A DNA stretch of 64,000 nucleotides from Spirochaetia bacterium (GCA_965203905.1 CBDBDQ010000005.1:2784001-2848000); one strand, 5' to 3'. Shown: positions 1 through 64,000, counted from the stretch's first letter. Numbers and translations are program-made. Notes: generated by a model not told the origin, from the sequence alone.

Positions 1-918
1 ATCGGGGCGATCGAGAACGCCCTGCTCGACGCCAAGGCCAAGCTGCTCGGGGTGCCGTGCTGCGAGCTGCTCGGCGGCCGGGTGCGCGACCGCATCCGGG
101 TGTACTGGTCGCATTGCGGTACCTGGCGCATCGCCCACCCCGGCATGCACGGTCCCGTGGTCTCCGGCCTGGACGATATCCGGGCGCTGGGAGCGGAGGT
201 GCGGGAGGCGGGCTTCAGCGCGCTCAAGACCAACATCTTCGACTACCGCGGGGAGCGGGTGACCGGCTGGGCGCCCGGATTCGGACGCCCGTTTCAGCCC
301 GACCAGAACGTGGAGCGGCACGTCATACGCCAGCTCCGCGCCCACCTGGAGGCGTTTCGCGACGGCGCCGGCCCGGACGTGGACATCCTGGTCGACCTCA
401 ACTACAACGCCAGGCCGGAAGGATACCTGCGTATCCTGCGGGCGCTGGCCGATCTGGACATCTTCTGGTTCGAGATCGATTCGCCGCACCCGGAGGCGCT
501 GGCGGACGTACGGCGCGGCAGCCCGCATGCGATCGCCTCGTGCGAGTCGATCATCACCCCTACCGCGTATCTGCCGTTCTTCCGGCGGCAGGCGATGGAC
601 GTGGCGATCATCGACGCGGTGTGGAACGGCGCTTGGCAGTCGCTGAAGATCGCGGCGCTCGCCGACGCCCACCAGGTGAACGTCGCGCCGCACAACTACT
701 ACGGCCACCTGGCGACGATGATCGGCGCCCACCTGAGCGCGGCGGTGACCAACCTGCGCATCATGGAGACCGACGTCGACCGCGGGCCGTGGGACGGCGA
801 GCTGTTCTCCACGGCGCCGGAGATCCGCGACGGGCACTTGCACCTGCCCGACACTCCCGGCTGGGGCACCGAGCCGGACGAGGCAGCGCTCGCCCGCCAC
901 CCGCCCAAGGACCATTGA
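1..918 (+). CDS. mandelate racemase/muconate lactonizing enzyme family protein (5'-truncated by window edge)
   Basis: Frame open from base 1 (IGAIENALLDAKAKLLGVP). KxN motif ALKTN, metal ligands in DLN / FEID / CES, and APHN..GH motif typical of the MR/MLE enolase subgroup. Confidence 0.9.
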   Translation: MGAIENALLDAKAKLLGVPCCELLGGRVRDRIRVYWSHCGTWRIAHPGMHGPVVSGLDDIRALGAEVREAGFSALKTNIFDYRGERVTGWAPGFGRPFQPDQNVERHVIRQLRAHLEAFRDGAGPDVDILVDLNYNARPEGYLRILRALADLDIFWFEIDSPHPEALADVRRGSPHAIASCESIITPTAYLPFFRRQAMDVAIIDAVWNGAWQSLKIAALADAHQVNVAPHNYYGHLATMIGAHLSAAVTNLRIMETDVDRGPWDGELFSTAPEIRDGHLHLPDTPGWGTEPDEAALARHPPKDH

Positions 919-941
919 CGCCATCCGCGGCGGGCGCAGGA

Positions 942-1949
942 ATGAGCGGCCTGGAGATCTGTCTGCCGGCGCCGAACAGGGTGGAGCTGCGCGGCTACCA
1001 GGACCCGCCGCTCGGCAGCGGGGAGGTGCGCGGGCGTACAGTGGCCTCGATCGACAGTCCCGGCACGGTGCTGGCGGTCTGGGACGGTGCCGTGCCGGAG
1101 GCGTTTCCTGCGCATCCGGGACACGCTGCCGTGTTCGAGGTGGATGAGGTGGGCTCCGAGGTGACCGGAATCGCCGCCGGCGACCGGCTGTTCTGCCAGG
1201 GCGCCAACCGCTCCACGCAGCGGTACGACCCGCACCTGACCGTTCCGGTGCCCGCCGGCCTCGATCCGGTCACCGCGGTGCTGGCGCGGTTGATGGGGGT
1301 GTCGATGACCACCCTGATGACCACCGCCGCCCGGCCCGGCGACCTGGTCGCCGTCACCGGACTGGGGCCGGTCGGCTACCTGGCGGCGCACCTGTTCCGC
1401 CTTGCCAACTACGAGGTGATCGCCGTCGACCCGGATGCGCGGCGGCGCCGGTGGGCGGCTGTGTCCGGCATCGCGCGCGTGTACGAGCGGCTGCCGCACG
1501 ACGACCCGCACGTCGCAGAACGGGTCGACCTGGTGGTCGAGTGCTCCGGCAACGAGGGGGCGGTGGCGGATGCCTGCAAGGTGCTGGCGACGGGGGCCGA
1601 GGTGGTGCTGGTCGGGACGCCGTGGGTGCGCAAGACCGAGGTCTACGCCCAGGAGATCCTCAGGGCGGTGTTCTTCCGCATGGCGACGTTGCGCAGCGGC
1701 TGGGAATACGAGATCCCCCTGCGGCGGCTGCCGTTCACCAACCGTGGCCACGACCGTGACTACGGCAATGCCCGCCACACCATCCTCTCCGGTTACCGCA
1801 AGGCGCTCGCCTGGCTTGCGGCCGGCCGGATCCCGCTGGACGGCATGGTGCGCACGGTCTCGCCGCGCGACGCCGCCGCCGTCTACCCCGGCCTGCAGCG
1901 CCGAGAGTACGAAGAGCTGTTCCTGGTCTGGGACTGGACCTCGCGGTAA
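942..1949 (+). CDS. zinc-binding (MDR) alcohol/sugar dehydrogenase-like protein
   Basis: ATG at 942 after GCAGGA. SPGT motif, Rossmann GLGPVG, VVECSG; C-terminal part of ORF 57..1949. Confidence 0.85.
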   Translation: MSGLEICLPAPNRVELRGYQDPPLGSGEVRGRTVASIDSPGTVLAVWDGAVPEAFPAHPGHAAVFEVDEVGSEVTGIAAGDRLFCQGANRSTQRYDPHLTVPVPAGLDPVTAVLARLMGVSMTTLMTTAARPGDLVAVTGLGPVGYLAAHLFRLANYEVIAVDPDARRRRWAAVSGIARVYERLPHDDPHVAERVDLVVECSGNEGAVADACKVLATGAEVVLVGTPWVRKTEVYAQEILRAVFFRMATLRSGWEYEIPLRRLPFTNRGHDRDYGNARHTILSGYRKALAWLAAGRIPLDGMVRTVSPRDAAAVYPGLQRREYEELFLVWDWTSR

Positions 1950-1968
1950 GCGGGGGTAGCCTACGCGG

Positions 1969-3408
1969 TCAGGCGGGCAATCCGGGGTCTCCCAGGAGCG
2001 CGCACGTTTCCTCGCCCAGGTCCAGGGCATGTCCGAACGGTGCGGCCAGGGCGCTCCGGGTGGATAGCGAGCCGGCGGCGATCCGTAGCGCGGCGTAGCC
2101 TTGCGGGCGCATGGCGTAGAGGTCCGGGTGGGCGGCGCATACCCGCGCCTGCAGCGACCGGGGGAACATGCCGAGTCCGGCGAAGTAGTGGTGGCCGTTG
2201 CGCTCCACGTCGCCGATGCCCAGCACCGCCATCGCCGCCAGGTCGTTGAGCAGGGCGACCGGGCCGACGTTGGCGAGATCCTCGCCGCTCATGAGCCACG
2301 GTCCCGCCTGCGGCCGGTTGCGCCGGTACCACTCGATGAGACAGCGGTTCGCCAGTCCCTTGATCACGCCCTTGCAGTTCTTGTGGCTGCTGCCCCGATA
2401 GCCCAGCTCCAGCGCCCGGCGCAGCGAATCCAGCTCGCCGTCCGACTCGTCGATGATCATCGGCGGCGCTTCCGGCCAGGACGCGAGCGCCTGCCCGACC
2501 GCGTCGGTCAGAGCGGCCCCCCGGTGCAGCGGCTGCTCCACGTACCGCAGGCGCCGCTCGAACAGCGCCCGCAGCGCCGGATCGGCGCGGTACGCCTCCC
2601 AGTGCTCGCGGAAGGCGGCCACGTCGCCATACTGCTCGTTGCCGTCGAGCGTGAAGCGATATCGGGGAGAGGACGCTTCCAGCACCTCGGCTACCGCCCG
2701 CAGCCGGGGAACGTCGCTCTCCAGGTTGCCGGACACTTTTATCTTGAATCGGGTCAGCCCGTACTCCCGAGCGGCGTCGGCGAGGGCGTGCGGGAGTCCG
2801 TCGGCGACGCGCTCCTCCGCGGGTACCTGGTGCGCGAGCAGGGGATCTCCCAGACCGACGGTGTGCCGGGCGACGACCGCGCGATGCGGCTGCGGCAGCC
2901 AGTCGGCCGGCAGGCTCCCCTGCAACTCCGGGTGGATCTCCCCCAGCTCGACCCCGAGGAGATTGTCGTGCACCGCCTGCGCGAACGTGGTCCCGCCGCC
3001 GCGGCAGAAGGCGTCGAGCGCCGCCCGTTCCACCAGGCTGGTCCCGAGGTGGGCCAGGAGCGGGGGAATCTGCTGACGGCAGGCCCAATCGGCCTGCTCC
3101 GCGTGCAGCCGGCGCCAGAGGGCGAACACCGAGTCGGGGGCGCGCCCGATGGCCAGCTCGGCGGCATGCCGGATAACGCGCACCATGACCGGGAGGTCTT
3201 CCTCGAAACGCGTGTGCGGGTCCTTGGTGAACCACTTCGGCGGCAATCCCTCGGACGCGAGACCGGCGCAGGCTGCGCCGTCGACCGATCCATGGAGCAG
3301 AACGAATACGTGTGGCAGCTCGGTCATGGACGCGATCCCGTAGCGGAACGGAAAGCGGGTGCGCATCCACCGGGTGCGAAAGGAAATCGAATCGATTCTG
3401 AACGACAT
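1969..3408 (-). CDS. enolase-superfamily protein (uncharacterised subgroup)
   Basis: RFPFRYG N-terminus, FKIKVSG, LDGNEQY, VEQP, IIDESD, SGEDL motifs of the enolase TIM barrel. Confidence 0.75.
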   Translation of the reverse strand: MSFRIDSISFRTRWMRTRFPFRYGIASMTELPHVFVLLHGSVDGAACAGLASEGLPPKWFTKDPHTRFEEDLPVMVRVIRHAAELAIGRAPDSVFALWRRLHAEQADWACRQQIPPLLAHLGTSLVERAALDAFCRGGGTTFAQAVHDNLLGVELGEIHPELQGSLPADWLPQPHRAVVARHTVGLGDPLLAHQVPAEERVADGLPHALADAAREYGLTRFKIKVSGNLESDVPRLRAVAEVLEASSPRYRFTLDGNEQYGDVAAFREHWEAYRADPALRALFERRLRYVEQPLHRGAALTDAVGQALASWPEAPPMIIDESDGELDSLRRALELGYRGSSHKNCKGVIKGLANRCLIEWYRRNRPQAGPWLMSGEDLANVGPVALLNDLAAMAVLGIGDVERNGHHYFAGLGMFPRSLQARVCAAHPDLYAMRPQGYAALRIAAGSLSTRSALAAPFGHALDLGEETCALLGDPGLPA

Positions 3409-3445
3409 CGCCGGACGTCCGGGAGCGCGCTTCGCGGTGGCCGTA

Positions 3446-4315
3446 TCAGCGGCCGGAATAGCCGGCGTACAGGGCCTCGATCTCGTCCGTGGTCGGTTCC
3501 CGGTCGAGGATGGCGAAGCCGTAGCGCAGGTGCAGCGGCCGCTCCCGGTCCACCTCCAGGTCGCCGGCCATCAGCAGGCCCGCACCGAGCAGGTTCACGC
3601 GGGTGAACCAGGTCACCGGGTGGCGCGGATTGTGCGGGTGGTCGAGCATCACCACGGCGCCGCCGCCGGCCCCCGCCGCGCTCACCCAGCGCGCGCGCTG
3701 CCCCATGATGTTCTCGTGGCCGAGGAGCCCTTCACTGCTGCGGTGCCGGGCGGGGGCGAACGGCGGCCCCATGCGCAACTCCAGGCCGCTGTAGCGCGCC
3801 GCCCTGGACGCCCCCAGGACCAGCTTTTCGTCCACCGGTGCGATGCGGGTGTCGATGGTCCACAGGTACCCCGCCTCGTTCTCCAGCACGCCGAAGGCAT
3901 ACTCCCGCCGCTCTCTGGCGATGGGCCGGTCGCCGCCGTCCAGCCACTCCAGTTCCTCGGCGACCGAGACGCCACCTCCGTCAACCTTCTGGTCGGCGAA
4001 GCGTACGTGGCGCTGGACGCCGTGGCTGTGCGCCACGTATTCATACTTGCCCTGCTCCGTGTCGTACCAGGGACCGCCCCACAGGTTGGCGTCGTTGGCG
4101 TGGACCCAGCCGAAGTAGAGCCCGGTGTGCCAGAGGTGATCCGCCGGCCGGTACTCCGTGATCAGCACCCCCGAGCGGGTGTGGATCGGGGCGAAACACG
4201 GCTTGGGCGACTCGCTTCGCGCCAGCTCCTCCCGCGCCCGGTACAACGCCACCAGGCGTTCGCCGTGGTGCAACTCGAAACCGAGACAGTTCTCTCGCAA
4301 TCTCAGATCAGGCAT
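3446..4315 (-). CDS. PmoA-family / DUF6807-like protein
   Basis: KPCFAPIHT, DHLWHTGLYF, YSGL, DHPHNPRHP..WF motifs. Start chosen at ATG 4315 (MPDLRL). Confidence 0.7.
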   Translation of the reverse strand: MPDLRLRENCLGFELHHGERLVALYRAREELARSESPKPCFAPIHTRSGVLITEYRPADHLWHTGLYFGWVHANDANLWGGPWYDTEQGKYEYVAHSHGVQRHVRFADQKVDGGGVSVAEELEWLDGGDRPIARERREYAFGVLENEAGYLWTIDTRIAPVDEKLVLGASRAARYSGLELRMGPPFAPARHRSSEGLLGHENIMGQRARWVSAAGAGGGAVVMLDHPHNPRHPVTWFTRVNLLGAGLLMAGDLEVDRERPLHLRYGFAILDREPTTDEIEALYAGYSGR

Positions 4316-4467
4316 GGCTCTCCAGAGCAGCGCGGCAGGCGCTGTAGCGTACGCGCCGACTGTAGCCGATTTGGCGCCTGCCGGACATCTGCACCCTGGG
4401 ACGGGACATGCTCTCCGCGGGCGGCCGCCGCGGCCGGACCGGTCCGACATCTGATACGATATCCGCC

Positions 4468-5112
4468 ATGAGCAGCTCGTCCGATACTCCCATCAGCACC
4501 GCCGTGGTAACCGGCGGCCACTTCTACGAGGTGGTGGATTTTCACCGGCTGTTTCGCGCGCTCGACGGCGTCGATGCGTACATCCAGCACCTGGACGACT
4601 TCGTGCAGTCGCCGGCGTCGATGCGTGACGGCTACGAGGTGGTGCTGTTCTTCACCATGCTGCTGGAAGGCCCGCAAGGCGAGCACCTGGAGGCACTCGA
4701 ACGGGTCCGCACGGCGCGCCAGGGCGTGGTGGTGCTGCATCACTCGATTCTGGCGTTTCCCTATTCCCCGTTCTGGCGCCGCTGGACCGATCTGCACAAC
4801 CTCAGCCACTCCGTCGATCCCCCCGAACCGATCACGACCGAGATTGCCGACCGGGGCCATCCGATCACCTCCGGACTCGCGGACTGGGAGATGGTCGACG
4901 AGGTCTACCGGATGGGCGGGCCAAGCGCCGACAGCCACATCCTGCTGGCTGCCCGCCATCCCCACAGCATGCGCGCGCTGGCGTGGGCGCGCGAGGTCGA
5001 CGGTCAGCGGGTGGTGTGCTATCAGGCGGGCCACGATCATCAGGCCTGGAACCACCCAGGCTACCGCACCATGCTTGAGCGTTCGATCCGGTGGTGCGCC
5101 GGCCGCATATGA
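4468..5112 (+). CDS. ThuA-like (class I glutamine amidotransferase fold) protein
   Basis: VTGGH, VVLHH, HPITSGL, DEVY, QAGHD motifs. Confidence 0.8.
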   Translation: MSSSSDTPISTAVVTGGHFYEVVDFHRLFRALDGVDAYIQHLDDFVQSPASMRDGYEVVLFFTMLLEGPQGEHLEALERVRTARQGVVVLHHSILAFPYSPFWRRWTDLHNLSHSVDPPEPITTEIADRGHPITSGLADWEMVDEVYRMGGPSADSHILLAARHPHSMRALAWAREVDGQRVVCYQAGHDHQAWNHPGYRTMLERSIRWCAGRI

Positions 5113-6614
5113 GTGCCATGGATCGCCCCAACATCCTTCTGATACTCGCCGACGATCTGGGCTACGGCGATATCGCGTGCTACAACGCCGAGTCGAAAGT
5201 GCCGACACCTAACATCGACCGGCTCGCGGCGGAGGGCATGAGCTTCACCGACGCCCACAGTCCCGCCACCGTGTGCACCCCCAGCCGCTACAGCATCCTG
5301 ACCGGCCGCATGGAGTTCAGGACCGGGGTTCCCGGCGTGTTCACCGGTGCCGGCGGTCCCTGCCTGATCGAAGAGTCGCGCCCGACGCTTCCCGGAATGC
5401 TGCGCGAGCTGGGCTACTCCACCGCGCTGTATGGGAAGTGGCACGTCGGTCTGAGCTTCCTGGACCGCGACGGCCGCCCGATCAACGAAAACGGCTTCGA
5501 GCCGGTGGAGCGCATCGACTACACGCGTGCGATTCCGGATGCGCCGATCCACCGCGGGTTCGACCACTTCTACGGCACCGCCTGCTGCCCCACCACCGAC
5601 TTCCTGTATGCGTTCATCGACGGCGACCGGATCCCGGTGCCGCCGACCCGGCTGCACGACCGGGCCGGCTTCCCGGACCATCCCTACGCCAAGGACAACC
5701 GCATCGGCTGGCTGGCCCCGGGCTTCGACTTCGCCGAGATGGACATGGTGTTCCTGGAGCGCAGCGTCCAGTTTCTGGAGCGGCACGCGGCGGAGTCCCC
5801 GGACCGGCCCTTCTTCCTGTTTCATTCCACCCAGGGCGTGCACCTGCCTTCGCTGCCCGGCAAGGCGTTCCAGGGCCGGACCGGCGCCGGCCCGCACGGC
5901 GACTTCATCTTCGAGTTCGACCACGTGGTCGGCGAGCTGCTCGCCACACTCGACCGGCTGGGGCTGGCCGAGAACACGCTGGTGATGGTGACCAGCGACA
6001 ACGGACCGGAAGTCACCAGCGTCGTGAACATGCGCCGGGACCACGATCACGACGGGGCGCGGCCGTGGCGCGGCATGAAGCGTGACCAGTGGGAGGGAGG
6101 GCACCGCGTGCCGTTCGTGGTGCGCTGGCCGCGCCGGATCGAGGCGGGGAGCAGCAGTGACCAGACGGTCTGCCTGTGCGACCTGATGGCGACCTGTGCG
6201 GCGATCACCGGGGTCGATCTGCCCGACGCCTCCGCCGAGGACAGCTACGACATCCTGCCGGCCATGCTCGGCGAGACCCCGGCAGGCGAGGCGGTGCGCG
6301 CGCATACCCTGCACCAGAGTTTCCTGAGCAACACCGGCAGCGGCGACGGGCCCAGCCTCTACCTGTCGATCCGGCGCGGCAAGTGGAAGTACCTGGACCA
6401 CCGTGGATCAGGCGGCAACGACTACACGAGGGCGGAACTCAGGCCGTATGTCCTGCCCGAGAAAGCGCCCGACGCCCCCGGCCAGCTCTACGACCTGGAG
6501 ACCGACCCGGGCGAGACCACCAATCTCTACTTCGAGCATCCCCAGGTCGTCAGAGAACTGAAAGCCGTCCTGGACCGGTTCGTCGAATCGGGACGCAGCG
6601 CGCCCCTGCGCTGA
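5109..6614 (+). CDS. arylsulfatase (Cys-type formylglycine sulfatase)
   Basis: PNILLILADDLGYGD, CTPSRYSILTG, GKWHVG, SDNG, EGGHRVP, QLYDL..DPGE. Confidence 0.95.
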   Translation: MSAMDRPNILLILADDLGYGDIACYNAESKVPTPNIDRLAAEGMSFTDAHSPATVCTPSRYSILTGRMEFRTGVPGVFTGAGGPCLIEESRPTLPGMLRELGYSTALYGKWHVGLSFLDRDGRPINENGFEPVERIDYTRAIPDAPIHRGFDHFYGTACCPTTDFLYAFIDGDRIPVPPTRLHDRAGFPDHPYAKDNRIGWLAPGFDFAEMDMVFLERSVQFLERHAAESPDRPFFLFHSTQGVHLPSLPGKAFQGRTGAGPHGDFIFEFDHVVGELLATLDRLGLAENTLVMVTSDNGPEVTSVVNMRRDHDHDGARPWRGMKRDQWEGGHRVPFVVRWPRRIEAGSSSDQTVCLCDLMATCAAITGVDLPDASAEDSYDILPAMLGETPAGEAVRAHTLHQSFLSNTGSGDGPSLYLSIRRGKWKYLDHRGSGGNDYTRAELRPYVLPEKAPDAPGQLYDLETDPGETTNLYFEHPQVVRELKAVLDRFVESGRSAPLR

Positions 6615-6643
6615 GATGACCGCGGGAGTCAGGTCGCGGTCGG

Positions 6644-7402
6644 TCAGTCGCGGAAGGGACGCTCGGCGAGGGTGAAGTTGCCGTAGCGATCCTCGCCGCC
6701 CACCAGGATCGGACGCCACTCGGCGCCCAGCGAGTTTTCGGTGGACTGGCGCACGTTGGGCCGCACGAAGCGCACCGTCATCCCACAGCGACGGCGCTGG
6801 GAGCGGTTGGGCTGGCTTGCATGGTACAGGTGCCCGTCGTGGATCGAGATCTGGCCGGCACGCAGCTCCAGGTCGACGGCCGACGAACTGTCGACCAGCT
6901 CGTCGGGGATCTCCTGGTTGATGCTGAGTTGGTTGCCGGCCCGTTGCGAGGTGCCGTGGGTGACGATGCCGTGGCGGTGCGAACCGGGGATGGCACGCAT
7001 GCAGCCGTTCTCGATGTCGCTGTCGTCTACGGCGATCCACGCTGTGTGCGCATCGGGCGGTTCGATCCCCCAGTAGGTGACGTCCTGGTGCCAGGCGACG
7101 AACGCCTTTGCGTCCGGGCTGCCGTACTTGACGAAGAAGTCGGTCGCGAGCAGCAGCAGGTCCGGTCCCATCAGTTCCTGCATCAGGCTGATCAGGGTCG
7201 GATGCGACGCCATGCGCCAGACGAATTCCAGGTCGAAATGGCGCTGGCGGTTGCGCTCCTGCGGGCGATCGACGCCCTCGGTCTGGTCCAGGCGGTCGAA
7301 CTCGCGCCGGTAGCCGGCAATCTCGTCGTCGCTGAACAGGTCGACCGGGAACAGGACGCCGTCCTGCTGATATTGTTGAACACGGTTGGTAGCTACAGCC
7401 AT
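6644..7402 (-). CDS. phytanoyl-CoA dioxygenase (PhyH) family Fe(II)/2OG oxygenase
   Basis: WHQD, NGCMRAIPGSH, HAS.PN.S..RR motifs. Confidence 0.9.
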   Translation of the reverse strand: MAVATNRVQQYQQDGVLFPVDLFSDDEIAGYRREFDRLDQTEGVDRPQERNRQRHFDLEFVWRMASHPTLISLMQELMGPDLLLLATDFFVKYGSPDAKAFVAWHQDVTYWGIEPPDAHTAWIAVDDSDIENGCMRAIPGSHRHGIVTHGTSQRAGNQLSINQEIPDELVDSSSAVDLELRAGQISIHDGHLYHASQPNRSQRRRCGMTVRFVRPNVRQSTENSLGAEWRPILVGGEDRYGNFTLAERPFRD

Positions 7403-7484
7403 GTTTCCACCTCCGGGACGCGGTGACCATGATACTGGAGCGGTGGGCAGGGGACAACAGGCAGGCCAGGCCGATGGCTGGGCT

Positions 7485-7511
7485 GACGGCTTGCCGTCGA
7501 AGCATTATGCT
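7485..7511. promoter_or_regulatory. putative TA autoregulatory operator (two short palindromes)
   Basis: GACGGC-TT-GCCGTC and AGCAT-T-ATGCT directly upstream of an RHH antitoxin gene. Confidence 0.35.
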
Positions 7512-7518
7512 GTCAACC

Positions 7519-7740
7519 GTGAGCAAAGCGACGCTCTACCTGGACGACGATCTCCATCGTGCCCTTCGCCTGAAGGCGGCCGAGACGCGCGAGTCGATGT
7601 CGGAGTTGGTGAACGACGCGCTCCGCGTGCTTCTGGCGGAGGACCTGGAGGATATCTCCGATTGGCAGCAGCGCCGGTCGGTGCGCGCCGTGACGTATGA
7701 GGAGTTCCTGAAGCAGCTTGCAGCCGACGGCACGATATGA
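7519..7740 (+). CDS. CopG/ribbon-helix-helix antitoxin
   Basis: SKATLYLDDDLHRALRLKAAE..SMSELVNDAL; acidic C-terminus; overlaps a RelE-family gene. Confidence 0.85.
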   Translation: MSKATLYLDDDLHRALRLKAAETRESMSELVNDALRVLLAEDLEDISDWQQRRSVRAVTYEEFLKQLAADGTI

Positions 7741-7987
7741 GATCCGCTTCCTGCCGTCGGTGCGCAAGGACCTGCGCGGCATCCCGCGCCCGGCCGTCCG
7801 CCGCATCCTGGCGGCAATCGACCAGCTTGCCGAGCATCCGCGGCCGCCTGGGAGCAAGAAGCTGAGCAGCCTTGACCTGTATCGGATCCGGGTGGGCGTC
7901 TACCGGATCGTATACGAGATTCACGACCGCGAACTCATCATCGCCGTGGTGAAGGTCGGCCAACGCCGTAAGGCAGTATGCGGGTAG
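7718..7987 (+). CDS. relE: RelE/ParE family toxin
   Basis: YEIRFLPSVRKDL..., PRPPGSKKL, YRIRVGVYRIVYEI, VVKVGQRR. Start codon uncertain (TTG 7718 or ACG 7727). Confidence 0.88.
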   Translation: MQPTARYEIRFLPSVRKDLRGIPRPAVRRILAAIDQLAEHPRPPGSKKLSSLDLYRIRVGVYRIVYEIHDRELIIAVVKVGQRRKAVCG

Positions 7988-9075
7988 CTGTCATCGGTGC
8001 CGGAATCGTCGGAGGAGCGATTGCGTTCCACCTCGCGCGGCGCGGGGGTGTGCAGGTGACGCTGATCGACGCGGACCAACCGGGCATGGGCGCCACCAAC
8101 CACTCGTTCGCCTGGATCAACAGCTTCGGCAAGGAGCCCCGCTCGTACGGCGCGCTGAACCGGCGCTCGCTCGACACCTGGGACCGTTTCGCGCGGCTGC
8201 TCGACGCCGACATCGGCCTGCGCTGGGGCGGTCAGCTCACCTGGACCGCAAGCGACGAGGATGCCGAGGCGCTGGCCCGGAACGTGGCGCGGTTACAGTC
8301 TTGGGGTTACGTCGCAAGGATGGTGGACGAAGCCGAGATACTGCGCCTGGAACCGGGTCTCAGACCCGGAACCGTGAAGGCAGCCGCGCACAGCGAAAAC
8401 GACGGACACGTGCAGGGCACGCGCGTTGCGCAGACCTGCGCCAGCCGCGTGCGCCAGATGGGCGGTCACATCATGTACGGGAGTCCGGTCACCGGCCTGG
8501 TCATGCACGCCGGGCGGGTGACCACGGTTCAGCTTGCCGGCGGCGCGATAACGTGCGACGCCGTCATACTGGCGGCAGGTGTGGCCACGACCAGGTTGGC
8601 GGAGATGGCCGGCGTGTACGTCCCGCAGGAGGAGAGCCCCGGCGTGGTCGTCCGCACCGAGCCCCTGCCGCCGGTACTGCGGAGCGTTGCCGCGCTGTAT
8701 GCTCCACCGCCTGGCAGAGGAGGCCAACCCGTCCACCTTCGGCAGAGCAGCGACGGTGTCGTGCTCCTGGGAGAGGGCAGCCAGGAGTCTCTGGCGCGCG
8801 ACGACTCGCCCGAACACGCTGCCGAGATACTGGCGCGGGCGTCCGTGTACCTGCCCGCGCTCAGGTCTGCCACGCCCATACCGGTGCCGGTCGGATACCG
8901 GCCCATGCCGGTCGACGGCCTGCCGGTGCTCGGTTTCACCCGGGCCGTCCCCAACCTGTACGTCGCGCTGATGCACAGCGGCGTCACCCTGGCTCCCCTG
9001 GTGGGCGAGCTCGCAACGCTGGAGATCCTCGATGGAGCGCGCGTCGACATCCTGGCCCCCTACCGGCCCGAGTGA
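7978..9075 (+). CDS. FAD-dependent oxidoreductase (DAO/glycine oxidase family)
   Basis: VIGAGIVG Rossmann motif, GAT..SFAWIN, GYRPMPVDGLPVLG, HSGVTLAP. Confidence 0.92.
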   Translation: MRVAVIGAGIVGGAIAFHLARRGGVQVTLIDADQPGMGATNHSFAWINSFGKEPRSYGALNRRSLDTWDRFARLLDADIGLRWGGQLTWTASDEDAEALARNVARLQSWGYVARMVDEAEILRLEPGLRPGTVKAAAHSENDGHVQGTRVAQTCASRVRQMGGHIMYGSPVTGLVMHAGRVTTVQLAGGAITCDAVILAAGVATTRLAEMAGVYVPQEESPGVVVRTEPLPPVLRSVAALYAPPPGRGGQPVHLRQSSDGVVLLGEGSQESLARDDSPEHAAEILARASVYLPALRSATPIPVPVGYRPMPVDGLPVLGFTRAVPNLYVALMHSGVTLAPLVGELATLEILDGARVDILAPYRPE

Positions 9076-9212
9076 TTCGACCGCGCGGCCCGTCAAACGG
9101 CAGTCAGGAGCTCATCCACCGGCAGATAGTACCTCAATCAACCTCCGATCTGTTGATGGTGCCATCAGCCACTTCAGTCACCCAGGCAGCCCTACGAGCA
9201 CCCCCGAATCGT

Positions 9213-9232
9213 TGTCAACCTTATTGTTGACA
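9213..9232. promoter_or_regulatory. palindromic operator overlapping a TTGACA -35 element
   Basis: TGTCAAC-CTTATT-GTTGACA. Related TCAAC..GTTGA at 9138-9156 and GTTGAC at 9241, in an AT-richer intergenic patch. Confidence 0.45.
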
Positions 9233-9377
9233 TCGGTTTAGTTGACTTTGGTAGTCGCTCCGTAGGTCGCTCCCGGGTAGTTGTCGCCCGCGCGCGATTG
9301 GCGGAGGATTGTCGCGTACGACGGGTGCGGCCACGAAGCACCGGCCCAGGACCGCACGCACCGACGGAGAGTGACTC

Positions 9378-10526
9378 ATGAGCGAGTACCAGTATTACGA
9401 ATTCCAGGCAATCGACCGGCCACTGAGCGACGAGGACCGGCGGGCGTTGCGGGGGCTGTCGACGCGGGCGCGGATCACGGCCACGAGCTTCACCAACGAG
9501 TACCAATGGGGAGACTTCAAGGGTAGTCCGGTACGGCTGATGGAGCGCTGGTTCGACCTGCACCTCTATCTCGCCAACTGGGGAACGCGGCGCGTGATGA
9601 TCCGGCTGCCGCAACGGCTGGTCGCACGCTCCCATCTCGACCGCTTCCTGCGCTGCGTCGACCTGGTCCGGGTCCACGAGTCGGGCGACAACCTGATCGT
9701 CGACGTTCACAGTGACGACGACGACACCGACTACTCGGACTACTCCTACGAGGAGGACGATACCGACTGCCTTGCCGCCATCGCCCCGCTACGCGCGGCG
9801 GTGCTGGCGGGCGACTGGAGGCTGTTCTACCTGCTGTGGCTGACGGCGGTGGTGGACGAGCGCTTGGACGATGGCGATGCCGAGCCGCTGCCTGGAATCG
9901 GTCCGCTCACCGGCGCTCTCAAGGCGTTCGCCGATTTCTTCGGAATCGATCCGCATCTGTTGCAAGCGGCCGCCGAGTCGCCGTTGCATGCCAACGGCGA
10001 ACTTTCGGCGGACGAGGTCCGCGCGGTGGTGGCAGCTATTCCCGATACGGAGAAGACGGCACTGCTGTGCCGTCTCGTCTCAGGCGACCCGCATGTCGCA
10101 GCGGAGGTCAGGGGCAAGGTGCGCGCGGCCGCGGCCACCACGGACGACTCGGTTACCGGCCACCGGACGGTCGCCGCGCTGCGCACGCGCGCAGCGGAGA
10201 TTCGCGAGCAGGCCGCGGCTGCCGAGGCGGCACGGATCGAGGCCGAGCGGCAACGCCGCGCGCGAGCGGCCGAGCAGGAGCGCCGAGCACGCCTCACGGT
10301 CCTCAGACAGCGGGGCGCGGCAGTTTGGCGTGAGGTTGAGACGGGGATCGAGAAGCGGAACGCCGGCGGTTACGACCGGGCGCTGAAACTGCTGCTCGAC
10401 CTGCGGGCGCTGGCTCAGGAAGATGGCACGTTGGCGGCGTTCTCTGATCGCGTGCACTCCCTCCGGGACCGGCACTCCCGTAAGCTGCGCTTCATCGAAC
10501 GGCTGCGTCAGCTCGACCAGCAATGA
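9378..10526 (+). CDS. conserved hypothetical protein (MSEYQYYEF-type, helical C-terminus)
   Basis: 382-aa ORF with GGAGAG RBS and high-GC3 codon usage. N-terminus MSEYQYYEFQAIDRPL recalled as a conserved uncharacterised family. Confidence 0.8.
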   Translation: MSEYQYYEFQAIDRPLSDEDRRALRGLSTRARITATSFTNEYQWGDFKGSPVRLMERWFDLHLYLANWGTRRVMIRLPQRLVARSHLDRFLRCVDLVRVHESGDNLIVDVHSDDDDTDYSDYSYEEDDTDCLAAIAPLRAAVLAGDWRLFYLLWLTAVVDERLDDGDAEPLPGIGPLTGALKAFADFFGIDPHLLQAAAESPLHANGELSADEVRAVVAAIPDTEKTALLCRLVSGDPHVAAEVRGKVRAAAATTDDSVTGHRTVAALRTRAAEIREQAAAAEAARIEAERQRRARAAEQERRARLTVLRQRGAAVWREVETGIEKRNAGGYDRALKLLLDLRALAQEDGTLAAFSDRVHSLRDRHSRKLRFIERLRQLDQQ

Positions 10527-10738
10527 CGGACCGTCAGGTGACTCCCAGGAAGCGGGTGGCCGCGGGAACATGCCGCGAAGAGCACGTTCGCCACCGGGTG
10601 ACCGGAATCGATTCCGAGTTCCGCTCGGACGGCCGGCGGGATTTCGACGCGTCCGTAGAGCCGGCGGAGCAGATCGAGTCTATCGACTCTCGCGAGGCCG
10701 GTCAGAGGACCGGTATCGGCCACAACTACCCATGTCAC
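10508..10738 (-). pseudogene. DUF3368/PIN-like toxin, C-terminally truncated
   Basis: VVADTGPL..LARVDRLDLLRRLYGRVEIPPAVRAEL is the N-terminus of this PIN-like family; the ORF ends at 76 aa running into the convergent gene. Confidence 0.7.
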
Positions 10739-10997
10739 CGCGCAGTGCTGAGCTCTCCCGCCAATTCATCGGGTGGATAGTCGACGGCCGGTACCGCAGC
10801 GTCGCCAAGTAACGCAACGAATTTTTCTGCTGTCATGGCGGCAAGTCTCGCGGCCTGAACCAGCGTGAGGTGGCGCTGTTCAAACAGGCGGAGGGCACGG
10901 GTTCGGCGAACACGGAGTTCCAGCAGACGCTCGTCGAACGGCACTGCCAGAGTGGTGAGACGACCCCGCTTCGTGATGAGCGACAGATGCCCATGTT
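10735..10997 (-). pseudogene. UPF0175-family antitoxin, N-terminus lost
   Basis: HLSLITKRG..AVPFDERLLE..ALRLFE..LTLVQAARLAAM..DYPPDEL..EL; 5' end abuts the DAO shadow fragment. Confidence 0.7.
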
Positions 10998-11097
10998 CCG
11001 TTCCCAACCTGTACGTCGCGCTGATGCACAGGGCATCACCCGCCGGCGCGCGCGTCGATATCCTCGATCACTACCGGCCCGAGCGATTCGACCGCGC
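10998..11097 (+). repeat. degenerate copy of the DAO gene 3' end (8945-9086) with an internal deletion
   Basis: CCCAACCTGTACGTCGCGCTGATGCACAG and GCGCGCGTCGA.ATCCT..TACCGGCCCGAG.GATTCGACCGCGC shared with 8945-9086. Confidence 0.9.
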
Positions 11098-11351
11098 CGG
11101 CGGCGCCGGTTTCCAGGCGTCCCGGTAACGGTCACCCGGGAATCAGGAAGTCCAGCCAGTTGTCGCTACTGATTACCGTACCCGTGGCCGAAGCAAAATA
11201 GCGCGAATTGTGCGGGTAGATCCATGCCCTTGGCGGTGTCCGCTATCGCCGCCGTGCACGGACTCTGCCTGTCCCGCGGGAGGAGAGTCACGGCGTGGTC
11301 GTCTGCACCAGGACCGATGCCGCCGGTCCTGCGGACTTTGCCCCGCGTCTG

Positions 11352-12242
11352 TCAGCCCTTGATGCCGGTGGTGACGATGCCCTGGATGAAGCGCTTCTGG
11401 GCGATGAAGAAGATGATGAACGCGGGCAGGGTGACCAGCACGTTGCCGGCCATCACCGTGTGCAACTCCTCGCGCATGTAGCCCTCGGCGTCGCTCCAGA
11501 TGCGGAACAGGCGCAGCACGATGGTGTCCTTCTCGACGTTGTTCAGGTAGATGAACGGCGCGAAGAAGTCGTTCCAGAAGTCCATGAAGCCGAGCACAGC
11601 CACGGTGGCCACGGCCGGCATCATCAGCGGCACGATGATCTGGGCGAAGATGCGGAAGGTGGAGCAGCCGTCGATCTCCGCGGCCTGGTCGAGCTCCTCC
11701 GGTATCGACTTGATGAACTGCCGGAACAGGAAGATCCGGAACGCGCCTCCGCCGAAGAACCAGGGCACGATCAGCGGCTTGTAGGAGTCGATCCAGCGCA
11801 GCCAGTTGAACAGCAGGTACTGCGGGATGATCATGATCGCCGGTGGGATCAGCATGGTCATGATCAGGATGGCGAACCACACGTCGCGGCCCGGGAAGCG
11901 CAGCCTGGCGAACGCGAACCCGGTGATGGAAGCGGACACCAGCGACCCGAACAGCGCCAGCGCCGTGATGAAGATGGTGTTGGCCATCGGCCCCGGAAAC
12001 GGCACCCGGTTCCAGGTGTCGGGGTAGTTCGACCAGGTCACCTTGGAGGGCAGCAGCGACAGGCTGTACGCTTCGAGGAAGCCCGGCTTGAGCGATGTCG
12101 ACACCATCCACAGCAGGGGCAGCAGGGCGACCGCCACCAGGAACAGCAGCAGCAGGTAGACGATCACCCGCCACACCGTCTTGCGGACCCGCAGCCCGAT
12201 CGGCTTGCCGCGCACCGCCGATGCCAGCACCCCCGAACTCAT
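11352..12242 (-). CDS. carbohydrate ABC transporter permease (MalG/UgpE-like)
   Basis: Multiple TM helices, IPEELDQAAEIDG EAA loop, WNDFF.P, QKRFIQG. Confidence 0.93.
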   Translation of the reverse strand: MSSGVLASAVRGKPIGLRVRKTVWRVIVYLLLLFLVAVALLPLLWMVSTSLKPGFLEAYSLSLLPSKVTWSNYPDTWNRVPFPGPMANTIFITALALFGSLVSASITGFAFARLRFPGRDVWFAILIMTMLIPPAIMIIPQYLLFNWLRWIDSYKPLIVPWFFGGGAFRIFLFRQFIKSIPEELDQAAEIDGCSTFRIFAQIIVPLMMPAVATVAVLGFMDFWNDFFAPFIYLNNVEKDTIVLRLFRIWSDAEGYMREELHTVMAGNVLVTLPAFIIFFIAQKRFIQGIVTTGIKG

Positions 12243-12264
12243 CGGACCGACTCCATCGCCATCA

Positions 12265-13149
12265 TCATCCCGACCCCGCGTAGTACACCCAGCGCCGCGA
12301 CCAGCGGAACAGGAACACGGTCAGGCCCAGCGTCAGCAGGAACATGATCAGCGCGATCGCCGCCGCGTAGCCCATCTTCAGGTAGGAAAAGGCGTTGCGG
12401 TACAGGTAGAGGAGCAGGGTGAGGGTGGCGTTGTTGGGACCGCCGTTGGTCATCACCAGCGGCTCGACAAAGAGCTGGGTGGCGTGAATGCAGCCGATCA
12501 CCAGGTTGAACAGCAGCACCGGCGAGATCATCGGCAGGGTAACGGCTATCAGCCGATGGCGCATCTTGGCGCCGTCGATCTCCGCCTGCTCGTACAGCTC
12601 CTGCGGAATCCCCTGCAGACCGGCCAGGAAGATCACCACCAGCGGGCCCACCGACCACACCGACATCACCGTGATGGTGGCGAACGCCAGCGGCTCGGAG
12701 CCGAACCAGTTGGGCGTGGGACCGCCGAAGAAGCGCAGCACCACGTTCACCAGCCCGTACTGCGGATCCATCATCCGGTTCCACAGCAGCGCCAGCGCGT
12801 AGCCGGCCACGATCGAGGGCGTGTAGAACAGGGTGCGCCAGAGCCCCAGCGCCTTCACCTTCTGGTTGAGCAGCAACGCGAGGAAGAACGCCGCGCCGAC
12901 GCGCAGGCTCACCGAGAAGACGATGTAGCGGAGGGTCACCGACAGCGAGGTGGGGAAGTTGGGATCCTCGGTGAACATCTCCACGAAGTGGCGCAGGCCG
13001 ACCCACTTCGGCGGGTTGAAGATGTCGAACTTGAAGAAGCCCAGGACCAGGCCGTATCCGGCCGGGTAGATCACAAACGTCGACAACCCGATGATCCACG
13101 GGAAGATGAAGAGGTAGCCCTCGATTTTCTTCTTGGTCGAGCCTTTCAT
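12265..13149 (-). CDS. carbohydrate ABC transporter permease (MalF/UgpA-like)
   Basis: LAGLQGIPQELYEQAEIDGA EAA loop, MTNGGP, MGYAAA. Confidence 0.93.
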   Translation of the reverse strand: MKGSTKKKIEGYLFIFPWIIGLSTFVIYPAGYGLVLGFFKFDIFNPPKWVGLRHFVEMFTEDPNFPTSLSVTLRYIVFSVSLRVGAAFFLALLLNQKVKALGLWRTLFYTPSIVAGYALALLWNRMMDPQYGLVNVVLRFFGGPTPNWFGSEPLAFATITVMSVWSVGPLVVIFLAGLQGIPQELYEQAEIDGAKMRHRLIAVTLPMISPVLLFNLVIGCIHATQLFVEPLVMTNGGPNNATLTLLLYLYRNAFSYLKMGYAAAIALIMFLLTLGLTVFLFRWSRRWVYYAGSG

Positions 13150-13160
13150 GGAGAGGGGGA

Positions 13161-13194
13161 GGTGCCCGGAATCCGACTCTGGATTCCGGGCACC
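13161..13194 (-). terminator. intercistronic stem-loop after SBP gene (terminator or mRNA stabiliser)
   Basis: Perfect 14-bp stem GGTGCCCGGAATCC / GGATTCCGGGCACC with 6-nt loop between SBP and permease. Confidence 0.65.
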
Positions 13195-13218
13195 AGTCTG
13201 CTTACGCGGTGCCGGGGA

Positions 13219-14562
13219 TCAGTCCCAGCCCTTTGCGATCAGGCGGGCGACCTCCTTGTCGATGTTGGCCGCCGTGTCCTCGGGCGACTGCGTGTTGATG
13301 AGCAGTTTTTCCATTTCCTTGGCGAATGCCTGCTCCACCTCGGCGACGTTGGGAATCTGGCGGTTCCAGTAGCGCGGGTGCTCGATCATGTCGATGATGT
13401 CGACGCGCAACCGGTAGCTGGGGGGAGCGCCGGGGATCTTCAGGTAGGCGTCCGAGAACGCGACCTCCTTGGACAGCGGGGTGTCGCGGCGCATGGTCTC
13501 CATCACGAAGTTGTTGCAGCACATGAACGCCGCCAGCTCGCGCGCCGCCTTGGCGTACTTGGTGCGTGCGTTGACCACCCACGGCGACACGGTCATCTGG
13601 GTGGTGTGCGCGTCGCCCTTGCCGAGGCGCGGAATGGGCGCGATGTCCCACTCGAAGTCCTCCACCAGGATGGTGGTCTCCAGGTACCAGGTGCCGACGA
13701 TGTCCATCGCCGTGAGCCCCTGCTGGAACGCCTCGCCGGCGACCGTGGCACCGACGCGCGGGCGGATGAACTCGTCCTTGTAGATGCCGTCCTGCAGCCA
13801 GCGTAGCGCCGCGGCCGCACCGGAGTCGACCATCTGGCCCTGCCGCCAGTCCGTGCCCGCCAGCCACGGGAGGGTGTCCGCTTCATGGGCGTCGATCGCC
13901 CACTCGGCTCCCCACGACCACAGGAACACCTGGTACCACATCGACCACGTGTGCCAGATGTTGAAACCCCACAGGTCGTTCACGCCGTCGCCGTTCTCGT
14001 CGACGGTGAGTTGCATGGCGGCTTCCTTGACGTCGTCCCAGGTCCAGTCGTCGGTGGGATGCGCGACGCCGTACTTGTCGAACGCCGACTTGTTGTAGAT
14101 CAGCAGGAACACGTTCATGGCGTCCGGCAGGCCGAAGAAGGTGTCGCCGTCACGCGACGAGGAAAGCAGCGACGAATACCACTTGCTGTCGTCCAGCAGG
14201 CCATGCTGGTGCACGGCTTCGGTGACCTCCAGCAGCAGGCCCTTGCGCCACCAGAGCGGCGCGTTGCTGGAGCCCAGCAGGAATACGTCGGGCGCATCGC
14301 CGGCGGCGATCATCGCCTGCACCTTCTGGTTGTAGTCGGCGGTGATGTGGCGGAAGCTGGCGTCCACCCTGCCCTGGCTGAGGCGCGAGAACTCGGCCGC
14401 GTTGGCGGCGTAGAAATCGGCCACCTCCTGACCGCCCCAGGCAGACAGAATCAACGGGACCGGCTCGTCCGCGGACCCTTCGTCGGAGTCGCCGGAGGCG
14501 AACGCGCCGGCGCTCACGAGCAGCAGCACCGAGGCCAGCGCAAGGGGCGTGCGAATCTTCAT
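13219..14562 (-). CDS. sugar ABC transporter substrate-binding protein (family 1)
   Basis: Signal peptide ending AFASG, AAGDAPDVF, YNKSAFDKYGV..P..WTW. Confidence 0.92.
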   Translation of the reverse strand: MKIRTPLALASVLLLVSAGAFASGDSDEGSADEPVPLILSAWGGQEVADFYAANAAEFSRLSQGRVDASFRHITADYNQKVQAMIAAGDAPDVFLLGSSNAPLWWRKGLLLEVTEAVHQHGLLDDSKWYSSLLSSSRDGDTFFGLPDAMNVFLLIYNKSAFDKYGVAHPTDDWTWDDVKEAAMQLTVDENGDGVNDLWGFNIWHTWSMWYQVFLWSWGAEWAIDAHEADTLPWLAGTDWRQGQMVDSGAAAALRWLQDGIYKDEFIRPRVGATVAGEAFQQGLTAMDIVGTWYLETTILVEDFEWDIAPIPRLGKGDAHTTQMTVSPWVVNARTKYAKAARELAAFMCCNNFVMETMRRDTPLSKEVAFSDAYLKIPGAPPSYRLRVDIIDMIEHPRYWNRQIPNVAEVEQAFAKEMEKLLINTQSPEDTAANIDKEVARLIAKGWD

Positions 14563-14764
14563 AGAGATCCTCCCTTGAGAGTGAAATGAGATAGGTGACG
14601 CAGAGCGCGCGTCACCCGACGCAGAATACGCGCCTCAGTCGGACTGTGCAACCGAGGCCGCGGCCTGTGGGGTGCATTCGCGTAGTGTGGTAGCGGTCAG
14701 GCGGCCGGAGTTGGTCGGTGGCTTGAGGGCGCGATGAGGGGAGCAGACTCTCGAAGTCGTCCTA

Positions 14765-14934
14765 TAAGCGGCCATACGCTGTGGGTTGGTGTTGAAACAG
14801 TTGATCTCACCCTGCCGGTCGTAGCACTGTTGCTGGCCGTAGCGGCCACTGCCGTGCAACACCTTCAGCTCCTTGATCACGGCCGCCACGGACCCCTGCC
14901 ACAGCAGGCTGCGCCAGCGTTCATAGCAGAGCAC
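14765..14934 (-). mobile_element. transposase remnant (ISKra4/UPF0236-like)
   Basis: LLWQGSVAAVIKELK...EINCFNTNPQRM resembles the helical region before the catalytic E of ISKra4/ISLre2-type transposases; no intact ORF. Confidence 0.5.
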
Positions 14935-14971
14935 GAACTGCGTGCTGCCCTCCCGTACAACATCGTCGCGA

Positions 14972-15123
14972 CCGGGCGGGTGCTCGATTCAGCTTCCCGG
15001 CGGCTCGATGGCGTGCGACGCGGTCGTGCTGGCGGCAGGTGTGGCCACGACCAGGTTGGCGGCGATGGTGGGCGTGCACCTCCCGCAGCAGGAGAGCCCC
15101 GGCGTGGTCGTCCGCACCGAGCC
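14972..15123 (+). repeat. degenerate internal copy of the DAO gene (8510-8663)
   Basis: Shared CTGGCGGCAGGTGTGGCCACGACCAGGTTGGCGG and GGAGAGCCCCGGCGTGGTCGTCCGCACCGAGCC; translates QLPGGSMACDAVVLAAGVATTRLA. Confidence 0.92.
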
Positions 15124-15253
15124 GATGCCCCTGATCCGGCAACCCGCGCCGGCGCCAGGCAGCTCTCGCGAGCGCCCGTCTGACGGGTGCTGTCATATGC
15201 GGCATGAAGTGTTATCATGATGCAGCACCCCAGACGACCGTAAGCGAAGTACA

Positions 15254-15505
15254 GTGATGGTACGAACCCAGATCCAGTTGCCCGAAGAACTGGCCCGAAG
15301 AGTCCGCGAGGTGGCTGACCACCAGCACACGTCAATGGCAGAGGTGATCAGACGCGCCGTCTCTGTCTTCTTCGAGACATCTCCGCAGGTCGACCGGAAA
15401 GCACGCTATGAGCGGGCAGCCGCTGCTGCAGGAGCGTTCAGCTCCGGGCGCTCGGACCTTTCGCGCTGCCATGATCGCCACTTCGCTGAAGTATCCGAAG
15501 CATGA
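15254..15505 (+). CDS. CopG/RHH VapB-like antitoxin (orphan)
   Basis: MVRTQIQL..., SMAEVIRRAV, FSSGRSDLS..HD motif typical of VapB-type partners; upstream inverted repeat GGGTGCTG..CAGCACCC. Confidence 0.82.
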   Translation: MMVRTQIQLPEELARRVREVADHQHTSMAEVIRRAVSVFFETSPQVDRKARYERAAAAAGAFSSGRSDLSRCHDRHFAEVSEA

Positions 15506-15530
15506 CCTGATTTGTGGATACGTCGGCAGG
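15502..15530 (+). pseudogene. VapC (PIN) toxin stub
   Basis: ATGA overlap with the antitoxin stop reads M-T-stop-F-V-D-T-S-A, the PIN N-terminal motif, then similarity ends. Confidence 0.6.
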
Positions 15531-15644
15531 TAACCAAACAGAGTCAATTTCTTGAACGGATCGGCTACGTATTCACGGGTTCTTCGCCTCGCCGACGACC
15601 GTGAGTATCGCGTGTAGACGATCGCTCGGGGCCCGTACGTCCGC

Positions 15645-17879
15645 CTACCGGGAATGTGGGAATACCCAGATGGGCGATGACCAGGCATGCTTGCCATAAG
15701 GGACGGACATGTTGAAGTACAGGTGCGGCTCTTCCCCTTCGAACTGGACGTGCACGTAGTAGTACGCCGGACCATTCAGGCGCTGGCCATCCTCCCACTG
15801 CAGGCGTGCTTCGTAGCTGTCGGGATGCGTCGTATGCACCACCGTGCCGTTCCTCACCACTTCGATGGTTTCGATCTTTCTGCGACAGCGGACCTCGAAC
15901 TCCAGCACCGGCCTGTCGGAGGTGTGCGTGGTACCACCCATGAACGCATCGAAGATCTTGAACGAGAGATACGGCCGCAGTCCCGAGGTTGCGAAGACCC
16001 GGCGCTTCTGCAGGGCTCCGAACAGACTCTCCCGGGAGTTGGACTCGGCCCAGATTCCAGCCAGGCCGCCGCTCAGACCCGGCACCCGTTCGTGCGCGTC
16101 ACCACCTCCGAAAAAGCCCACTTTGACTCCGCGATCGAGCAGGCCATGGAGCTTCTGCTGGTAATCCTCCTGCACCATCCAGTTGCGCCACCCGGAACAC
16201 AGCTCCATGTTGCACTCTTTGCTGTCGTCGGATATGTCGAAGCCATAGAAGGCATGATCATGAAGCAGAACAGTCTCGTTCTTCAGTTTCTTCAGTAGTT
16301 GGGCCGGACGCATGAGGTTATCACCGTACCAGGTGTAATAGATGCCTCTTTCGCCGGGGAAGAGAACGCAGCGGTGGCTGTCGATGCCGGCCAACGTCCT
16401 TACCTGCCGGTGCCTGGTGTATTCCCATGCCACGAAGGTGGTAAAAACCTCCGGCTCGTAGAAGAAGTTGGCCATGGATTGCAACCGCTCCCAGACATCG
16501 GCCCGGAGCGGCTCGGTAAACCAGGTAAAGTCGTTGTCCGTCAGCGCCATGAAGTCGAGCTGGGCAACGTCCCTGGTAAAGTGGTAGAGCTCGTCGGGTT
16601 CCCCGTCCAGGTCTGCCGATATTCGGCTGTGCACGTGCAGGTCACCGAAGAACAGCTTCAGCTCACCGGTACGCGGGAAGTCTGCGGTCTGTGGCTCGGG
16701 CTTCGGTTCGAATGAGGTGTACGTAATAGCCGGCGGGCGCACCCTTTCTGCTATCGACCCGAGCTCCACCCTGTGCAAGAAATAGTCTATCCGCAAGTCG
16801 CCCTTGCGGGCCTGGGTCTTGGTAGCTACGTAGATACTGTCCTGTGGCGCGGGCGAATTCTCGAACACGAAGTTGCAATGACCATCCAGAACGCAATGCA
16901 GCTCTGGCCGCGCTCTTGCACCATCGTAGTGCCGGCACAAGAGACGCCCGAGGTTCGGGTCCATCTTCTTGGGGTCCTGCTTGGCCTCGACAAACGCCCA
17001 CATGCCGCCACCCTCTTGGGCCGCCAGGTGGGAAAACCGCCGCCTGCCGACGTAGGCCGCCTGCCAGGGATTCATGGCGTAGTCGATATCGATCGCGTCG
17101 ATCTCCTGCCACTGCCGGCCGCCTTGATCGAATCTCGCCACCTTGACGGCGGAGTGATGGTTGAGCGCGCCATTGTCGAGCTTGACGAGTTCCTCGGAGG
17201 TCCGCGACAGGTACCACGTGCCGTCTTCCGCCTGGGCCGTAGCGGACAGTGTTTCCCACGTCTGTTCGTTGTCGAGGTAGATGATCTCGGCGCCGCCCGC
17301 CACCGGCAGGAAGGCGCTGCCAATGCGGTATCCGTCGGGACCGTATTCATCCCAACTCAACAGGAACGCCGAGTCGCATCCCGCCGTTACGCAGGGCCTG
17401 ATCGCAAAGCCGGAGCGCGTCGGCAGTTGCCCTCTGAACTGCCACTTGCCGCCGACCAGCTCCAGCAGACAGATGGAAGCCTTGCCCCGGTCCCAGACTT
17501 CCGCCGCCAGCCAGGCCTGGCCACCGGCGTTCCAGGCACAGGAAAAATCATGGCAGTTGTATTCGTTGCTGAGGATGGCATCGGTGGCTTCACTTTCATC
17601 GGCACCCAGGGTAGCCGCGAGCAGGCGGCCCCTGCGGTCACTCCACTCCACCCAGATCAGTTGGTGCGGATCGGACAACACGATCCTGGGCGACCCGGGC
17701 GTTCCGTAGGCGCACTCCAGCGCGCGGACCTGGCCGCTGCCGCCGGCGCTTGTTTCGATCCAGTTGATGGTATTGGCACGGCCCTCGAAGGCGATCCATG
17801 AAGCCCAAAGGGTGTCGCTGGAGTCGCGCGCAAAGTTGAGGTCCTGTTTGTAGCCGGTGGCTTCTCGGGTCAGGTTCAT
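15645..17879 (-). CDS. hypothetical protein with C-terminal PHP-like metallohydrolase domain (DUF3604/CehA-McbA-like)
   Basis: FFGDLHVHSRIS.D, LTDND, AWEYT, GFFGGGDAH, RRVFATSG; beta-rich N-terminal region. Confidence 0.72.
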   Translation of the reverse strand: MNLTREATGYKQDLNFARDSSDTLWASWIAFEGRANTINWIETSAGGSGQVRALECAYGTPGSPRIVLSDPHQLIWVEWSDRRGRLLAATLGADESEATDAILSNEYNCHDFSCAWNAGGQAWLAAEVWDRGKASICLLELVGGKWQFRGQLPTRSGFAIRPCVTAGCDSAFLLSWDEYGPDGYRIGSAFLPVAGGAEIIYLDNEQTWETLSATAQAEDGTWYLSRTSEELVKLDNGALNHHSAVKVARFDQGGRQWQEIDAIDIDYAMNPWQAAYVGRRRFSHLAAQEGGGMWAFVEAKQDPKKMDPNLGRLLCRHYDGARARPELHCVLDGHCNFVFENSPAPQDSIYVATKTQARKGDLRIDYFLHRVELGSIAERVRPPAITYTSFEPKPEPQTADFPRTGELKLFFGDLHVHSRISADLDGEPDELYHFTRDVAQLDFMALTDNDFTWFTEPLRADVWERLQSMANFFYEPEVFTTFVAWEYTRHRQVRTLAGIDSHRCVLFPGERGIYYTWYGDNLMRPAQLLKKLKNETVLLHDHAFYGFDISDDSKECNMELCSGWRNWMVQEDYQQKLHGLLDRGVKVGFFGGGDAHERVPGLSGGLAGIWAESNSRESLFGALQKRRVFATSGLRPYLSFKIFDAFMGGTTHTSDRPVLEFEVRCRRKIETIEVVRNGTVVHTTHPDSYEARLQWEDGQRLNGPAYYYVHVQFEGEEPHLYFNMSVPYGKHAWSSPIWVFPHSR

Positions 17880-17954
17880 ATTGGTGTTCCTAAGAGAAAG
17901 ATAGGTGTGGGAGGCCGCGTCGGCATCCCACACCAGGCTGACAAATGGAGCGGG

Positions 17955-19577
17955 CTAACTGCTCTGGTATCTCTCGTAAGCGGATTGCAGAGCGCTCCGA
18001 TATTTCTCGATTCCCATCCTCTCGAGCGTGTCGATGTAGTTGTCCCACTCGGAAAAGCTTGCATTGCCGGTGATGAACTTGACCACCATCTCGTCGATGT
18101 AGGTCGCGGCATCGGAGATGACCGGCTTGACCGTCGCCAATTCCTCCTGGGTGAGAATGAACGCGGGCCAGGTCTCCTCCGGCACAAAGGGTTTCAGGGT
18201 TTCCATGGCTTCCACCACTACGGGATGGCTGATGCCGCCCTTGCTGTACTTGAGCAATTGCACGGAAGGCATCGAGGTTCCGGCATAGGGCGTGAACCGG
18301 CTCATGGCCTGGTCCCAGGTGAGCTCCGGGTTGGCCATGATCTTGTCGGTATAGACGTACTCCCCGTTGGGCAGGATCTCGAACGTATCGCCCTCGATGC
18401 CCATGTGCACGAGCAGTATGGCGGCGTCACTGTAGGACCAGTTCAGCCAGCGCATGACTACCTTGGGAAACTTGCTCTGGTTGGTCACAACGGTGGATAT
18501 TCCGCCCAGAATGGAAGTGCGTGTGGACGTCATCTTGTCACCATTGGGACCCTCGAAGATTACCCCTTTGTAGTGATTCATCTGTCCCCGGCCAACCGGG
18601 GTAGTGTTGGTAAAGGCAAACGAGCCGACTGTCAGCGCTTCACCCTTGGCGGTGAATCCCGGCATGTCGGTGGTGAATATCTCCTGGTCGATCAAGCCGT
18701 CCTGCCAGAGCCGATTGAAAAACTGCAACAGCTCCTTGAAGGCAGGGTCCATGGCCAGCAGACGCACCTTGCCGTCGGCTCCGAGATCGTAGCCGTAGAG
18801 ATCCCAGCTGCCGACGCCCTTGTTGCCGAGTCCCCAGGAGCCTGACATCGAGCGCACCAGGGCGCGAATGTTGCGGCTGCCCATTCCGGCCAGCGGGAGC
18901 TCGTCGTTCGGGTCACCGTTGTTGTTGGCATCCTGCTCCTTGAAGGCTTTCAGAATGTTGTAGTAGTCCTCACTGGTCTCAGGATACTGGAGGCCAAGAT
19001 TCTCCACCCAGATCCTGTTGACATAGAGTGGTACGAGACGGTACAGCCCCTGCACGTTGGTGAGATGGTAGATGTTCCCATCCGGCGTCGTGATCCCCTT
19101 CTTGACCTCGGGATAGTCCTTGAACATCGCCTGGATGTTGGACCCGTAGGTATCGATAAGCTCGTTCAGCCGTATGAACATACCCTCGCCGCCGTACCTG
19201 ATCACTTCGTCCAGGGTCAGACCCACCGACATGAAGAAGTCGGGAAGATCGCCGCTGGCCAGGATCACGTTCTTCTTGGTGGCCCGCTCTCCCCAGGGCA
19301 GGAGGTCCCATTCGATGTGCACGCCGGTCTTCTTCTCATATTCGTGCCACACCAGCATCTCATCCCAGTCACCGTGAAACGGCCGCTTGGAGGAAACCGC
19401 GTGCAGAGTAAGCGGTTGGCTCACGATCGGGTATCCGGTCTCGTTGAGCACCGCGGCCTCGCCGGTAGCGGCAGCCTCCTCCTCTCCTCCCGCAAAGGCG
19501 AGAGGCACCAGCAGCAGCGACAGCAGGAGCGCAGTCGCGACTATCCTGCCCGGTCCATTAGCGAATCTGTTTGACAT
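17955..19577 (-). CDS. oligosaccharide ABC transporter substrate-binding protein (LplA-like)
   Basis: Signal peptide LAFAGG, LASGDLPD, LKAFKEQDANNNG..DE, KFITG..WDNY; AGGAGG RBS. Confidence 0.92.
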   Translation of the reverse strand: MSNRFANGPGRIVATALLLSLLLVPLAFAGGEEEAAATGEAAVLNETGYPIVSQPLTLHAVSSKRPFHGDWDEMLVWHEYEKKTGVHIEWDLLPWGERATKKNVILASGDLPDFFMSVGLTLDEVIRYGGEGMFIRLNELIDTYGSNIQAMFKDYPEVKKGITTPDGNIYHLTNVQGLYRLVPLYVNRIWVENLGLQYPETSEDYYNILKAFKEQDANNNGDPNDELPLAGMGSRNIRALVRSMSGSWGLGNKGVGSWDLYGYDLGADGKVRLLAMDPAFKELLQFFNRLWQDGLIDQEIFTTDMPGFTAKGEALTVGSFAFTNTTPVGRGQMNHYKGVIFEGPNGDKMTSTRTSILGGISTVVTNQSKFPKVVMRWLNWSYSDAAILLVHMGIEGDTFEILPNGEYVYTDKIMANPELTWDQAMSRFTPYAGTSMPSVQLLKYSKGGISHPVVVEAMETLKPFVPEETWPAFILTQEELATVKPVISDAATYIDEMVVKFITGNASFSEWDNYIDTLERMGIEKYRSALQSAYERYQSS

Positions 19578-19614
19578 CACCATCCTCCTACAGGTTGGTT
19601 GTCGACGAAGGCCT

Positions 19615-20508
19615 TCAACCCTTGATGGCCCCAAGCATGATTCCCTTGATAAAGTACCTCTGGAAAAAAGGATAGATGAACAGCAGCGGCACGCTGGACA
19701 CGATGATGACCGCGTACTTGATAGTCTCCGCCATCAGCATCTGCGTGGTAGCACTGTCGGACTGGCCGTCCATCATGTCCTGCATCTGGCTCTGCACCAG
19801 GATCTCCCGCAGGATCAGCTGCAGCGGATATCTTTCCCGGTCCGTGAGAAACATCAGAGCGCGCAGGAAGTTGTTCCACTGATCAACCGAATAGAACAAG
19901 ATCAACACGCCGATGATCGGTATCGAAAGAGGCAACACGACCTTGATCAGATACCCTATGTTGGTGGAGCCGTCGATCATCGCCGCTTCCTGCAGCTCCA
20001 CCGGGATAGCGTGCTCAAAAAAATTCCTCAGGATGATCAGATAGAACATGTTGACCGCCGCCGGAATCACCATCACGGCAAAGGTGTTGATCAGTCCCAG
20101 ACCGCGCACGATCAGATACAGGGGAATGAGGCCGCCATTGAAGAACATGGTGAACACCAGCAGCATCATGAACAGTTTCCTGCCGAAGAAGTCCTTCCGA
20201 GAGAGCGGATAGGCTCCCGCTATGGTCAGGCAGATGTTCAAGGTCACGCCCACGGTCACGTACAGGATCGTATTCTTGTAGCCCATCCAGATATCTTCGT
20301 TCTGGAACACCCTCTCATAGGCGATCATGGTAATATCCTTCGGAAACAGCAGCAACTTGCCTTCCAGGACCAGCATGGGGGCACTGATGGATGCGCTCAC
20401 CACGTACACCAACGGGTAGACAATGAGGCCCAGGATAGCGATCAGCATGATTCTGACGATGAGGCGGAAAACCCTGTCTTGTCTGGAATCAAGCTGAAAG
20501 TCACTCAC
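19615..20508 (-). CDS. carbohydrate ABC permease (LplC-like)
   Basis: FTMFFNGGLIP, ELQEAAMIDG, YPFFQRYF.KG. Confidence 0.93.
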   Translation of the reverse strand: MSDFQLDSRQDRVFRLIVRIMLIAILGLIVYPLVYVVSASISAPMLVLEGKLLLFPKDITMIAYERVFQNEDIWMGYKNTILYVTVGVTLNICLTIAGAYPLSRKDFFGRKLFMMLLVFTMFFNGGLIPLYLIVRGLGLINTFAVMVIPAAVNMFYLIILRNFFEHAIPVELQEAAMIDGSTNIGYLIKVVLPLSIPIIGVLILFYSVDQWNNFLRALMFLTDRERYPLQLILREILVQSQMQDMMDGQSDSATTQMLMAETIKYAVIIVSSVPLLFIYPFFQRYFIKGIMLGAIKG

Positions 20509-20515
20509 TGCCGCA

Positions 20516-21469
20516 TCACCAGAGACTGATCGCGCTCCACTGCCGGGCATAGCGATTGACCACAATGAGCAGCGCCAGATTGATCACCGCATTGAACAGG
20601 CCGACCGCGGCCGAGAAGCTGTACTCGGCACCAAGTAGACCGACGCGATAGACGAAGGTGGCAAAGACATCGGAAGCCTCTCGATTCAGGTCATTCTGCA
20701 TCAGAAACACTTTTTCGAAAGAGATGTCCATGACACGACCGACGTTGAGAATGAACATGATGACGGCGGTCGGAACCAGGGCCGGTATGGTAACGTGAAC
20801 AATCCGCTGTAGCCGGGTAGCGCCGTCGATTATTGCAGCTTCGTACAGGGACGGGTCGATGGTGCTCAGCGCAGCGATGTAGATGATCGAGTTCCAACCA
20901 ACGTGTTGCCACAGCTCCGACCACACGTAGATGGTCTTGAACCATGCCGGCTCGATCATGAAGTAGATGGTCTGACCGAACACGGCTTCGAGCAGTTTGT
21001 TGACCACACCGTTGCGCGGAGAGAGAAAAGAGAGGATGATGCCGACGGTCACCGCGGTCGATAGGAAGTGCGGCAGGTAGGATACGTTCTGCGACAGCTT
21101 CTTGAAGAACCGGTTGCGTATCTCATTGATCATGAGGGCGAGAAGAATCGGAATCGGGAAGGTAACGGCAAGCGTATAGAGGCTCAGTACCAGGGTATTT
21201 CTTATCAGACGCCAAAAGAAATAGGAGTTGAAGAAGCGAGTGAATTGGTCGAATCCAACGAACGTGCTACCGGCTATACCCTTCATCGGGCTGAAGTCCT
21301 GAAATGCAATGCTAGCGCCGTACATCGGGCCGTAATGGAATATGGCGAAGTACAGCAGGACCGGGATGATCAGCAGATAGAGGTCGAAGTTCCTGATGAT
21401 TCGTTTCTTTGCCAGTCGAAACGCAGAACGGCTTGCAGGCCTGGTGGTGTCAGCGCTAGCGTTCAGCAA
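20516..21469 (-). CDS. carbohydrate ABC permease (LplB-like)
   Basis: SYLPHFLS, GWNSIIYIAAL..IDPSLYEAA.IDGA, FEKVFLMQN. Confidence 0.93.
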   Translation of the reverse strand: MLNASADTTRPASRSAFRLAKKRIIRNFDLYLLIIPVLLYFAIFHYGPMYGASIAFQDFSPMKGIAGSTFVGFDQFTRFFNSYFFWRLIRNTLVLSLYTLAVTFPIPILLALMINEIRNRFFKKLSQNVSYLPHFLSTAVTVGIILSFLSPRNGVVNKLLEAVFGQTIYFMIEPAWFKTIYVWSELWQHVGWNSIIYIAALSTIDPSLYEAAIIDGATRLQRIVHVTIPALVPTAVIMFILNVGRVMDISFEKVFLMQNDLNREASDVFATFVYRVGLLGAEYSFSAAVGLFNAVINLALLIVVNRYARQWSAISLW

Positions 21470-21901
21470 GGTAGCCGTGTCCTCCCCACCCCGAGAGAGT
21501 GCCTCACACGGATCGCCTAACCGTGGCAGCCGGAGCTCCGCTGCGTCGCCGTGGGTAGACGACGAGCAGCCATGCGGCCAGTCACGGGGCGCCGTGCAAC
21601 GTGCTCAGTGGACGCCGCCGATGAAGAGAGGGAGCGTCACCGCGCGAGATGCTACGTCGCGTGGACGTGGCATTCTTCCAGCCTCCTTTCCGACTATCTC
21701 AGCCTAGCATGTGGCGTCGGCTCGGTCAACCGAGCTACAGCCCGACCAGCCTTACCGGGTGGGCCCTCTCCGTCCGCACCCTTATCGTGACTACACAAGC
21801 GGTCACCGCGGACGCCCCACGGCACTGCGCCGAGTCATGCTCTCGCCACAGCATGCAGATCTGCTTGCCCATGCAGCGGCCGGCGCCCCGTCCCACTCTG
21901 C

Positions 21902-23266
21902 TCACCTGTCAAACAGACTCATGTCCTCGGCGAAGGCCCCCTTCGCCAAGTGTTCACGAATCAGCTCGACCGACCACGGTTCTTTCGGCCTCTTCGAGTG
22001 GACATCGTCGATCAGCTTGTCTACAGCCGCGAAACTGCCGCTCAAGGAGGTTCCCCGACGTTCGAAGAATTCGGATCTGCTGAGAACGACTGACACGTCA
22101 TTGGTTACGGAGCGCCACTCGTAGGCAATTGCAACGTGCTTCGAGGTGCTTCCGCCGTTGTCGAAATATACGGCTCCAATCGGCACTAGATCTGACAACC
22201 TGATCTGCAGCCGCAGCTCTTCTTCGAGCTCTCGAGCCGCGCAACGAATGAGAGGATCGCCGTTGTCGGCGTCTTCACGTCGAACATGCCCACCGGCCCA
22301 TAGTACAACCTTGTCGTGAAGCGGATTGTCACTTGTTCTCTCCCGCCGACGAAGACGAAGCACGTCGCCATCAGCGTTCCTGATCACGACTATCGGGAGC
22401 GCCTGAACCCTCGATCTATCGTCTTCTACCTGGTCTCGGATCCGAAAGTCAGACTGGTCGGACTCGAGGAGGAACCGTTGCGCACGGTCAGCAGGGATGA
22501 AGTTCTTGTTCCCGAACGCTTTGGTTACAAGTTCCTTGGGGAATGATAGAATCTCTTCGGCAATGTGTTCTTCGATGAGGCCAATAACAAGGTCGGCAAC
22601 TACCTCGGCAGTTCGTCTCGGATCATCCCGAGTCTCGCCTTCCGACGTATTTATTTGGAATATCCTGAAGTCTTTGCTGAGGAGTTCAGCACACTCCTCG
22701 TTCACGGCCTTTACTTGCCGAAGAACATCGACATTCATGATGGAGCCTCCGCCTCCTACGACAGGCAATACGCTTTGTTCGCGCTTCATCGCATCAGAAG
22801 GGGAGGACAACATCACGAATACGGCCGAAACTCGCTTCCGCCAGTCATCGATCGAGAGGAACTTCTGAATGGTCTCCCTATCTTCCTTGCGTATCCGAGA
22901 GAGTTTCTCCATCATGGTCAGCCAGCAGATCGAGTCAAACAAGCCCTGGTCGAGAAACAGAATTTGAGGATCGTCAGAGCGCGGCGGATTCTGTGTCTTC
23001 TCCAGTATCTGTGCGAGCGTCGTGCACAGCGTCCAGATATTGAAATTGGCGTGTTTCTTGTCGCGAATGGGGCACACTGACGCACGTTCCACCATCACGT
23101 CAGTGCGGAAACCGCAGCGTTTCAGGAAAGCCTGAACTTGAGTAAGCGTAGTCGTCTTTCCGGCTTTCGGTACGCCGGCGAATTCGATTACCAATGGCTT
23201 TCGAGCTTTGTCGCGGAATAACCGTGCCGCACGTTCGGCACGTTCCTGGAGATGGGTCTTGTTCAT
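21902..23266 (-). CDS. P-loop nucleotide kinase (thymidylate kinase-like) fused to a Nudix hydrolase
   Basis: IEFAGVPKAGKT Walker A, LFLDQG. C-terminal QALPIVVI..LHDK..AGGHV..AARELEEEL Nudix box. Confidence 0.8.
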   Translation of the reverse strand: MNKTHLQERAERAARLFRDKARKPLVIEFAGVPKAGKTTTLTQVQAFLKRCGFRTDVMVERASVCPIRDKKHANFNIWTLCTTLAQILEKTQNPPRSDDPQILFLDQGLFDSICWLTMMEKLSRIRKEDRETIQKFLSIDDWRKRVSAVFVMLSSPSDAMKREQSVLPVVGGGGSIMNVDVLRQVKAVNEECAELLSKDFRIFQINTSEGETRDDPRRTAEVVADLVIGLIEEHIAEEILSFPKELVTKAFGNKNFIPADRAQRFLLESDQSDFRIRDQVEDDRSRVQALPIVVIRNADGDVLRLRRRERTSDNPLHDKVVLWAGGHVRREDADNGDPLIRCAARELEEELRLQIRLSDLVPIGAVYFDNGGSTSKHVAIAYEWRSVTNDVSVVLSRSEFFERRGTSLSGSFAAVDKLIDDVHSKRPKEPWSVELIREHLAKGAFAEDMSLFDR

Positions 23267-23320
23267 GTACTACACGATGTCCATTTCGTGCCCGCGCCGT
23301 GGTTGCCGTTAGTGCCTTGA

Positions 23321-23348
23321 AGTATGGTGCACCTGCCCGGAAAGTCAA
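23321..23348 (-). promoter_or_regulatory. putative sigma70 promoter for the kinase-Nudix gene
   Basis: Minus strand TTGACT-16 nt-CATACT about 55 nt upstream of ATG 23266. Confidence 0.4.
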
Positions 23349-23430
23349 CCGGCACGCGCATCGATCGCATCGATGCATATCCAATGGGGCTGCAACAGCA
23401 AGCGCGTGCGACCGCTCGCTGGTACCTGCG

Positions 23431-24729
23431 CTACCGTGACGGGGGGCTTCGGTCGGTGTCGTCGAGAGCTGAGGGCAGGGCGCAGATCTGGTTGGCCCGG
23501 CCGTGGTCCAGGACCGCCCGGCGGGCGGCGGGGCCGGCGGCCATTGGCAACACCACCAGGTTGGCCTCGGTCCCTTCGCTCAGCTCCACCTGCGGGCGCT
23601 CTTCGTAGCCGGTGCTCGGCAGCACCTTGTTGAGGGTCAGGTGGTTGTGGTGGCTCCTGGTGCCGGTTTCGCGGTCGGCGCCGAGGCGGATCACCGGATG
23701 CTCGCGGTTGAAGCTGAGCAGGCTGTTGCCGGCCACGGTGCAGTCGGCGCAGCCGGCCATGGTGAGGGTGTCGTAGCGCTCGCCGTCCTGCTCGTAGCCG
23801 AGGGCCGCGGTGGCGCCGAAGCGGCCGTAGCCGCGTGGTCCGGAGCCGTCCACCACGAAGGTGTTGCCGCTGACGTGGGTCATGCTGCAGTGGCGCAGGC
23901 GGGCGAAGCACTGCACCAGTTCGTGGTTGAACATGAACGCGTTGTCGCTGACCGTGCCGCCGCGGAAGCCGTCCAGGTCGAACACCAGCGGGCCCGGGTT
24001 CCAGCCGGTGTTGTCGGACAGCACCATCTCCTTGGTGGTGAGGTCGGTGCGGCTGGCGCTGCGCAGCTCGAACACGGTGCCGCTCATGTCGTGGAAGCCG
24101 TTGCGCGAGATCACGCTGGCGAACAGCGAGCTGTGCAGCTTGATGGCGACGTTGCACTCCGCAATCCAGTTGTCGGTGATGTACCACACGTCCATGGTCG
24201 ATTCGGGGTGCTCGTTGATGATGCCGTGGGTGAGGTGGATGAGCTGGCAGTAGTCGACCACGCAGGAGAAGGGCCTGGTGTCCGGCATGATGCGGATGCC
24301 GTTCTGTTCCGGATCGATGTCGGGACGCACGCCGATGCGTCCGTTCTGGCCGCAGATGGTGATGTTGCGCAGGGTGAACGCGCTCAGCCGCGACGCCGGG
24401 CCCAGCCGGATCGCGTCGCGGCAGGACGGCGCCACCAGCAGGCGCGTCTTGCCCTCCCAGCCGCGGTCGGGTCGCTGCGGGCCACGGTTGAACCGCGGGT
24501 AGGCGAAGCCGAAGGTGTAGCCCTGGATGGCGACGTTGCTGCGCGTCACCACGATCGGCTCCTGGAGCAGATAGGTGCCGGGGGCGAGGAACAGGTCGAG
24601 GCCGCCCTCGTCCCAGTGCTCCTCCAGCAGGGCGTTGAGCGCCGCCCCGGTGTCGCGCGCCCCGCTGTTGTCCACCCGCGCCCAGTGAGTGCCGGCCCGG
24701 CTGACCACCTGTACGTTGGCTTGCTGCAT
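23431..24729 (-). CDS. right-handed beta-helix enzyme, inulin fructotransferase/DFA-forming (GH91)-like
   Basis: APGTYLL..PIVV..SNVAIQG, ITDNWIAEC, repeated SxN-F/T beta-helix coils; lies downstream of an oligosaccharide importer. Confidence 0.6.
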   Translation of the reverse strand: MQQANVQVVSRAGTHWARVDNSGARDTGAALNALLEEHWDEGGLDLFLAPGTYLLQEPIVVTRSNVAIQGYTFGFAYPRFNRGPQRPDRGWEGKTRLLVAPSCRDAIRLGPASRLSAFTLRNITICGQNGRIGVRPDIDPEQNGIRIMPDTRPFSCVVDYCQLIHLTHGIINEHPESTMDVWYITDNWIAECNVAIKLHSSLFASVISRNGFHDMSGTVFELRSASRTDLTTKEMVLSDNTGWNPGPLVFDLDGFRGGTVSDNAFMFNHELVQCFARLRHCSMTHVSGNTFVVDGSGPRGYGRFGATAALGYEQDGERYDTLTMAGCADCTVAGNSLLSFNREHPVIRLGADRETGTRSHHNHLTLNKVLPSTGYEERPQVELSEGTEANLVVLPMAAGPAARRAVLDHGRANQICALPSALDDTDRSPPSR

Positions 24730-24772
24730 CCTCGTTCGCGCCTCCCGGCGCCTGTTGCCGACTCCGGGTCGG

Positions 24773-25903
24773 CTAGGTCCGATACGGGTCGGCGGCGTCG
24801 CGCAGGCCGTCGCCGAAGAAGTTGTACATCAGCACCGCCACCACCACGAAGAGGCACGGCGTCAGCAGCCATGGCTGCTGCGACACCACCTGCAGGCTCT
24901 GCGCGTCCTGCAGCAGCGTGCCCCAGCTCACCGCCGGCGGCTGGATGCCGAGGCCCAGGAAGCTCAGCGCGGTCTCGCCCAGGATCATGGCCGGGATGGC
25001 GAGGGTGAGCGACACCAGGATGTAGCTGAGGAACGAGGGCACCAAGTGGCGCAGGATCACCTTCATCTGGGTGGCCCCGGAAATCAGCGCCGCCAGCACG
25101 AAGTCCTCCCGCCGCAGCGCCAGGAACTTGCCGCGCACCACCCGCGCCAGCCCGGCCCAGCCGATGAAGGAGAGGATCACGGTGATGGCGAAGTAGGTGG
25201 CGACGACCGACCAGTTGCGCGGCACCGCCGCCGCCAGCGCCATCCACAGCGGGATGGTGGGCAGCGAGGTGACCAGGTCGACGCTGCGCATCACCACCCG
25301 GTCCACCACGCCGCCGAAGTAGCCGGCCAAACCGCCGAGCAGGATGCCGAAGATGGTGCTCAGGAACACCCCCACCAGGCCGATGGTCAGCGAGATGCGC
25401 GATGCGTACACCGCGCGCGAGAACAGGTCGCGCCCCAGGCGGTCGGTGCCGAGCAGGAACAGCGGCGCCCCGGGCTCGGCGGTGAGCAGGTGCAGCCGTC
25501 CCGGCAACACCCCCCACAGCAGGTACTCCGTGCCGGGCGCCAGGAAGCGCACCCGGGCTGCACCCGCCGCCTCCGGCACGTACACGTCGCGGAAGGTGTC
25601 CGGATCGCGCTCGCGGCGCAGCTCGTAGACGAACGGACCGCCGAACGGCGGCCGCAGCTCGTCGCTGAGCGCGCGCAGGCGGACCGCATTGGGCGGAGAG
25701 CGCACGTAGTCGGGGTACCGCTGCAGGGGCGAGTGGGGCGCGATCACCTCGGCGAACAGCGCCACCAGGTACAGCAGCGCCAGCACCGGCGTCGCCACCA
25801 GGGCCAGCCGATGGCGGCGGAACTTGAGCCACATCATGCGCCACTGCGAGGCGACGAAGTAGCGCTCCTGGTCGGCCGCGGAGCGGGTTGCCGCCCGCCT
25901 CAC
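24773..25903 (-). CDS. DppC/OppC-type ABC permease
   Basis: GTG overlapping upstream stop. LGTDRLGRD, ILGETALSFLGLG, GDGLRDAADP. Confidence 0.93.
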   Translation of the reverse strand: MRRAATRSAADQERYFVASQWRMMWLKFRRHRLALVATPVLALLYLVALFAEVIAPHSPLQRYPDYVRSPPNAVRLRALSDELRPPFGGPFVYELRRERDPDTFRDVYVPEAAGAARVRFLAPGTEYLLWGVLPGRLHLLTAEPGAPLFLLGTDRLGRDLFSRAVYASRISLTIGLVGVFLSTIFGILLGGLAGYFGGVVDRVVMRSVDLVTSLPTIPLWMALAAAVPRNWSVVATYFAITVILSFIGWAGLARVVRGKFLALRREDFVLAALISGATQMKVILRHLVPSFLSYILVSLTLAIPAMILGETALSFLGLGIQPPAVSWGTLLQDAQSLQVVSQQPWLLTPCLFVVVAVLMYNFFGDGLRDAADPYRT

Positions 25904-26901
25904 TCCGCCAGCCCCCCGAACTGGATGCGCGGGTCGATCCACGCCAGCAGGATGTCGGAAACCAGGTTGCCGACCAGCACCAGGCTGCTGAGGATGAGCA
26001 CGATGCTGCCGGCCAGGTACATGTCCTGCGCCAGCAGGGCGTGAAACAGGATCGGCCCGGTGGTCTGCAGGTTGAGCACGATGGAGGTGACCGTTTCGCC
26101 GGACACGATCGCCGGCAGCACCCAGCCGATGCCGCTGATGATCGGATTCACCGCCAGCCGCACCGGGTAGCGGAACAGCAGCCGCGGCTCGCTCACCCCC
26201 TTGGCGCGCGCCGTCACCACGTACTGCTTGGCCAGCTCGTCCAGCAGGCTGCCGCGCAGCACCCGGATCAGCGCCGCCATCCCCGACACCGCGACGATGA
26301 TCACCGGCGCCCAGATCCGCTTCAGCAGGTCGCCGACGCGGGCCAGGCTCCACGGCACGTCGATGAAGTCGGGCGAGAACAGTCCGGTGATGGCGACGCC
26401 GAAGTAGCGGAAGGCGAACCACAGCACCACCAGCGCCAGCAGGAAGCTGGGCACCGCCAGGCCGACGAATCCAAGGAACGTGAACGTGTAGTCGAACCAG
26501 GAGTACTGGCGCACTGCCGAGACGATCCCCACCGGCACCGCCACCAGGTAGGTCACCACCAGCGACAGCAGCGACAGCACGATGGCGGTAACCATCGGGT
26601 CGCGGATGATCTCGTTCACCGGCCGGTTGAAGGTCAGCGACCAGCCGAAGTTGCCACGCAGCACCAGGTTGCCGATCCACTTCGCGTAGCGCACGTGGAA
26701 CGGCCGGTCGAGGCCGTAGAAGCGGGTCAGGTTCTCCACCTCGGCCGGCGACAGCTTGGTGGCGGTGAATTCCTCCAGGCGCTGGATGTAGGTGGTGAGG
26801 AAGTCGCCGGGCGGCAGCTCGATCAGCACGAAGGCGATGATCGAGACCGCCAGGATCAGGGGCAGGAAGCCGATGGCGCGCCGTAATATGTACTGCAACA
26901 T
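25900..26901 (-). CDS. DppB/OppB-type ABC permease
   Basis: LPPGD, YVVTARAKGV, QDMYLAG, DPRI. Confidence 0.93.
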   Translation of the reverse strand: MLQYILRRAIGFLPLILAVSIIAFVLIELPPGDFLTTYIQRLEEFTATKLSPAEVENLTRFYGLDRPFHVRYAKWIGNLVLRGNFGWSLTFNRPVNEIIRDPMVTAIVLSLLSLVVTYLVAVPVGIVSAVRQYSWFDYTFTFLGFVGLAVPSFLLALVVLWFAFRYFGVAITGLFSPDFIDVPWSLARVGDLLKRIWAPVIIVAVSGMAALIRVLRGSLLDELAKQYVVTARAKGVSEPRLLFRYPVRLAVNPIISGIGWVLPAIVSGETVTSIVLNLQTTGPILFHALLAQDMYLAGSIVLILSSLVLVGNLVSDILLAWIDPRIQFGGLAE

Positions 26902-27037
26902 GGCGGGAGGTGCCGGCGTGGCGCGCGGCGGGCGGCCGGATCGCCTCGACGCGCGTCATGCCCTGCGCGGTCACGGCCGCCGGCCGGGAGCGGCGCAGAC
27001 GGCGCATGACCGTGCGGCGGATGCACGGGTGTCGCGG

Positions 27038-28978
27038 TTACTTGAAGAAAAGCTGCTCGCCCGCGTACAGCAGCCACTGCGAGACGCCGTCCGAGAACAC
27101 GTTGCCCAGCCTGGCGTTGACGATCACCGGCTGCTTGGGCACGTCCATGAACGGGATGAAGGGAATGTTCTCGTACAGCGCCGCCTTGAAGTCGGCCAGC
27201 GCCCGGTCGCTCCATGGAATCCCCGGTCCCATCGCCAGGCCCAGGTTGTACACGTCGAGCCACCACTGGTCGGGCTGCTCGCCCTCGGCGCCGTTGGTCT
27301 GCAGCCACGAGCGCCACCGCGGGACGCCCTGGTGGAAGAAGTAGGCGACGTGGCCGAACCCGTACAGGGTGGTCGACTCGTCGCTCTCCAGCGCGATCTT
27401 GAGCTTGTTGGCGCGCATCTGCTCGCCGTGGAACGCCTGCTCCTGCACCTTGAAGGTGGCGAACAGGCCCACCGCCTTGAAGTACTCGGTGAGCAGCTCC
27501 GCGGTCGGGATCTTGTCCGGGAAGCGCGGGTTGATGGAGAAGAAGATCTCCAGCCGGCTGCCGTCGGTCTGCAGGCGCCAGCCCTGGGCGTCGCGCTGGT
27601 CCAGCCCCATCTCGTCCAGCAGCGCCTCGGCGGCGGCCGGGTCGTACTCGCTGGGCACCCAGGTGGAGGGCGAGGCGAAGCCGTAGTAGACGGTGTCCGC
27701 CACCTCCTGCGAGTTGATGGCATGGGTCAGGGCAAGGCGGAAGCGCCGGTCCTTGACCGTGTCGTTCCACAGCGGATCCTCGGAGGCGTAGTTGAAGAAC
27801 ACCGTGGCGCGGTTGTAGGGCTGCTCCATCGGCAGCACCAGGTAGCCGCCGCGCTCCGCGTTCTCCGCGTACAGCGGAATGGCGTCGATCTGGGTAATGG
27901 TGTCGTCGATGTCCACCTCGCCGGCGATCACCTTGAGGTTGAACGCCTCGCCATCCTCGATCTTGGTGAGCAGCAGCCGGTCGATGTAGGGGATCTGCCT
28001 GCCGGAACCGTCCACCTTGTAGTAGTACGGGTTGCGCTCGAACACCACCCGCGAGGCGCTCGACTCCACCACCATCCACGGCCACAGCACGGGTGTGCCG
28101 ATGATCTCCGGCACCCAGCGGTCGAAGGGGCGGGTGCCCACCGCGTCGTACATCTTGGTCCAGTCCTCGATGTTCTCCAGCCCCGCTTCCTTGACCAGCT
28201 TCAGCAGCTCTTCTTCAGAGACGTAGCTGCGGTGATACTGCTTCAGGTAGTGGGAGGGATTGAGAAACCGCTCGTAGCCCTTCCACGGCTTGTTGTTCTC
28301 GTCCAGGAACCCGGGCGTCGGCTCGTCGAACACCACCTTGAAGGTGCGGTCGTCCACCACCTGCACGTCCATCCAGTTGCCCCCGTCCCGGGTACCGGCC
28401 TTCAGCGAGCGGTTGCGGATGAAGTAGGTGGTGTTGAGCTCGTCGTTGAGAAAGAAGTCCTCGAAGGTGTAGCGCACGTCCTCGGTGGTCACCGGCGTGC
28501 CGTCCGACCAGCGCAGGCCCTCGCGGATGGTGAAGGTGAACTCCGAGTCGTCGTCGTTGGCGCTCCACGACTCCGCGACGTTGCCGGTCAGGGGATCGCC
28601 GATGTTGTAGCCCGGCCGCGACAGGAGCTGCTCGATCAGCATGAAGCTCAGCACCGGGGTGTTGAACGGGTGCTGATTGACCATGCGCAGGGTGCCGCCG
28701 TAGTTGCCGTCCTGGTAGTCCAGGATGCCGTCGGGCGCGTCGTTGCGCTGCCCGGTCAGCACCAGGGGATTGCCCGGCAGCCGTTCGTCGATCGGCGGCA
28801 ACTCGCCGCCGGCCACCCGTTGCGCGAGAAACGGCGGCTCCAGGTAGCCTCCGGCCGTCGCAATCTGCTCGCTCCCGGCAGCCTCGTCAGCCGCGGCGGC
28901 GGGCTGCTCCTCGCCGCCGCCCGCGAACAGTGGCAGCGCCAGCAGCAACGGCACCAGCGTCGCTATGGTAGCTCTCAT
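27038..28978 (-). CDS. ABC substrate-binding protein, family 5 (oligosaccharide-binding type)
   Basis: GELPPIDERLP, YGGTLR, REGLRWSDGTPVTTEDV, RNPYYYKVD..G.Q.PYIDR. Confidence 0.93.
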   Translation of the reverse strand: MRATIATLVPLLLALPLFAGGGEEQPAAAADEAAGSEQIATAGGYLEPPFLAQRVAGGELPPIDERLPGNPLVLTGQRNDAPDGILDYQDGNYGGTLRMVNQHPFNTPVLSFMLIEQLLSRPGYNIGDPLTGNVAESWSANDDDSEFTFTIREGLRWSDGTPVTTEDVRYTFEDFFLNDELNTTYFIRNRSLKAGTRDGGNWMDVQVVDDRTFKVVFDEPTPGFLDENNKPWKGYERFLNPSHYLKQYHRSYVSEEELLKLVKEAGLENIEDWTKMYDAVGTRPFDRWVPEIIGTPVLWPWMVVESSASRVVFERNPYYYKVDGSGRQIPYIDRLLLTKIEDGEAFNLKVIAGEVDIDDTITQIDAIPLYAENAERGGYLVLPMEQPYNRATVFFNYASEDPLWNDTVKDRRFRLALTHAINSQEVADTVYYGFASPSTWVPSEYDPAAAEALLDEMGLDQRDAQGWRLQTDGSRLEIFFSINPRFPDKIPTAELLTEYFKAVGLFATFKVQEQAFHGEQMRANKLKIALESDESTTLYGFGHVAYFFHQGVPRWRSWLQTNGAEGEQPDQWWLDVYNLGLAMGPGIPWSDRALADFKAALYENIPFIPFMDVPKQPVIVNARLGNVFSDGVSQWLLYAGEQLFFK

Positions 28979-29072
28979 TGTTCAATGCCTCCCCGGCGGC
29001 TCTCCCGCCGCCTGCGTGTCGAGCCAGGGTAGCGCGCGCCGCGCGCCCGCGCAATCGCGACCGCTACGGCTG

Positions 29073-32000
29073 CTACGGCTCGGGGTCGGCGAGCAGCCCG
29101 CCGCCGTCGATCCGCGCGCGCGTGGCCTCCAGCGCCCGCCGCAGCTCATCGGCGGTGGGGAAGTAGCCGGCGCCGGGGCGCAGGAAGTAGAGCGAAGCGA
29201 CCGGTGCGCTGCCGGTCGCCTGTTGCAGGGCGCCGGCGTACAGGGCGACCTGGCCCAGGTACGGAGCCGCGGACTGCTTGAGCCCCCCGCGCTTCACGGA
29301 GTCGGTCTTGAAGTCCACCAGGTGCCAGCGGCCGGCGTGCTCGTAGGCCAGGTCGATCGTGCCGTGCACCGGCGCGCCCTCCCAGTACCAGCCGAACGGC
29401 AGCTCGAAGTGGGCGCGGGTGGCGGGCTGGCGCAGCACCTGCGCCAGCTTGCTCCGGTCGAAGCGGTCGAGCATCTCGTCCACCTCGGCCAGCGCACGGC
29501 GCGCGGCGGGGCCGTCCGCGGTCGGATGCAGGCGTGCCAGCAGCGGTGCCAGGGTGGGCCGGTCGCCGGTCGTGAACCACGCCCGGAGCGCCTCGTGGGC
29601 CAGGTTGCCGCGCACCAGGGCCAGCCCGTCGCCGTGCCCGTGCAGCACGAGGCGCCTGGCCGGCGCGCGCAACGAGGTGACCGGCGTGCTGGAGCGCAAC
29701 GGGATCACCGCGGGGCGTTCGACCAGCGGCGCCGTCACCGCCCGTTCCGCGGAGGCGGACGGCACCGCGACTTCCGCCGGCGGCCCGGAGCGGGCGATGG
29801 CGTCCAGGTCGACCGACACCGGCGCCCGGATCTCCACCAGGTCGGGATCGATGCCGCCGAGCGACTCCCGGCACAGCGCCATCCAGCTCCCCTCCCGGGC
29901 GTCCTCGTCGCCGCTCACAAACAGCCGGTCGGCGGCGCGGGTGGCGGCGACGTAGAGCAGCCGGCGGTACTCGGCATCCTCCTCGCTGCGGTCGAGCTGG
30001 CGCAGCCACTGAAACAGGCCGGGCCGGCGCCGCCGCTCATCGTTGCCTTCCGGACTCAAGGTCACCGCGATGCCGTCCGCCGGGCGCCAGCGCACGGCAC
30101 CGAACGCCTCCGGCGGGCGGATGTGCGCTTCGGGCACGAACACGATCGGGAACTCCAGCCCCTTGGCGCCGTGAATGGTCAGCAGCCGCACCGCGTCGCT
30201 GCGGTCGACCACCGCCAGCCCCTCGCGATCGGCCAGCTCGTCGCGGCGCCGGTGCAGATAGGCGACCGCCTCGTCGATCGAGCGCCCGCCGAGGGTGCGC
30301 AGGATCGCGACCAGCTTGCGGACGTTGGCGAGCGCCTGCTCGCCGCCGCGCACCGGCGCCCACGCGGCCTCGAATCCGGTCAACGCCAGCGCCCGCTCGG
30401 CGATCGCGTCCGGGGGCTCCAGCGCCACCGCTTCTCTCAACTCCCGGAGCACCGCGGCGGCGTGGGTGCAGCGCTGCCGCGGGTCGCCGGCGACCTCGCC
30501 GGGCGGCTCGGCGAGGACGTGCAGCCAGCTCCCGCCGGCGCCGTGGCAGGCCAGCAGCGTGCGGTCGTCGATCATGAACAGCGGCGAGCGCAGTGCGCCC
30601 ACCAGCGCGATGTGGTCGTCCGGCTCGGCCAGCCACGCCAGCAGGTTGGTCAGGTCACGCACCTCCTGGCGGGTGAAGAAGCCGGCACCCGCCGGCGTGA
30701 CGTACGGCACGCCGTGGCTCTCAAGCGCCTGCTCGAACACGTGCACGTTGGCCAGCCGGCGCAACAGGATGGCCACGTCGCGTGGGGACGCCGCCCGCGC
30801 ACACCCCACCTCGGCGTCCCACACCGGCGCGCCCGCACCGAGCAGCGCGGCGACCTCCCGCGCGACGGCGTCCGCCTCCACGCGGCGCCGGTCCACGTCG
30901 TCGGCGCCAGCGCCGCCGGAGGCCTTCCCGGCGACCGGGATCACGCCGAGGTGCGGCCCCGCCCAGGCGGCGGATCCGCGCCCGGACATGCGCTGCATGC
31001 GGACGCCCCCGGCGCCGGCGCCGTCCGCGAACACCCGCTCGAACAGCCCGTTGCACACCTCCACCAGCTCGTTGTGGGTGCGGAACGACTGCGTCAGCGC
31101 CCGTACGGAGCCCCCTGCGCGCCCGATCTGCTCCTGGTAGCGATTGAAATGAGCCACGTCGCTGCCGCGGAACCGGTAGATCGACTGCTTGGCGTCGCCC
31201 ACCAGGAACCGATGCGGCCCGGTACCGGGCACCGGCGCGGCGCGGCTCGCGCCGGTGAGCAGGCGCAGCAGGCGCACCTGGGTCTCGTTCAGGTCCTGAG
31301 CCTCGTCCACCATGACGTGGCGCAGCCTGCCGCGGTACCCGGCGGCGATCTTCGGGTGGTGCTCCAGGAGGCGGATCGCCTCCAGCTCCAGGTCCAGGTA
31401 GTCGCACCCGGACAGGTCGGCCTTGCGCCCGCGGTAGCGGCTGCACGCGTCCTCGAACACGCCCTTCAGTGCGGCCATCACCTGCAGCGCCGCCGCCTCG
31501 AACGGCTGCCAGCGCGGCGCCTCCTGCATGCGCCGGGCGGCCTCGCGCACTTCCTTGAGATCCGTCTTGACGCCATCCAGGTCGTCCCAGTTCTTCTTGC
31601 TGCCCGCGTTCACCTTGATCAGCGGGTGCGCGGCGGCGAGCGCTTCCACCAGCTCGCCGGGATCCTCCGGCAGCGGGTCCGCGAGCGCGCCGAGCACCTC
31701 TTCGACCCGCTGCGCCAGCTTGTCGGACGGCACGGCTGCGGCGTGCGCCCGGCGCAGGCCGGCAATCAGGCGTTCCAGGTCCGGACGTTCCGGTTCCACC
31801 GCCGTGCGCAGCGCCTCGTCGAGCAGTGAACGGACCCGGTGTGGCCAGTCAGCGACCGTCGCGCCGAGCCGCCCGTAAGCCGCCGTCACCTCGTCGCGAC
31901 GTTCGATCATCTGCGGAAGCTGTTCGCTCAGCGAGAAGACGCCGAGTTCGCGAATGGCAAGGGCGCGCCCGTCGTCCGACTGCGCCGCGTCCTCCAGGGC

Positions 32001-32390
32001 GTCGAGGGCCGCTCCGATCCTCTCGTACTCAGCCTCGTCGTCGGGCAGCACACGCGCCGCGGCGATCGCCCCGGCCGCGACCGGATGCTCGCGCAGGATC
32101 TGCAGGCACAGCGCGTGGATGGTGCCGATCACCGCCTGGTCGAGTTCCGCCAGGTGACCGGCCAGCTCGGGACGGTCGCGCACCTCGCGCCGCACCCGCT
32201 CGCGCATCTCGGCGGCGGCGGCATCGGTGAAGGTGACCGCGGCGATCTCCGGGATGCGGCAGTCGCTCAGCAGCGCCACGTAGCGCTCCACCAGCACCCG
32301 GGTCTTGCCGCTGCCGGCGCCGGCGGCAACCAGGATGTCGGCATTGCGGTCGGCGACCACCGCCGCCTGTTGCCCGGTCAGCGTTTCCAT
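29073..32390 (-). CDS. addA: AddA-like UvrD helicase with C-terminal PD-(D/E)XK nuclease
   Basis: AGAGSGKT, VDEAQD, VGDAKQSIYRFRG, TIHGAKGLEF, YVAATRA, GTIDL..LVDFKT. Start METLT at 32390. Confidence 0.85.
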   Translation of the reverse strand: METLTGQQAAVVADRNADILVAAGAGSGKTRVLVERYVALLSDCRIPEIAAVTFTDAAAAEMRERVRREVRDRPELAGHLAELDQAVIGTIHALCLQILREHPVAAGAIAAARVLPDDEAEYERIGAALDALEDAAQSDDGRALAIRELGVFSLSEQLPQMIERRDEVTAAYGRLGATVADWPHRVRSLLDEALRTAVEPERPDLERLIAGLRRAHAAAVPSDKLAQRVEEVLGALADPLPEDPGELVEALAAAHPLIKVNAGSKKNWDDLDGVKTDLKEVREAARRMQEAPRWQPFEAAALQVMAALKGVFEDACSRYRGRKADLSGCDYLDLELEAIRLLEHHPKIAAGYRGRLRHVMVDEAQDLNETQVRLLRLLTGASRAAPVPGTGPHRFLVGDAKQSIYRFRGSDVAHFNRYQEQIGRAGGSVRALTQSFRTHNELVEVCNGLFERVFADGAGAGGVRMQRMSGRGSAAWAGPHLGVIPVAGKASGGAGADDVDRRRVEADAVAREVAALLGAGAPVWDAEVGCARAASPRDVAILLRRLANVHVFEQALESHGVPYVTPAGAGFFTRQEVRDLTNLLAWLAEPDDHIALVGALRSPLFMIDDRTLLACHGAGGSWLHVLAEPPGEVAGDPRQRCTHAAAVLRELREAVALEPPDAIAERALALTGFEAAWAPVRGGEQALANVRKLVAILRTLGGRSIDEAVAYLHRRRDELADREGLAVVDRSDAVRLLTIHGAKGLEFPIVFVPEAHIRPPEAFGAVRWRPADGIAVTLSPEGNDERRRRPGLFQWLRQLDRSEEDAEYRRLLYVAATRAADRLFVSGDEDAREGSWMALCRESLGGIDPDLVEIRAPVSVDLDAIARSGPPAEVAVPSASAERAVTAPLVERPAVIPLRSSTPVTSLRAPARRLVLHGHGDGLALVRGNLAHEALRAWFTTGDRPTLAPLLARLHPTADGPAARRALAEVDEMLDRFDRSKLAQVLRQPATRAHFELPFGWYWEGAPVHGTIDLAYEHAGRWHLVDFKTDSVKRGGLKQSAAPYLGQVALYAGALQQATGSAPVASLYFLRPGAGYFPTADELRRALEATRARIDGGGLLADPEP

Positions 32391-35311
32391 CGGCTGAACT
32401 GGTTGACGCGGCAGGCGTGCTGGAACGCACAGTAGGTGGGACAGGGCTGCACCATGGGGCGGACGCGGAAGTCGCCGGCGCGCACCGCCTCGCGTACCAG
32501 GCCGGCGCGCGTCGCGATGCCGTCGATCAATTCCCGGTCCGCGGCAACGTCCGAGTCGAGCTGCCACTCGGTGTGCCGCGCCCGCACCCACGCGTAGCGG
32601 GCGATGACCCGGTCGGCACGCGCCTGCTCGCGGGCCAGGTAGGCGTACAGCGGGAGTTGCACCCTGAGGTGGTCGTCCACCATCTTGCGGCTGATGGAGC
32701 GGCCGCTCTTGTAGTCGACCACCACGACCATTCCCGGAGCGGTATCCAGGCGGTCGAGGGTCGCCGCAACCGCCAGCGGCGGGGACAGCGGGAGCTCGGC
32801 CTCGATCCGCTTCTCCGCACCGCCCAGCGCGTTGACGCCGGCAGCGGCCGAGCGTTCCGCTTCCGCGCGCAGCAGGTCGGCGAGCCGCTCCAGCGCCGGC
32901 TCGCACTCGATCCGCCACAGCCCGGCCCGACCGAAGCCGTATTCCTGCGGCGCCCGCTCCCAGATCGCCCGGCCACGGCTGTGCAGCCGTTCGACCGCCG
33001 CGTCGACGGTGCCGGGCGCCAGCGGCTTGCGCCCCGCGATCAGATCCTGCAGGGCGTCCTGCAGCATCGCGTGCATCACCGTGCCGCGGGTGGCGGCGTC
33101 CGCCGTGTCCTGCTCGTCATCGAGCTCCCGCAGCCTGAGGGCGTAGCTCCCGAAGAACTGAAAGCCGCAGGTGAGGTAGCTCTCCAGCCGGGTGGCGCTC
33201 CACACCGCCCCGCGGTCGGTCAGCTCGGGCCGCAGGCCGCCCCCGACCGCTCCCTCGAATGCACCGGCATGGGTGAACGAGCGGCGGCGCTGCTCCACCC
33301 CGGCGGCCAGGCGCACCACGGCCCACGCCGCGCCGCCCCGCGGTGGCCGTGCGCGCCCGCCGCCGCTCCATCCGCTGGTGCAGGCGATGGCCAGCTCGCG
33401 GCGGGAGGCCGCTCCGGCCGGCTCCGGCACCGCCGTCGCGGTGGCCGCGTCCCCCTCCGCCGCGTCGAAGTAGAGTGATGCGGCGACCTGCCGGCCGCGC
33501 TCGTCGAGGCGCGTCCGCCACGCGGTCAACGCGGTGTCGGCACGGCTGCGCACGGAGTGCCACAACTCATCCTCGGTGGGCTCGGGCGGCGGCGGCAGCT
33601 CCAGTCCGGCGCCCGCCAGCGCCTGCCGCACCGAGCGCGACAGGAGCAGCGGCGCCTGGCGCGATGCCGGGAACTCGCCCTCGACCAGGCCGCCCGCCTC
33701 CAGGAAGGCGAGCCGCAGTCCGGCCAGCGCACCCATCGGCGCCAGCAGCACGCCGCCCGCCTCGCGCAGGATCGCCGCCGGCGCCTCCAGCCGCGCCAGC
33801 AGCCGATCGACGAACGTGGAGAACGGAACCGGTCCTTCCCGCAGGGCGTCGCCCAGGGCGGCGATGTCGTCCAGGTGCCCGCGCAGGGCATCGATCTCCT
33901 CGCCGAGCCCCGGATGTCCCCGTACCGCGGGATGGATGAGCGGCGGCCTCCCGAACAGGGCCGCCTGCACCTGGCGGGCGTGCATCCCGATCGGCGCGGG
34001 CGGCGGTTCCAGGAACGCGTACAGGTACGCCAACGCGCCGGGCAAGCCGCGAGCCTCCATACCGGGAAGGGCGGGTGCGTCACCGTGGCGCGCTGCGCGT
34101 GCCGCTTCCGGGGCGGCCTGCCCGTTCGCCGGTGCGCTCTCCGCCAGCCGGTCGAGGGCCTCGCGACCGGCCCAGCGGTGCTGCTCCCTGCCCAGGCGGG
34201 CGATGCGGGCGATCGCCGGCGGGTCGAGGCCCCAGCGGCCGCGGTCGATGAAGCCGCTGCGCAGCACCGTGATCAGGTCACGGAGCCGCCATCCCTCCTC
34301 GGGCAGCCGCAGCAGCCGCCGCACCCAGACGCCGAGTGGGCGATTGGCGAGCGGCTCGCCGGCCACGGGGTCCAGCGGCAGGTCGTACTCGGCGAACACC
34401 TGCCGCGTCAGGCCCAGAACCGGACCGATGCGGCGGAACGTCACCCCGCAGTCGGAGGGACGCAGGTTGCGGTCGCCGGTGAGACGGCGCTTGATGGCAC
34501 GTGCCATGGCACGCAGCTCGGCTTCGCGGTCGGCGGCTACGCAGCCGCGCACCCGCGGGGGCGGCGCACTTCCGCCGGCCGGTTCGATCAGCGCCTCCGG
34601 GAACAGGTGACGCAGGCGCTGGTAAGAGTGGGCGGCGCGCTCGCCGGCGCCGGGATCGAACGCCAGCAGCAGATCGCGGTCACGGGCGAGCGCGGCCAGC
34701 AGGCGCAACTCGCCGCCGTGGAAGAAGCGGAAGCCGTCGACCAGCACCAGGGATGGCAGTGCGGGCGCGTCCCCGACTGCCGCGGCCGCGGCCGGCAGTG
34801 CCGCAGGAGCGATCCAGCGGTGCGCCTCCAGGGCGGCTCGATAGGCGTCGTAAATGGCCGCGATCGCGGCGAGCTGCGGGTCGCCGGTAGTTCCGGCCGC
34901 CGTAGCGAAGCGCTGCGCCGGGATGTCCTCGGCCAGCAGCTCTTCCACCGCCGCCCACAGCATCGGCAGCGCGGCGGCCGCTCCCAGCGGCGCGAAGTGG
35001 GCTGCGGCGCCGGTCTCGATCCGCCGGCGGGTGACGCTGACGAGCAGCTCGCGCGCGGCCCCGACCGACGCCGCGGCCAGCCCGGTGTCGAAGCGGCGTG
35101 CCACGGCGCGCGGGGTCTCCACCTGCAGATCCAGCGCCACCCCGCACAGCGCCAGCAGCCGGCGGCGGAACTGGTCGCCGTGGCGCACCGTGGGCACCAG
35201 CACCAGCGTGGCCGCAAACGGGTTCTGCCGATACCGGTCCGCCGCCCGCCGCAGCAACGCCTCGGTCTTCCCGGACCCGGCCGGCCCGACTATGAGGGTA
35301 GGGCTTGCGAT
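32378..35311 (-). CDS. addB: AddB-like PD-(D/E)XK nuclease subunit with Fe-S cysteines
   Basis: N-terminal GPAGSGKT, SATRLESYLTC, LDRLD..VVDYKS, C-terminal CPTYCAFQHAC; coupled to addA. Start codon uncertain. Confidence 0.8.
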   Translation of the reverse strand: MASPTLIVGPAGSGKTEALLRRAADRYRQNPFAATLVLVPTVRHGDQFRRRLLALCGVALDLQVETPRAVARRFDTGLAAASVGAARELLVSVTRRRIETGAAAHFAPLGAAAALPMLWAAVEELLAEDIPAQRFATAAGTTGDPQLAAIAAIYDAYRAALEAHRWIAPAALPAAAAAVGDAPALPSLVLVDGFRFFHGGELRLLAALARDRDLLLAFDPGAGERAAHSYQRLRHLFPEALIEPAGGSAPPPRVRGCVAADREAELRAMARAIKRRLTGDRNLRPSDCGVTFRRIGPVLGLTRQVFAEYDLPLDPVAGEPLANRPLGVWVRRLLRLPEEGWRLRDLITVLRSGFIDRGRWGLDPPAIARIARLGREQHRWAGREALDRLAESAPANGQAAPEAARAARHGDAPALPGMEARGLPGALAYLYAFLEPPPAPIGMHARQVQAALFGRPPLIHPAVRGHPGLGEEIDALRGHLDDIAALGDALREGPVPFSTFVDRLLARLEAPAAILREAGGVLLAPMGALAGLRLAFLEAGGLVEGEFPASRQAPLLLSRSVRQALAGAGLELPPPPEPTEDELWHSVRSRADTALTAWRTRLDERGRQVAASLYFDAAEGDAATATAVPEPAGAASRRELAIACTSGWSGGGRARPPRGGAAWAVVRLAAGVEQRRRSFTHAGAFEGAVGGGLRPELTDRGAVWSATRLESYLTCGFQFFGSYALRLRELDDEQDTADAATRGTVMHAMLQDALQDLIAGRKPLAPGTVDAAVERLHSRGRAIWERAPQEYGFGRAGLWRIECEPALERLADLLRAEAERSAAAGVNALGGAEKRIEAELPLSPPLAVAATLDRLDTAPGMVVVVDYKSGRSISRKMVDDHLRVQLPLYAYLAREQARADRVIARYAWVRARHTEWQLDSDVAADRELIDGIATRAGLVREAVRAGDFRVRPMVQPCPTYCAFQHACRVNQFSRWKR

Positions 35312-35385
35312 CCCCTATCGTACCGCGATGGGGCCGGCTCCGAGTACCGCTCCCATCGACGGCGCTGCGTGTCTTCCGGCGAGCG

Positions 35386-36444
35386 TCAGGCCAACTCGAC
35401 GACCTGGCCGGTACGGACGGAGCGGTCGGCGGCCAGGACCACCCGCAGGCTGTTCACCGCTGCCTCGAGGTCGGGCTCCAGGTCGCGGTCGTTGCGGATG
35501 GCGTCCCGCAGGTAGCGCTGCTCGCGGCGGCACAGCGCGTCGTGGTCCGGTTCGGCGCTGGTGTCGAGGAAGCGGTCGGCGCGGGCGAAGCCGTCGCCGG
35601 CAGTCTCGGCGTGGTGGATCAGGAAGCCGCCGGTGGAGGTGTGGGCCGCCAGGCGGGCGGATTCGCCGGGCGGGTGGTCGACCATGCTGACGCTGCCGCG
35701 GGGTCCGATTACGTCCTTCACGAAGTAGGCGGTCTCGCTCATCATCGGCCCCCAGCCGGCCTCGTACCAGCCCACCGAACCGTCGTCGAACGTGACCTGG
35801 AGCTGCCCGTAGTTGTACATGTCGGGGGCGATCTCGTCGCTGAGGCGGGCGCCGATGGCATGCACCCGCCGCGGTGCGGCCCCGGTCATCTGGCACATCA
35901 CGTCCACGTAGTGCACGCCGCAGTCCACGATCGGCGACATGGAGCGCATCAGGTTGCGGTGGCCGCGCCATCCGGCGCCGCTGGACTGTTGGTTGAGGTT
36001 CATCCGCATCACCAGCGGGGTGCCCAGGCCGCGCGCGTGGTCGATGAAGGTGCGCCACGACGGATGGTGGCGCAGGATGTGGCCGACCACCACCTTGAGC
36101 CCGCGGGCGCGCGCGGTGGCGACGAGCTCCCGCGCCTCGGCCTCCGTCTCCGCCAGCGGCTTCTCCACGAACAGGTGGCAGTCCGCCTGCAGCGCGGCCA
36201 GCGCGTAGCGGTAGTGGGAGTCGGGGTGGGTGTTCACCGACACCACGCGAACGCCGCCGGCCGCGATGCCCCGCTCGAACGACTCGTACGCCGGCACCCC
36301 CAGCTCGGCGGCCAGGGCGTTGCGGGAGGCGGCGCCGCGGCTCACCACGCCGGTCACGTGGAAGCCGTCGATCTCCCGATAGGCGCGCGCGTGGGAACTT
36401 CCCATCGCACCGCAGCCCACTACCAGCACTCCAAGCGAATCCAT
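35386..36444 (-). CDS. Gfo/Idh/MocA family oxidoreductase
   Basis: VVGCGAMG, EKPLA, DCGVHYVD. Confidence 0.92.
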   Translation of the reverse strand: MDSLGVLVVGCGAMGSSHARAYREIDGFHVTGVVSRGAASRNALAAELGVPAYESFERGIAAGGVRVVSVNTHPDSHYRYALAALQADCHLFVEKPLAETEAEARELVATARARGLKVVVGHILRHHPSWRTFIDHARGLGTPLVMRMNLNQQSSGAGWRGHRNLMRSMSPIVDCGVHYVDVMCQMTGAAPRRVHAIGARLSDEIAPDMYNYGQLQVTFDDGSVGWYEAGWGPMMSETAYFVKDVIGPRGSVSMVDHPPGESARLAAHTSTGGFLIHHAETAGDGFARADRFLDTSAEPDHDALCRREQRYLRDAIRNDRDLEPDLEAAVNSLRVVLAADRSVRTGQVVELA

Positions 36445-36491
36445 CTCTGCCCCCGGCGTGTGCGCCGGCAGTATCCCACGACTGCGGCGCT

Positions 36492-36520
36492 TTGACAGGC
36501 CAGCCGGGCGCTCCTACATT
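36492..36520 (+). promoter_or_regulatory. sigma70 promoter, copy 1
   Basis: TTGACA-17 nt-TACATT; near-identical to 50300-50328. Confidence 0.7.
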
Positions 36521-36552
36521 GGCGCCCTGCGGCGTCAAAGGAGCGGTCGCGC

Positions 36553-36620
36553 TCGCCGCCGTGCTGCTGCTCAACCTGGTGGGCGACAGCCTCCATGACG
36601 CCGCCGACCCGTACCAGAGA
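36553..36620 (+). repeat. degenerate copy of the dppC 3' end (52461-52528)
   Basis: Reads AAVLLLNLVGDSLHDAADPYQR versus AAVLLFNFVGDGLRDAADPYKR. Confidence 0.88.
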
Positions 36621-36722
36621 CAACGCTGAGGTATACCCCGGCAGTTCGCGGCCGCCTGCCGGCGGCTGGCGGGCGGGCTTCGTAGGAGGCGCGTGAGCCG
36701 GACACCTCAAAGGAGCGTCACA

Positions 36723-38618
36723 ATGCTGAAGAAGCTGGTGACAAGTATCGCGCTCGGCGCCCTGGCGCTGGGCACGGCATGGGCCTATAACGAGGCACCG
36801 ATGCTGGCTGCCAAGGTGGCCGCGGGAGAGCTGCCCCCCGTGGATGAGCGGCTGCCGGCCGAGCCGGTGGTGATTACGCCACTCACCGAGGTGGGCGAGT
36901 ATGGCGGCAACCTGAGCGTCGCCATACCGAGCGCGTGGGCGTGGTTCGGCGATCCGCAGTCGGCGGTCGGCCCGGAGACGCTGATGCGCATCGCCACCGA
37001 CTACACCGGGGTGGTGCCCAACATCGTGCGCTCGTGGGACTGGGAGCCGGACGGCAAGACGGTGGTGATGCACTTCGTGCGCGACGCGAAGTGGTCGGAC
37101 GGCGCACCGTTCAGCGCGGATTCGGTCATGTGGTGGTACGACAACATCACCCTGAACGAGACCCTGACGCCGAACCCGCATACGCGCTGGACGCCCGGCG
37201 GCGAGTTGATGAAGCTCACCCAGTTGGACGACTACACCATCCGCTACGAGTTCGCGGCGCCCTACCCGCTGATCGAGATGCAGTATGCGCACTACTCCGG
37301 CGGCCCCTACTCCTATGCGCCGGGGCACTACCTGGAGCAGTTCCACGAGGACTTCCAGGACGCCGACAAGCTGGCGGAGATGGCCAAGGAGGCGGGCTTC
37401 GACGAGTGGCACCAGTTGTTCAACAACAAGAACCGGGTATGCAGCGTCATCTCGTGCGGCGAGCAGCCCACCATGCAGCCCTACGTGCGCATCGCCTCCA
37501 ACCCGCAGAGCCACACCCTGGAGCGCAACCCCTACTACTGGAAGGTCGATCCGGCCGGCAATCAGCTTCCCTACATCGACGGCGTGACCATCCACGTGGT
37601 GCAGGACCGTGAGGTGATGGTGCTGAAGGCGATCCAGGGCGAGTACGACCTGTTCGGCCAGAACAGCGCGCTGGCCGACTTCCCGGTGTACCAGGAGAAC
37701 AAGGACAAGGCCGGTTACGACGTGTACAACTGGCTGGTGACGGACGCCAACCAGATGGGCATCCAGTTCAACCTGACCATCGAGGATCCGGTGAAGCGCG
37801 AGATCTTCCGCGACAAGCGGTTCCGGATCGCGTTCTCCCACGCCATCGACCGCGACGAGGTCAACGAGGCCACCCAGTTCGGGCTGGCGACGCCGATGCA
37901 GGCCACGGTCCACCGCATGACGCCGTGGTTCAAGGAGGAGTACGCCAACGCCCACGTCGAGTACGACCCGGACGAGTCCAACCGGCTGCTCGACCAGATG
38001 GGCCTGGACCAGCGCGACGCGCAGGGCTTCCGGCTGATGCCGGACGGCCGGCGGCTGTCGGTGACCTGGGAATACCCACCCGACACGCACACCTGGGCAC
38101 CGCCGGTGGTGGAGCTGGTGGTGGACTACGCCAAGGACATCGGCCTGGAGGTGCTGGTGAAGGCGGACGACCGCGCGCTCTACGCCGAGCGCGTGCGCCA
38201 GAATCAGGTGGAGATGAACGAGTGGAACGTTGTCGGATTCACCACCACCATGCTGATCGATCCGCGCGTCTGGGTGCCGTGGCGTGACATGGACGAGGCG
38301 GTCTGGTACACGCAATGGCTGTACTGGTACCTGTCCGGCGGCGAGCGTGGCGAGGAGCCAATCGCCGAGGTGAAGCAGATCCGGGAGTGGTGGGAGCAGT
38401 ACACCACCACCGTGGACCTCGCTGAGCGCGACCGGCTGATCGACAACGTGCTGCGCACGCACGCCGAGAACGCCTTCGTGATCGGCGTCATCGGCGACGT
38501 GATGAAGCCGGTGCTGGTGGACAAGAACCTGGTCAACGTGCCCACCGAGGGCGCGCACGGCTACGACGCCATCCGCTTCCAGCCCAACCACCCGGAGCAG
38601 TTCTTCTTCCGCGGCTAG
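36723..38618 (+). CDS. ABC substrate-binding protein, family 5
   Basis: Signal peptide, YNEAPML, GELPPVDERLP, KWSDGAPF, RNPYYWKVDPAGNQLPYID, PEQFFF; AAGGAG RBS. Confidence 0.93.
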   Translation: MLKKLVTSIALGALALGTAWAYNEAPMLAAKVAAGELPPVDERLPAEPVVITPLTEVGEYGGNLSVAIPSAWAWFGDPQSAVGPETLMRIATDYTGVVPNIVRSWDWEPDGKTVVMHFVRDAKWSDGAPFSADSVMWWYDNITLNETLTPNPHTRWTPGGELMKLTQLDDYTIRYEFAAPYPLIEMQYAHYSGGPYSYAPGHYLEQFHEDFQDADKLAEMAKEAGFDEWHQLFNNKNRVCSVISCGEQPTMQPYVRIASNPQSHTLERNPYYWKVDPAGNQLPYIDGVTIHVVQDREVMVLKAIQGEYDLFGQNSALADFPVYQENKDKAGYDVYNWLVTDANQMGIQFNLTIEDPVKREIFRDKRFRIAFSHAIDRDEVNEATQFGLATPMQATVHRMTPWFKEEYANAHVEYDPDESNRLLDQMGLDQRDAQGFRLMPDGRRLSVTWEYPPDTHTWAPPVVELVVDYAKDIGLEVLVKADDRALYAERVRQNQVEMNEWNVVGFTTTMLIDPRVWVPWRDMDEAVWYTQWLYWYLSGGERGEEPIAEVKQIREWWEQYTTTVDLAERDRLIDNVLRTHAENAFVIGVIGDVMKPVLVDKNLVNVPTEGAHGYDAIRFQPNHPEQFFFRG

Positions 38619-38680
38619 GCGAAGCCGCTCGTTGCACCTGCTGCCGGTCCGGTCGCCCGTGGCCGGCCGGCAGCCTCCCC

Positions 38681-41600
38681 ATGCATCGGACCTATACCCT
38701 CCTCCTCAACGACACGATGCGGGCGCACCTGGTCTCGCTTGGACGCCGGGCCAGGCAGCGCCTGCGCGAGAAGCTGGACCTGCTGAAGGAGGGCATGTGG
38801 GACGGCGGCATGCGGGTCAAGAAGCTCAAGGGCAGCGGGCGCCGCGTGTTCGAAGCTCGGCTCAGCCGCGGCGACCGCATCCTGTTCACGCTGGGTCAGC
38901 CGGCCGCGGACAACCCCGACACCAGTGACCGGCTGACCCGCATCTACGTCTGGGGCGTGGAGCGGCACGATGACGTGTCGGCCGCGGCACGCCGCATCGT
39001 GCCCGCAAACGCCCCGTTCCTCGATTTCCAGCCCGACGCCGTGGAAGAGTTGCCGGAGGAGGGATTCGTCGACGACCTCGACCAGGCCTGCTTTTCGCCG
39101 GCCCTCGACCGGCCGGCGCACACGCCGGATCCCGCGGCGCCTCCCGACGCCGGGCCGCAGCGCTGGCTGGTGGTGGATGACGAAGAGTGGCGGCGCCTGC
39201 AGACGGCGCACGCCAGCGACCACGTGGAGTTGTACCTGTTCCTGACCCGCGAGCAGGCGCGCCTGCTGCACAGCGAACCGCCGCTGCTGCTGTCCGGCAC
39301 CGCCGGCAGCGGCAAGACCACCATCGCGGTCTACTACCTGTTGCGCCACCGGGTGCGTCAGCTCACGGTTGCCGCCGGAGCGCCGGCGCCTGCCCCGGAG
39401 CCGCGGCCCGGCGGCGAACGGGCACTGTTTCTCACCTACAGCCCCCACCTGAAGCGGCTGTCGGAGCGCATCTACCGCGGCCTGGTCAGGGCCACCGACC
39501 TGGAGCGTGCGCCGCACGCGGTGCGCTTCGCCACCTTCGGCGAGTTGCTGGCGGAAATCCTCGGCCAGCGCGGTGGGGAGCGCTGGCAGGCGGCGCCGGC
39601 CGGGCTGGCCGAGTTCCACTCCATCTACGGGAATCTGCCACGCGCGGCGCGCCACGACCCGGAGCTGGTGTGGGAGGAGATTCGCGCCATAATAAAGGGC
39701 GCGAAGCCGCCGGTGAGCCGGCGCCGGTTTGCCGAGTTGGCGGCACGCTTCCAGGCCGCCGCAGCGACGCAGCGCGAGCGCGGCGAGCTGGCCGAGTACG
39801 TGGTGCGGCTGGCCAATCTGGAACTCGGCGACAAGCTCGACGCGGTGCGTGAGCGCAGGACCTCGTTCGCGACCCTGGCGAAGTTCGCCGCCGGTCTGCG
39901 CGACGGCGACGCCGCCCGCGGGGAGGAGCAGCGGTTCCTGCTGGACGCCGCCCTGCGCCTGCTGGACAAGCAGAGCGCACGTCTTGCCCAACCATTGCTC
40001 ACCTTGCGCGAGTACCAGGGGCTGGGAGCCAAGCGGGCGCCCAACTTCCCGGTCGATCGGAGCGATGTATACCGCATCGCCGAGTACTACCAGCAGCAAC
40101 TCGAGGCCGCCGCCCGCTACGACGAAATCGACTTGACGCGTGCGGCGCTGGAGTACCTGGAGCAGCACGGCGAGCAGTTCCGCTACGACCTGGTGGTATG
40201 TGACGAGGTGCAGGACTTCACCGACGTGCAGCTTGCCCTGCTGTTCCGCCTGGCCGTCGATCCGCGCCGTACCGTGCTCACCGGCGATCCCAAGCAGATC
40301 ATCAATCCCAGCGGCTTCCGCTGGGAGGAGGTGCGCGCGCGCTACTACGAGCGCGGCCTGCCGGTGCCGGAGGTGATCAACCTCAGCATCAACTTTCGGA
40401 GCGTCGGCAACATCGTCAGCCTGGCCAACAAGCTGCTGGAGCTGAAAGGCAGCCTGATCGGCCTGGGCAGCGGCGAGATCGCCGAGCGCTGGACGTTCCG
40501 GGGGCGCCCGCCGCTGCTGATCGAGGATCTTCCGGAATCCGAACTGCTGCGCACGGTGCGACTCGGGGGCGCCGGGCAGGTGGTGCTGGCACGCACCGAA
40601 CGGGAGCGCGACCGGCTGCGCAACGCGCTGCAGACCGAGTTGGTGTTCACCATCGGCGAAGCCAAGGGGTTGGAGTTCGACGCGGTGCTGCTGTGGCGCT
40701 TCTCGGCGACCGAGGGCGCACCGGCCATCTGGCGCCGCATCGCCTCCGACCGCGTCCGCGGCGACGCCGACACGCCCCACATCCGCCACGAGTTGAATCT
40801 GCTGTACGTGGCGGTGACGCGGGCGCGCAACTCGCTGGTGATCTGGGACGGCGAGCAGGTCAGTCCGATCTGGGGCATCGAAACCCTGGCCGATCAGGTG
40901 TATCGATCGGCCGACGCGACCGCCTTCGAGACCATCTGGCAGCGGGTGTCCACGCCAGCCGAGTGGGAAGCACAGGGCGACTACTTCGCCGAGCGCGAGC
41001 ACTACGCCGCCGCCGAAGAGTGCTACCGCCACGCCCAGGCGGTGGACAAGGAGGATCTGGCACGCGCCCGTCGCTTGCAGCAGGAGGGGGATCACCGTGC
41101 CGCCGCCGCGCTGTTCCTGCGCCACGGGCGCGCCGTGCCGGCAGCCGAGAACCTGGAGCGCGCGGCGGCGTTCCGGGAGGCGGCGCGGGCATGGCGGCGC
41201 GCCGGGAACGAGCAGCACGCCACGGCCAGCGAGGCACGCCACTACGAGTCCGTGGGCAACTACGCCGCCGCGGCCAGGCGCTGGGAGCAGCTCGGCGTCG
41301 ACGAAGGCATCCTGCGCAACTGGGAGCGGGGCCGGGAGTTCGGCAAGCTGGCCCAGTACCACCTGGGGCGCAAAGCCGGCGCCGAGGCGGCCCATTACCT
41401 CAAGCTGGCGGGTGACCACGCGGCGGCGGCGGTGCAGTTCCGACGTGCGGGGCTGCTGGAGCTCGCGGCACAGGAGTTCGAGCAGGCCGGCGACCATCAG
41501 CGCGCTGCGACCCTCTACCGGCGCCTGAAGGACGGCGGTGCGTTGCTGCGCTGTCTGCTCCACGGTGGCGCGTATCACGATGCCGGCGAGGAGTACGAGA

Positions 41601-43006
41601 AGCGCGGCGACCTGGAGAAGGCCGCCGAGTGCTTCCGCCGCTACGCCGAAAGCTCTTCCGAGGCACGCCAGGACCTGGAGCGGCGCCTCGCCAGGATCAC
41701 CCCCAAGCGCCCCGGGATGCGGGCCGCGGTCCGGCTGGTCGCCCTGGGGCGTGTGGGCGAGGCGGCACCCATCTACGCCCGGCGCGGCCACCAGGAACGG
41801 GCCGCCGAGCTGTTCAGCGCGGCCGGGCGCCACGACAATGCGGCGCTCTGCCTGGCGCAGTGCGGCCGCTACCGGGAGGCGGCGCGCGAGGCGGTCCGCG
41901 GCGGCGACGCTCAAGGCGTCAGGATGGCCACCTCCTATCTGGCCGACTACCTTACCAGCGACCGGTCCGCGGCGCTGATTCGGATCGGCGAGCTGAACCG
42001 GACCGCCGGCCGTCTGGTACGCAACTCCGACTACGAGCATGCGCTGGCGCACTATCTCGCCATCGACGAGGTGAGCGGCCACCTCTACCTGCACGAGGTG
42101 ACGACCATATACGCCAAGCTCGGGCGCCACGCGGACGCGATCGGATACGCCCTGGACCGGGGTGAGAGCGACCCGGCGAACGCCTATCTGAACGCCCGCC
42201 CCGACCTGGTGCTGCCGCTCGCCGCGGCGGAGTCCCTGGCACGCGGTTCGGAGCACCGGCAGCCGCTGTCGCAGGAGCTCCGCGCCGGCGTGGTCGGCGT
42301 ACTGCTCAGGCTCCTGCACGGTTGCCTGTTTCGGGGTGCGGAGCCCGACCGCCGCGCGCGCATCGCCGCGCTCCTGGAGGCGTTGCCCTCGGGGTTTGCC
42401 TACACCTCGCGCCTGTCCTCGGAGTTGAGCGACCTGATGATCGACCTGCGTCTCTACCATCTGCTGGAGGCCACCGCGAAGTTGCACCGGTACCGGGAGG
42501 AGGGAACTGCCGAGTTGCGCTACTTCCAGGAACGGTTGGAACGGACGGTAATGGAGGAGCGCGACCGGGAACTGGCGCTCTGCCTGCTGCTGGACAGACC
42601 CGACGCGTACGAAGCGGCGATCGCGGAGATAGCGCCGACGGAGCGCAACGTGCCGCTGTTCGCCGAGAGCAGCACGCGCTATGCGGAAGCGGTGGCGATT
42701 CTGCTGGATTCGGGCGCCACGAGGGACGCCGCCGAAATCTGCAGGCGTCATCGCGACCACGCCCATTGTGGCAGGATCTACGAAGAGTCCGGGGATCAGC
42801 AGCGCGCGGGGCGCGCCTATCGCGACGGCGGGCTGTACGCCGACGCCCACCGTTGCTTTGCGGCCTGCGGCGACGAAGCCGGCACGGCGCGCGTGTACGA
42901 GCGCGAGTTGCGCTTCGAGCAGGCGCTGGCCATCTGGCAGCGGCTCGGCCGGAAACGCGAAGTGGAACGGCTGAGGAAGAAGATGGGCCACAACCTCGCC
43001 AGATGA
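38681..43006 (+). CDS. RelE-like N-terminal domain + SF1 (UvrD-like) helicase + TPR-like solenoid (TRANK1-like architecture)
   Basis: N-terminal VKKLKG..VFEARLSRGDRILF..HDD. Helicase motifs LTREQ, GTAGSGKT, LTYS, CDEVQD, TGDPKQ, NFRS, EAKGLEF, LYVAVTRAR. About 650 aa of A-x-x-Y/F-x-x-A-G helical repeats. Confidence 0.85.
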   Translation: MHRTYTLLLNDTMRAHLVSLGRRARQRLREKLDLLKEGMWDGGMRVKKLKGSGRRVFEARLSRGDRILFTLGQPAADNPDTSDRLTRIYVWGVERHDDVSAAARRIVPANAPFLDFQPDAVEELPEEGFVDDLDQACFSPALDRPAHTPDPAAPPDAGPQRWLVVDDEEWRRLQTAHASDHVELYLFLTREQARLLHSEPPLLLSGTAGSGKTTIAVYYLLRHRVRQLTVAAGAPAPAPEPRPGGERALFLTYSPHLKRLSERIYRGLVRATDLERAPHAVRFATFGELLAEILGQRGGERWQAAPAGLAEFHSIYGNLPRAARHDPELVWEEIRAIIKGAKPPVSRRRFAELAARFQAAAATQRERGELAEYVVRLANLELGDKLDAVRERRTSFATLAKFAAGLRDGDAARGEEQRFLLDAALRLLDKQSARLAQPLLTLREYQGLGAKRAPNFPVDRSDVYRIAEYYQQQLEAAARYDEIDLTRAALEYLEQHGEQFRYDLVVCDEVQDFTDVQLALLFRLAVDPRRTVLTGDPKQIINPSGFRWEEVRARYYERGLPVPEVINLSINFRSVGNIVSLANKLLELKGSLIGLGSGEIAERWTFRGRPPLLIEDLPESELLRTVRLGGAGQVVLARTERERDRLRNALQTELVFTIGEAKGLEFDAVLLWRFSATEGAPAIWRRIASDRVRGDADTPHIRHELNLLYVAVTRARNSLVIWDGEQVSPIWGIETLADQVYRSADATAFETIWQRVSTPAEWEAQGDYFAEREHYAAAEECYRHAQAVDKEDLARARRLQQEGDHRAAAALFLRHGRAVPAAENLERAAAFREAARAWRRAGNEQHATASEARHYESVGNYAAAARRWEQLGVDEGILRNWERGREFGKLAQYHLGRKAGAEAAHYLKLAGDHAAAAVQFRRAGLLELAAQEFEQAGDHQRAATLYRRLKDGGALLRCLLHGGAYHDAGEEYEKRGDLEKAAECFRRYAESSSEARQDLERRLARITPKRPGMRAAVRLVALGRVGEAAPIYARRGHQERAAELFSAAGRHDNAALCLAQCGRYREAAREAVRGGDAQGVRMATSYLADYLTSDRSAALIRIGELNRTAGRLVRNSDYEHALAHYLAIDEVSGHLYLHEVTTIYAKLGRHADAIGYALDRGESDPANAYLNARPDLVLPLAAAESLARGSEHRQPLSQELRAGVVGVLLRLLHGCLFRGAEPDRRARIAALLEALPSGFAYTSRLSSELSDLMIDLRLYHLLEATAKLHRYREEGTAELRYFQERLERTVMEERDRELALCLLLDRPDAYEAAIAEIAPTERNVPLFAESSTRYAEAVAILLDSGATRDAAEICRRHRDHAHCGRIYEESGDQQRAGRAYRDGGLYADAHRCFAACGDEAGTARVYERELRFEQALAIWQRLGRKREVERLRKKMGHNLAR

Positions 43007-43009
43007 GGA

Positions 43010-43078
43010 CGGCGCACGAACGCGCTGCCGCGGCGGAGGTCCGGCGCCTCTGGCCCCCAGGTCTACGCGGTGTCGTCG
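43010..43078 (+). repeat. degenerate internal copy of the hydantoinase A gene (44663-44730)
   Basis: CACGAACGCGC.GCCG.GGCGGAGGT.CGGCG.CTCTGGCCC..AGGT.TACG.GGTGTCGTCG shared, with a 1-nt insertion. Confidence 0.85.
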
Positions 43079-43229
43079 ACGCTGCCATCCATCCGTACGA
43101 GGTATGCGCGCTCGTGTGGCCGCCGGCAGGTCATATGAACCACGAAGCGACGTAAATTCAAGCAATAAATGGGTATTATTCACTTAAGGCTTGACATTCT
43201 CAGTGAAAGGATGCGACGATAGCACACGC

Positions 43230-44102
43230 GTGGCCACTTCCTCTCCTCTCAGAAATCGCATCCAGGCACTGCACCGGGAGTACGCCAGCCTGCGGCCCGG
43301 CAGGGAATCACTCCTGGCGATGATCGACGAGGCGGAGATCCCCGAGAGCGTCTACAACTCCAATGCCATCGAGAACTCCACCCTCACCCTGGAGGAAACC
43401 GAGAAGATCCTGCTGGAGCAGATGCTGTCCCGCAACGTGTCGGTGCGAGAGGTGTTCGAGGCGGTCAACCTGGCGCGCGTCATCGAGTACCAGCGTAAGA
43501 GGGCCGAGGACACGAACCTGGGCAAGGAACGGATCCTGCTGTTGCACCAGATGCTGATCGGAGCGATAGACGACGACAAAGCCGGCCGGTTTCGCCGACG
43601 CGGGGAGTACGTGCGGGTGGGCACCCACATCGCGCCGGCGCCGGAGCAGGTAGAAGGCATGATCGCAGAGACACTGCTGCAGTATGCCAGTGATCTCGAC
43701 TCCTACTTCCTGGACAGGATCGCTCGATTTCACCTGGACTTCGAAGTGATCCATCCCTTTTGCGACGGCAATGGCCGGGTGGGGCGGGTAATCATCAACG
43801 CTCAACTGCAGAAGCTGGGGTTGCCGCCGTTGATCATTCGCAACTCGGAAAAGCAGACCTACTATCGCGCCTTCCGGGAGTACACCGACCGCAAGCGCAC
43901 CGCGACCATGGAGCGGATCCTGGCGCTGGCCCTGCTGGAGTCTCTGCACAAGCGGCGGAGCTATCTCTTGGGGCAACGCATCACTACGCTGTCGGACTAC
44001 ATCAGACAGGAGGGCGAGTCCGCCCCGGCCGTCACCAACGCCGCCCGCCGCCAGACGATTCCAGCCTTTCGCGAAAAGGGAGTGTGGAAGATCGGCCAGT
44101 GA
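43230..44102 (+). CDS. Fic family protein (class II, N-terminal inhibitory motif)
   Basis: HPFCDGNGRVGR Fic motif; SNAIEN matches the (S/T)xxxE(G/N) autoinhibitory helix; short C-terminal HTH-like tail; TTGACA at 43191. Confidence 0.92.
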   Translation: MATSSPLRNRIQALHREYASLRPGRESLLAMIDEAEIPESVYNSNAIENSTLTLEETEKILLEQMLSRNVSVREVFEAVNLARVIEYQRKRAEDTNLGKERILLLHQMLIGAIDDDKAGRFRRRGEYVRVGTHIAPAPEQVEGMIAETLLQYASDLDSYFLDRIARFHLDFEVIHPFCDGNGRVGRVIINAQLQKLGLPPLIIRNSEKQTYYRAFREYTDRKRTATMERILALALLESLHKRRSYLLGQRITTLSDYIRQEGESAPAVTNAARRQTIPAFREKGVWKIGQ

Positions 44103-44106
44103 TCGC

Positions 44107-46257
44107 ATGGCCATGCAGCAGGATCGTGTGCGCGCTGCAGTGCACGACGTGAGCAACTGGATCACGCGGGTCGCGACCGATGTCGGTGGCACGTTCACCG
44201 ACCTGGTCAGATTCGACATCGATCCCGAGTCGGGCCAGTCGCGCGTGACCTCGGCCAAGACGGCGACCACTCCCCCGGACTTCGAGCGCGGCGTCCTCGA
44301 GGTGCTGCGCAAGGGCGGCGTGCGGCTGAGCGAGATCGACTTTCTCGCCCACGGCACGACCGTCGTGATCAACGCGCTCACCGAGCGCAAGGGGGCGAAG
44401 GTCGGGCTTATCACCACCGAGGGTTTCCGCGACACGCTGGAGATCGCCCGCGGCAACCGGCCCGACCTGTTCAACCTTCACTACCGGAAACCGAAGCCGT
44501 TCGTGCCGCGCTACCTGCGCCGCGAGCTGCCGGGCCGGATGAACTACCGCGGCGCAGAAGTGCAGCCGCTGGACCGGTCCCCGCTGGTGGCGATCGTCGC
44601 GGATTTCCGTGCCGACGGCGTGCAGGCGGTGGCGATCTGCTTCCTGCATTCCTACGCCAACCCGGCACACGAACGCGCCGCCGAGGCGGAGGTGCGGCGG
44701 CTCTGGCCCGAGGTTTACGTGGTGTCGTCGCACCGCGTCGCGCGCGAGTGGCGCGAGTACGAGCGCACCAGCACCACGGTGCTTTCCGCCTTCGTCCAGC
44801 CCACGGCCGAGCGCTACCTGCGTCGCCTGAGCGACGGCCTCGCCGGCTGGGGCTTTGCGGGCAGTCCCTACGTCATGCAGTCCAACGGCGGCATCGACTC
44901 GCTCGAGGCCGCGGCCCGGACGCCGATCACGATGATCGAATCGGGACCATCCTCCGGTGTGTGGGGCGCCGCTCGGCTGGGGGCGCTGATCGGCGACCGG
45001 AACATCATCGCCCTCGACATCGGTGGCACGACGGCGAAGTGCTCGCTCATCGACCGCGGCAATATCAGGATCGTGACCGACTACTGGATCGGGCGGGACG
45101 GCAGGTCGGCGGGCTACCCGGTGATGGTGCCGGTGGTGGACATGGTCGAGATCGGCAACGGCGGCGGTTCGATCGCCTGGGCCGACGACTTCGGGAAGCT
45201 GCACGTAGGACCGCGTTCGGCGGGCGCCGTCCCCGGTCCGGCGGCGTACGGCATGGGCGGCCGGGACGCGACCACCACCGACGCCAATCTCTGGCTGGGA
45301 AGGATCAACCGCGACTACTTCTGCGGCGGTGAGTTGAACGCGGACATGGACGCCGTGGAAGCGGCGCTGCGAGAGGTGGGCGGCCGCCTCGGCCTCGGGC
45401 CCGACCAGGCGGCGGCCGGTATCGTCCGGATCGCCAACAACAACATGGTCAACGCGCTCAAGCTGGTGTCGCTCAACCGCGGGTTCGACCCCCGCGAGTT
45501 CACCCTCGTCGCGTTCGGCGGCGGCGGCGGCATGCACGCGGTCGCGCTCGCCGGCGAGCTCGGCATCTCCAAGGTGGTGATACCGCGGGACGCGGCGGTG
45601 TTCTCGGCGTGGGGAATGATGATGTCGGACCTGCGCCGCGACTACATCGCCACGCGCCTGGTCGACCTGGTCCCGGAAAACGCGGAGGCGATCGAGAACA
45701 CCCTGGTCGAGACCGAGGCGGCGGCACTGACGCAGTTCGGCAGCGAAGGCGTCGCCCCAGAGCGTCTGTCGCTCAGGAGGTTCGGCAAGTTCCGCTACCA
45801 GAACCAGGAACACACCACCGAGGTCGCGCTTGGCGAGAGTGAGGTGACGGAGGACCGCATTCGCGAAATCAGGAGCGCGTTCGAAACGGAATACGAACGT
45901 GAATACACCTACCGCCTGGATGCCCCCGTGGAGATGGTCGGTATCCACGTCACCGCGACGGCACAGGTGGGTCGCGTCGAGATCAAGCGGCAGGAGCTCG
46001 GCCCCGAAAGCGCGCGCGGGGCGCAGAAATCCTCCCGCAAGGTCGACTTCGCGCCGGAAGGAGTGTTCGAGACGGCGATCTACGACGGCAGCAGGCTCAG
46101 GCCGGGCATGCGCTTTTCCGGTCCGGCAATAGTCGAGGATGCGGCCTCGACCGTGGTCGTGCACCGTGGCAACGACGCCGAGGTGGACGGCTTCGGCAAC
46201 GTCGTCATCCACCTCCATGACCCCGTCACGCTCGAAGCCGTCAGGACCGTTCCATGA
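44107..46257 (+). CDS. hyuA: hydantoinase A / 5-oxoprolinase ATP-binding subunit
   Basis: DVGGTFTD, HGTTVVINAL, ESGP, DIGGTT, GPRSAGAVPGPAAYG.GG, AFGGGGGMHA. Start may be GTG 44149. Confidence 0.92.
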   Translation: MAMQQDRVRAAVHDVSNWITRVATDVGGTFTDLVRFDIDPESGQSRVTSAKTATTPPDFERGVLEVLRKGGVRLSEIDFLAHGTTVVINALTERKGAKVGLITTEGFRDTLEIARGNRPDLFNLHYRKPKPFVPRYLRRELPGRMNYRGAEVQPLDRSPLVAIVADFRADGVQAVAICFLHSYANPAHERAAEAEVRRLWPEVYVVSSHRVAREWREYERTSTTVLSAFVQPTAERYLRRLSDGLAGWGFAGSPYVMQSNGGIDSLEAAARTPITMIESGPSSGVWGAARLGALIGDRNIIALDIGGTTAKCSLIDRGNIRIVTDYWIGRDGRSAGYPVMVPVVDMVEIGNGGGSIAWADDFGKLHVGPRSAGAVPGPAAYGMGGRDATTTDANLWLGRINRDYFCGGELNADMDAVEAALREVGGRLGLGPDQAAAGIVRIANNNMVNALKLVSLNRGFDPREFTLVAFGGGGGMHAVALAGELGISKVVIPRDAAVFSAWGMMMSDLRRDYIATRLVDLVPENAEAIENTLVETEAAALTQFGSEGVAPERLSLRRFGKFRYQNQEHTTEVALGESEVTEDRIREIRSAFETEYEREYTYRLDAPVEMVGIHVTATAQVGRVEIKRQELGPESARGAQKSSRKVDFAPEGVFETAIYDGSRLRPGMRFSGPAIVEDAASTVVVHRGNDAEVDGFGNVVIHLHDPVTLEAVRTVP

Positions 46258-46400
46258 CAACGCGACAGCACGACCCAATCACGTTCGAAATGGTCGAGAG
46301 CCCGCTGCGGGCCGCTGCCGAAAGGACCATCCCATGAAAGCGCGAAAGCATGACCCCATTACGCTTGAGATCATTCAGAACTCGGTGCAGGCGGCGGCCG
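46216..46400 (+). repeat. three tandem degenerate copies of the hydantoinase B 5' end
   Basis: HDPVTLE (end of hyuA), MTTRQHDPITFE..LRAAAE (46254-46337), MKARKHDPITLE..VQAAAD (46334 onward). Linkers AGGACCGTTCCATGA and AGGACCATCCCATGA. Confidence 0.75.
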
Positions 46401-47998
46401 ACGAGATGTTCGCGGCGATGCGCAAGACGGCGATGAGCTCGATCATCTACGAGGTGCTCGACATGGGGACCGGCATCATGGACGCGCAGGGAGAGATCGC
46501 GTCATCCGGTGCCGGGATTCCCGCGTTCATCGGCGTGCTCGACAAGTCGGTGAAGTTCATCGTCGCCAGGTTCGACCAGCCCGGCGACATCGAGCCGGGA
46601 GACGTGTTCGCCACCAACGATCCCTACTACGGCGGCGTCACGCACCTCAGCGACATCGTGGTGATGATGCCGGTGTTCCACGGCGGAGAGCTGATCGCCT
46701 GGACCGCCACCATCGCGCACCACTCGGACGTGGGGGGAATGGCGCCGGGGTCGCTGACCGGGGAGGCCACTTCGATTTTCCAGGAGGGCCTGCGGCTACC
46801 GGCGATCAAGCTCATCGCGCGGGGCAGGACCAACGAGCCGGTGATGCAGATCATCAAGGTTAACTCGCGCATGCCGGACGTGCTCGAAGGCGATCTCTGG
46901 GCATCCATCGCGTCGGTACGGGTGGGGGCGAGAAGGATCGAGGCGCTGGCCGGGAAGTACGGCACCGACACCTACACGGCCGCGGTCGATTCGTTCATGG
47001 ACCTCGGCGAGAAGGCGTCCCTGGGTGCGCTCGCGAAGCTGCCCCAGGGCACCTTCGAGCTGGCGGAAGAACAGGACAACGGTCAGGTCTACCACGTCGG
47101 GATTACCATTACCGGGGACCGGTTCACGGTCGATCTGCGCAACAACCCCGACCAGCTCGACGGACCGCTGAACACCAGCCGCGACGGTGTCATGGTTGCC
47201 GCGCAGATGATCTTCAAGTCGCTGACCGATCCCTGGTCTCCGGCAACTGGAGGATCGTTCCGTCCGGTCGAGCTGTTGACGCGCAAGGGTTCGGTGTTCG
47301 ACGCCAGCGAGCCGGCCGCGCTCGGGTTCTACTACGAGATCGAGCTGAGGGTGTACGACCTGATGTGGCGGTGCCTGGCGAACCAAATGCCCGAGCGCCT
47401 GGCGGCAGGGCACTTCGCGTCGATCTGCGGTACCTTCATCGGCGGCATCCATCCCGACACCGGCCGCCAGTACACGGTGATCGAGCCGCAGCTCGGCGGC
47501 TGGGGAGCGGGCATGGGCGGGGACGGCAACACCGCCATGTTCAGCGGATTCCACGGCGAGACCTACAACTGCCCCGCGGAGATCACCGAGGCGCGCAACG
47601 GACTGATCGTCGACCGGATGACGTTGAACACGGAACCGGGCGGCGAGGGCAGGCATGCCGGAGGCCGCGGCATCGTGCTGGATTACCGGGTCCGGTCCGA
47701 CAACGGCTTTCTGACCGCGGGCTACACCCGCTCGAAGTTTCCGCCCTGGGGCGTGGACGGCGGGCGCGACGGTTCGCCCAACTACATCGAGTTCATCCCC
47801 AAGGAGGGCGAACGGCAACGGTTCGCCGAGGTGTCCGGACTGGCCACCCGGAAGGACGACCTGATCCGCGTGTGCACCGGCAGCGGCGGCGGCTGCGGCG
47901 ACCCGCGCGAGCGCGACCCCGAGCTGGTCCGCGCCGACGTCCGCAACGGCCTGCTCTCACCGCAGCGCGCGCGGGAGGTGTACGGCGTCGAACCCTGA
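46334..47998 (+). CDS. hyuB: hydantoinase B / oxoprolinase subunit
   Basis: DPITLEII, NDPYYGGVTHLSD, HHSDVGG..PGS, FQEGLRLP, GGGCGDPRER. Confidence 0.93.
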   Translation: MKARKHDPITLEIIQNSVQAAADEMFAAMRKTAMSSIIYEVLDMGTGIMDAQGEIASSGAGIPAFIGVLDKSVKFIVARFDQPGDIEPGDVFATNDPYYGGVTHLSDIVVMMPVFHGGELIAWTATIAHHSDVGGMAPGSLTGEATSIFQEGLRLPAIKLIARGRTNEPVMQIIKVNSRMPDVLEGDLWASIASVRVGARRIEALAGKYGTDTYTAAVDSFMDLGEKASLGALAKLPQGTFELAEEQDNGQVYHVGITITGDRFTVDLRNNPDQLDGPLNTSRDGVMVAAQMIFKSLTDPWSPATGGSFRPVELLTRKGSVFDASEPAALGFYYEIELRVYDLMWRCLANQMPERLAAGHFASICGTFIGGIHPDTGRQYTVIEPQLGGWGAGMGGDGNTAMFSGFHGETYNCPAEITEARNGLIVDRMTLNTEPGGEGRHAGGRGIVLDYRVRSDNGFLTAGYTRSKFPPWGVDGGRDGSPNYIEFIPKEGERQRFAEVSGLATRKDDLIRVCTGSGGGCGDPRERDPELVRADVRNGLLSPQRAREVYGVEP

Positions 47999-48011
47999 GG
48001 AGGAGCCGGAG

Positions 48012-48821
48012 ATGGCAGACGGCAGTCCGCTGAAGCTGATGTACCTGAATCCTGTCGGCACGCCCGATTACGACGCCGTGTTTGCCGACATGGCGCGTGA
48101 CGTGAAGCTGCCCGGCACGGAGGTGCACGTTACCTCGCTGAAGCCCGGCGATGGCGCCTTCACGCATATCGAGTACCGGTCCTACGAAGCGGTCGTCTCG
48201 ACCGGCATTGTGAGGGCCGCGCGCGCGGCGGCCGCGGAAGGGTTCGACGCGCTGGCCATCGGCTGCTTCTACGACACCGCCCTGCACGATGCCCGCGAGG
48301 TGTCCGGCGACATGGTGGTGACGGCCCCGTGCACGGCCTCGCTGGAGATCGCGGCGAGCCTCGCGAACCGGTTCGGGATCATCGTCGGTCGGCGCAAGTG
48401 GGTGCACCAGATGCACGCTACGGTGCGCGACAACGGCATGGGCGAGCGGCTGAGCGGTTTCTATCCCGTCGAGCTCGGCGTGACCGACTTTCAGATCGAC
48501 CATGACCTGACCGAGCGGCGTCTCACCGCAGCCGGGAAGAAGGCGGTCGAGGAAGACTACGCCGAGGCGGTCATTCTCGGGTGCACCCTGGAGATCGGGT
48601 TCCACGACCGCCTTTCGCAGGTTCTCGGCGTTCCCGTCATCGATCCGTCGATTGCCGCGCTGAAGCGCGCCGAGTACGCCGCCGACCTCAAGCGCAGGTG
48701 TGGCTGGATACCGAGCCGCCGGTGGTCGTGCGAGCCCCCGCCGGAAGCAGAGATCGCCGCCTTCGGGATCATCGGCGAAGGCGACGTGTTCGGGAACCGG
48801 GTCGTCGTCGCCGCAGAGTAG
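48012..48821 (+). CDS. hydantoin racemase / Asp-Glu racemase family protein
   Basis: LNP, IGCFYD and ILGCT catalytic cysteines, VPVIDP. Confidence 0.9.
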   Translation: MADGSPLKLMYLNPVGTPDYDAVFADMARDVKLPGTEVHVTSLKPGDGAFTHIEYRSYEAVVSTGIVRAARAAAAEGFDALAIGCFYDTALHDAREVSGDMVVTAPCTASLEIAASLANRFGIIVGRRKWVHQMHATVRDNGMGERLSGFYPVELGVTDFQIDHDLTERRLTAAGKKAVEEDYAEAVILGCTLEIGFHDRLSQVLGVPVIDPSIAALKRAEYAADLKRRCGWIPSRRWSCEPPPEAEIAAFGIIGEGDVFGNRVVVAAE

Positions 48822-48936
48822 CCGGTGCGCATGCGGAGCGAGCGCTGCGGCGCGTCCTACGGAGCCGCCGGTGAACTCATTGCGATCTGCGATATGGACG
48901 CTTGCCGACGCGTGGGGGGAGGGCTAAGCTGACGCG

Positions 48937-49944
48937 ATGCGGATCGCCAACCCGATGTACGACGCTGCTTTCAAGTACCTGATGGACGACCGGGCGGCCG
49001 CGCGGGTGCTGGTCGGGGCGGTGCTGGGCGAGGAAGTGGTGAGCCTGCAGCCGCTGCCGCAGGAGCGGTCCGGGCGGCCGTCGCCGGCGGGGCCTGGCGA
49101 GCCGCCGTCAGGAGAGATGCTGACGGTGCGACGGGTGGACTTCGCGGCTACGGTGCGCACGGCGGCCGGGGAGCGACTGCGGGTGCTGGTGGAGGTGCAG
49201 AAGGCGCGCTTCACCGACGAGGTGATGCGGTTCCGAGAGTACCTGGGCCGTCACTACGCTGACCGCGACAACTACGACGAGGGCGCGGACGGGCGGCGAC
49301 GGCACCGCCCGTTGCGGGCGATCTACATCCTGGGGGAGTGCCTGCCGCGCACGGCGGCGACGGTGCTGCGAGTGGCGCGGGAGTACGTGGACGAGGTGAG
49401 CGGGGAGCGGCTGAGCGAGCGGGAGGAGTTCGTCGAGGCGTTGAGCCACGACTGCTGGGTGGTGCAGGTGCCGCTGCTGGCGTCGCGGCGGAGGACGGAC
49501 CTGGAGCGGCTGCTGAGCGTATTCGACCAGGAGTTGCGGGTGCCGGGCGACCGCCACGTGCTGGAGGTGGACGAGCGGGAGATACCGGAGCACTACGCTC
49601 CGGTGCTGCGCCGGCTGGAAGGAGCCGTGGCGAGCGTGGAGGTGGCGGACTCGATGGCGCTGGAGGACGAGGTCGCGGAGACGTGGGGGCGGATGAAGCG
49701 GGAGAGCGCGGCGAAGGACGCCGCACTGGTCGAGAAGGACGCCGCACTGGTCGAGAAAGACGCCGCACTGGTCGAGAAAGACGCCGCGTTGGCGGCGAAA
49801 GACGCCGCACTGGCCGGGAAGGACGCCGCACTGGCCGAGAAAGACGTGGCGCTGGAGCAGGCGCGGGCGGAGCGCGCCGCGGCCGAGGAGCGCAGCGCCG
49901 AGCTGGAGCGTCGTCTGGCGGAGTTCGGCGGCGAGGGCGGTTGA
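48937..49944 (+). CDS. Rpn-like PD-(D/E)XK nuclease-domain protein with coiled-coil repeat tail
   Basis: ANPMYDAAFKYLM, RVDFAA, LVEVQKA, AIYILG; C-terminal (xxKDAAL)n heptads. Confidence 0.8.
   Translation: MRIANPMYDAAFKYLMDDRAAARVLVGAVLGEEVVSLQPLPQERSGRPSPAGPGEPPSGEMLTVRRVDFAATVRTAAGERLRVLVEVQKARFTDEVMRFREYLGRHYADRDNYDEGADGRRRHRPLRAIYILGECLPRTAATVLRVAREYVDEVSGERLSEREEFVEALSHDCWVVQVPLLASRRRTDLERLLSVFDQELRVPGDRHVLEVDEREIPEHYAPVLRRLEGAVASVEVADSMALEDEVAETWGRMKRESAAKDAALVEKDAALVEKDAALVEKDAALAAKDAALAGKDAALAEKDVALEQARAERAAAEERSAELERRLAEFGGEGG
49708..49854 (+). repeat. 7 x 21-bp coding tandem repeat
   Basis: Unit consensus G(T/C)CGAGAA(A/G)GACGCCGCACTG repeated seven times without spacers. Confidence 0.93.
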
Positions 49945-50029
49945 CTGCGCGCGACGGGACCCGGTGGCGTCGGCGGCGCGCTCACTCCTGATCCGGGTCG
50001 ATGCCCGACCGGCGCAGCAGAGCCGCCAG

Positions 50030-50210
50030 GCGTTTCGCCGCGCCGACGCTCCTGCGCCAGCAACTGCTCCGCGTGCTCCGCACGCTGGTGTTGCACATCG
50101 GCACGCTCCCGACCCGTCGGAATCAACGCGCCGTGCTCGTCCACCGAGCGCAACCACCGGTGCCGTACCGCCTCGAACACCCCGTCCCACAGCGTCAGCC
50201 CCAACCGCAA
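50030..50210 (-). pseudogene. Uma2-family endonuclease C-terminal remnant
   Basis: LRLGLTLWDGVFEAVRHRWLRSVDEHGALIPTGRERA..RAE.AE matches the Uma2 C-terminal GL.LW.G.F....WLRW.D..G..IPT..ERAE pattern; N-terminus absent. Confidence 0.65.
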
Positions 50211-50299
50211 CTCGGGAAACGACGACGACTCCTGCCGCTCACGCGGCTCACACCAGGTAGGCTCGGGGCAGGGCGGGCCCCCGCGCTCCGCTCGATCCT

Positions 50300-50328
50300 T
50301 TGACAGGCCGGCGCGGCGCTCCTACACT
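50300..50328 (+). promoter_or_regulatory. sigma70 promoter, copy 2
   Basis: TTGACA-17 nt-TACACT, 50 nt upstream of dppB. Confidence 0.75.
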
Positions 50329-50378
50329 GGCCCGGCCCTCTGCCGCCTGGGTGGCGGCCGGAGCGCTCCATCTCAGCC

Positions 50379-51365
50379 ATGCAGCACTTCCTGATACGCC
50401 GCGGCCTCTACGTGATCCTCATGCTGGTGCTGGTCTCCATCGTGGGATTCGTGGTGATCAACCTGCCGCCGGGGGACTTCATGGACGCCTACCTGGCGCG
50501 CATGCAGTCGTCGGGCACCGAGGTCGACCGGGAGACGGCCGACAACCTGCGCAGGAACTACGGCCTCGACAAGCCGCTCTACGTGCAGTACCTGATCTGG
50601 TTCTTCGGCGTGGTGCGCGGCGACTTCGGCTGGTCGTTCGACCACCAGATTCCGGTCAGCGACCTGGTCAAGGAGCGCATCGCGCTGACCCTGGTGATCT
50701 CCCTGTGCACCATGATCTTCGTCTACGCGGCGGCGATCCCGATCGGCATCGTCAGCGCCGTGCGGCAGTACTCGCTGACCGACTACACGGTGACCCTGTT
50801 CGGCTTCGTCGGTCTGGCCACGCCCAACTTCCTGCTTGCGCTGCTGCTGATGTACTTCGGGTTTCAGATCTTCGACGCCGACGTCGGCGGCCTGTTCTCC
50901 AACGAGTACGTCAACGCGCCCTGGTCGCTGCCCAAGGTGCTGGACATGCTGCAGCACCTGTGGGTGCCGGTGATCGTGCTCGGCACCGCCGGCACCGCCG
51001 GCATCATCCGCGTGATGCGCGCCACCCTGCTGGACGAGCTGCGCAAGCAGTACGTGATCACCGCCCGCGCCAAGGGGGCGCGCGAGATACACCTGGTGCT
51101 CAAGTACCCGGCGCGGGTGGCGCTGAACCCGATCGTCAGCACGGTCGGCTGGCTGCTGCCGGAGATCATCTCCGGCGCGGCGATCGTGTCGGTGGTGCTG
51201 TCGCTGCCCACCACCGGCCAGCTCCTGCTGCGCGCGCTGCGCACCCAGGACATGTACCTGGCCGGCAGCCTGATCCTGCTGCTGAGCTTCCTCACCGTGA
51301 TCGGCACCCTGATCTCCGACCTGCTGCTGGCGCTGATCGACCCGCGCATCAGGATGCAGTCGTGA
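50379..51365 (+). CDS. DppB/OppB-type ABC permease
   Basis: LPPGD, YVITARAKGA, QDMYLAG, DPRIR. Confidence 0.93.
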   Translation: MQHFLIRRGLYVILMLVLVSIVGFVVINLPPGDFMDAYLARMQSSGTEVDRETADNLRRNYGLDKPLYVQYLIWFFGVVRGDFGWSFDHQIPVSDLVKERIALTLVISLCTMIFVYAAAIPIGIVSAVRQYSLTDYTVTLFGFVGLATPNFLLALLLMYFGFQIFDADVGGLFSNEYVNAPWSLPKVLDMLQHLWVPVIVLGTAGTAGIIRVMRATLLDELRKQYVITARAKGAREIHLVLKYPARVALNPIVSTVGWLLPEIISGAAIVSVVLSLPTTGQLLLRALRTQDMYLAGSLILLLSFLTVIGTLISDLLLALIDPRIRMQS

Positions 51366-52531
51366 GCGACGGCCCGGTGCGGGTGCGTGCCGTGGCCGAA
51401 GTGGGCGACGCGGCGTCGCCCGCCGACCCGGCGCCGCCACGCGACCAGAACGAACGCTACTTCATCGCCACCCAGCGGCAGTTGATCTGGCGCGCCTTCA
51501 AGCGCCACCGGCTGGCCCTGATCAGCTCGCTGGCGCTGCTGGTGCTCTACCTGACGATGGCGTTCGCGGAGTTCCTAGGGCCCTACGAGCCGTTCGAGCG
51601 CAACCGCGACGCGCTGCACCATCCGCCCACCCGCATCCACCTGTTCCACGAGGGCCGCTTCATCGGGCCGTTCGTGTACCGTTACGAGCAGACCCTGGAC
51701 ATGGCGACCCTGCGCCGCAACTACGCCGAGGACACCAGCGAGCCGTACCCGATCCGGCTGCTGCACCGCGGCTCCCCGTACCGGATGTGGGGGCTGTTCG
51801 AGGGCGACCTGCACCTGTTCGGGGCCGACGAGCCGGGCAGGGTGTACCTGCTCGGCACCGACGACCTGGGCCGCGACATGTTCTCGCGTATCACCCAGGC
51901 GAGCCGCATCTCGCTCTCCATCGGCCTGGTGGGGGTGGCGCTGAGCTTCCTGCTGGGGGCGACGCTGGGGGCGGTCTCCGGCTATTTCGGCGGCGCGGTC
52001 GACACCGCGATCCAGCGCATCATCGAGCTGCTGCGCTCGGTGCCCACCATCCCGCTGTGGATGGGGCTGGCGGCGGCGATCCCCCCGGCGTGGTCGATGC
52101 AGAAGCGCTACTTCGGCATCACCGTGATCATCTCGCTGGTGGCGTGGACCAGCCTGGCGCGGGTGGTGCGCGGCAAGTTCCTGGAGTTGCGCGAGGCCGA
52201 CTTCGTGGCGGCCGGGCGGCTCGCCGGCGCCACCGACGCCAAGATCATCCTGACCCACATGCTGCCGGGGTTCATGAGCTACCTGATCGTCAACGCGACC
52301 CTGGCGATCCCCAACATGATCCTGGGCGAGACCAGCCTGAGCTTCCTCGGGCTGGGCCTGCAGCGTCCGGTGCTGAGCTGGGGCGTGCTGCTGCAGAACG
52401 CGCAGAACGTGCGCACCATGGCGGTGTTTCCCTGGATGATGACCCCGGTGCTGTTCGTGATCGCGGCGGTGCTGCTGTTCAACTTCGTGGGCGACGGCCT
52501 CCGTGATGCTGCCGACCCCTACAAGAGATAG
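51362..52531 (+). CDS. DppC/OppC-type ABC permease
   Basis: GTGA overlap; LGTDDLGRD, ILGETSLSFLGLG, GDGLRDAADP. Confidence 0.93.
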   Translation: MSDGPVRVRAVAEVGDAASPADPAPPRDQNERYFIATQRQLIWRAFKRHRLALISSLALLVLYLTMAFAEFLGPYEPFERNRDALHHPPTRIHLFHEGRFIGPFVYRYEQTLDMATLRRNYAEDTSEPYPIRLLHRGSPYRMWGLFEGDLHLFGADEPGRVYLLGTDDLGRDMFSRITQASRISLSIGLVGVALSFLLGATLGAVSGYFGGAVDTAIQRIIELLRSVPTIPLWMGLAAAIPPAWSMQKRYFGITVIISLVAWTSLARVVRGKFLELREADFVAAGRLAGATDAKIILTHMLPGFMSYLIVNATLAIPNMILGETSLSFLGLGLQRPVLSWGVLLQNAQNVRTMAVFPWMMTPVLFVIAAVLLFNFVGDGLRDAADPYKR

Positions 52532-52554
52532 CGGACGGCGGAGTTCACCGCCAC

Positions 52555-53709
52555 ATGCCGCGTACCTACAAGCTCCTCCTCCACGACACGGTGCGGTCGC
52601 ACGTGGTCTCCCTCGGGCGCCGCGCGCGGCGGCGTCTGCGCGAAAAGCTGGATCTGCTGCAGGAAGGCATGTGGGAAGGCGGCCTGCGGGTCAAGAAGCT
52701 CAGGGGCAGCGGCCGCGCCGTGTTCGAGGCGCGGCTCAGCCACGGCGACCGCATCCTGTTCACCCTGGGACAGCCGCCCGCCGACAACGGCGACGGGGTG
52801 ACCCGCATCTACGTGTGGGGCGTGGAGAAGCACGACGACGTGACGGCCGCGGCGCAGCGCATCGTGCCCGGCAACGCCCCCTTTCTCGACTTCCAGCCCG
52901 ACGCCGTGGAGGAGCTGCCGGAGGAGGTGTTCGTCGACGACTTCGAACCGGCGTACTTCTCGCCTGCCCTCGACCGGCCGGTGCCGGCACACGACACTGC
53001 CGCTCCGCCCGACGCGGGACCGCAGCGCTGGCTGGTGGTGGACGATGAGGAGTGGCGGCGCCTGCAGACGGCGCACGCCAGCGACCACGTGGAGCTGTAC
53101 CTGTTCCTGACCCGCGAGCAGGCGCGTCTGCTGCACAGCGAACCGCCGCTGCTGCTGTCCGGCACCGCCGGCAGCGGCAAGACCACCATCGCGGTCTACT
53201 TCCTGTTGCGAAACCGGGTGCGCCAACTCACGGCTGGCACCGGCGCACCGGCGCTCGCCCCCGAGGCGCGTGGTGGCGGCGAGCGGGCCCTGTTTCTCAC
53301 CTACAGCGCGCATCTGAAGCGGCTGTCGGAGCGCATCTACCGCGGCCTGGTCAGGGCCACGGAGCTGGAGCGTGCGCCGCACGCGGTGCGCTTCGCCACC
53401 TTCGGCGAGCTGCTGGCGGAGATCGTCGGCCACGGCGGCGGGGAGCGGTGGCGGGCGCCACCGTCCGGGCTGGCCGAGTTCCACACCATCTACGGGAATC
53501 TGCCGCGCGCGGCACGCCACGACCCGGAGCTGGTGTGGGAGGAGATCCGGGCCATCATCAAGGGTGCCAAGCCGCCGGTGAGCCGGCGCCGGTTTGCGGA
53601 GCTGGCGGCACGGTTCCAGGCCGCCCAGGCGTCGCAACGCGAGCGCGGCGAGCTGGCGGAGTACGTGGTGCGGCTGGCCAACCTGGAGCTCGGCGGCAAG
53701 CTAGCGTAA
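52555..53709 (+). pseudogene. 5' part of second RelE-like/SF1 helicase/TPR gene, truncated by IS insertion
   Basis: Paralogous to 38681-39838 along its whole length; similarity stops at CTAG 53701, before Walker B. Confidence 0.9.
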
Positions 53710-54500
53710 GTTGATCGTTTTTTTGAGGTATTTTGTTTCTGTGACGCAATTTGTCATTTTTGTTTGTCACTACAATCGACTCCTCCGTAGCGGCGCCGGG
53801 GTGGCCGCTATACGCAGCGCCCGGTAGATCTTGCGGTGCACCAACTCCGGCTGTGACGGCCGCCGCACCCGTAGTACCGTCCCGTCGGTGCACTGGTGCA
53901 CAATGGTTACCATCTGATGGGTTGACAACAGGTCGCGAATCGTCGGCCAGGAACGATGGTCGCCGTGCTCCTGCAGGCGCCGTTCGATGGTGTGCAACAG
54001 GTGGTAGGCCAGCAACGAGATGAAAATGTGCGCGTCCGCCCGTTCGGTACGCTGGTGGAACACCGGACGCAGCCCCAAGTTGCTCTTCAAGTAGCGAAAC
54101 GACCGTTCGATGCGCGCCAGCAGAACGTACAGCTTCCACAGTTCGGCTTCCGTCAAGTCGGTGCGATCGGTGCGCAACAGATAGGTCCCGTCCAGCTCCT
54201 CGGCGAGTTGCTGTGCGGCGTTCTTGCTGGCCCACCTGACTTCCGTTCGACCCTCGTCATCAATGTGCATCTGCACCGTGTAATGCACATATCGTGAGCC
54301 GCCGTCGTCTAATCCCTCTTGGTTTGCCACGGCGCCGCTCCCTATCGCGATACTCAGCACTGGAGCACGAGCGCATGTGCGACGCTCTCGTAGCGCCGCG
54401 CGTGTGCCGCCTGGCGCGAATCACCTGTGCCGCGTTGCGAGCGCAGGCCTTCGCATCGCAAATCAACAGCCGGACGGCGGGCTCCAGTGCTACGCGACGC
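53701..54500 (-). mobile_element. IS1634-family transposase remnant (3' part plus element end)
   Basis: DGTYLLRTD, LY..L..IERSFRYLKS.LGLRPVFHQ...RADAHIFISLLAY in ORF 53770..54360; AT-rich terminal tract 53701-53770; upstream part degenerate. Confidence 0.8.
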
Positions 54501-54635
54501 GCCCGAGCCGTACCGTAGGGGCACCGAAAAGTGGTCAAGTCGGCCTTGCGCCAGTTAATGCATGTATGTATCCTCAATCATCTGGTGTGGTCTGGACAGC
54601 TGCGCCAGCGATGCTCTGCCTAAAGGGGGTGGACA

Positions 54636-54990
54636 ATGGGCCATACACTACAACAGCGCAAAAGGACTACGCTCCCCACGATAGGGTGGCGGTCAATGGT
54701 GGCGTCTGTGGTCGCCACGTTTGCCATGGACGAGGCCGATGCGCGCAGACTTGAAGACAATAACGCGGCCCAGCTGATTGGCGCCTTGCCGTTCCTGGCC
54801 GGTTGCGCTCATCCCGAGCGCACGGCGCTGAGCCATCTCACCACTCTCATCGCGGCATCCCGCAACCCACACGTATTCGGTCAGAAACCGAGCGAGTCGA
54901 TTCGAGATCGCTTGCGGCCGATCGAGACGTTCGAGAATGGCGATCGAGATATCATCGAGCGTGGCATGACGCTGCTCGAGCTGGCCTCCC
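54636..54990 (+). pseudogene. hypothetical protein, probably 3'-disrupted
   Basis: Protein-like N-terminal ~118 aa of ORF 54636..55250; the remainder runs through structured non-coding-like sequence and a poly-G tract. Confidence 0.4.
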
Positions 54991-55143
54991 TAAGCCGCGC
55001 CATTCTTGCCACACCCGCCTGCGACGGCCGTCGCGACCGCGACCACCGCCAACCCCTCGCCCTCGTACTGATCAGTCACGACCCCGACGCGGCTCGCAGT
55101 GCTTTACGCTCGTTCGGGTTCTCGATTACTGTTCCTATCACTC

Positions 55144-55165
55144 GGGGGGGGGGGGGGGGGGGGGG
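55144..55165. repeat. 22-nt poly-G homopolymer
   Basis: Direct count in sequence. Confidence 0.95.
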
Positions 55166-55399
55166 ATACAATCCCGTACTCCACAATCTCCATAAGAGGG
55201 ACTGTGGATTACTGCGGAGCCGAGGAAACGAGAAGTGGTGCATCGGGTAGGGCAGGTGGTGACGCCGTCGAGCGGTAGATCCGTGCATCGGAGGAGGTGA
55301 TGAGGAACTAAACGTAAGCGTGTTCGAGGCGGTGGATCCTATCAGCTAGCACCGCAGCCACGGTTCCAAGAGGGAATCGAGGCCATCATTATTAAGGAG

Positions 55400-55419
55400 G
55401 ATTTTATCTTGATAAAATC
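55400..55419. promoter_or_regulatory. palindromic operator upstream of island ABC operon
   Basis: GATTTTATC-TT-GATAAAATC perfect 9-bp inverted repeat 27 nt before ATG 55447. Confidence 0.55.
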
Positions 55420-55446
55420 GCATATTCTTGAGCAAGGAGAGTTCAT

Positions 55447-57372
55447 ATGAAAAAAATCACTTTGGGTTTCGTTGTCCTTCTGTTGTGTATGAGTGTGCTA
55501 ACTTATGCCGGCGGAACTCAGGACGCATCGGAAGAGCAAACAGCAACAGCAGCAGTGCCAGCAGGGAAGTACAATGAGGCACCGATGCTTGCGGAGCGAG
55601 TGGCAAGGGGTGAGCTTCCGCCTGTGGATGAACGGTTGCCTATAAACCCCTTAGTTCTTACCAAAGAAAGAAACATGGCACCTGACGGGTCACTCGATTA
55701 TGAAATCGGAACATATGGCGGAACCCTGAGAACTATACATCTTCAACCAAGAGGGACCTTTGTAGTATCTGCCATGGCTAAAGAGACATTGTTAAATCGT
55801 CCTGGTTACAACTTGGCAGACCCTCTTACGCCGCACTTAATGGAAGATTTTTCGGTCAATGCGGACAATACGGTTTTTACTTTTCGTATTAGAGAAGGCA
55901 TGAAGTGGTCTGACGGCGTTCCCGTGACAACCGAAGACGTGCAGTTTTATTATGAGGATTTCTATCTCAATAAAGATGTGATCCCCAATGTTTGGATGGA
56001 TCTTAGATCGGGCACAACGCCCCTCGGCGAGCCGTTAACAATTGAGGTTGATGATCAATACACTTATAGGATCATCTTCTCTGAGCCAACACCTCAGTTC
56101 CTTGATCTAAATAACAAGCCGTGGAGTTCTGTTAGAAAGTTTCCCTTGCTTCCCGCGCACTACCTTACGCAGTTTCATCCAAACCACATCTCAGAGCAGG
56201 AGCTGATGAATCAGATCAAGGCGGTTGGACTGGCAAACAGAGAAGACTGGGTCAAGATGTTTCATGCGCGTACTCATCGCGAAAACTGGGATATACCCTC
56301 AGTGATAGGAAGTCCCGTGATCCACCCGTGGATTCTGACGGAAGCGACTCCAACAACAATTGTGAAGGAGAGGAATCCCTACTATTGGAAAGTAGATACC
56401 GCAGGGAATCAGCTTCCGTATATCGACCGAATTGTTAGCACAAAAGTTGAGGACGCGGAAGCTGCTAATTTAAAAATCATAGCGGGAGAGGTAGATCTGG
56501 ACGATATGTTGCCTGCAATCAACTCCCTCCCGTTATATTTGGAGCATGCAGACAGAGCGGGATATCAAGTGGCGCCCATGGCACTGCCCTTCAATCGCAT
56601 AAGTATTTATATGAACTTTGCTCATGAGGATCCCGTATGGAATGAGGTGACCGACGACGTGCGTTTCAGAAGGGCGGTTACCTATGCAATCGATTCCGAA
56701 GATATCAGGCAAAGCGTGTACTATGGATTCGGTGAGCTTCCTCAATGGGTACCCGGTGAGTATGATCCTAACCAGGCCAATGCGCTTCTTGACGAAGCGG
56801 GTCTAGACGAGCGAGATTCCGATGGATGGCGGCTCGGACCAGACGGCAATCGATTCGATGTACCGTTCGAGATTCATGCCCGGTATCCAGATAGAGTACC
56901 GGTGACAGAGCTCGTTGTCGATCATTTAAGAGCCGTGGGTTTGCACGCAAGCTTCAAAGTGATTGATCTGAGTCTATTCGATCAGCGGCTCGAGGCCAAT
57001 CAACCGAAGATAACTGTAGACAGTGATGAAAATGTAACGCTCTATGCATTCGGTCATGCGAAACGATTCTTGCACGGGCGATTTTCCAGTTATCGAAGCT
57101 GGGTCGATACAGGCGGAGTGGAAGGAACAAGGCCGCACGACTGGTGGCTGGAATTGCTAGATCTGGGACTTAAAATGGGTCCCGGGCTTGCGTGGGATGA
57201 AGACGTATATCAGGAGTTTAGGAGCAAGTTTTACGACTACATTCCCCTTATTCACATTCTGCATGATCCGCCGCAGCCTGTTATTATAAACAGTAAGTTG
57301 GGCAATATCTTTACCGAGGGTGTTTCGCAGTGGCTTACTTATTCTGGAGAGCAACTATTCTTTAAAGAATAG
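55447..57372 (+). CDS. ABC substrate-binding protein, family 5 (homolog of 27038..28978)
   Basis: GELPPVDERLP, RPGYNLADPL, DENVTLYAFGH, LKMGPGLAW, GVSQWL.YSGEQLFFK shared with the 27-29 kb SBP. Confidence 0.93.
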   Translation: MKKITLGFVVLLLCMSVLTYAGGTQDASEEQTATAAVPAGKYNEAPMLAERVARGELPPVDERLPINPLVLTKERNMAPDGSLDYEIGTYGGTLRTIHLQPRGTFVVSAMAKETLLNRPGYNLADPLTPHLMEDFSVNADNTVFTFRIREGMKWSDGVPVTTEDVQFYYEDFYLNKDVIPNVWMDLRSGTTPLGEPLTIEVDDQYTYRIIFSEPTPQFLDLNNKPWSSVRKFPLLPAHYLTQFHPNHISEQELMNQIKAVGLANREDWVKMFHARTHRENWDIPSVIGSPVIHPWILTEATPTTIVKERNPYYWKVDTAGNQLPYIDRIVSTKVEDAEAANLKIIAGEVDLDDMLPAINSLPLYLEHADRAGYQVAPMALPFNRISIYMNFAHEDPVWNEVTDDVRFRRAVTYAIDSEDIRQSVYYGFGELPQWVPGEYDPNQANALLDEAGLDERDSDGWRLGPDGNRFDVPFEIHARYPDRVPVTELVVDHLRAVGLHASFKVIDLSLFDQRLEANQPKITVDSDENVTLYAFGHAKRFLHGRFSSYRSWVDTGGVEGTRPHDWWLELLDLGLKMGPGLAWDEDVYQEFRSKFYDYIPLIHILHDPPQPVIINSKLGNIFTEGVSQWLTYSGEQLFFKE

Positions 57373-57402
57373 CAGTATTTCCGATAAGATCGTGTTTTGA
57401 GG

Positions 57403-57438
57403 GTAGGGCACCGATTACATGCGGTGCCCTACTTGTTT
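57403..57438 (+). terminator. stem-loop after SBP gene
   Basis: GTAGGGCACCG-8 nt-CGGTGCCCTAC followed by TTGTTT. Confidence 0.7.
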
Positions 57439-57480
57439 ATAGAATAGTCATATCGCCCATCGCCAATCAGGAGCAATGAA

Positions 57481-58482
57481 GTGCTGTTGTCCTACATTAT
57501 TCGTCGCACTTTACAGTTTATTCCGCTTCTCATTTTTGTATCTATAATAAGTTATGTTATAATTGAGCTCCCTCCCGGCGATATACTGACTATTCATATT
57601 AAGAGCCTTGAGGAACAGGGTGATATTCTGTCACTCGCACAAGTCGAAAACCTGAAGGAGTTTTATGGCTTAGATCAGCCGATGTACGTTCGCTATTTCA
57701 AGTGGATTACAAATATCTTATTTAAAGGCAACTTCGGTTGGTCGTTTGCGTATCAACAGGCGGTGTCCGACCTAATAGGCGACCGAATAGCAACGACCAT
57801 GCTGTTATCCATTACCACTATTGTTTTCACCTACATTGTTGCAATCCCAATAGGAATATTGTCAGCCGTGCGACAGTATTCACCCTTTGATTATTTTTTT
57901 ACATCTGTCGGATTTATCGGTTTGGCAATGCCGAATTTCCTTCTTGCCCTGGTTCTCTTGTGGATCTCGTTTAAGCATTTCGGCATTGCTATTACCGGGC
58001 TTTTCTCTCCTGAATATGTTGATGCCCCTTGGAGCTTGGCGAAGCTAGGGGATCTATTCCAGCACATCTGGGTTGCCGTCGTTGTTATCGGTACGGCCGG
58101 CATGGCCGGGCTCATCCGCGTTCTCAGAGGAAGCTTGTTAGACGAGCTTCGAAAACAGTACGTTATCACTGGCCGAGCGAAGGGGCTTGCTGAAACGAAG
58201 CTTCTCTTCAAATATCCCGTTCGCATCGCTCTGAATCCCGTTATAAGCGGATTAGGTTGGTTGCTCCCCGCGACGATTTCCGGGGCTACAATTACTTCTG
58301 TCGTCCTGAACCTGCCAACAACGGGACCGCTTCTCTTAGCCGCCTTATTATCCCAAGATATGTTCCTTGCTGGGAGTATCGTGATGATACTCAGTTTTTT
58401 GATACTCACAGGAAACCTTCTTTCCGACATCATCCTGGCATTGGTTGATCCACGGATCGAATTCGGAGGAATAGAGGGATGA
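57481..58482 (+). CDS. DppB/OppB-type ABC permease
   Basis: ELPPGD, YVITGRAKGL, QDMFLAG, DPRIEFGG. Confidence 0.93.
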   Translation: MLLSYIIRRTLQFIPLLIFVSIISYVIIELPPGDILTIHIKSLEEQGDILSLAQVENLKEFYGLDQPMYVRYFKWITNILFKGNFGWSFAYQQAVSDLIGDRIATTMLLSITTIVFTYIVAIPIGILSAVRQYSPFDYFFTSVGFIGLAMPNFLLALVLLWISFKHFGIAITGLFSPEYVDAPWSLAKLGDLFQHIWVAVVVIGTAGMAGLIRVLRGSLLDELRKQYVITGRAKGLAETKLLFKYPVRIALNPVISGLGWLLPATISGATITSVVLNLPTTGPLLLAALLSQDMFLAGSIVMILSFLILTGNLLSDIILALVDPRIEFGGIEG

Positions 58483-59588
58483 AGAATAGGAAGGAGCAAA
58501 AGGTAGATAGCTACTACGTAGCCTCGCAATGGCGGCTGATGTGGCTCAAGCTGAAGAAGCATAAGCTGGCCATGTTCTCAGCGGTCGTTTTGGCATGCTT
58601 ATATTTTGTGGCAATATTCTGCGAGATGATAAGTCCGTTCACACCTAATGAACGGTTCCGAGAATATACGAGCTCCCCTCCAAATGCTATCCGTTTATTT
58701 AGTATGGACAATGGCTTTAGGCTTTCTCCCTACGTGGTAGGGCTGGAACGAGAGAGAGATCCTAAGACGCTGAGATTTATCTATGTTCCAAATGAGGCTC
58801 GGAAGTATCCGGTTTCCCTATTTTCTAGAGGCAGCACATACAAATTTTGGGGATTATTTGAGACCGATGTGCATCTATTTGCGTCAGAAGCGGGCGCGCC
58901 GTTGTTTCTGTTCGGCACGGACCGCTTGGGCAGAGATCTCTTTACGCGGATTGTATATGCATCTCGCATTTCTCTTTCGGTCGGACTGATCGGGGTCTTT
59001 CTCAGCACTTTTTTTGGAATACTGTTGGGCGGTATTGCAGGATATTTTGGCGGCACGGTGGATACCATAGTCATGCGCACGGTTGATCTACTAGCCTCCT
59101 TGCCGGCTATACCACTTTGGATGGCATTGGCTGCCGCAGTGCCCGCGGATTGGTCAGTTGTAGCGACTTATTTTGCAATAACGATCATCCTATCGCTACT
59201 TGGCTGGGTCAGGCTTGCGCGCGTCGTGCGAGGCAAGTTTCTCTCGCTTCGCAATGAAGATTTCGTGATGGCGGCAAAGGTATCGGCAGCACCCCAACTA
59301 GCAATAATATTCCGGCACTTAATACCTTCGTTTCTCAGCTATATTCTGGTTTCACTTACTTTGGAGATACCCGGAATGATTCTCGGAGAGACGGCCCTAA
59401 GTTTCTTAGGATTAGGTATGCAAGCCCCCGCTGTCAGTTGGGGAACTCTCTTGCGGGATGCACAAAGTCTGCAAGCCATTTCACAGCAATCTTGGGTGCT
59501 CATGCCGTGCATCTTTGTGATTGTCACCGTAATGATGTTTAACTTTTTTGGTGACGGACTCCGAGATGCTGCGGATCCGTACAGGTAA
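58479..59588 (+). CDS. DppC/OppC-type ABC permease
   Basis: GTDRLGRD, ILGETALSFLGLG, GDGLRDAADPY. Confidence 0.93.
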   Translation: MKNRKEQKVDSYYVASQWRLMWLKLKKHKLAMFSAVVLACLYFVAIFCEMISPFTPNERFREYTSSPPNAIRLFSMDNGFRLSPYVVGLERERDPKTLRFIYVPNEARKYPVSLFSRGSTYKFWGLFETDVHLFASEAGAPLFLFGTDRLGRDLFTRIVYASRISLSVGLIGVFLSTFFGILLGGIAGYFGGTVDTIVMRTVDLLASLPAIPLWMALAAAVPADWSVVATYFAITIILSLLGWVRLARVVRGKFLSLRNEDFVMAAKVSAAPQLAIIFRHLIPSFLSYILVSLTLEIPGMILGETALSFLGLGMQAPAVSWGTLLRDAQSLQAISQQSWVLMPCIFVIVTVMMFNFFGDGLRDAADPYR

Positions 59589-59710
59589 GGTCACATCCCA
59601 ATGACGCATTACGCTACGCATTTGGCGCTAAAGTCCGCAGCTTGCCGCAAAACGACGGAGAGGAGCGATATGGGCGTCGTGGGACCACGGCATAACGGAA
59701 GGAGAAACGG

Positions 59711-59830
59711 ATGGACCTTGGACTGAAGAACAAAGTGGCTGGTGTAACCGGCTCGAGCAGGGGAATTGGGCGAGCAATCGCGCATAAGCTTGCCGAGGAG
59801 GGATGCCATGTAAGCCTGTGCGCCCGTACT
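59711..59830 (+). pseudogene. SDR oxidoreductase N-terminal fragment
   Basis: [35 protein letters not shown] with GGAG RBS; cut after about 40 codons by an IS fragment. Confidence 0.85.
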
Positions 59831-59840
59831 ATTGGACCTA

Positions 59841-60003
59841 GTCTCACCCCGCAGGATGCTCAGCACCAGCGCGGAGCGCCTCTTGGCCGTCCTGCGCTGC
59901 ACTGACTCCGCCCCTCTCTCCTCTTTCTCTGTCACGGCTTCCACCCTTCCTCCTCATGCTTACCATCTGTCTTAAGGGTGGCTCTCCGTTTCTGGGAGCA
60001 GCA
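59841..60003 (-). mobile_element. IS3-like element left end with OrfA (DUF1153-like) fragment
   Basis: Minus strand begins TGCTGCTCCCAGAAACGGAGAGCCAC, then GAGGAGG RBS and [21 protein letters not shown]. Confidence 0.6.
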
Positions 60004-60144
60004 TTTCGCGTCAATTGTGGCAATAAATCGGCTTTTTTGCTGTAATGATGCGAAAATTGCTTGCAAATTTTGCCGTATAGCGTACACTATATTGATTGCT
60101 ATATTTGTTATTGCATTTTAGTCAGTAGTTGGGGCCCGAAAGAG

Positions 60145-61605
60145 ATGAACAATCCGAATCTTCTTTTTATCTACACAGACGAACAGGCATTCAACACTCT
60201 TGAGGCCTATGGCAACTCCGAGATCTCCATGCCGAATCTCAATCGGCTTGCCGAACGGTCAGTGGTATTCGACCAGGCCTATGTCACGCAGCCGGTTTGC
60301 ACACCGTCGCGCTCGACACTGCTGACGGGTCTTTACCCGCACACAAATGGCTGCACAGCGAACAATGTGCCGCTTCGACCGGAGACACGGTGCCTGCCGG
60401 AAATGCTCGCCGGCGGAGACTACGTGACCGCTCACTTCGGCAAATGGCATCTGGGCGATGAACTCTACGCCCAACACGGTTTTGGTGAATGGATCGGAAT
60501 CGAGGACGGCTATAACCAATACAACGGCAAAGGTAAAGACCGGAGTATTCGTTCCGGCTACCATCATTACCTGATAGAATGCGGCCTTGCTCCACGGAAT
60601 GGTAAGACATTCAGTCGAGAGGAGGCCGCACGACTCCCGGAAGAACACGGCAAACCGGCATTTCTCGCTCGCGAAGCATCTCGTTTCATCCGTGCAAATA
60701 GAAATGACCCTTTCGCTCTGTATGTAAACTTCCTTGAGCCGCACATGCCTTACTTTGGGCCACGGGACAATCAGTATGACCCTCGAACAATCCCCTTGCC
60801 GCCGAACTTCGACGCAGTATTAGATGACTCGCAGCCCCTGAAGGCTCGCGCATTCGCGCAAGCCTATCGCGAATGGGGCCATAGCGGCATGCCGTTGCGG
60901 ACCCCGGAAGACTGGCGACGCCTGATCGCTAACTACTGGGGCCTCTGCAGTCTTATCGACACACATATCGGCACTATTCTCAATACGCTGGAGGAATCGG
61001 GCATGAGTGACAATACCATCGTGGTATTCACCTCCGATCATGGCGATATGATGGGAAGTCATGGTCTGACAGCGAAAAGCGTGATGTTCGAAGAGGCTGT
61101 CCGTGTTCCGTTGATGATTCGTCTTCCCAACCAGGATCAGGGGAAGCACGTCAGCGGACCAGTCAGCCATATTGATGTCGTCCCCACGCTACTTGATTTA
61201 ATGAACCAACCGATACCACCGCACCTGCAGGGAAAGAGTCTCCGTGGACTACTTGAGACCGAAAAAGCAACCAGCACTGGGAGTGTCTTCATTGAATGGA
61301 ATGGTCACAACACCGGCTTCGTGGGAGAAGAATGGGGCAGCTTCCCGATGCCTTCCGCGCTCGAAGGAGTGGTTTCACGCGAGGAAGTGGAGACGGCCGT
61401 TTCCGACCCGGTTCGGACCGTGGTCACACCCGACGGGTGGAAATTGAACCATAGTCAACGCGGAGAGCACGAACTCTATGACCTGTCCTCGGATCCCGGA
61501 GAGACAGAGAACTTGTTCTACCGAACGGAGAGCGCGCCCATTGTGGATAGACTGAAGGAAGAGATTGCCCGGTGGCAGAAGCGCACGGGCGACGCCAAAT
61601 GGTAA
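60145..61605 (+). CDS. sulfatase (choline-sulfatase/arylsulfatase-like)
   Basis: PNLLFIYTDEQ, CTPSRSTLLTG, GKWHLG, FTSDHGDMMG.HG, ELYDL..DPGE. Confidence 0.95.
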   Translation: MNNPNLLFIYTDEQAFNTLEAYGNSEISMPNLNRLAERSVVFDQAYVTQPVCTPSRSTLLTGLYPHTNGCTANNVPLRPETRCLPEMLAGGDYVTAHFGKWHLGDELYAQHGFGEWIGIEDGYNQYNGKGKDRSIRSGYHHYLIECGLAPRNGKTFSREEAARLPEEHGKPAFLAREASRFIRANRNDPFALYVNFLEPHMPYFGPRDNQYDPRTIPLPPNFDAVLDDSQPLKARAFAQAYREWGHSGMPLRTPEDWRRLIANYWGLCSLIDTHIGTILNTLEESGMSDNTIVVFTSDHGDMMGSHGLTAKSVMFEEAVRVPLMIRLPNQDQGKHVSGPVSHIDVVPTLLDLMNQPIPPHLQGKSLRGLLETEKATSTGSVFIEWNGHNTGFVGEEWGSFPMPSALEGVVSREEVETAVSDPVRTVVTPDGWKLNHSQRGEHELYDLSSDPGETENLFYRTESAPIVDRLKEEIARWQKRTGDAKW

Positions 61606-61735
61606 AAGAGCCGCTTCGTGAAGAGCCCATACGTCGTAAGTGCTCGACGGAATGAGGAATACTACTCGCCAGTGGTAAAAGACTAAAGCGTATTTGCGTT
61701 GCACTATATGTGGAAATCAAATAAAGCCCAATGAA

Positions 61736-62435
61736 ATGACTGAAAGGAAATCAATGTTGTAGCCGGTCACAATAGCTTTCATTGCTGATGTTCACTACGG
61801 AACAACGTCGCCTATTCCACGCCGTCGTTGTGAGATAGCAGATATTCTGCTGAAGCGAGCGGTCTACCGGCTGAACAGGCTGGTTCGGCCTGATGTCACG
61901 CTGATCCTGGGCGATGTGATAGATGACGGTAGTTCCCCTGACGCCGAGAGGAGTTTGCTTCAACTTCGCTCAATCCTCGATAAGCTGGATTCACCTTACA
62001 TCACGATTCCCGGGAATCATGACATTGATCCGGAGAAAATTCTAACGAGTCTTCGACCGCCCGCATGACGTTGAGGATATTGCTGGAATCCGGTTTCTGA
62101 CGTTTGTCGACCAAGAAGAACCCGGGTACAACGCCAGACGTAGCAACCGTAATCTTGAGGGGTGGACCTCTCCATAAGCGGTCATCATCATCCTGGGTGC
62201 GAGGATAAGAGTGATGGTGGCATACTGTTTGTGAACGCCCCGGGGCTGTGCGAAGCACCATTCCCTTATCTTGTAGTCACTATCGACGGCGAGGAGATCA
62301 ACACCTGTCGCCACGAATTGGCCATGCCGGCAGAATTGCAGCTGGTTGACAATCATGTGCATACGCAATTGGCGTATTGCGCCGAGGATGTGACCATTGA
62401 GCGCTGTATCCAACTCGCTGGAGACTTTGGTCTTA
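61736..62435 (+). pseudogene. calcineurin-like metallophosphoesterase + PHP-domain pseudogene
   Basis: In-frame TAG at 61760, then IADVHYG, LGDVIDDG, PGNHD; frameshifts; later VDNHVHTQLAYC; truncated. Confidence 0.75.
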
Positions 62436-62438
62436 ATG

Positions 62439-62498
62439 ACAGAACAGAGCGTTGCGCGGCGACGCGGCAAACCGCGCGTGTGAACACCGTCGTTAGCT
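62439..62498 (+). other. solitary integron attC-like site (degenerate)
   Basis: ACAGAAC-5 nt-GTTGCGCG ... CGCGG CAAA CCGCG ... GTGTGAAC-6 nt-GTTAGCT; 60 nt with R''/L''/L'/R' spacing. Confidence 0.55.
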
Positions 62499-62502
62499 GG
62501 CT

Positions 62503-62715
62503 CGCGAGGAATGGCGTGATTGGCTGACGGCTAATTTCAATACCAAGCCTGAAATATGGCTCATCTCATATCGGAAACATGCTGGACGCCCTAGCATTCC
62601 TTGCAATTCTGCTGTCGAAGAGGCTCTGTGCTTTGGCTGGATCGATAGCATCCGGAAGAGCCTCGACAGAGAGCGTATTGCACAGCGCATTTCCCCAAGA
62701 AAGCCAGGCAGTTAA
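62503..62715 (+). pseudogene. YdeI/OmpD-associated family fragment
   Basis: REEWRDWL.AN....EIWL..YRKH.G.PSI....AVEEALCFGWIDS; no start codon, premature TAA. Confidence 0.8.
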
Positions 62716-62721
62716 GGCGAT

Positions 62722-64000
62722 GTGGCGACTCAAGTCGCGTTCGCTACCAACGCACGGCAGAGACGATATGCCCCCCGTGGCAAGAACCAGTTGCACGCCA
62801 TCTTCGAGAAGCATTTCAGTGATTTCTGCGATCAGTACCAGGATCGCTTTGGCCAGAAATACGGGAGGTATCACCTACCACGGATAGAGGGAGTCGGCGA
62901 ACGATTTGGCAAGTGCGGCGACTACCGATACGGGGTCGCCCGTATCCGGTGCACCAATCCCGAGTGTGCTCACGACCACTTTCGGCCGTTCAGCTGCAAA
63001 GGCTTCTACCTCTGCCCGTCATGTAGTCAGAAACGAACGCTTCTATTTGCCGAGCACCTCACTGAGGAGGTGCTTCTGAACTTGCCGCATCGCCAGTTCG
63101 TGTTCGCCCTGCCGAAGGCGCTGCGCATCTTCTTCCGCCACGACCGCCGACTCTTTGGCCATGTCTCGCGGCTGCGCGGCCTGACGGTGCCGGAGGTGAT
63201 CAACCTCAGCATCAACTTCCGCAGCGTCGGCAACATCGTCAGCCTGGCCAACAGGCTGCTGGAGCTGAAGGGGCGCCTGATCGGCCTGGGCGGCGGCGAG
63301 ATCGCCGAGCGCTGGACCTTCCGCGGACGGCCGCCGCTGCTGGTCGACGGCCTCCCCGAGCGCGATCTGCTGCGCACCGTGCGCCTGGGTGGCGCCGGGC
63401 AGGTGGTGCTGGCACGCAGCGAGCGGGAACGCGACCGGCTGCGCGCGGCGCTGAAGACCGAGCTGGTGTTCACCGTGGGCGAGGCCAAGGGGCTGGAGTT
63501 CGATGCCGTGCTGCTGTGGCGCTTCCCGGCGGCGGAAGGCGCGCCCGCCATCTGGCGGCGCATCGCCACCGACCGGGTGCGGGGAGATGCCGACACACCC
63601 CACATCCGCCACGAGCTGAACCTGCTGTACGTGGCGGTGACGCGGGCGCGCAACACGCTGGTGATCTGGGACGGCGAGCAGGTCAGCTCGATCTGGAGCA
63701 TCGACTCGCTGGCCGACCAGGTGTACCGGTCGGCCGACGGCACCGCCTTCGAGACCCTCTGGCAGCGGGTCTCCACCCCCGACGAGTGGGAAGCCCAGGG
63801 CGACTACTTTGCCGAGCGCGAGCACTACGCCGCCGCCGAAGAGTGCTACCGCCACGCCCAGGCAATGGGCAAAGAGGATCTGGCCCGCGCCCGCCGCCTG
63901 CAGCAGGAGGGGGATCATCGCACCGCGGCCGACCTGTTCGCCCGCCATGGCCACGCCGAGCCGGCAGCCGAGAATCTGGAATGCGCGGACGCGTTTCGCG
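62722..64000 (+). CDS. chimeric ORF: IS91-type transposase Zn-binding domain fused in frame to the 3' part of helicase-TPR copy 2 (runs off window)
   Basis: GTG 62722; CGD..G.ARIRC..PEC.H....FSCKG...CPSC..PHRQFVF.LP to 63174, then RGLTVPEVINLSINFRS..EAKGLEF..LYVAVTRAR with no stop to 64000 (manual translation). Confidence 0.8.
   Translation, partial: MATQVAFATNARQRRYAPRGKNQLHAIFEKHFSDFCDQYQDRFGQKYGRYHLPRIEGVGERFGKCGDYRYGVARIRCTNPECAHDHFRPFSCKGFYLCPSCSQKRTLLFAEHLTEEVLLNLPHRQFVFALPKALRIFFRHDRRLFGHVSRLRGLTVPEVINLSINFRSVGNIVSLANRLLELKGRLIGLGGGEIAERWTFRGRPPLLVDGLPERDLLRTVRLGGAGQVVLARSERERDRLRAALKTELVFTVGEAKGLEFDAVLLWRFPAAEGAPAIWRRIATDRVRGDADTPHIRHELNLLYVAVTRARNTLVIWDGEQVSSIWSIDSLADQVYRSADGTAFETLWQRVSTPDEWEAQGDYFAEREHYAAAEECYRHAQAMGKEDLARARRLQQEGDHRTAADLFARHGHAEPAAENLECADAFR

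Follow-up and report, generated by a model that had tools for sequence, protein, structure and literature searches.

We show that one gene in the 64,000-nt stretch of Spirochaetia bacterium DNA analyzed here (the window) encodes, in a single polypeptide, a RelE/YoeB-fold domain, a helicase from a single clade of UvrD-like SF1 enzymes and a variable helical solenoid, without a partner gene. The explanation we prefer, to which we give slightly less than an even chance, is that this is a stand-alone, ATP-driven conflict (immune-type) protein that represents a rare bacterial family homologous to the core of eukaryotic TRANK1. A reading made from the sequence alone (hereafter, the sequence-only reading) had proposed a layout of three parts, a RelE-type fold and kinship with TRANK1, all of which are supported here, as well as the function of an autoinhibited anti-phage or ribosome-surveillance protein, which we, too, can only infer.

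The intact gene and its helicase core

The intact gene (copy 1; 38681..43006) starts with ATG and translates to 1441 aa, exactly the open reading frame originally called; genes and domains described below are on the + strand unless noted otherwise. Its codon-position GC (0.75/0.50/0.86) matches that of the other genes in this 70% GC window, and its homologs, found in several phyla, are full-length (~40% identity, 99% coverage).

The UvrD-type SF1 helicase core (aa ~161-740; 39161..40900) was delineated using Pfam, invariant motifs and PDB sequence matches, namely, UvrD and PcrA. The complete set of SF1 motifs reported previously was recovered: all eight (Q, I, Ia, II, III, IV, V and VI) are invariant across 29 aligned homologs, with Walker A at nt 39296-39319 and a DEVQD motif at nt 40202-40216, and the core accommodates a conserved insert (aa ~300-440). 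Four Pfam models score above cut-off, UvrD-helicase (46.3 bits vs 23), UvrD_C (39.1 vs 25.6), UvrD_C_2 and AAA_19. The named equivalogs UvrD, PcrA, Rep, RecB, AddA and HelD were all rejected as identities, being far under the NCBIfam cut-offs (PcrA, the best, 48.7 bits vs 911; the others, 16-41 bits vs 419-1168).

UvrD-type helicases usually work on DNA, so that an RNA target of this protein is not assured. The UvrD/PcrA-like sequence of the motor fits an alternative in which the protein is a DNA-transaction helicase, involved in repair, recombination or removal of replication conflicts, with the RelE/ParE-fold domain serving as a non-catalytic binding or ParE-like module (in the latter case targeting a DNA enzyme) and the solenoid as a scaffold. 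In line with such a role, a Metallophos gene adjoins the homolog in two loci, an AAA_27/SMC_N-type ATPase gene follows it in a third (L033), and, in the ESM Atlas, the closest clusters that carry a name are ParE-like (0.93; ParE families are assigned to 10-21% of their members), a lead only. An AddAB/AdnAB-like pair located 3.4 kb upstream of copy 1 also could be taken in favor of this possibility, but it is encoded on the opposite strand, and no such pair was found beside the homolog in any of 80 related loci. Moreover, the repair-helicase equivalogs score at most 49 bits against cut-offs of 419-1168, and the invariant Glu/Arg/His/Lys set of the N-terminal domain points to catalysis. We consider the DNA-transaction role quite unlikely.

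The N-terminal RelE/ParE-fold domain

The N-terminal domain (aa 1-105; 38681..38995) is basic, with 23 K+R against 13 D+E and a pI of 11.2 over the first 110 aa. The AF2 model of aa 1-125 (pLDDT 78.4; low confidence beyond aa 110) has the element order b-a-a-b-b-b-b-a, that is, the compact RelE/ParE (BECR-fold) pattern of an N-terminal strand, a helical hairpin, an antiparallel sheet and a C-terminal helix. The top Foldseek matches are archaeal RelE 1wmi (E 1.2e-4), YoeB 7v6w and RelE 2khe (1e-4 to 9e-4 for the three), and in VIA, an independent fold search of 48,161 chains, rows 1-23 (Z 9.7 to 6.2) consist entirely of RelE/YoeB/HigB/ParE/YafQ-type toxins or the Cami1 RelE domain. Thus, the basic domain of ~110 aa in which the sequence-only reading had noted a RelE/ParE pattern is predicted to adopt the RelE fold.

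At the sequence level, none of the curated RelE/ParE models (ParE_toxin, YoeB, HigB, Gp49 etc.) matches the window's own domain, for which no Pfam family was detected at E<=10; faint Gp49 matches occur in 3 of 44 homologs of the domain (best E 0.018), and the sole, weak match in a PDB profile search is the N-terminal domain of Thermococcus McrB (E 0.0037). For this reason, a putative active site is assigned from conservation and fold. Ten positions do not vary among the 44 sequences (L35, G38, K48, E58, R66, T70, G72, Y89, W91 and H96), and three more, K47, R60 and D97, are retained in 90% or more of them. Among the invariant residues, E58, R66, H96 and K48 are candidates for catalysis; the Glu/Arg/His set may resemble that of YoeB.

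The domain is followed by a linker (aa 106-160; 38996..39160) recognized by its composition, low model confidence and an invariant motif. The linker is acidic (pI 4.1 for aa 111-160) and opens with N-x-P-F-L-x-F (aa 110-116, nt 39008-39028), in which N110, P112, F113, L114 and F116 are invariant. The gaps of 62 and 185 nt that flank copy 1 contain no small antitoxin-like ORF, in agreement with the earlier statement that no antitoxin is adjacent. The RelE-fold domain without a separate antitoxin, and the succession of a basic domain and an acidic linker, could be expected of a selfish single-gene addiction module, in which the rest of the protein would be a cis-antitoxin to a RelE-like toxin, with no benefit to the host; the gene would then persist since its loss or damage harms the cell. 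Plasmid-borne relatives of the gene adjoin partition genes, as would suit such a module. However, 1300 aa of conserved motor and solenoid far exceed what neutralization needs, the helicase motifs are invariant, the chromosomal position is stable within genera, and one copy has decayed in this very genome, all of which makes addiction highly improbable.

The C-terminal alpha-solenoid

The remainder of the protein consists of a junction motif (aa 757-782) and an alpha-solenoid (aa 745-1441; 40913..43003). In the AF2 model (pLDDT 92.8), these 697 aa form 48 short helices of ~10 residues connected by 3-residue turns, without strands of three or more residues. Foldseek yields 83 PDB matches at E<=0.001, topped by CTR9, IFT-A and SKI3 and including the OGT TPR and clathrin, and a profile match to IFT144 (E 6.6e-10) was detected as well. 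The long TPR-like helical C-terminus described previously is thus confirmed as a solenoid, although not one of canonical 34-residue TPRs (Pfam TPR_1/2 etc.): only TPR_GEMI5 is detected, at 14.8 bits vs a cut-off of 33. Some homologs show Clathrin, TPR or IFT-type TPR matches. The most variable part is aa 1101-1290, with 20% identity among distant members compared to 46-56% for the helicase.

The match to SKI3 is relevant to another explanation, namely, that the protein has a cellular function in the surveillance of RNA or translation, in which its helicase and solenoid would dock on stalled ribosomes or transcription-translation complexes while the RelE-like domain cuts the problem mRNA. The eukaryotic parallel would be no-go decay, with its SKI helicase-TPR complex. 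RelE-family toxins, Cami1 and ribosome-bound RelE entries among the fold matches of the N-terminal domain are compatible with this role, as is the length and layout of the protein, conserved across phyla. The SKI3 match itself, with TM-scores of only 0.1-0.2, is no better than those to unrelated TPR proteins.

Homology to the TRANK1 core

TRANK1 is TPR and ankyrin repeat-containing protein 1, the lupus brain antigen 1 homologue; TRANK1-like proteins are also present in fungi, ciliates and amoebae. The resemblance of the helicase-TPR junction to animal TRANK1, to which the sequence-only reading had pointed, turned out to be real. The segments that it quoted (aa 630-636, 657-672, 704-716 and 757-769) each align with pangolin TRANK1, Walker A and the motif within the conserved insert are likewise aligned, and the region spanning the helicase, the junction and the first repeats (aa 440-871) matches TRANK1 residues 1366-1861 of the same species with 29% identity (E 3e-40). 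In a control search, a generic UvrD-type protein of the window showed no match to TRANK1 at E<=1e-3.

The homology extends to the N-terminal domain. Its aa 35-72 are 40% identical to pangolin TRANK1 864-902, and hhalign matches the bacterial domain profile, with a probability of 97.7%, to the region that immediately precedes the helicase in TRANK1 of animals. The bacterial HMM detects, at E<0.01, eight members of a set of 21 long eukaryotic proteins and eight of nine additional TRANK1 orthologs, and mammalian TRANK1 retains counterparts of the Glu, Arg, Trp and His residues. The N-terminal domain, helicase, junction motif and repeats are therefore collinear in the bacterial and animal proteins. 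TRANK1 differs in being twice as long (~2900 aa), in carrying N-terminal TPR and ankyrin repeats, and in the long inserts in the loop of its N-domain, and the overall identity is only ~29%. Given that the 1441-aa protein has no Pfam match to ankyrin or N-terminal repeats, we classify it as a homolog of the TRANK1 core rather than a member with the full architecture. Because the domain order is the same as in this core, the bacterial protein offers a simple model of TRANK1 action.

TRANK1 is called an interferon-stimulated gene in one study (PMC10269786), and the GWAS and expression papers surveyed describe no biochemical function for it. It is possible, albeit doubtful, that the combination of RelE fold, helicase and solenoid is an ancient helicase-gated ribonuclease immune effector common to bacteria and eukaryotes, in which case vertebrate TRANK1 would be an SF1-driven RelE-type RNase. 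If so, the bacterial proteins would be a tractable model for TRANK1, which is interferon-induced and a leading bipolar-disorder risk locus.

Gene copies and neighbors in the window

The gene had been described as duplicated in the window; a second copy does exist there but is broken by an insertion. According to tblastn and a search of the organism's own genome, its N-terminal piece is a stop-ended pseudogene fragment (family aa 1-389; 52555..53712) with one TAA, 86% identical to copy 1 over aa 1-386 (52555-53703), and its helicase remainder starts at aa 558 (63175..63999; aa 558-832, 88% identical). The intervening insertion of ~9.4 kb (53713..63174; no strand assigned) was delimited by GC content (0.47-0.57 compared to ~0.70) and Pfam matches. 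Its content comprises the remnant of a DDE transposase, genes for a peptide-type ABC transporter (a binding protein plus two permeases) and for a sulfatase, and the remnant of an IS91 zinc domain, which forms an in-frame fusion with the remainder of copy 2. The latter runs past the window end, with the frame broken beyond it, and is followed by intact copy 3; in total, the genome contains three copies, one of them decayed. At least four paralog lineages exist in the genus. Between copy 3 and its syntenic orthologs, identity is 70-77%, compared to 86-95% for the flanking genes.

Upstream of copy 1, at a distance of 62 nt, is a gene for a peptide-binding protein (Pfam SBP_bac_5; 36693..38618), which adjoins the homolog in three loci of the same genus (L015, L018 and L032). 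The Fic-domain gene noted as a neighbor is indeed present 185 nt downstream (43191..44102; Pfam Fic, 69 bits) but does not represent a conserved link and was rejected as a partner: of the 80 related loci, L014 alone yielded a Fic gene, and there ~7 kb separate it from the homolog, which lies downstream. Both in L014 and in the window, Fic directly precedes hydantoinase genes.

Distribution and functional implications

A search of 1.84 billion proteins with the N-domain profile retrieves 217 representative clusters (E<=1e-3). With few exceptions, the matches are N-terminal in proteins of 800-1900 aa, and a UvrD-type helicase follows the domain in all 25 distant members scanned. Members with ~40% identity are found in Desulfobacterota, Marinimicrobia, Ignavibacteria and Acidobacteriota. 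Within its own family, 21 of the 23 species carry the gene, and the homolog is syntenic in three Marinimicrobia loci, which looks like stable vertical inheritance. Across 49 diverse chromosomal loci, the neighbors are heterogeneous and mostly metabolic or housekeeping, and no neighbor conserved across 70 loci was found. Vertical inheritance in housekeeping contexts had been named by the sequence-only reading as evidence against its proposal; outside the family, the distribution is patchy, and plasmid relatives occur.

The neighbor types and the presence in 21 of 23 species of its own family are what would be expected of the surveillance factor outlined above. Against this role, the N-domain is found in only 10 of the 301 sampled genomes of the phylum, there are several paralogs and a decayed copy, the gene changes faster than its neighbors, and plasmid relatives adjoin defence genes. 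We therefore regard surveillance as rather unlikely.

Instead, we favor an immune or conflict role, which is suggested by the spread (N-domain in 31 of 61 relatives, patchy outside the family), paralog turnover, faster change than in neighboring genes, the hypervariable solenoid, the link of TRANK1 to interferon and the plasmid relatives. The latter are shorter proteins encoded on two cyanobacterial plasmids, in one case next to GmrSD_N and DUF3696-ATPase genes and in the other next to a NERD-helicase gene. Several observations run counter to an immune role, including the mostly housekeeping neighbors and the stable inheritance. Credible PADLOC-model genes were found among the two nearest ORFs on each side in only 3 of the 49 loci (L031, L070 and L075). 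None of the 50,697 phage records searched contains a family match, and comparison with PADLOC did not reveal a known system: no system model fits, and only partial UvrD/GajB-type matches, at most 42 bits, were obtained.

Under the immune scenario, the solenoid, alone or with the helicase, would recognize a foreign or aberrant ligand, either protein or nucleic acid; the helicase, on binding ATP or translocating, would then free or position the N-terminal domain, which the acidic linker, speculatively, may hold in check in cis. The released domain might function as an endoribonuclease, via Glu58, Arg60/Arg66, His96 and the lysines, and cleave mRNA, either on the ribosome or on its exit from the motor, halting translation of the invader or in the infected cell.

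Comparison with known systems

Both multi-domain RelE/ParE toxins and defence proteins that combine a helicase with a nuclease are established categories. The literature searched yielded no description of this RelE-helicase-solenoid family, Pfam has no family for the N-domain, and neither NCBIfam nor PADLOC has a fitting model for the three-part protein. A 2025 survey that covers multi-domain RelE/ParE toxins does not use the terms helicase, UvrD, TPR or TRANK1 anywhere in its main text. A preprint notes a RelE-like-helicase fusion beside Tiamat, which is alike by description; the window and the 49 loci have neither GajA nor Tiamat neighbors.

If the N-domain is an active RNase, the protein would represent a new coupling of a translation-blocking effector to an ATP motor and would provide the first testable molecular hypothesis for TRANK1, pertinent to psychiatric genetics and interferon responses.

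Among helicase-containing systems, Gabija GajB similarly couples an SF1 helicase to a nuclease effector, and GajB/UvrD-type models are the best PADLOC matches. Identity with Gabija was rejected: the matches are partial (at most 41.9 bits), and the neighbors are the binding protein and Fic, with no GajA. Nhi and Hna are single-protein nuclease-helicase defences; these and the GajB systems differ from the present protein in employing DNase effectors of a fold other than that of the RelE-like domain.

The RelE/YoeB/HigB/YafQ/ParE toxins share with the N-domain the fold, the size and the basic character (Z 8-9.7 over 81-103 residues; Foldseek TM-scores normalized to the target, 0.70-0.76), whereas the N-domain lacks an antitoxin gene and a curated-model match and continues, in the same chain, into 1300 aa of motor and solenoid. 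Cami1, a CARF-RelE ribonuclease of type III CRISPR signaling, likewise combines a RelE-fold effector with a sensor in one polypeptide, and its RelE domain matches the N-domain model with Z 7.7 over 97 residues. However, the CARF sensor of Cami1 binds cyclic oligoadenylate, and Cami1, which has no helicase or solenoid, is encoded in CRISPR loci.

Domain architecture of the protein

The query gene (copy 1) spans 38681-43006 on the plus strand, starts with ATG and encodes 1441 aa, exactly as the sequence-only reading had it. Its GC content at codon positions 1/2/3 is 0.75/0.50/0.86, with a coding signature in the plus-strand frame only, and an antisense frame of 1522 aa overlaps the gene. Because the GC content of the window is about 70%, long spurious frames are plentiful in it. 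Full-length homologues of the copy 1 protein number in the hundreds.

The N-terminal domain (aa 1-110) is basic (pI 11.2) and lacks any Pfam, NCBIfam or PDB sequence match; a single-sequence search of the PDB found nothing (best E 0.36). An AF2 model built from 42 aligned sequences (pLDDT 78.4) has the order strand, two helices, four strands, helix. Foldseek against the PDB placed archaeal RelE at the top (1wmi; E 1.2e-4, target TM 0.70), followed by YoeB and RelE entries, and in a Foldseek-independent search of 48,161 representative chains, rows 1-23 were all RelE/YoeB/HigB/ParE/YafQ-type toxins or the Cami1 RelE domain (Z 9.7 to 6.2), with unrelated proteins starting at Z 5.0 or lower. Since the model and both fold searches agree, the RelE-type fold proposed earlier is borne out as a predicted structure. 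None of the curated toxin-family models matches the window's N-domain, so that sequence membership in those families does not hold, and faint Gp49 matches appear in only 3 of 44 homologous N-domains. The sole PDB match of a 44-sequence N-domain profile, the N-terminal domain of Thermococcus McrB (E 0.0037), was taken as chance or a common strand motif because the fold searches return RelE-type toxins. Across 44 diverse N-domains, L35, G38, K48, E58, R66, T70, G72, Y89, W91 and H96 are invariant, and K47, R60 and D97 are nearly so. On this fold, the candidate Glu/Arg/His set may resemble that of YoeB and the small microbial RNases.

Directly after this domain, the invariant motif N-x-P-F-L-x-F opens an acidic linker (aa 106-160; window 38996-39160, plus strand) with a single Lys or Arg residue against 12 Asp or Glu residues (pI 4.1 for aa 111-160). 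The linker might be a built-in antitoxin-like segment; complex prediction of the N-domain with it scored 0.10 against a mark of 0.32, which makes no call either way.

The Pfam models UvrD-helicase, UvrD_C, UvrD_C_2 and AAA_19 all exceed their cut-offs in the copy 1 protein, and the SF1 motif set is indeed complete: 29 aligned homologues show motifs Q, I (GTAGSGKT), Ia, II (DEVQD), III, IV, V and VI without variation. Named repair-helicase equivalogs were rejected, all scoring far under their cut-offs (the best, PcrA, 48.7 bits vs 911), and the PADLOC check gave only partial GajB/UvrD-type matches, none above 42 bits. A UvrD-type protein present in over 100 plasmid records (Shigella, Escherichia and Piscirickettsia) aligns with aa 444/445 to 739/788 alone, at 26-29% identity, and may represent a helicase-only branch of the same clade.

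The remainder of the protein (aa 745-1441; window 40913-43003, plus strand) is modeled as an alpha-solenoid of 48 helices (AF2 pLDDT 92.8). Its helices of about 10 residues and turns of 3 residues make an unusually short and regular repeat, with Ala-Ala pairs conserved about every 13 residues. Foldseek returned long TPR-type superhelices (CTR9, IFT-A subunits, SKI3, OGT and clathrin; E down to 3e-7), with TM-scores of only 0.1-0.2, so that no specific relative can be named. The family sequence profile matches the TPR region of IFT144 of the eukaryotic intraflagellar-transport IFT-A (E 6.6e-10). The solenoid is the fastest-changing part of the protein: among distant homologues, identity is 20% in aa 1101-1290, compared with 48% in the N-domain and 46-56% in the helicase.

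Family composition

Relatives that span the whole protein (about 1400-1480 aa; about 40% identity across 99% of the length) come from MAGs with the labels Spirochaetota, Desulfobacterota, Neomarinimicrobiota, Ignavibacteria/Bacteroidota and Acidobacteriota. The N-domain profile retrieved only 217 cluster representatives at E<=1e-3 from 1.84 billion proteins; nearly all of the matches open proteins of 800-1900 aa, and the short ones look like contig-end fragments. A UvrD-type helicase follows the N-domain in all 25 distant members scanned, many of which also show TPR, Clathrin, SNAP or IFT-type repeat matches, and one of which carries an additional N-terminal OB fold. Thus, the N-domain and this helicase clade are an obligate pair, to which a tail of varying length is joined. 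The conserved-neighbour search across 70 loci detected no real partner gene; the top neighbour cluster (12 loci) was rejected because its ORFs overlap the start of the homologue gene itself.

Paralogues and genomic setting

The genome holds three copies of the gene inside 32 kb, of which copy 1 is intact. The duplication within the window that the sequence-only reading described is real in that a second copy is present, but this copy is interrupted. The N-terminal piece of copy 2 starts at 52555 (plus strand) and stops after aa 389, and the remainder resumes on the same strand at 63175, behind an insertion of about 9.4 kb (53713-63174; GC 47-57%). The insertion contains a DDE transposase remnant (53770-54360, minus strand), a peptide-type ABC transporter (55447-59588), a sulfatase (60061-61605) and an IS91 zinc-domain remnant (62722 onward) fused in frame to the copy 2 helicase remainder. 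This DNA looks like foreign cargo brought by insertion elements; a search for tRNA genes and terminal repeats that might bound an island or the insertion found none.

Copy 3, just past the window end (G000:C5:2849998-2854413; L002 637-5118), is intact, encodes 1478 aa and is 66% identical to copy 1. A quick ML tree distinguishes four or more paralogue lineages within the genus, with copy 1 grouping with locus L022 and copy 3 with the syntenic loci L014, L015 and L018; copy 3 is the ortholog of the syntenic gene in these related genomes. It is 70-77% identical to these orthologues, compared with 86-95% for the flanking transporter, hydantoinase and racemase genes.

The Fic gene next to copy 1, mentioned in the sequence-only reading, looks like an incidental neighbour, since in L014 the Fic gene keeps its place ahead of the hydantoinase genes, far from the homologue. 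The upstream binding-protein gene adjoins the homologue also in three same-genus loci (L015, L018 and L032).

Several other features of the window were recorded. A gene pair at 29073-35257 (minus strand), encoding a UvrD helicase with a PD-(D/E)XK nuclease domain and a protein with a C-terminal PD-(D/E)XK domain, is an AddAB/AdnAB-like break-processing pair unrelated to the copy 1 family, and was not found beside homologues elsewhere. The 14000-24000 stretch has a lower GC content (0.57-0.63) and is possibly a further region of acquired DNA; it encodes a NUDIX-domain protein and a DUF3604 protein as well as a sugar-type ABC transporter. Between racemase and permease genes, where GC skew is unusually high (0.158), lies a 335-aa ORF (48937-49944, plus strand) that carries a strong coding signal (GC3 0.90) and matches nothing in Pfam. 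Public runs X3, X7 and X16, labelled sponge or coral metagenome, contain many short contigs 85-99% identical to copy 1, and the organism or close relatives, in several variants or paralogues, may live in such hosts; these contigs are short pieces from several related strains or paralogues, too fragmentary to show how the gene varies along its length.

Distribution, gene neighbourhoods and possible function

A match was detected in 31 of 61 relatives. Within the family of the source genome, 21 of 23 genomes have one, and completeness is 81% and 90% in the two that lack it; in the rest of the order, presence is patchy by family (4/8, 1/5, 1/2, 1/2, 0/8, 2/7 and 0/5). Among 301 genomes sampled evenly across the phylum, the N-domain was found in 10, seven of them in one family (7/17), and it was not found in three well-sampled families (0/28, 0/45 and 0/38).

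Gene neighbourhoods were analyzed for 49 of the 80 related loci, which comprise nearly all loci that are about 32-47% identical to the query and have flanking DNA. On each side, the two closest ORFs of 100 aa or more were kept, called by a simple longest-ORF rule, which yielded 148 ORFs (141 in one scan, the seven longest separately). Most are metabolic or housekeeping genes, such as those for glycine cleavage, enoyl-CoA hydratase, glutamine synthetase and tRNA synthetase; three syntenic Marinimicrobia loci have cyclophilin-patatin-DsbD neighbours. PADLOC models (E<=1e-12) identified credible neighbours in three of the 49 loci, namely, a type I methyltransferase (L031) and PDC-S01 (L070 and L075), the remaining matches being to generic domains; Pfam added AbiEii (L029), an integrase (L043), DUF4258 (L082) and DUF6079 (L069). 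These housekeeping-type neighbourhoods, together with stable inheritance within the family of origin, leave room for a role in cellular RNA or translation surveillance, which we consider rather unlikely. Vertical inheritance in housekeeping contexts is what the sequence-only reading had set against an immune function: presence in 21 of 23 genomes looks vertical within that family, the neighbours in the 49 loci are mostly of the housekeeping type, and the spread across the order and the phylum is patchy.

Phage records contained no match to the family. Two cyanobacterial plasmids carry shorter relatives (1095 and 962 aa), N-domain included; one of these adjoins GmrSD_N and DUF3696-ATPase genes as well as integrases, and a NERD-UvrD helicase gene lies downstream of the other. 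For the copy 1 protein, a role of the DNA-repair type appears distinctly improbable, and a purely selfish module even more so.

We tentatively favour a role in conflict or immunity, because the spread across phyla is patchy, paralogues are born and decay, the gene changes faster than its neighbours and has a hypervariable tail, and the plasmid relatives adjoin defence genes. Two reports point in the same direction: TRANK1, the animal TPR and ankyrin repeat-containing protein 1, is described as an interferon-stimulated gene (PMC10269786), and a preprint remarks on a RelE-like-helicase fusion adjacent to Tiamat. Layout, TRANK1-core homology and lack of a partner gene are shown by this analysis, and the mechanism is inferred: the variable solenoid would be a sensor or scaffold and the motor, powered by ATP, a switch or translocase, with a RelE/YoeB-like endoribonuclease for the effector. 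In the literature, subscription journals and supplements aside, we found no description of the family or of a bacterial TRANK1 relative. The main text of a 2025 survey of multi-domain RelE/ParE toxins mentions no helicase, UvrD, TPR or TRANK1; the supplements of this survey and of the Tiamat preprint may hold relevant entries.

Relationship to TRANK1

When aa 480-900 were used to search a database of 5.8 billion sequences for longer proteins, 21 matches were obtained. Among these are the TRANK1 proteins from three mammals (E 4e-22 to 6e-21), TRANK1-like proteins from one snail and one soft coral, and further proteins from Allomyces, Thelephora, Pelomyxa and Paramecium. BLASTP aligned aa 440-871 with residues 1366-1861 of pangolin TRANK1 (E 3e-40), and all four segments that the sequence-only reading had likened to TRANK1 fall within this alignment, which upholds the resemblance. 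Weaker collinear segments of the pangolin protein correspond to Walker A, a conserved insert motif, later repeats and the N-domain core, the latter aligning aa 35-72 against 864-902 with 40% identity.

The bacterial N-domain HMM matches 8 of the 21 long eukaryotic proteins and, out of nine more TRANK1 orthologues, eight (Lingula 6e-11, lamprey 1e-7), always just upstream of the helicase. With hhalign, the bacterial profile matched seven eukaryotic segments over 87 columns at a probability of 97.7% (E 2.5e-12), a figure flattered by the choice of these segments through the HMM match itself. The Glu, Arg, Trp and His positions of the N-domain are kept in mammalian TRANK1 sequences. In the ESM Atlas, a Lingula TRANK1 segment matched ParE clusters at no more than 0.83, a lead rather than support. 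In the snail TRANK1-like protein P0128 (residues about 420-526), the equivalents of Glu58 and His96 are Gln and Tyr, respectively; both residues are kept in mammalian, coral and unnamed eukaryotic sequences, and their joint loss in the snail is the behaviour expected of a catalytic pair.

In local BLAST (E<=1e-3), the TRANK1 core was matched by 214 of 270 bacterial family members, and the control, the generic UvrD-type (AddA-like) protein of the window, gave no match at this threshold. In the reverse search with the TRANK1 core among shorter proteins, the 120 matches listed are eukaryotic TRANK1 fragments; clusters of seemingly prokaryotic source contain coral and tubeworm proteins, which leaves this search uninformative about bacteria. 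Judged by these sequence comparisons, the bacterial protein is a homologue of the TRANK1 core and not a member with the full TRANK1 architecture: TRANK1 has N-terminal TPR and ankyrin repeats, which are absent from the bacterial protein.
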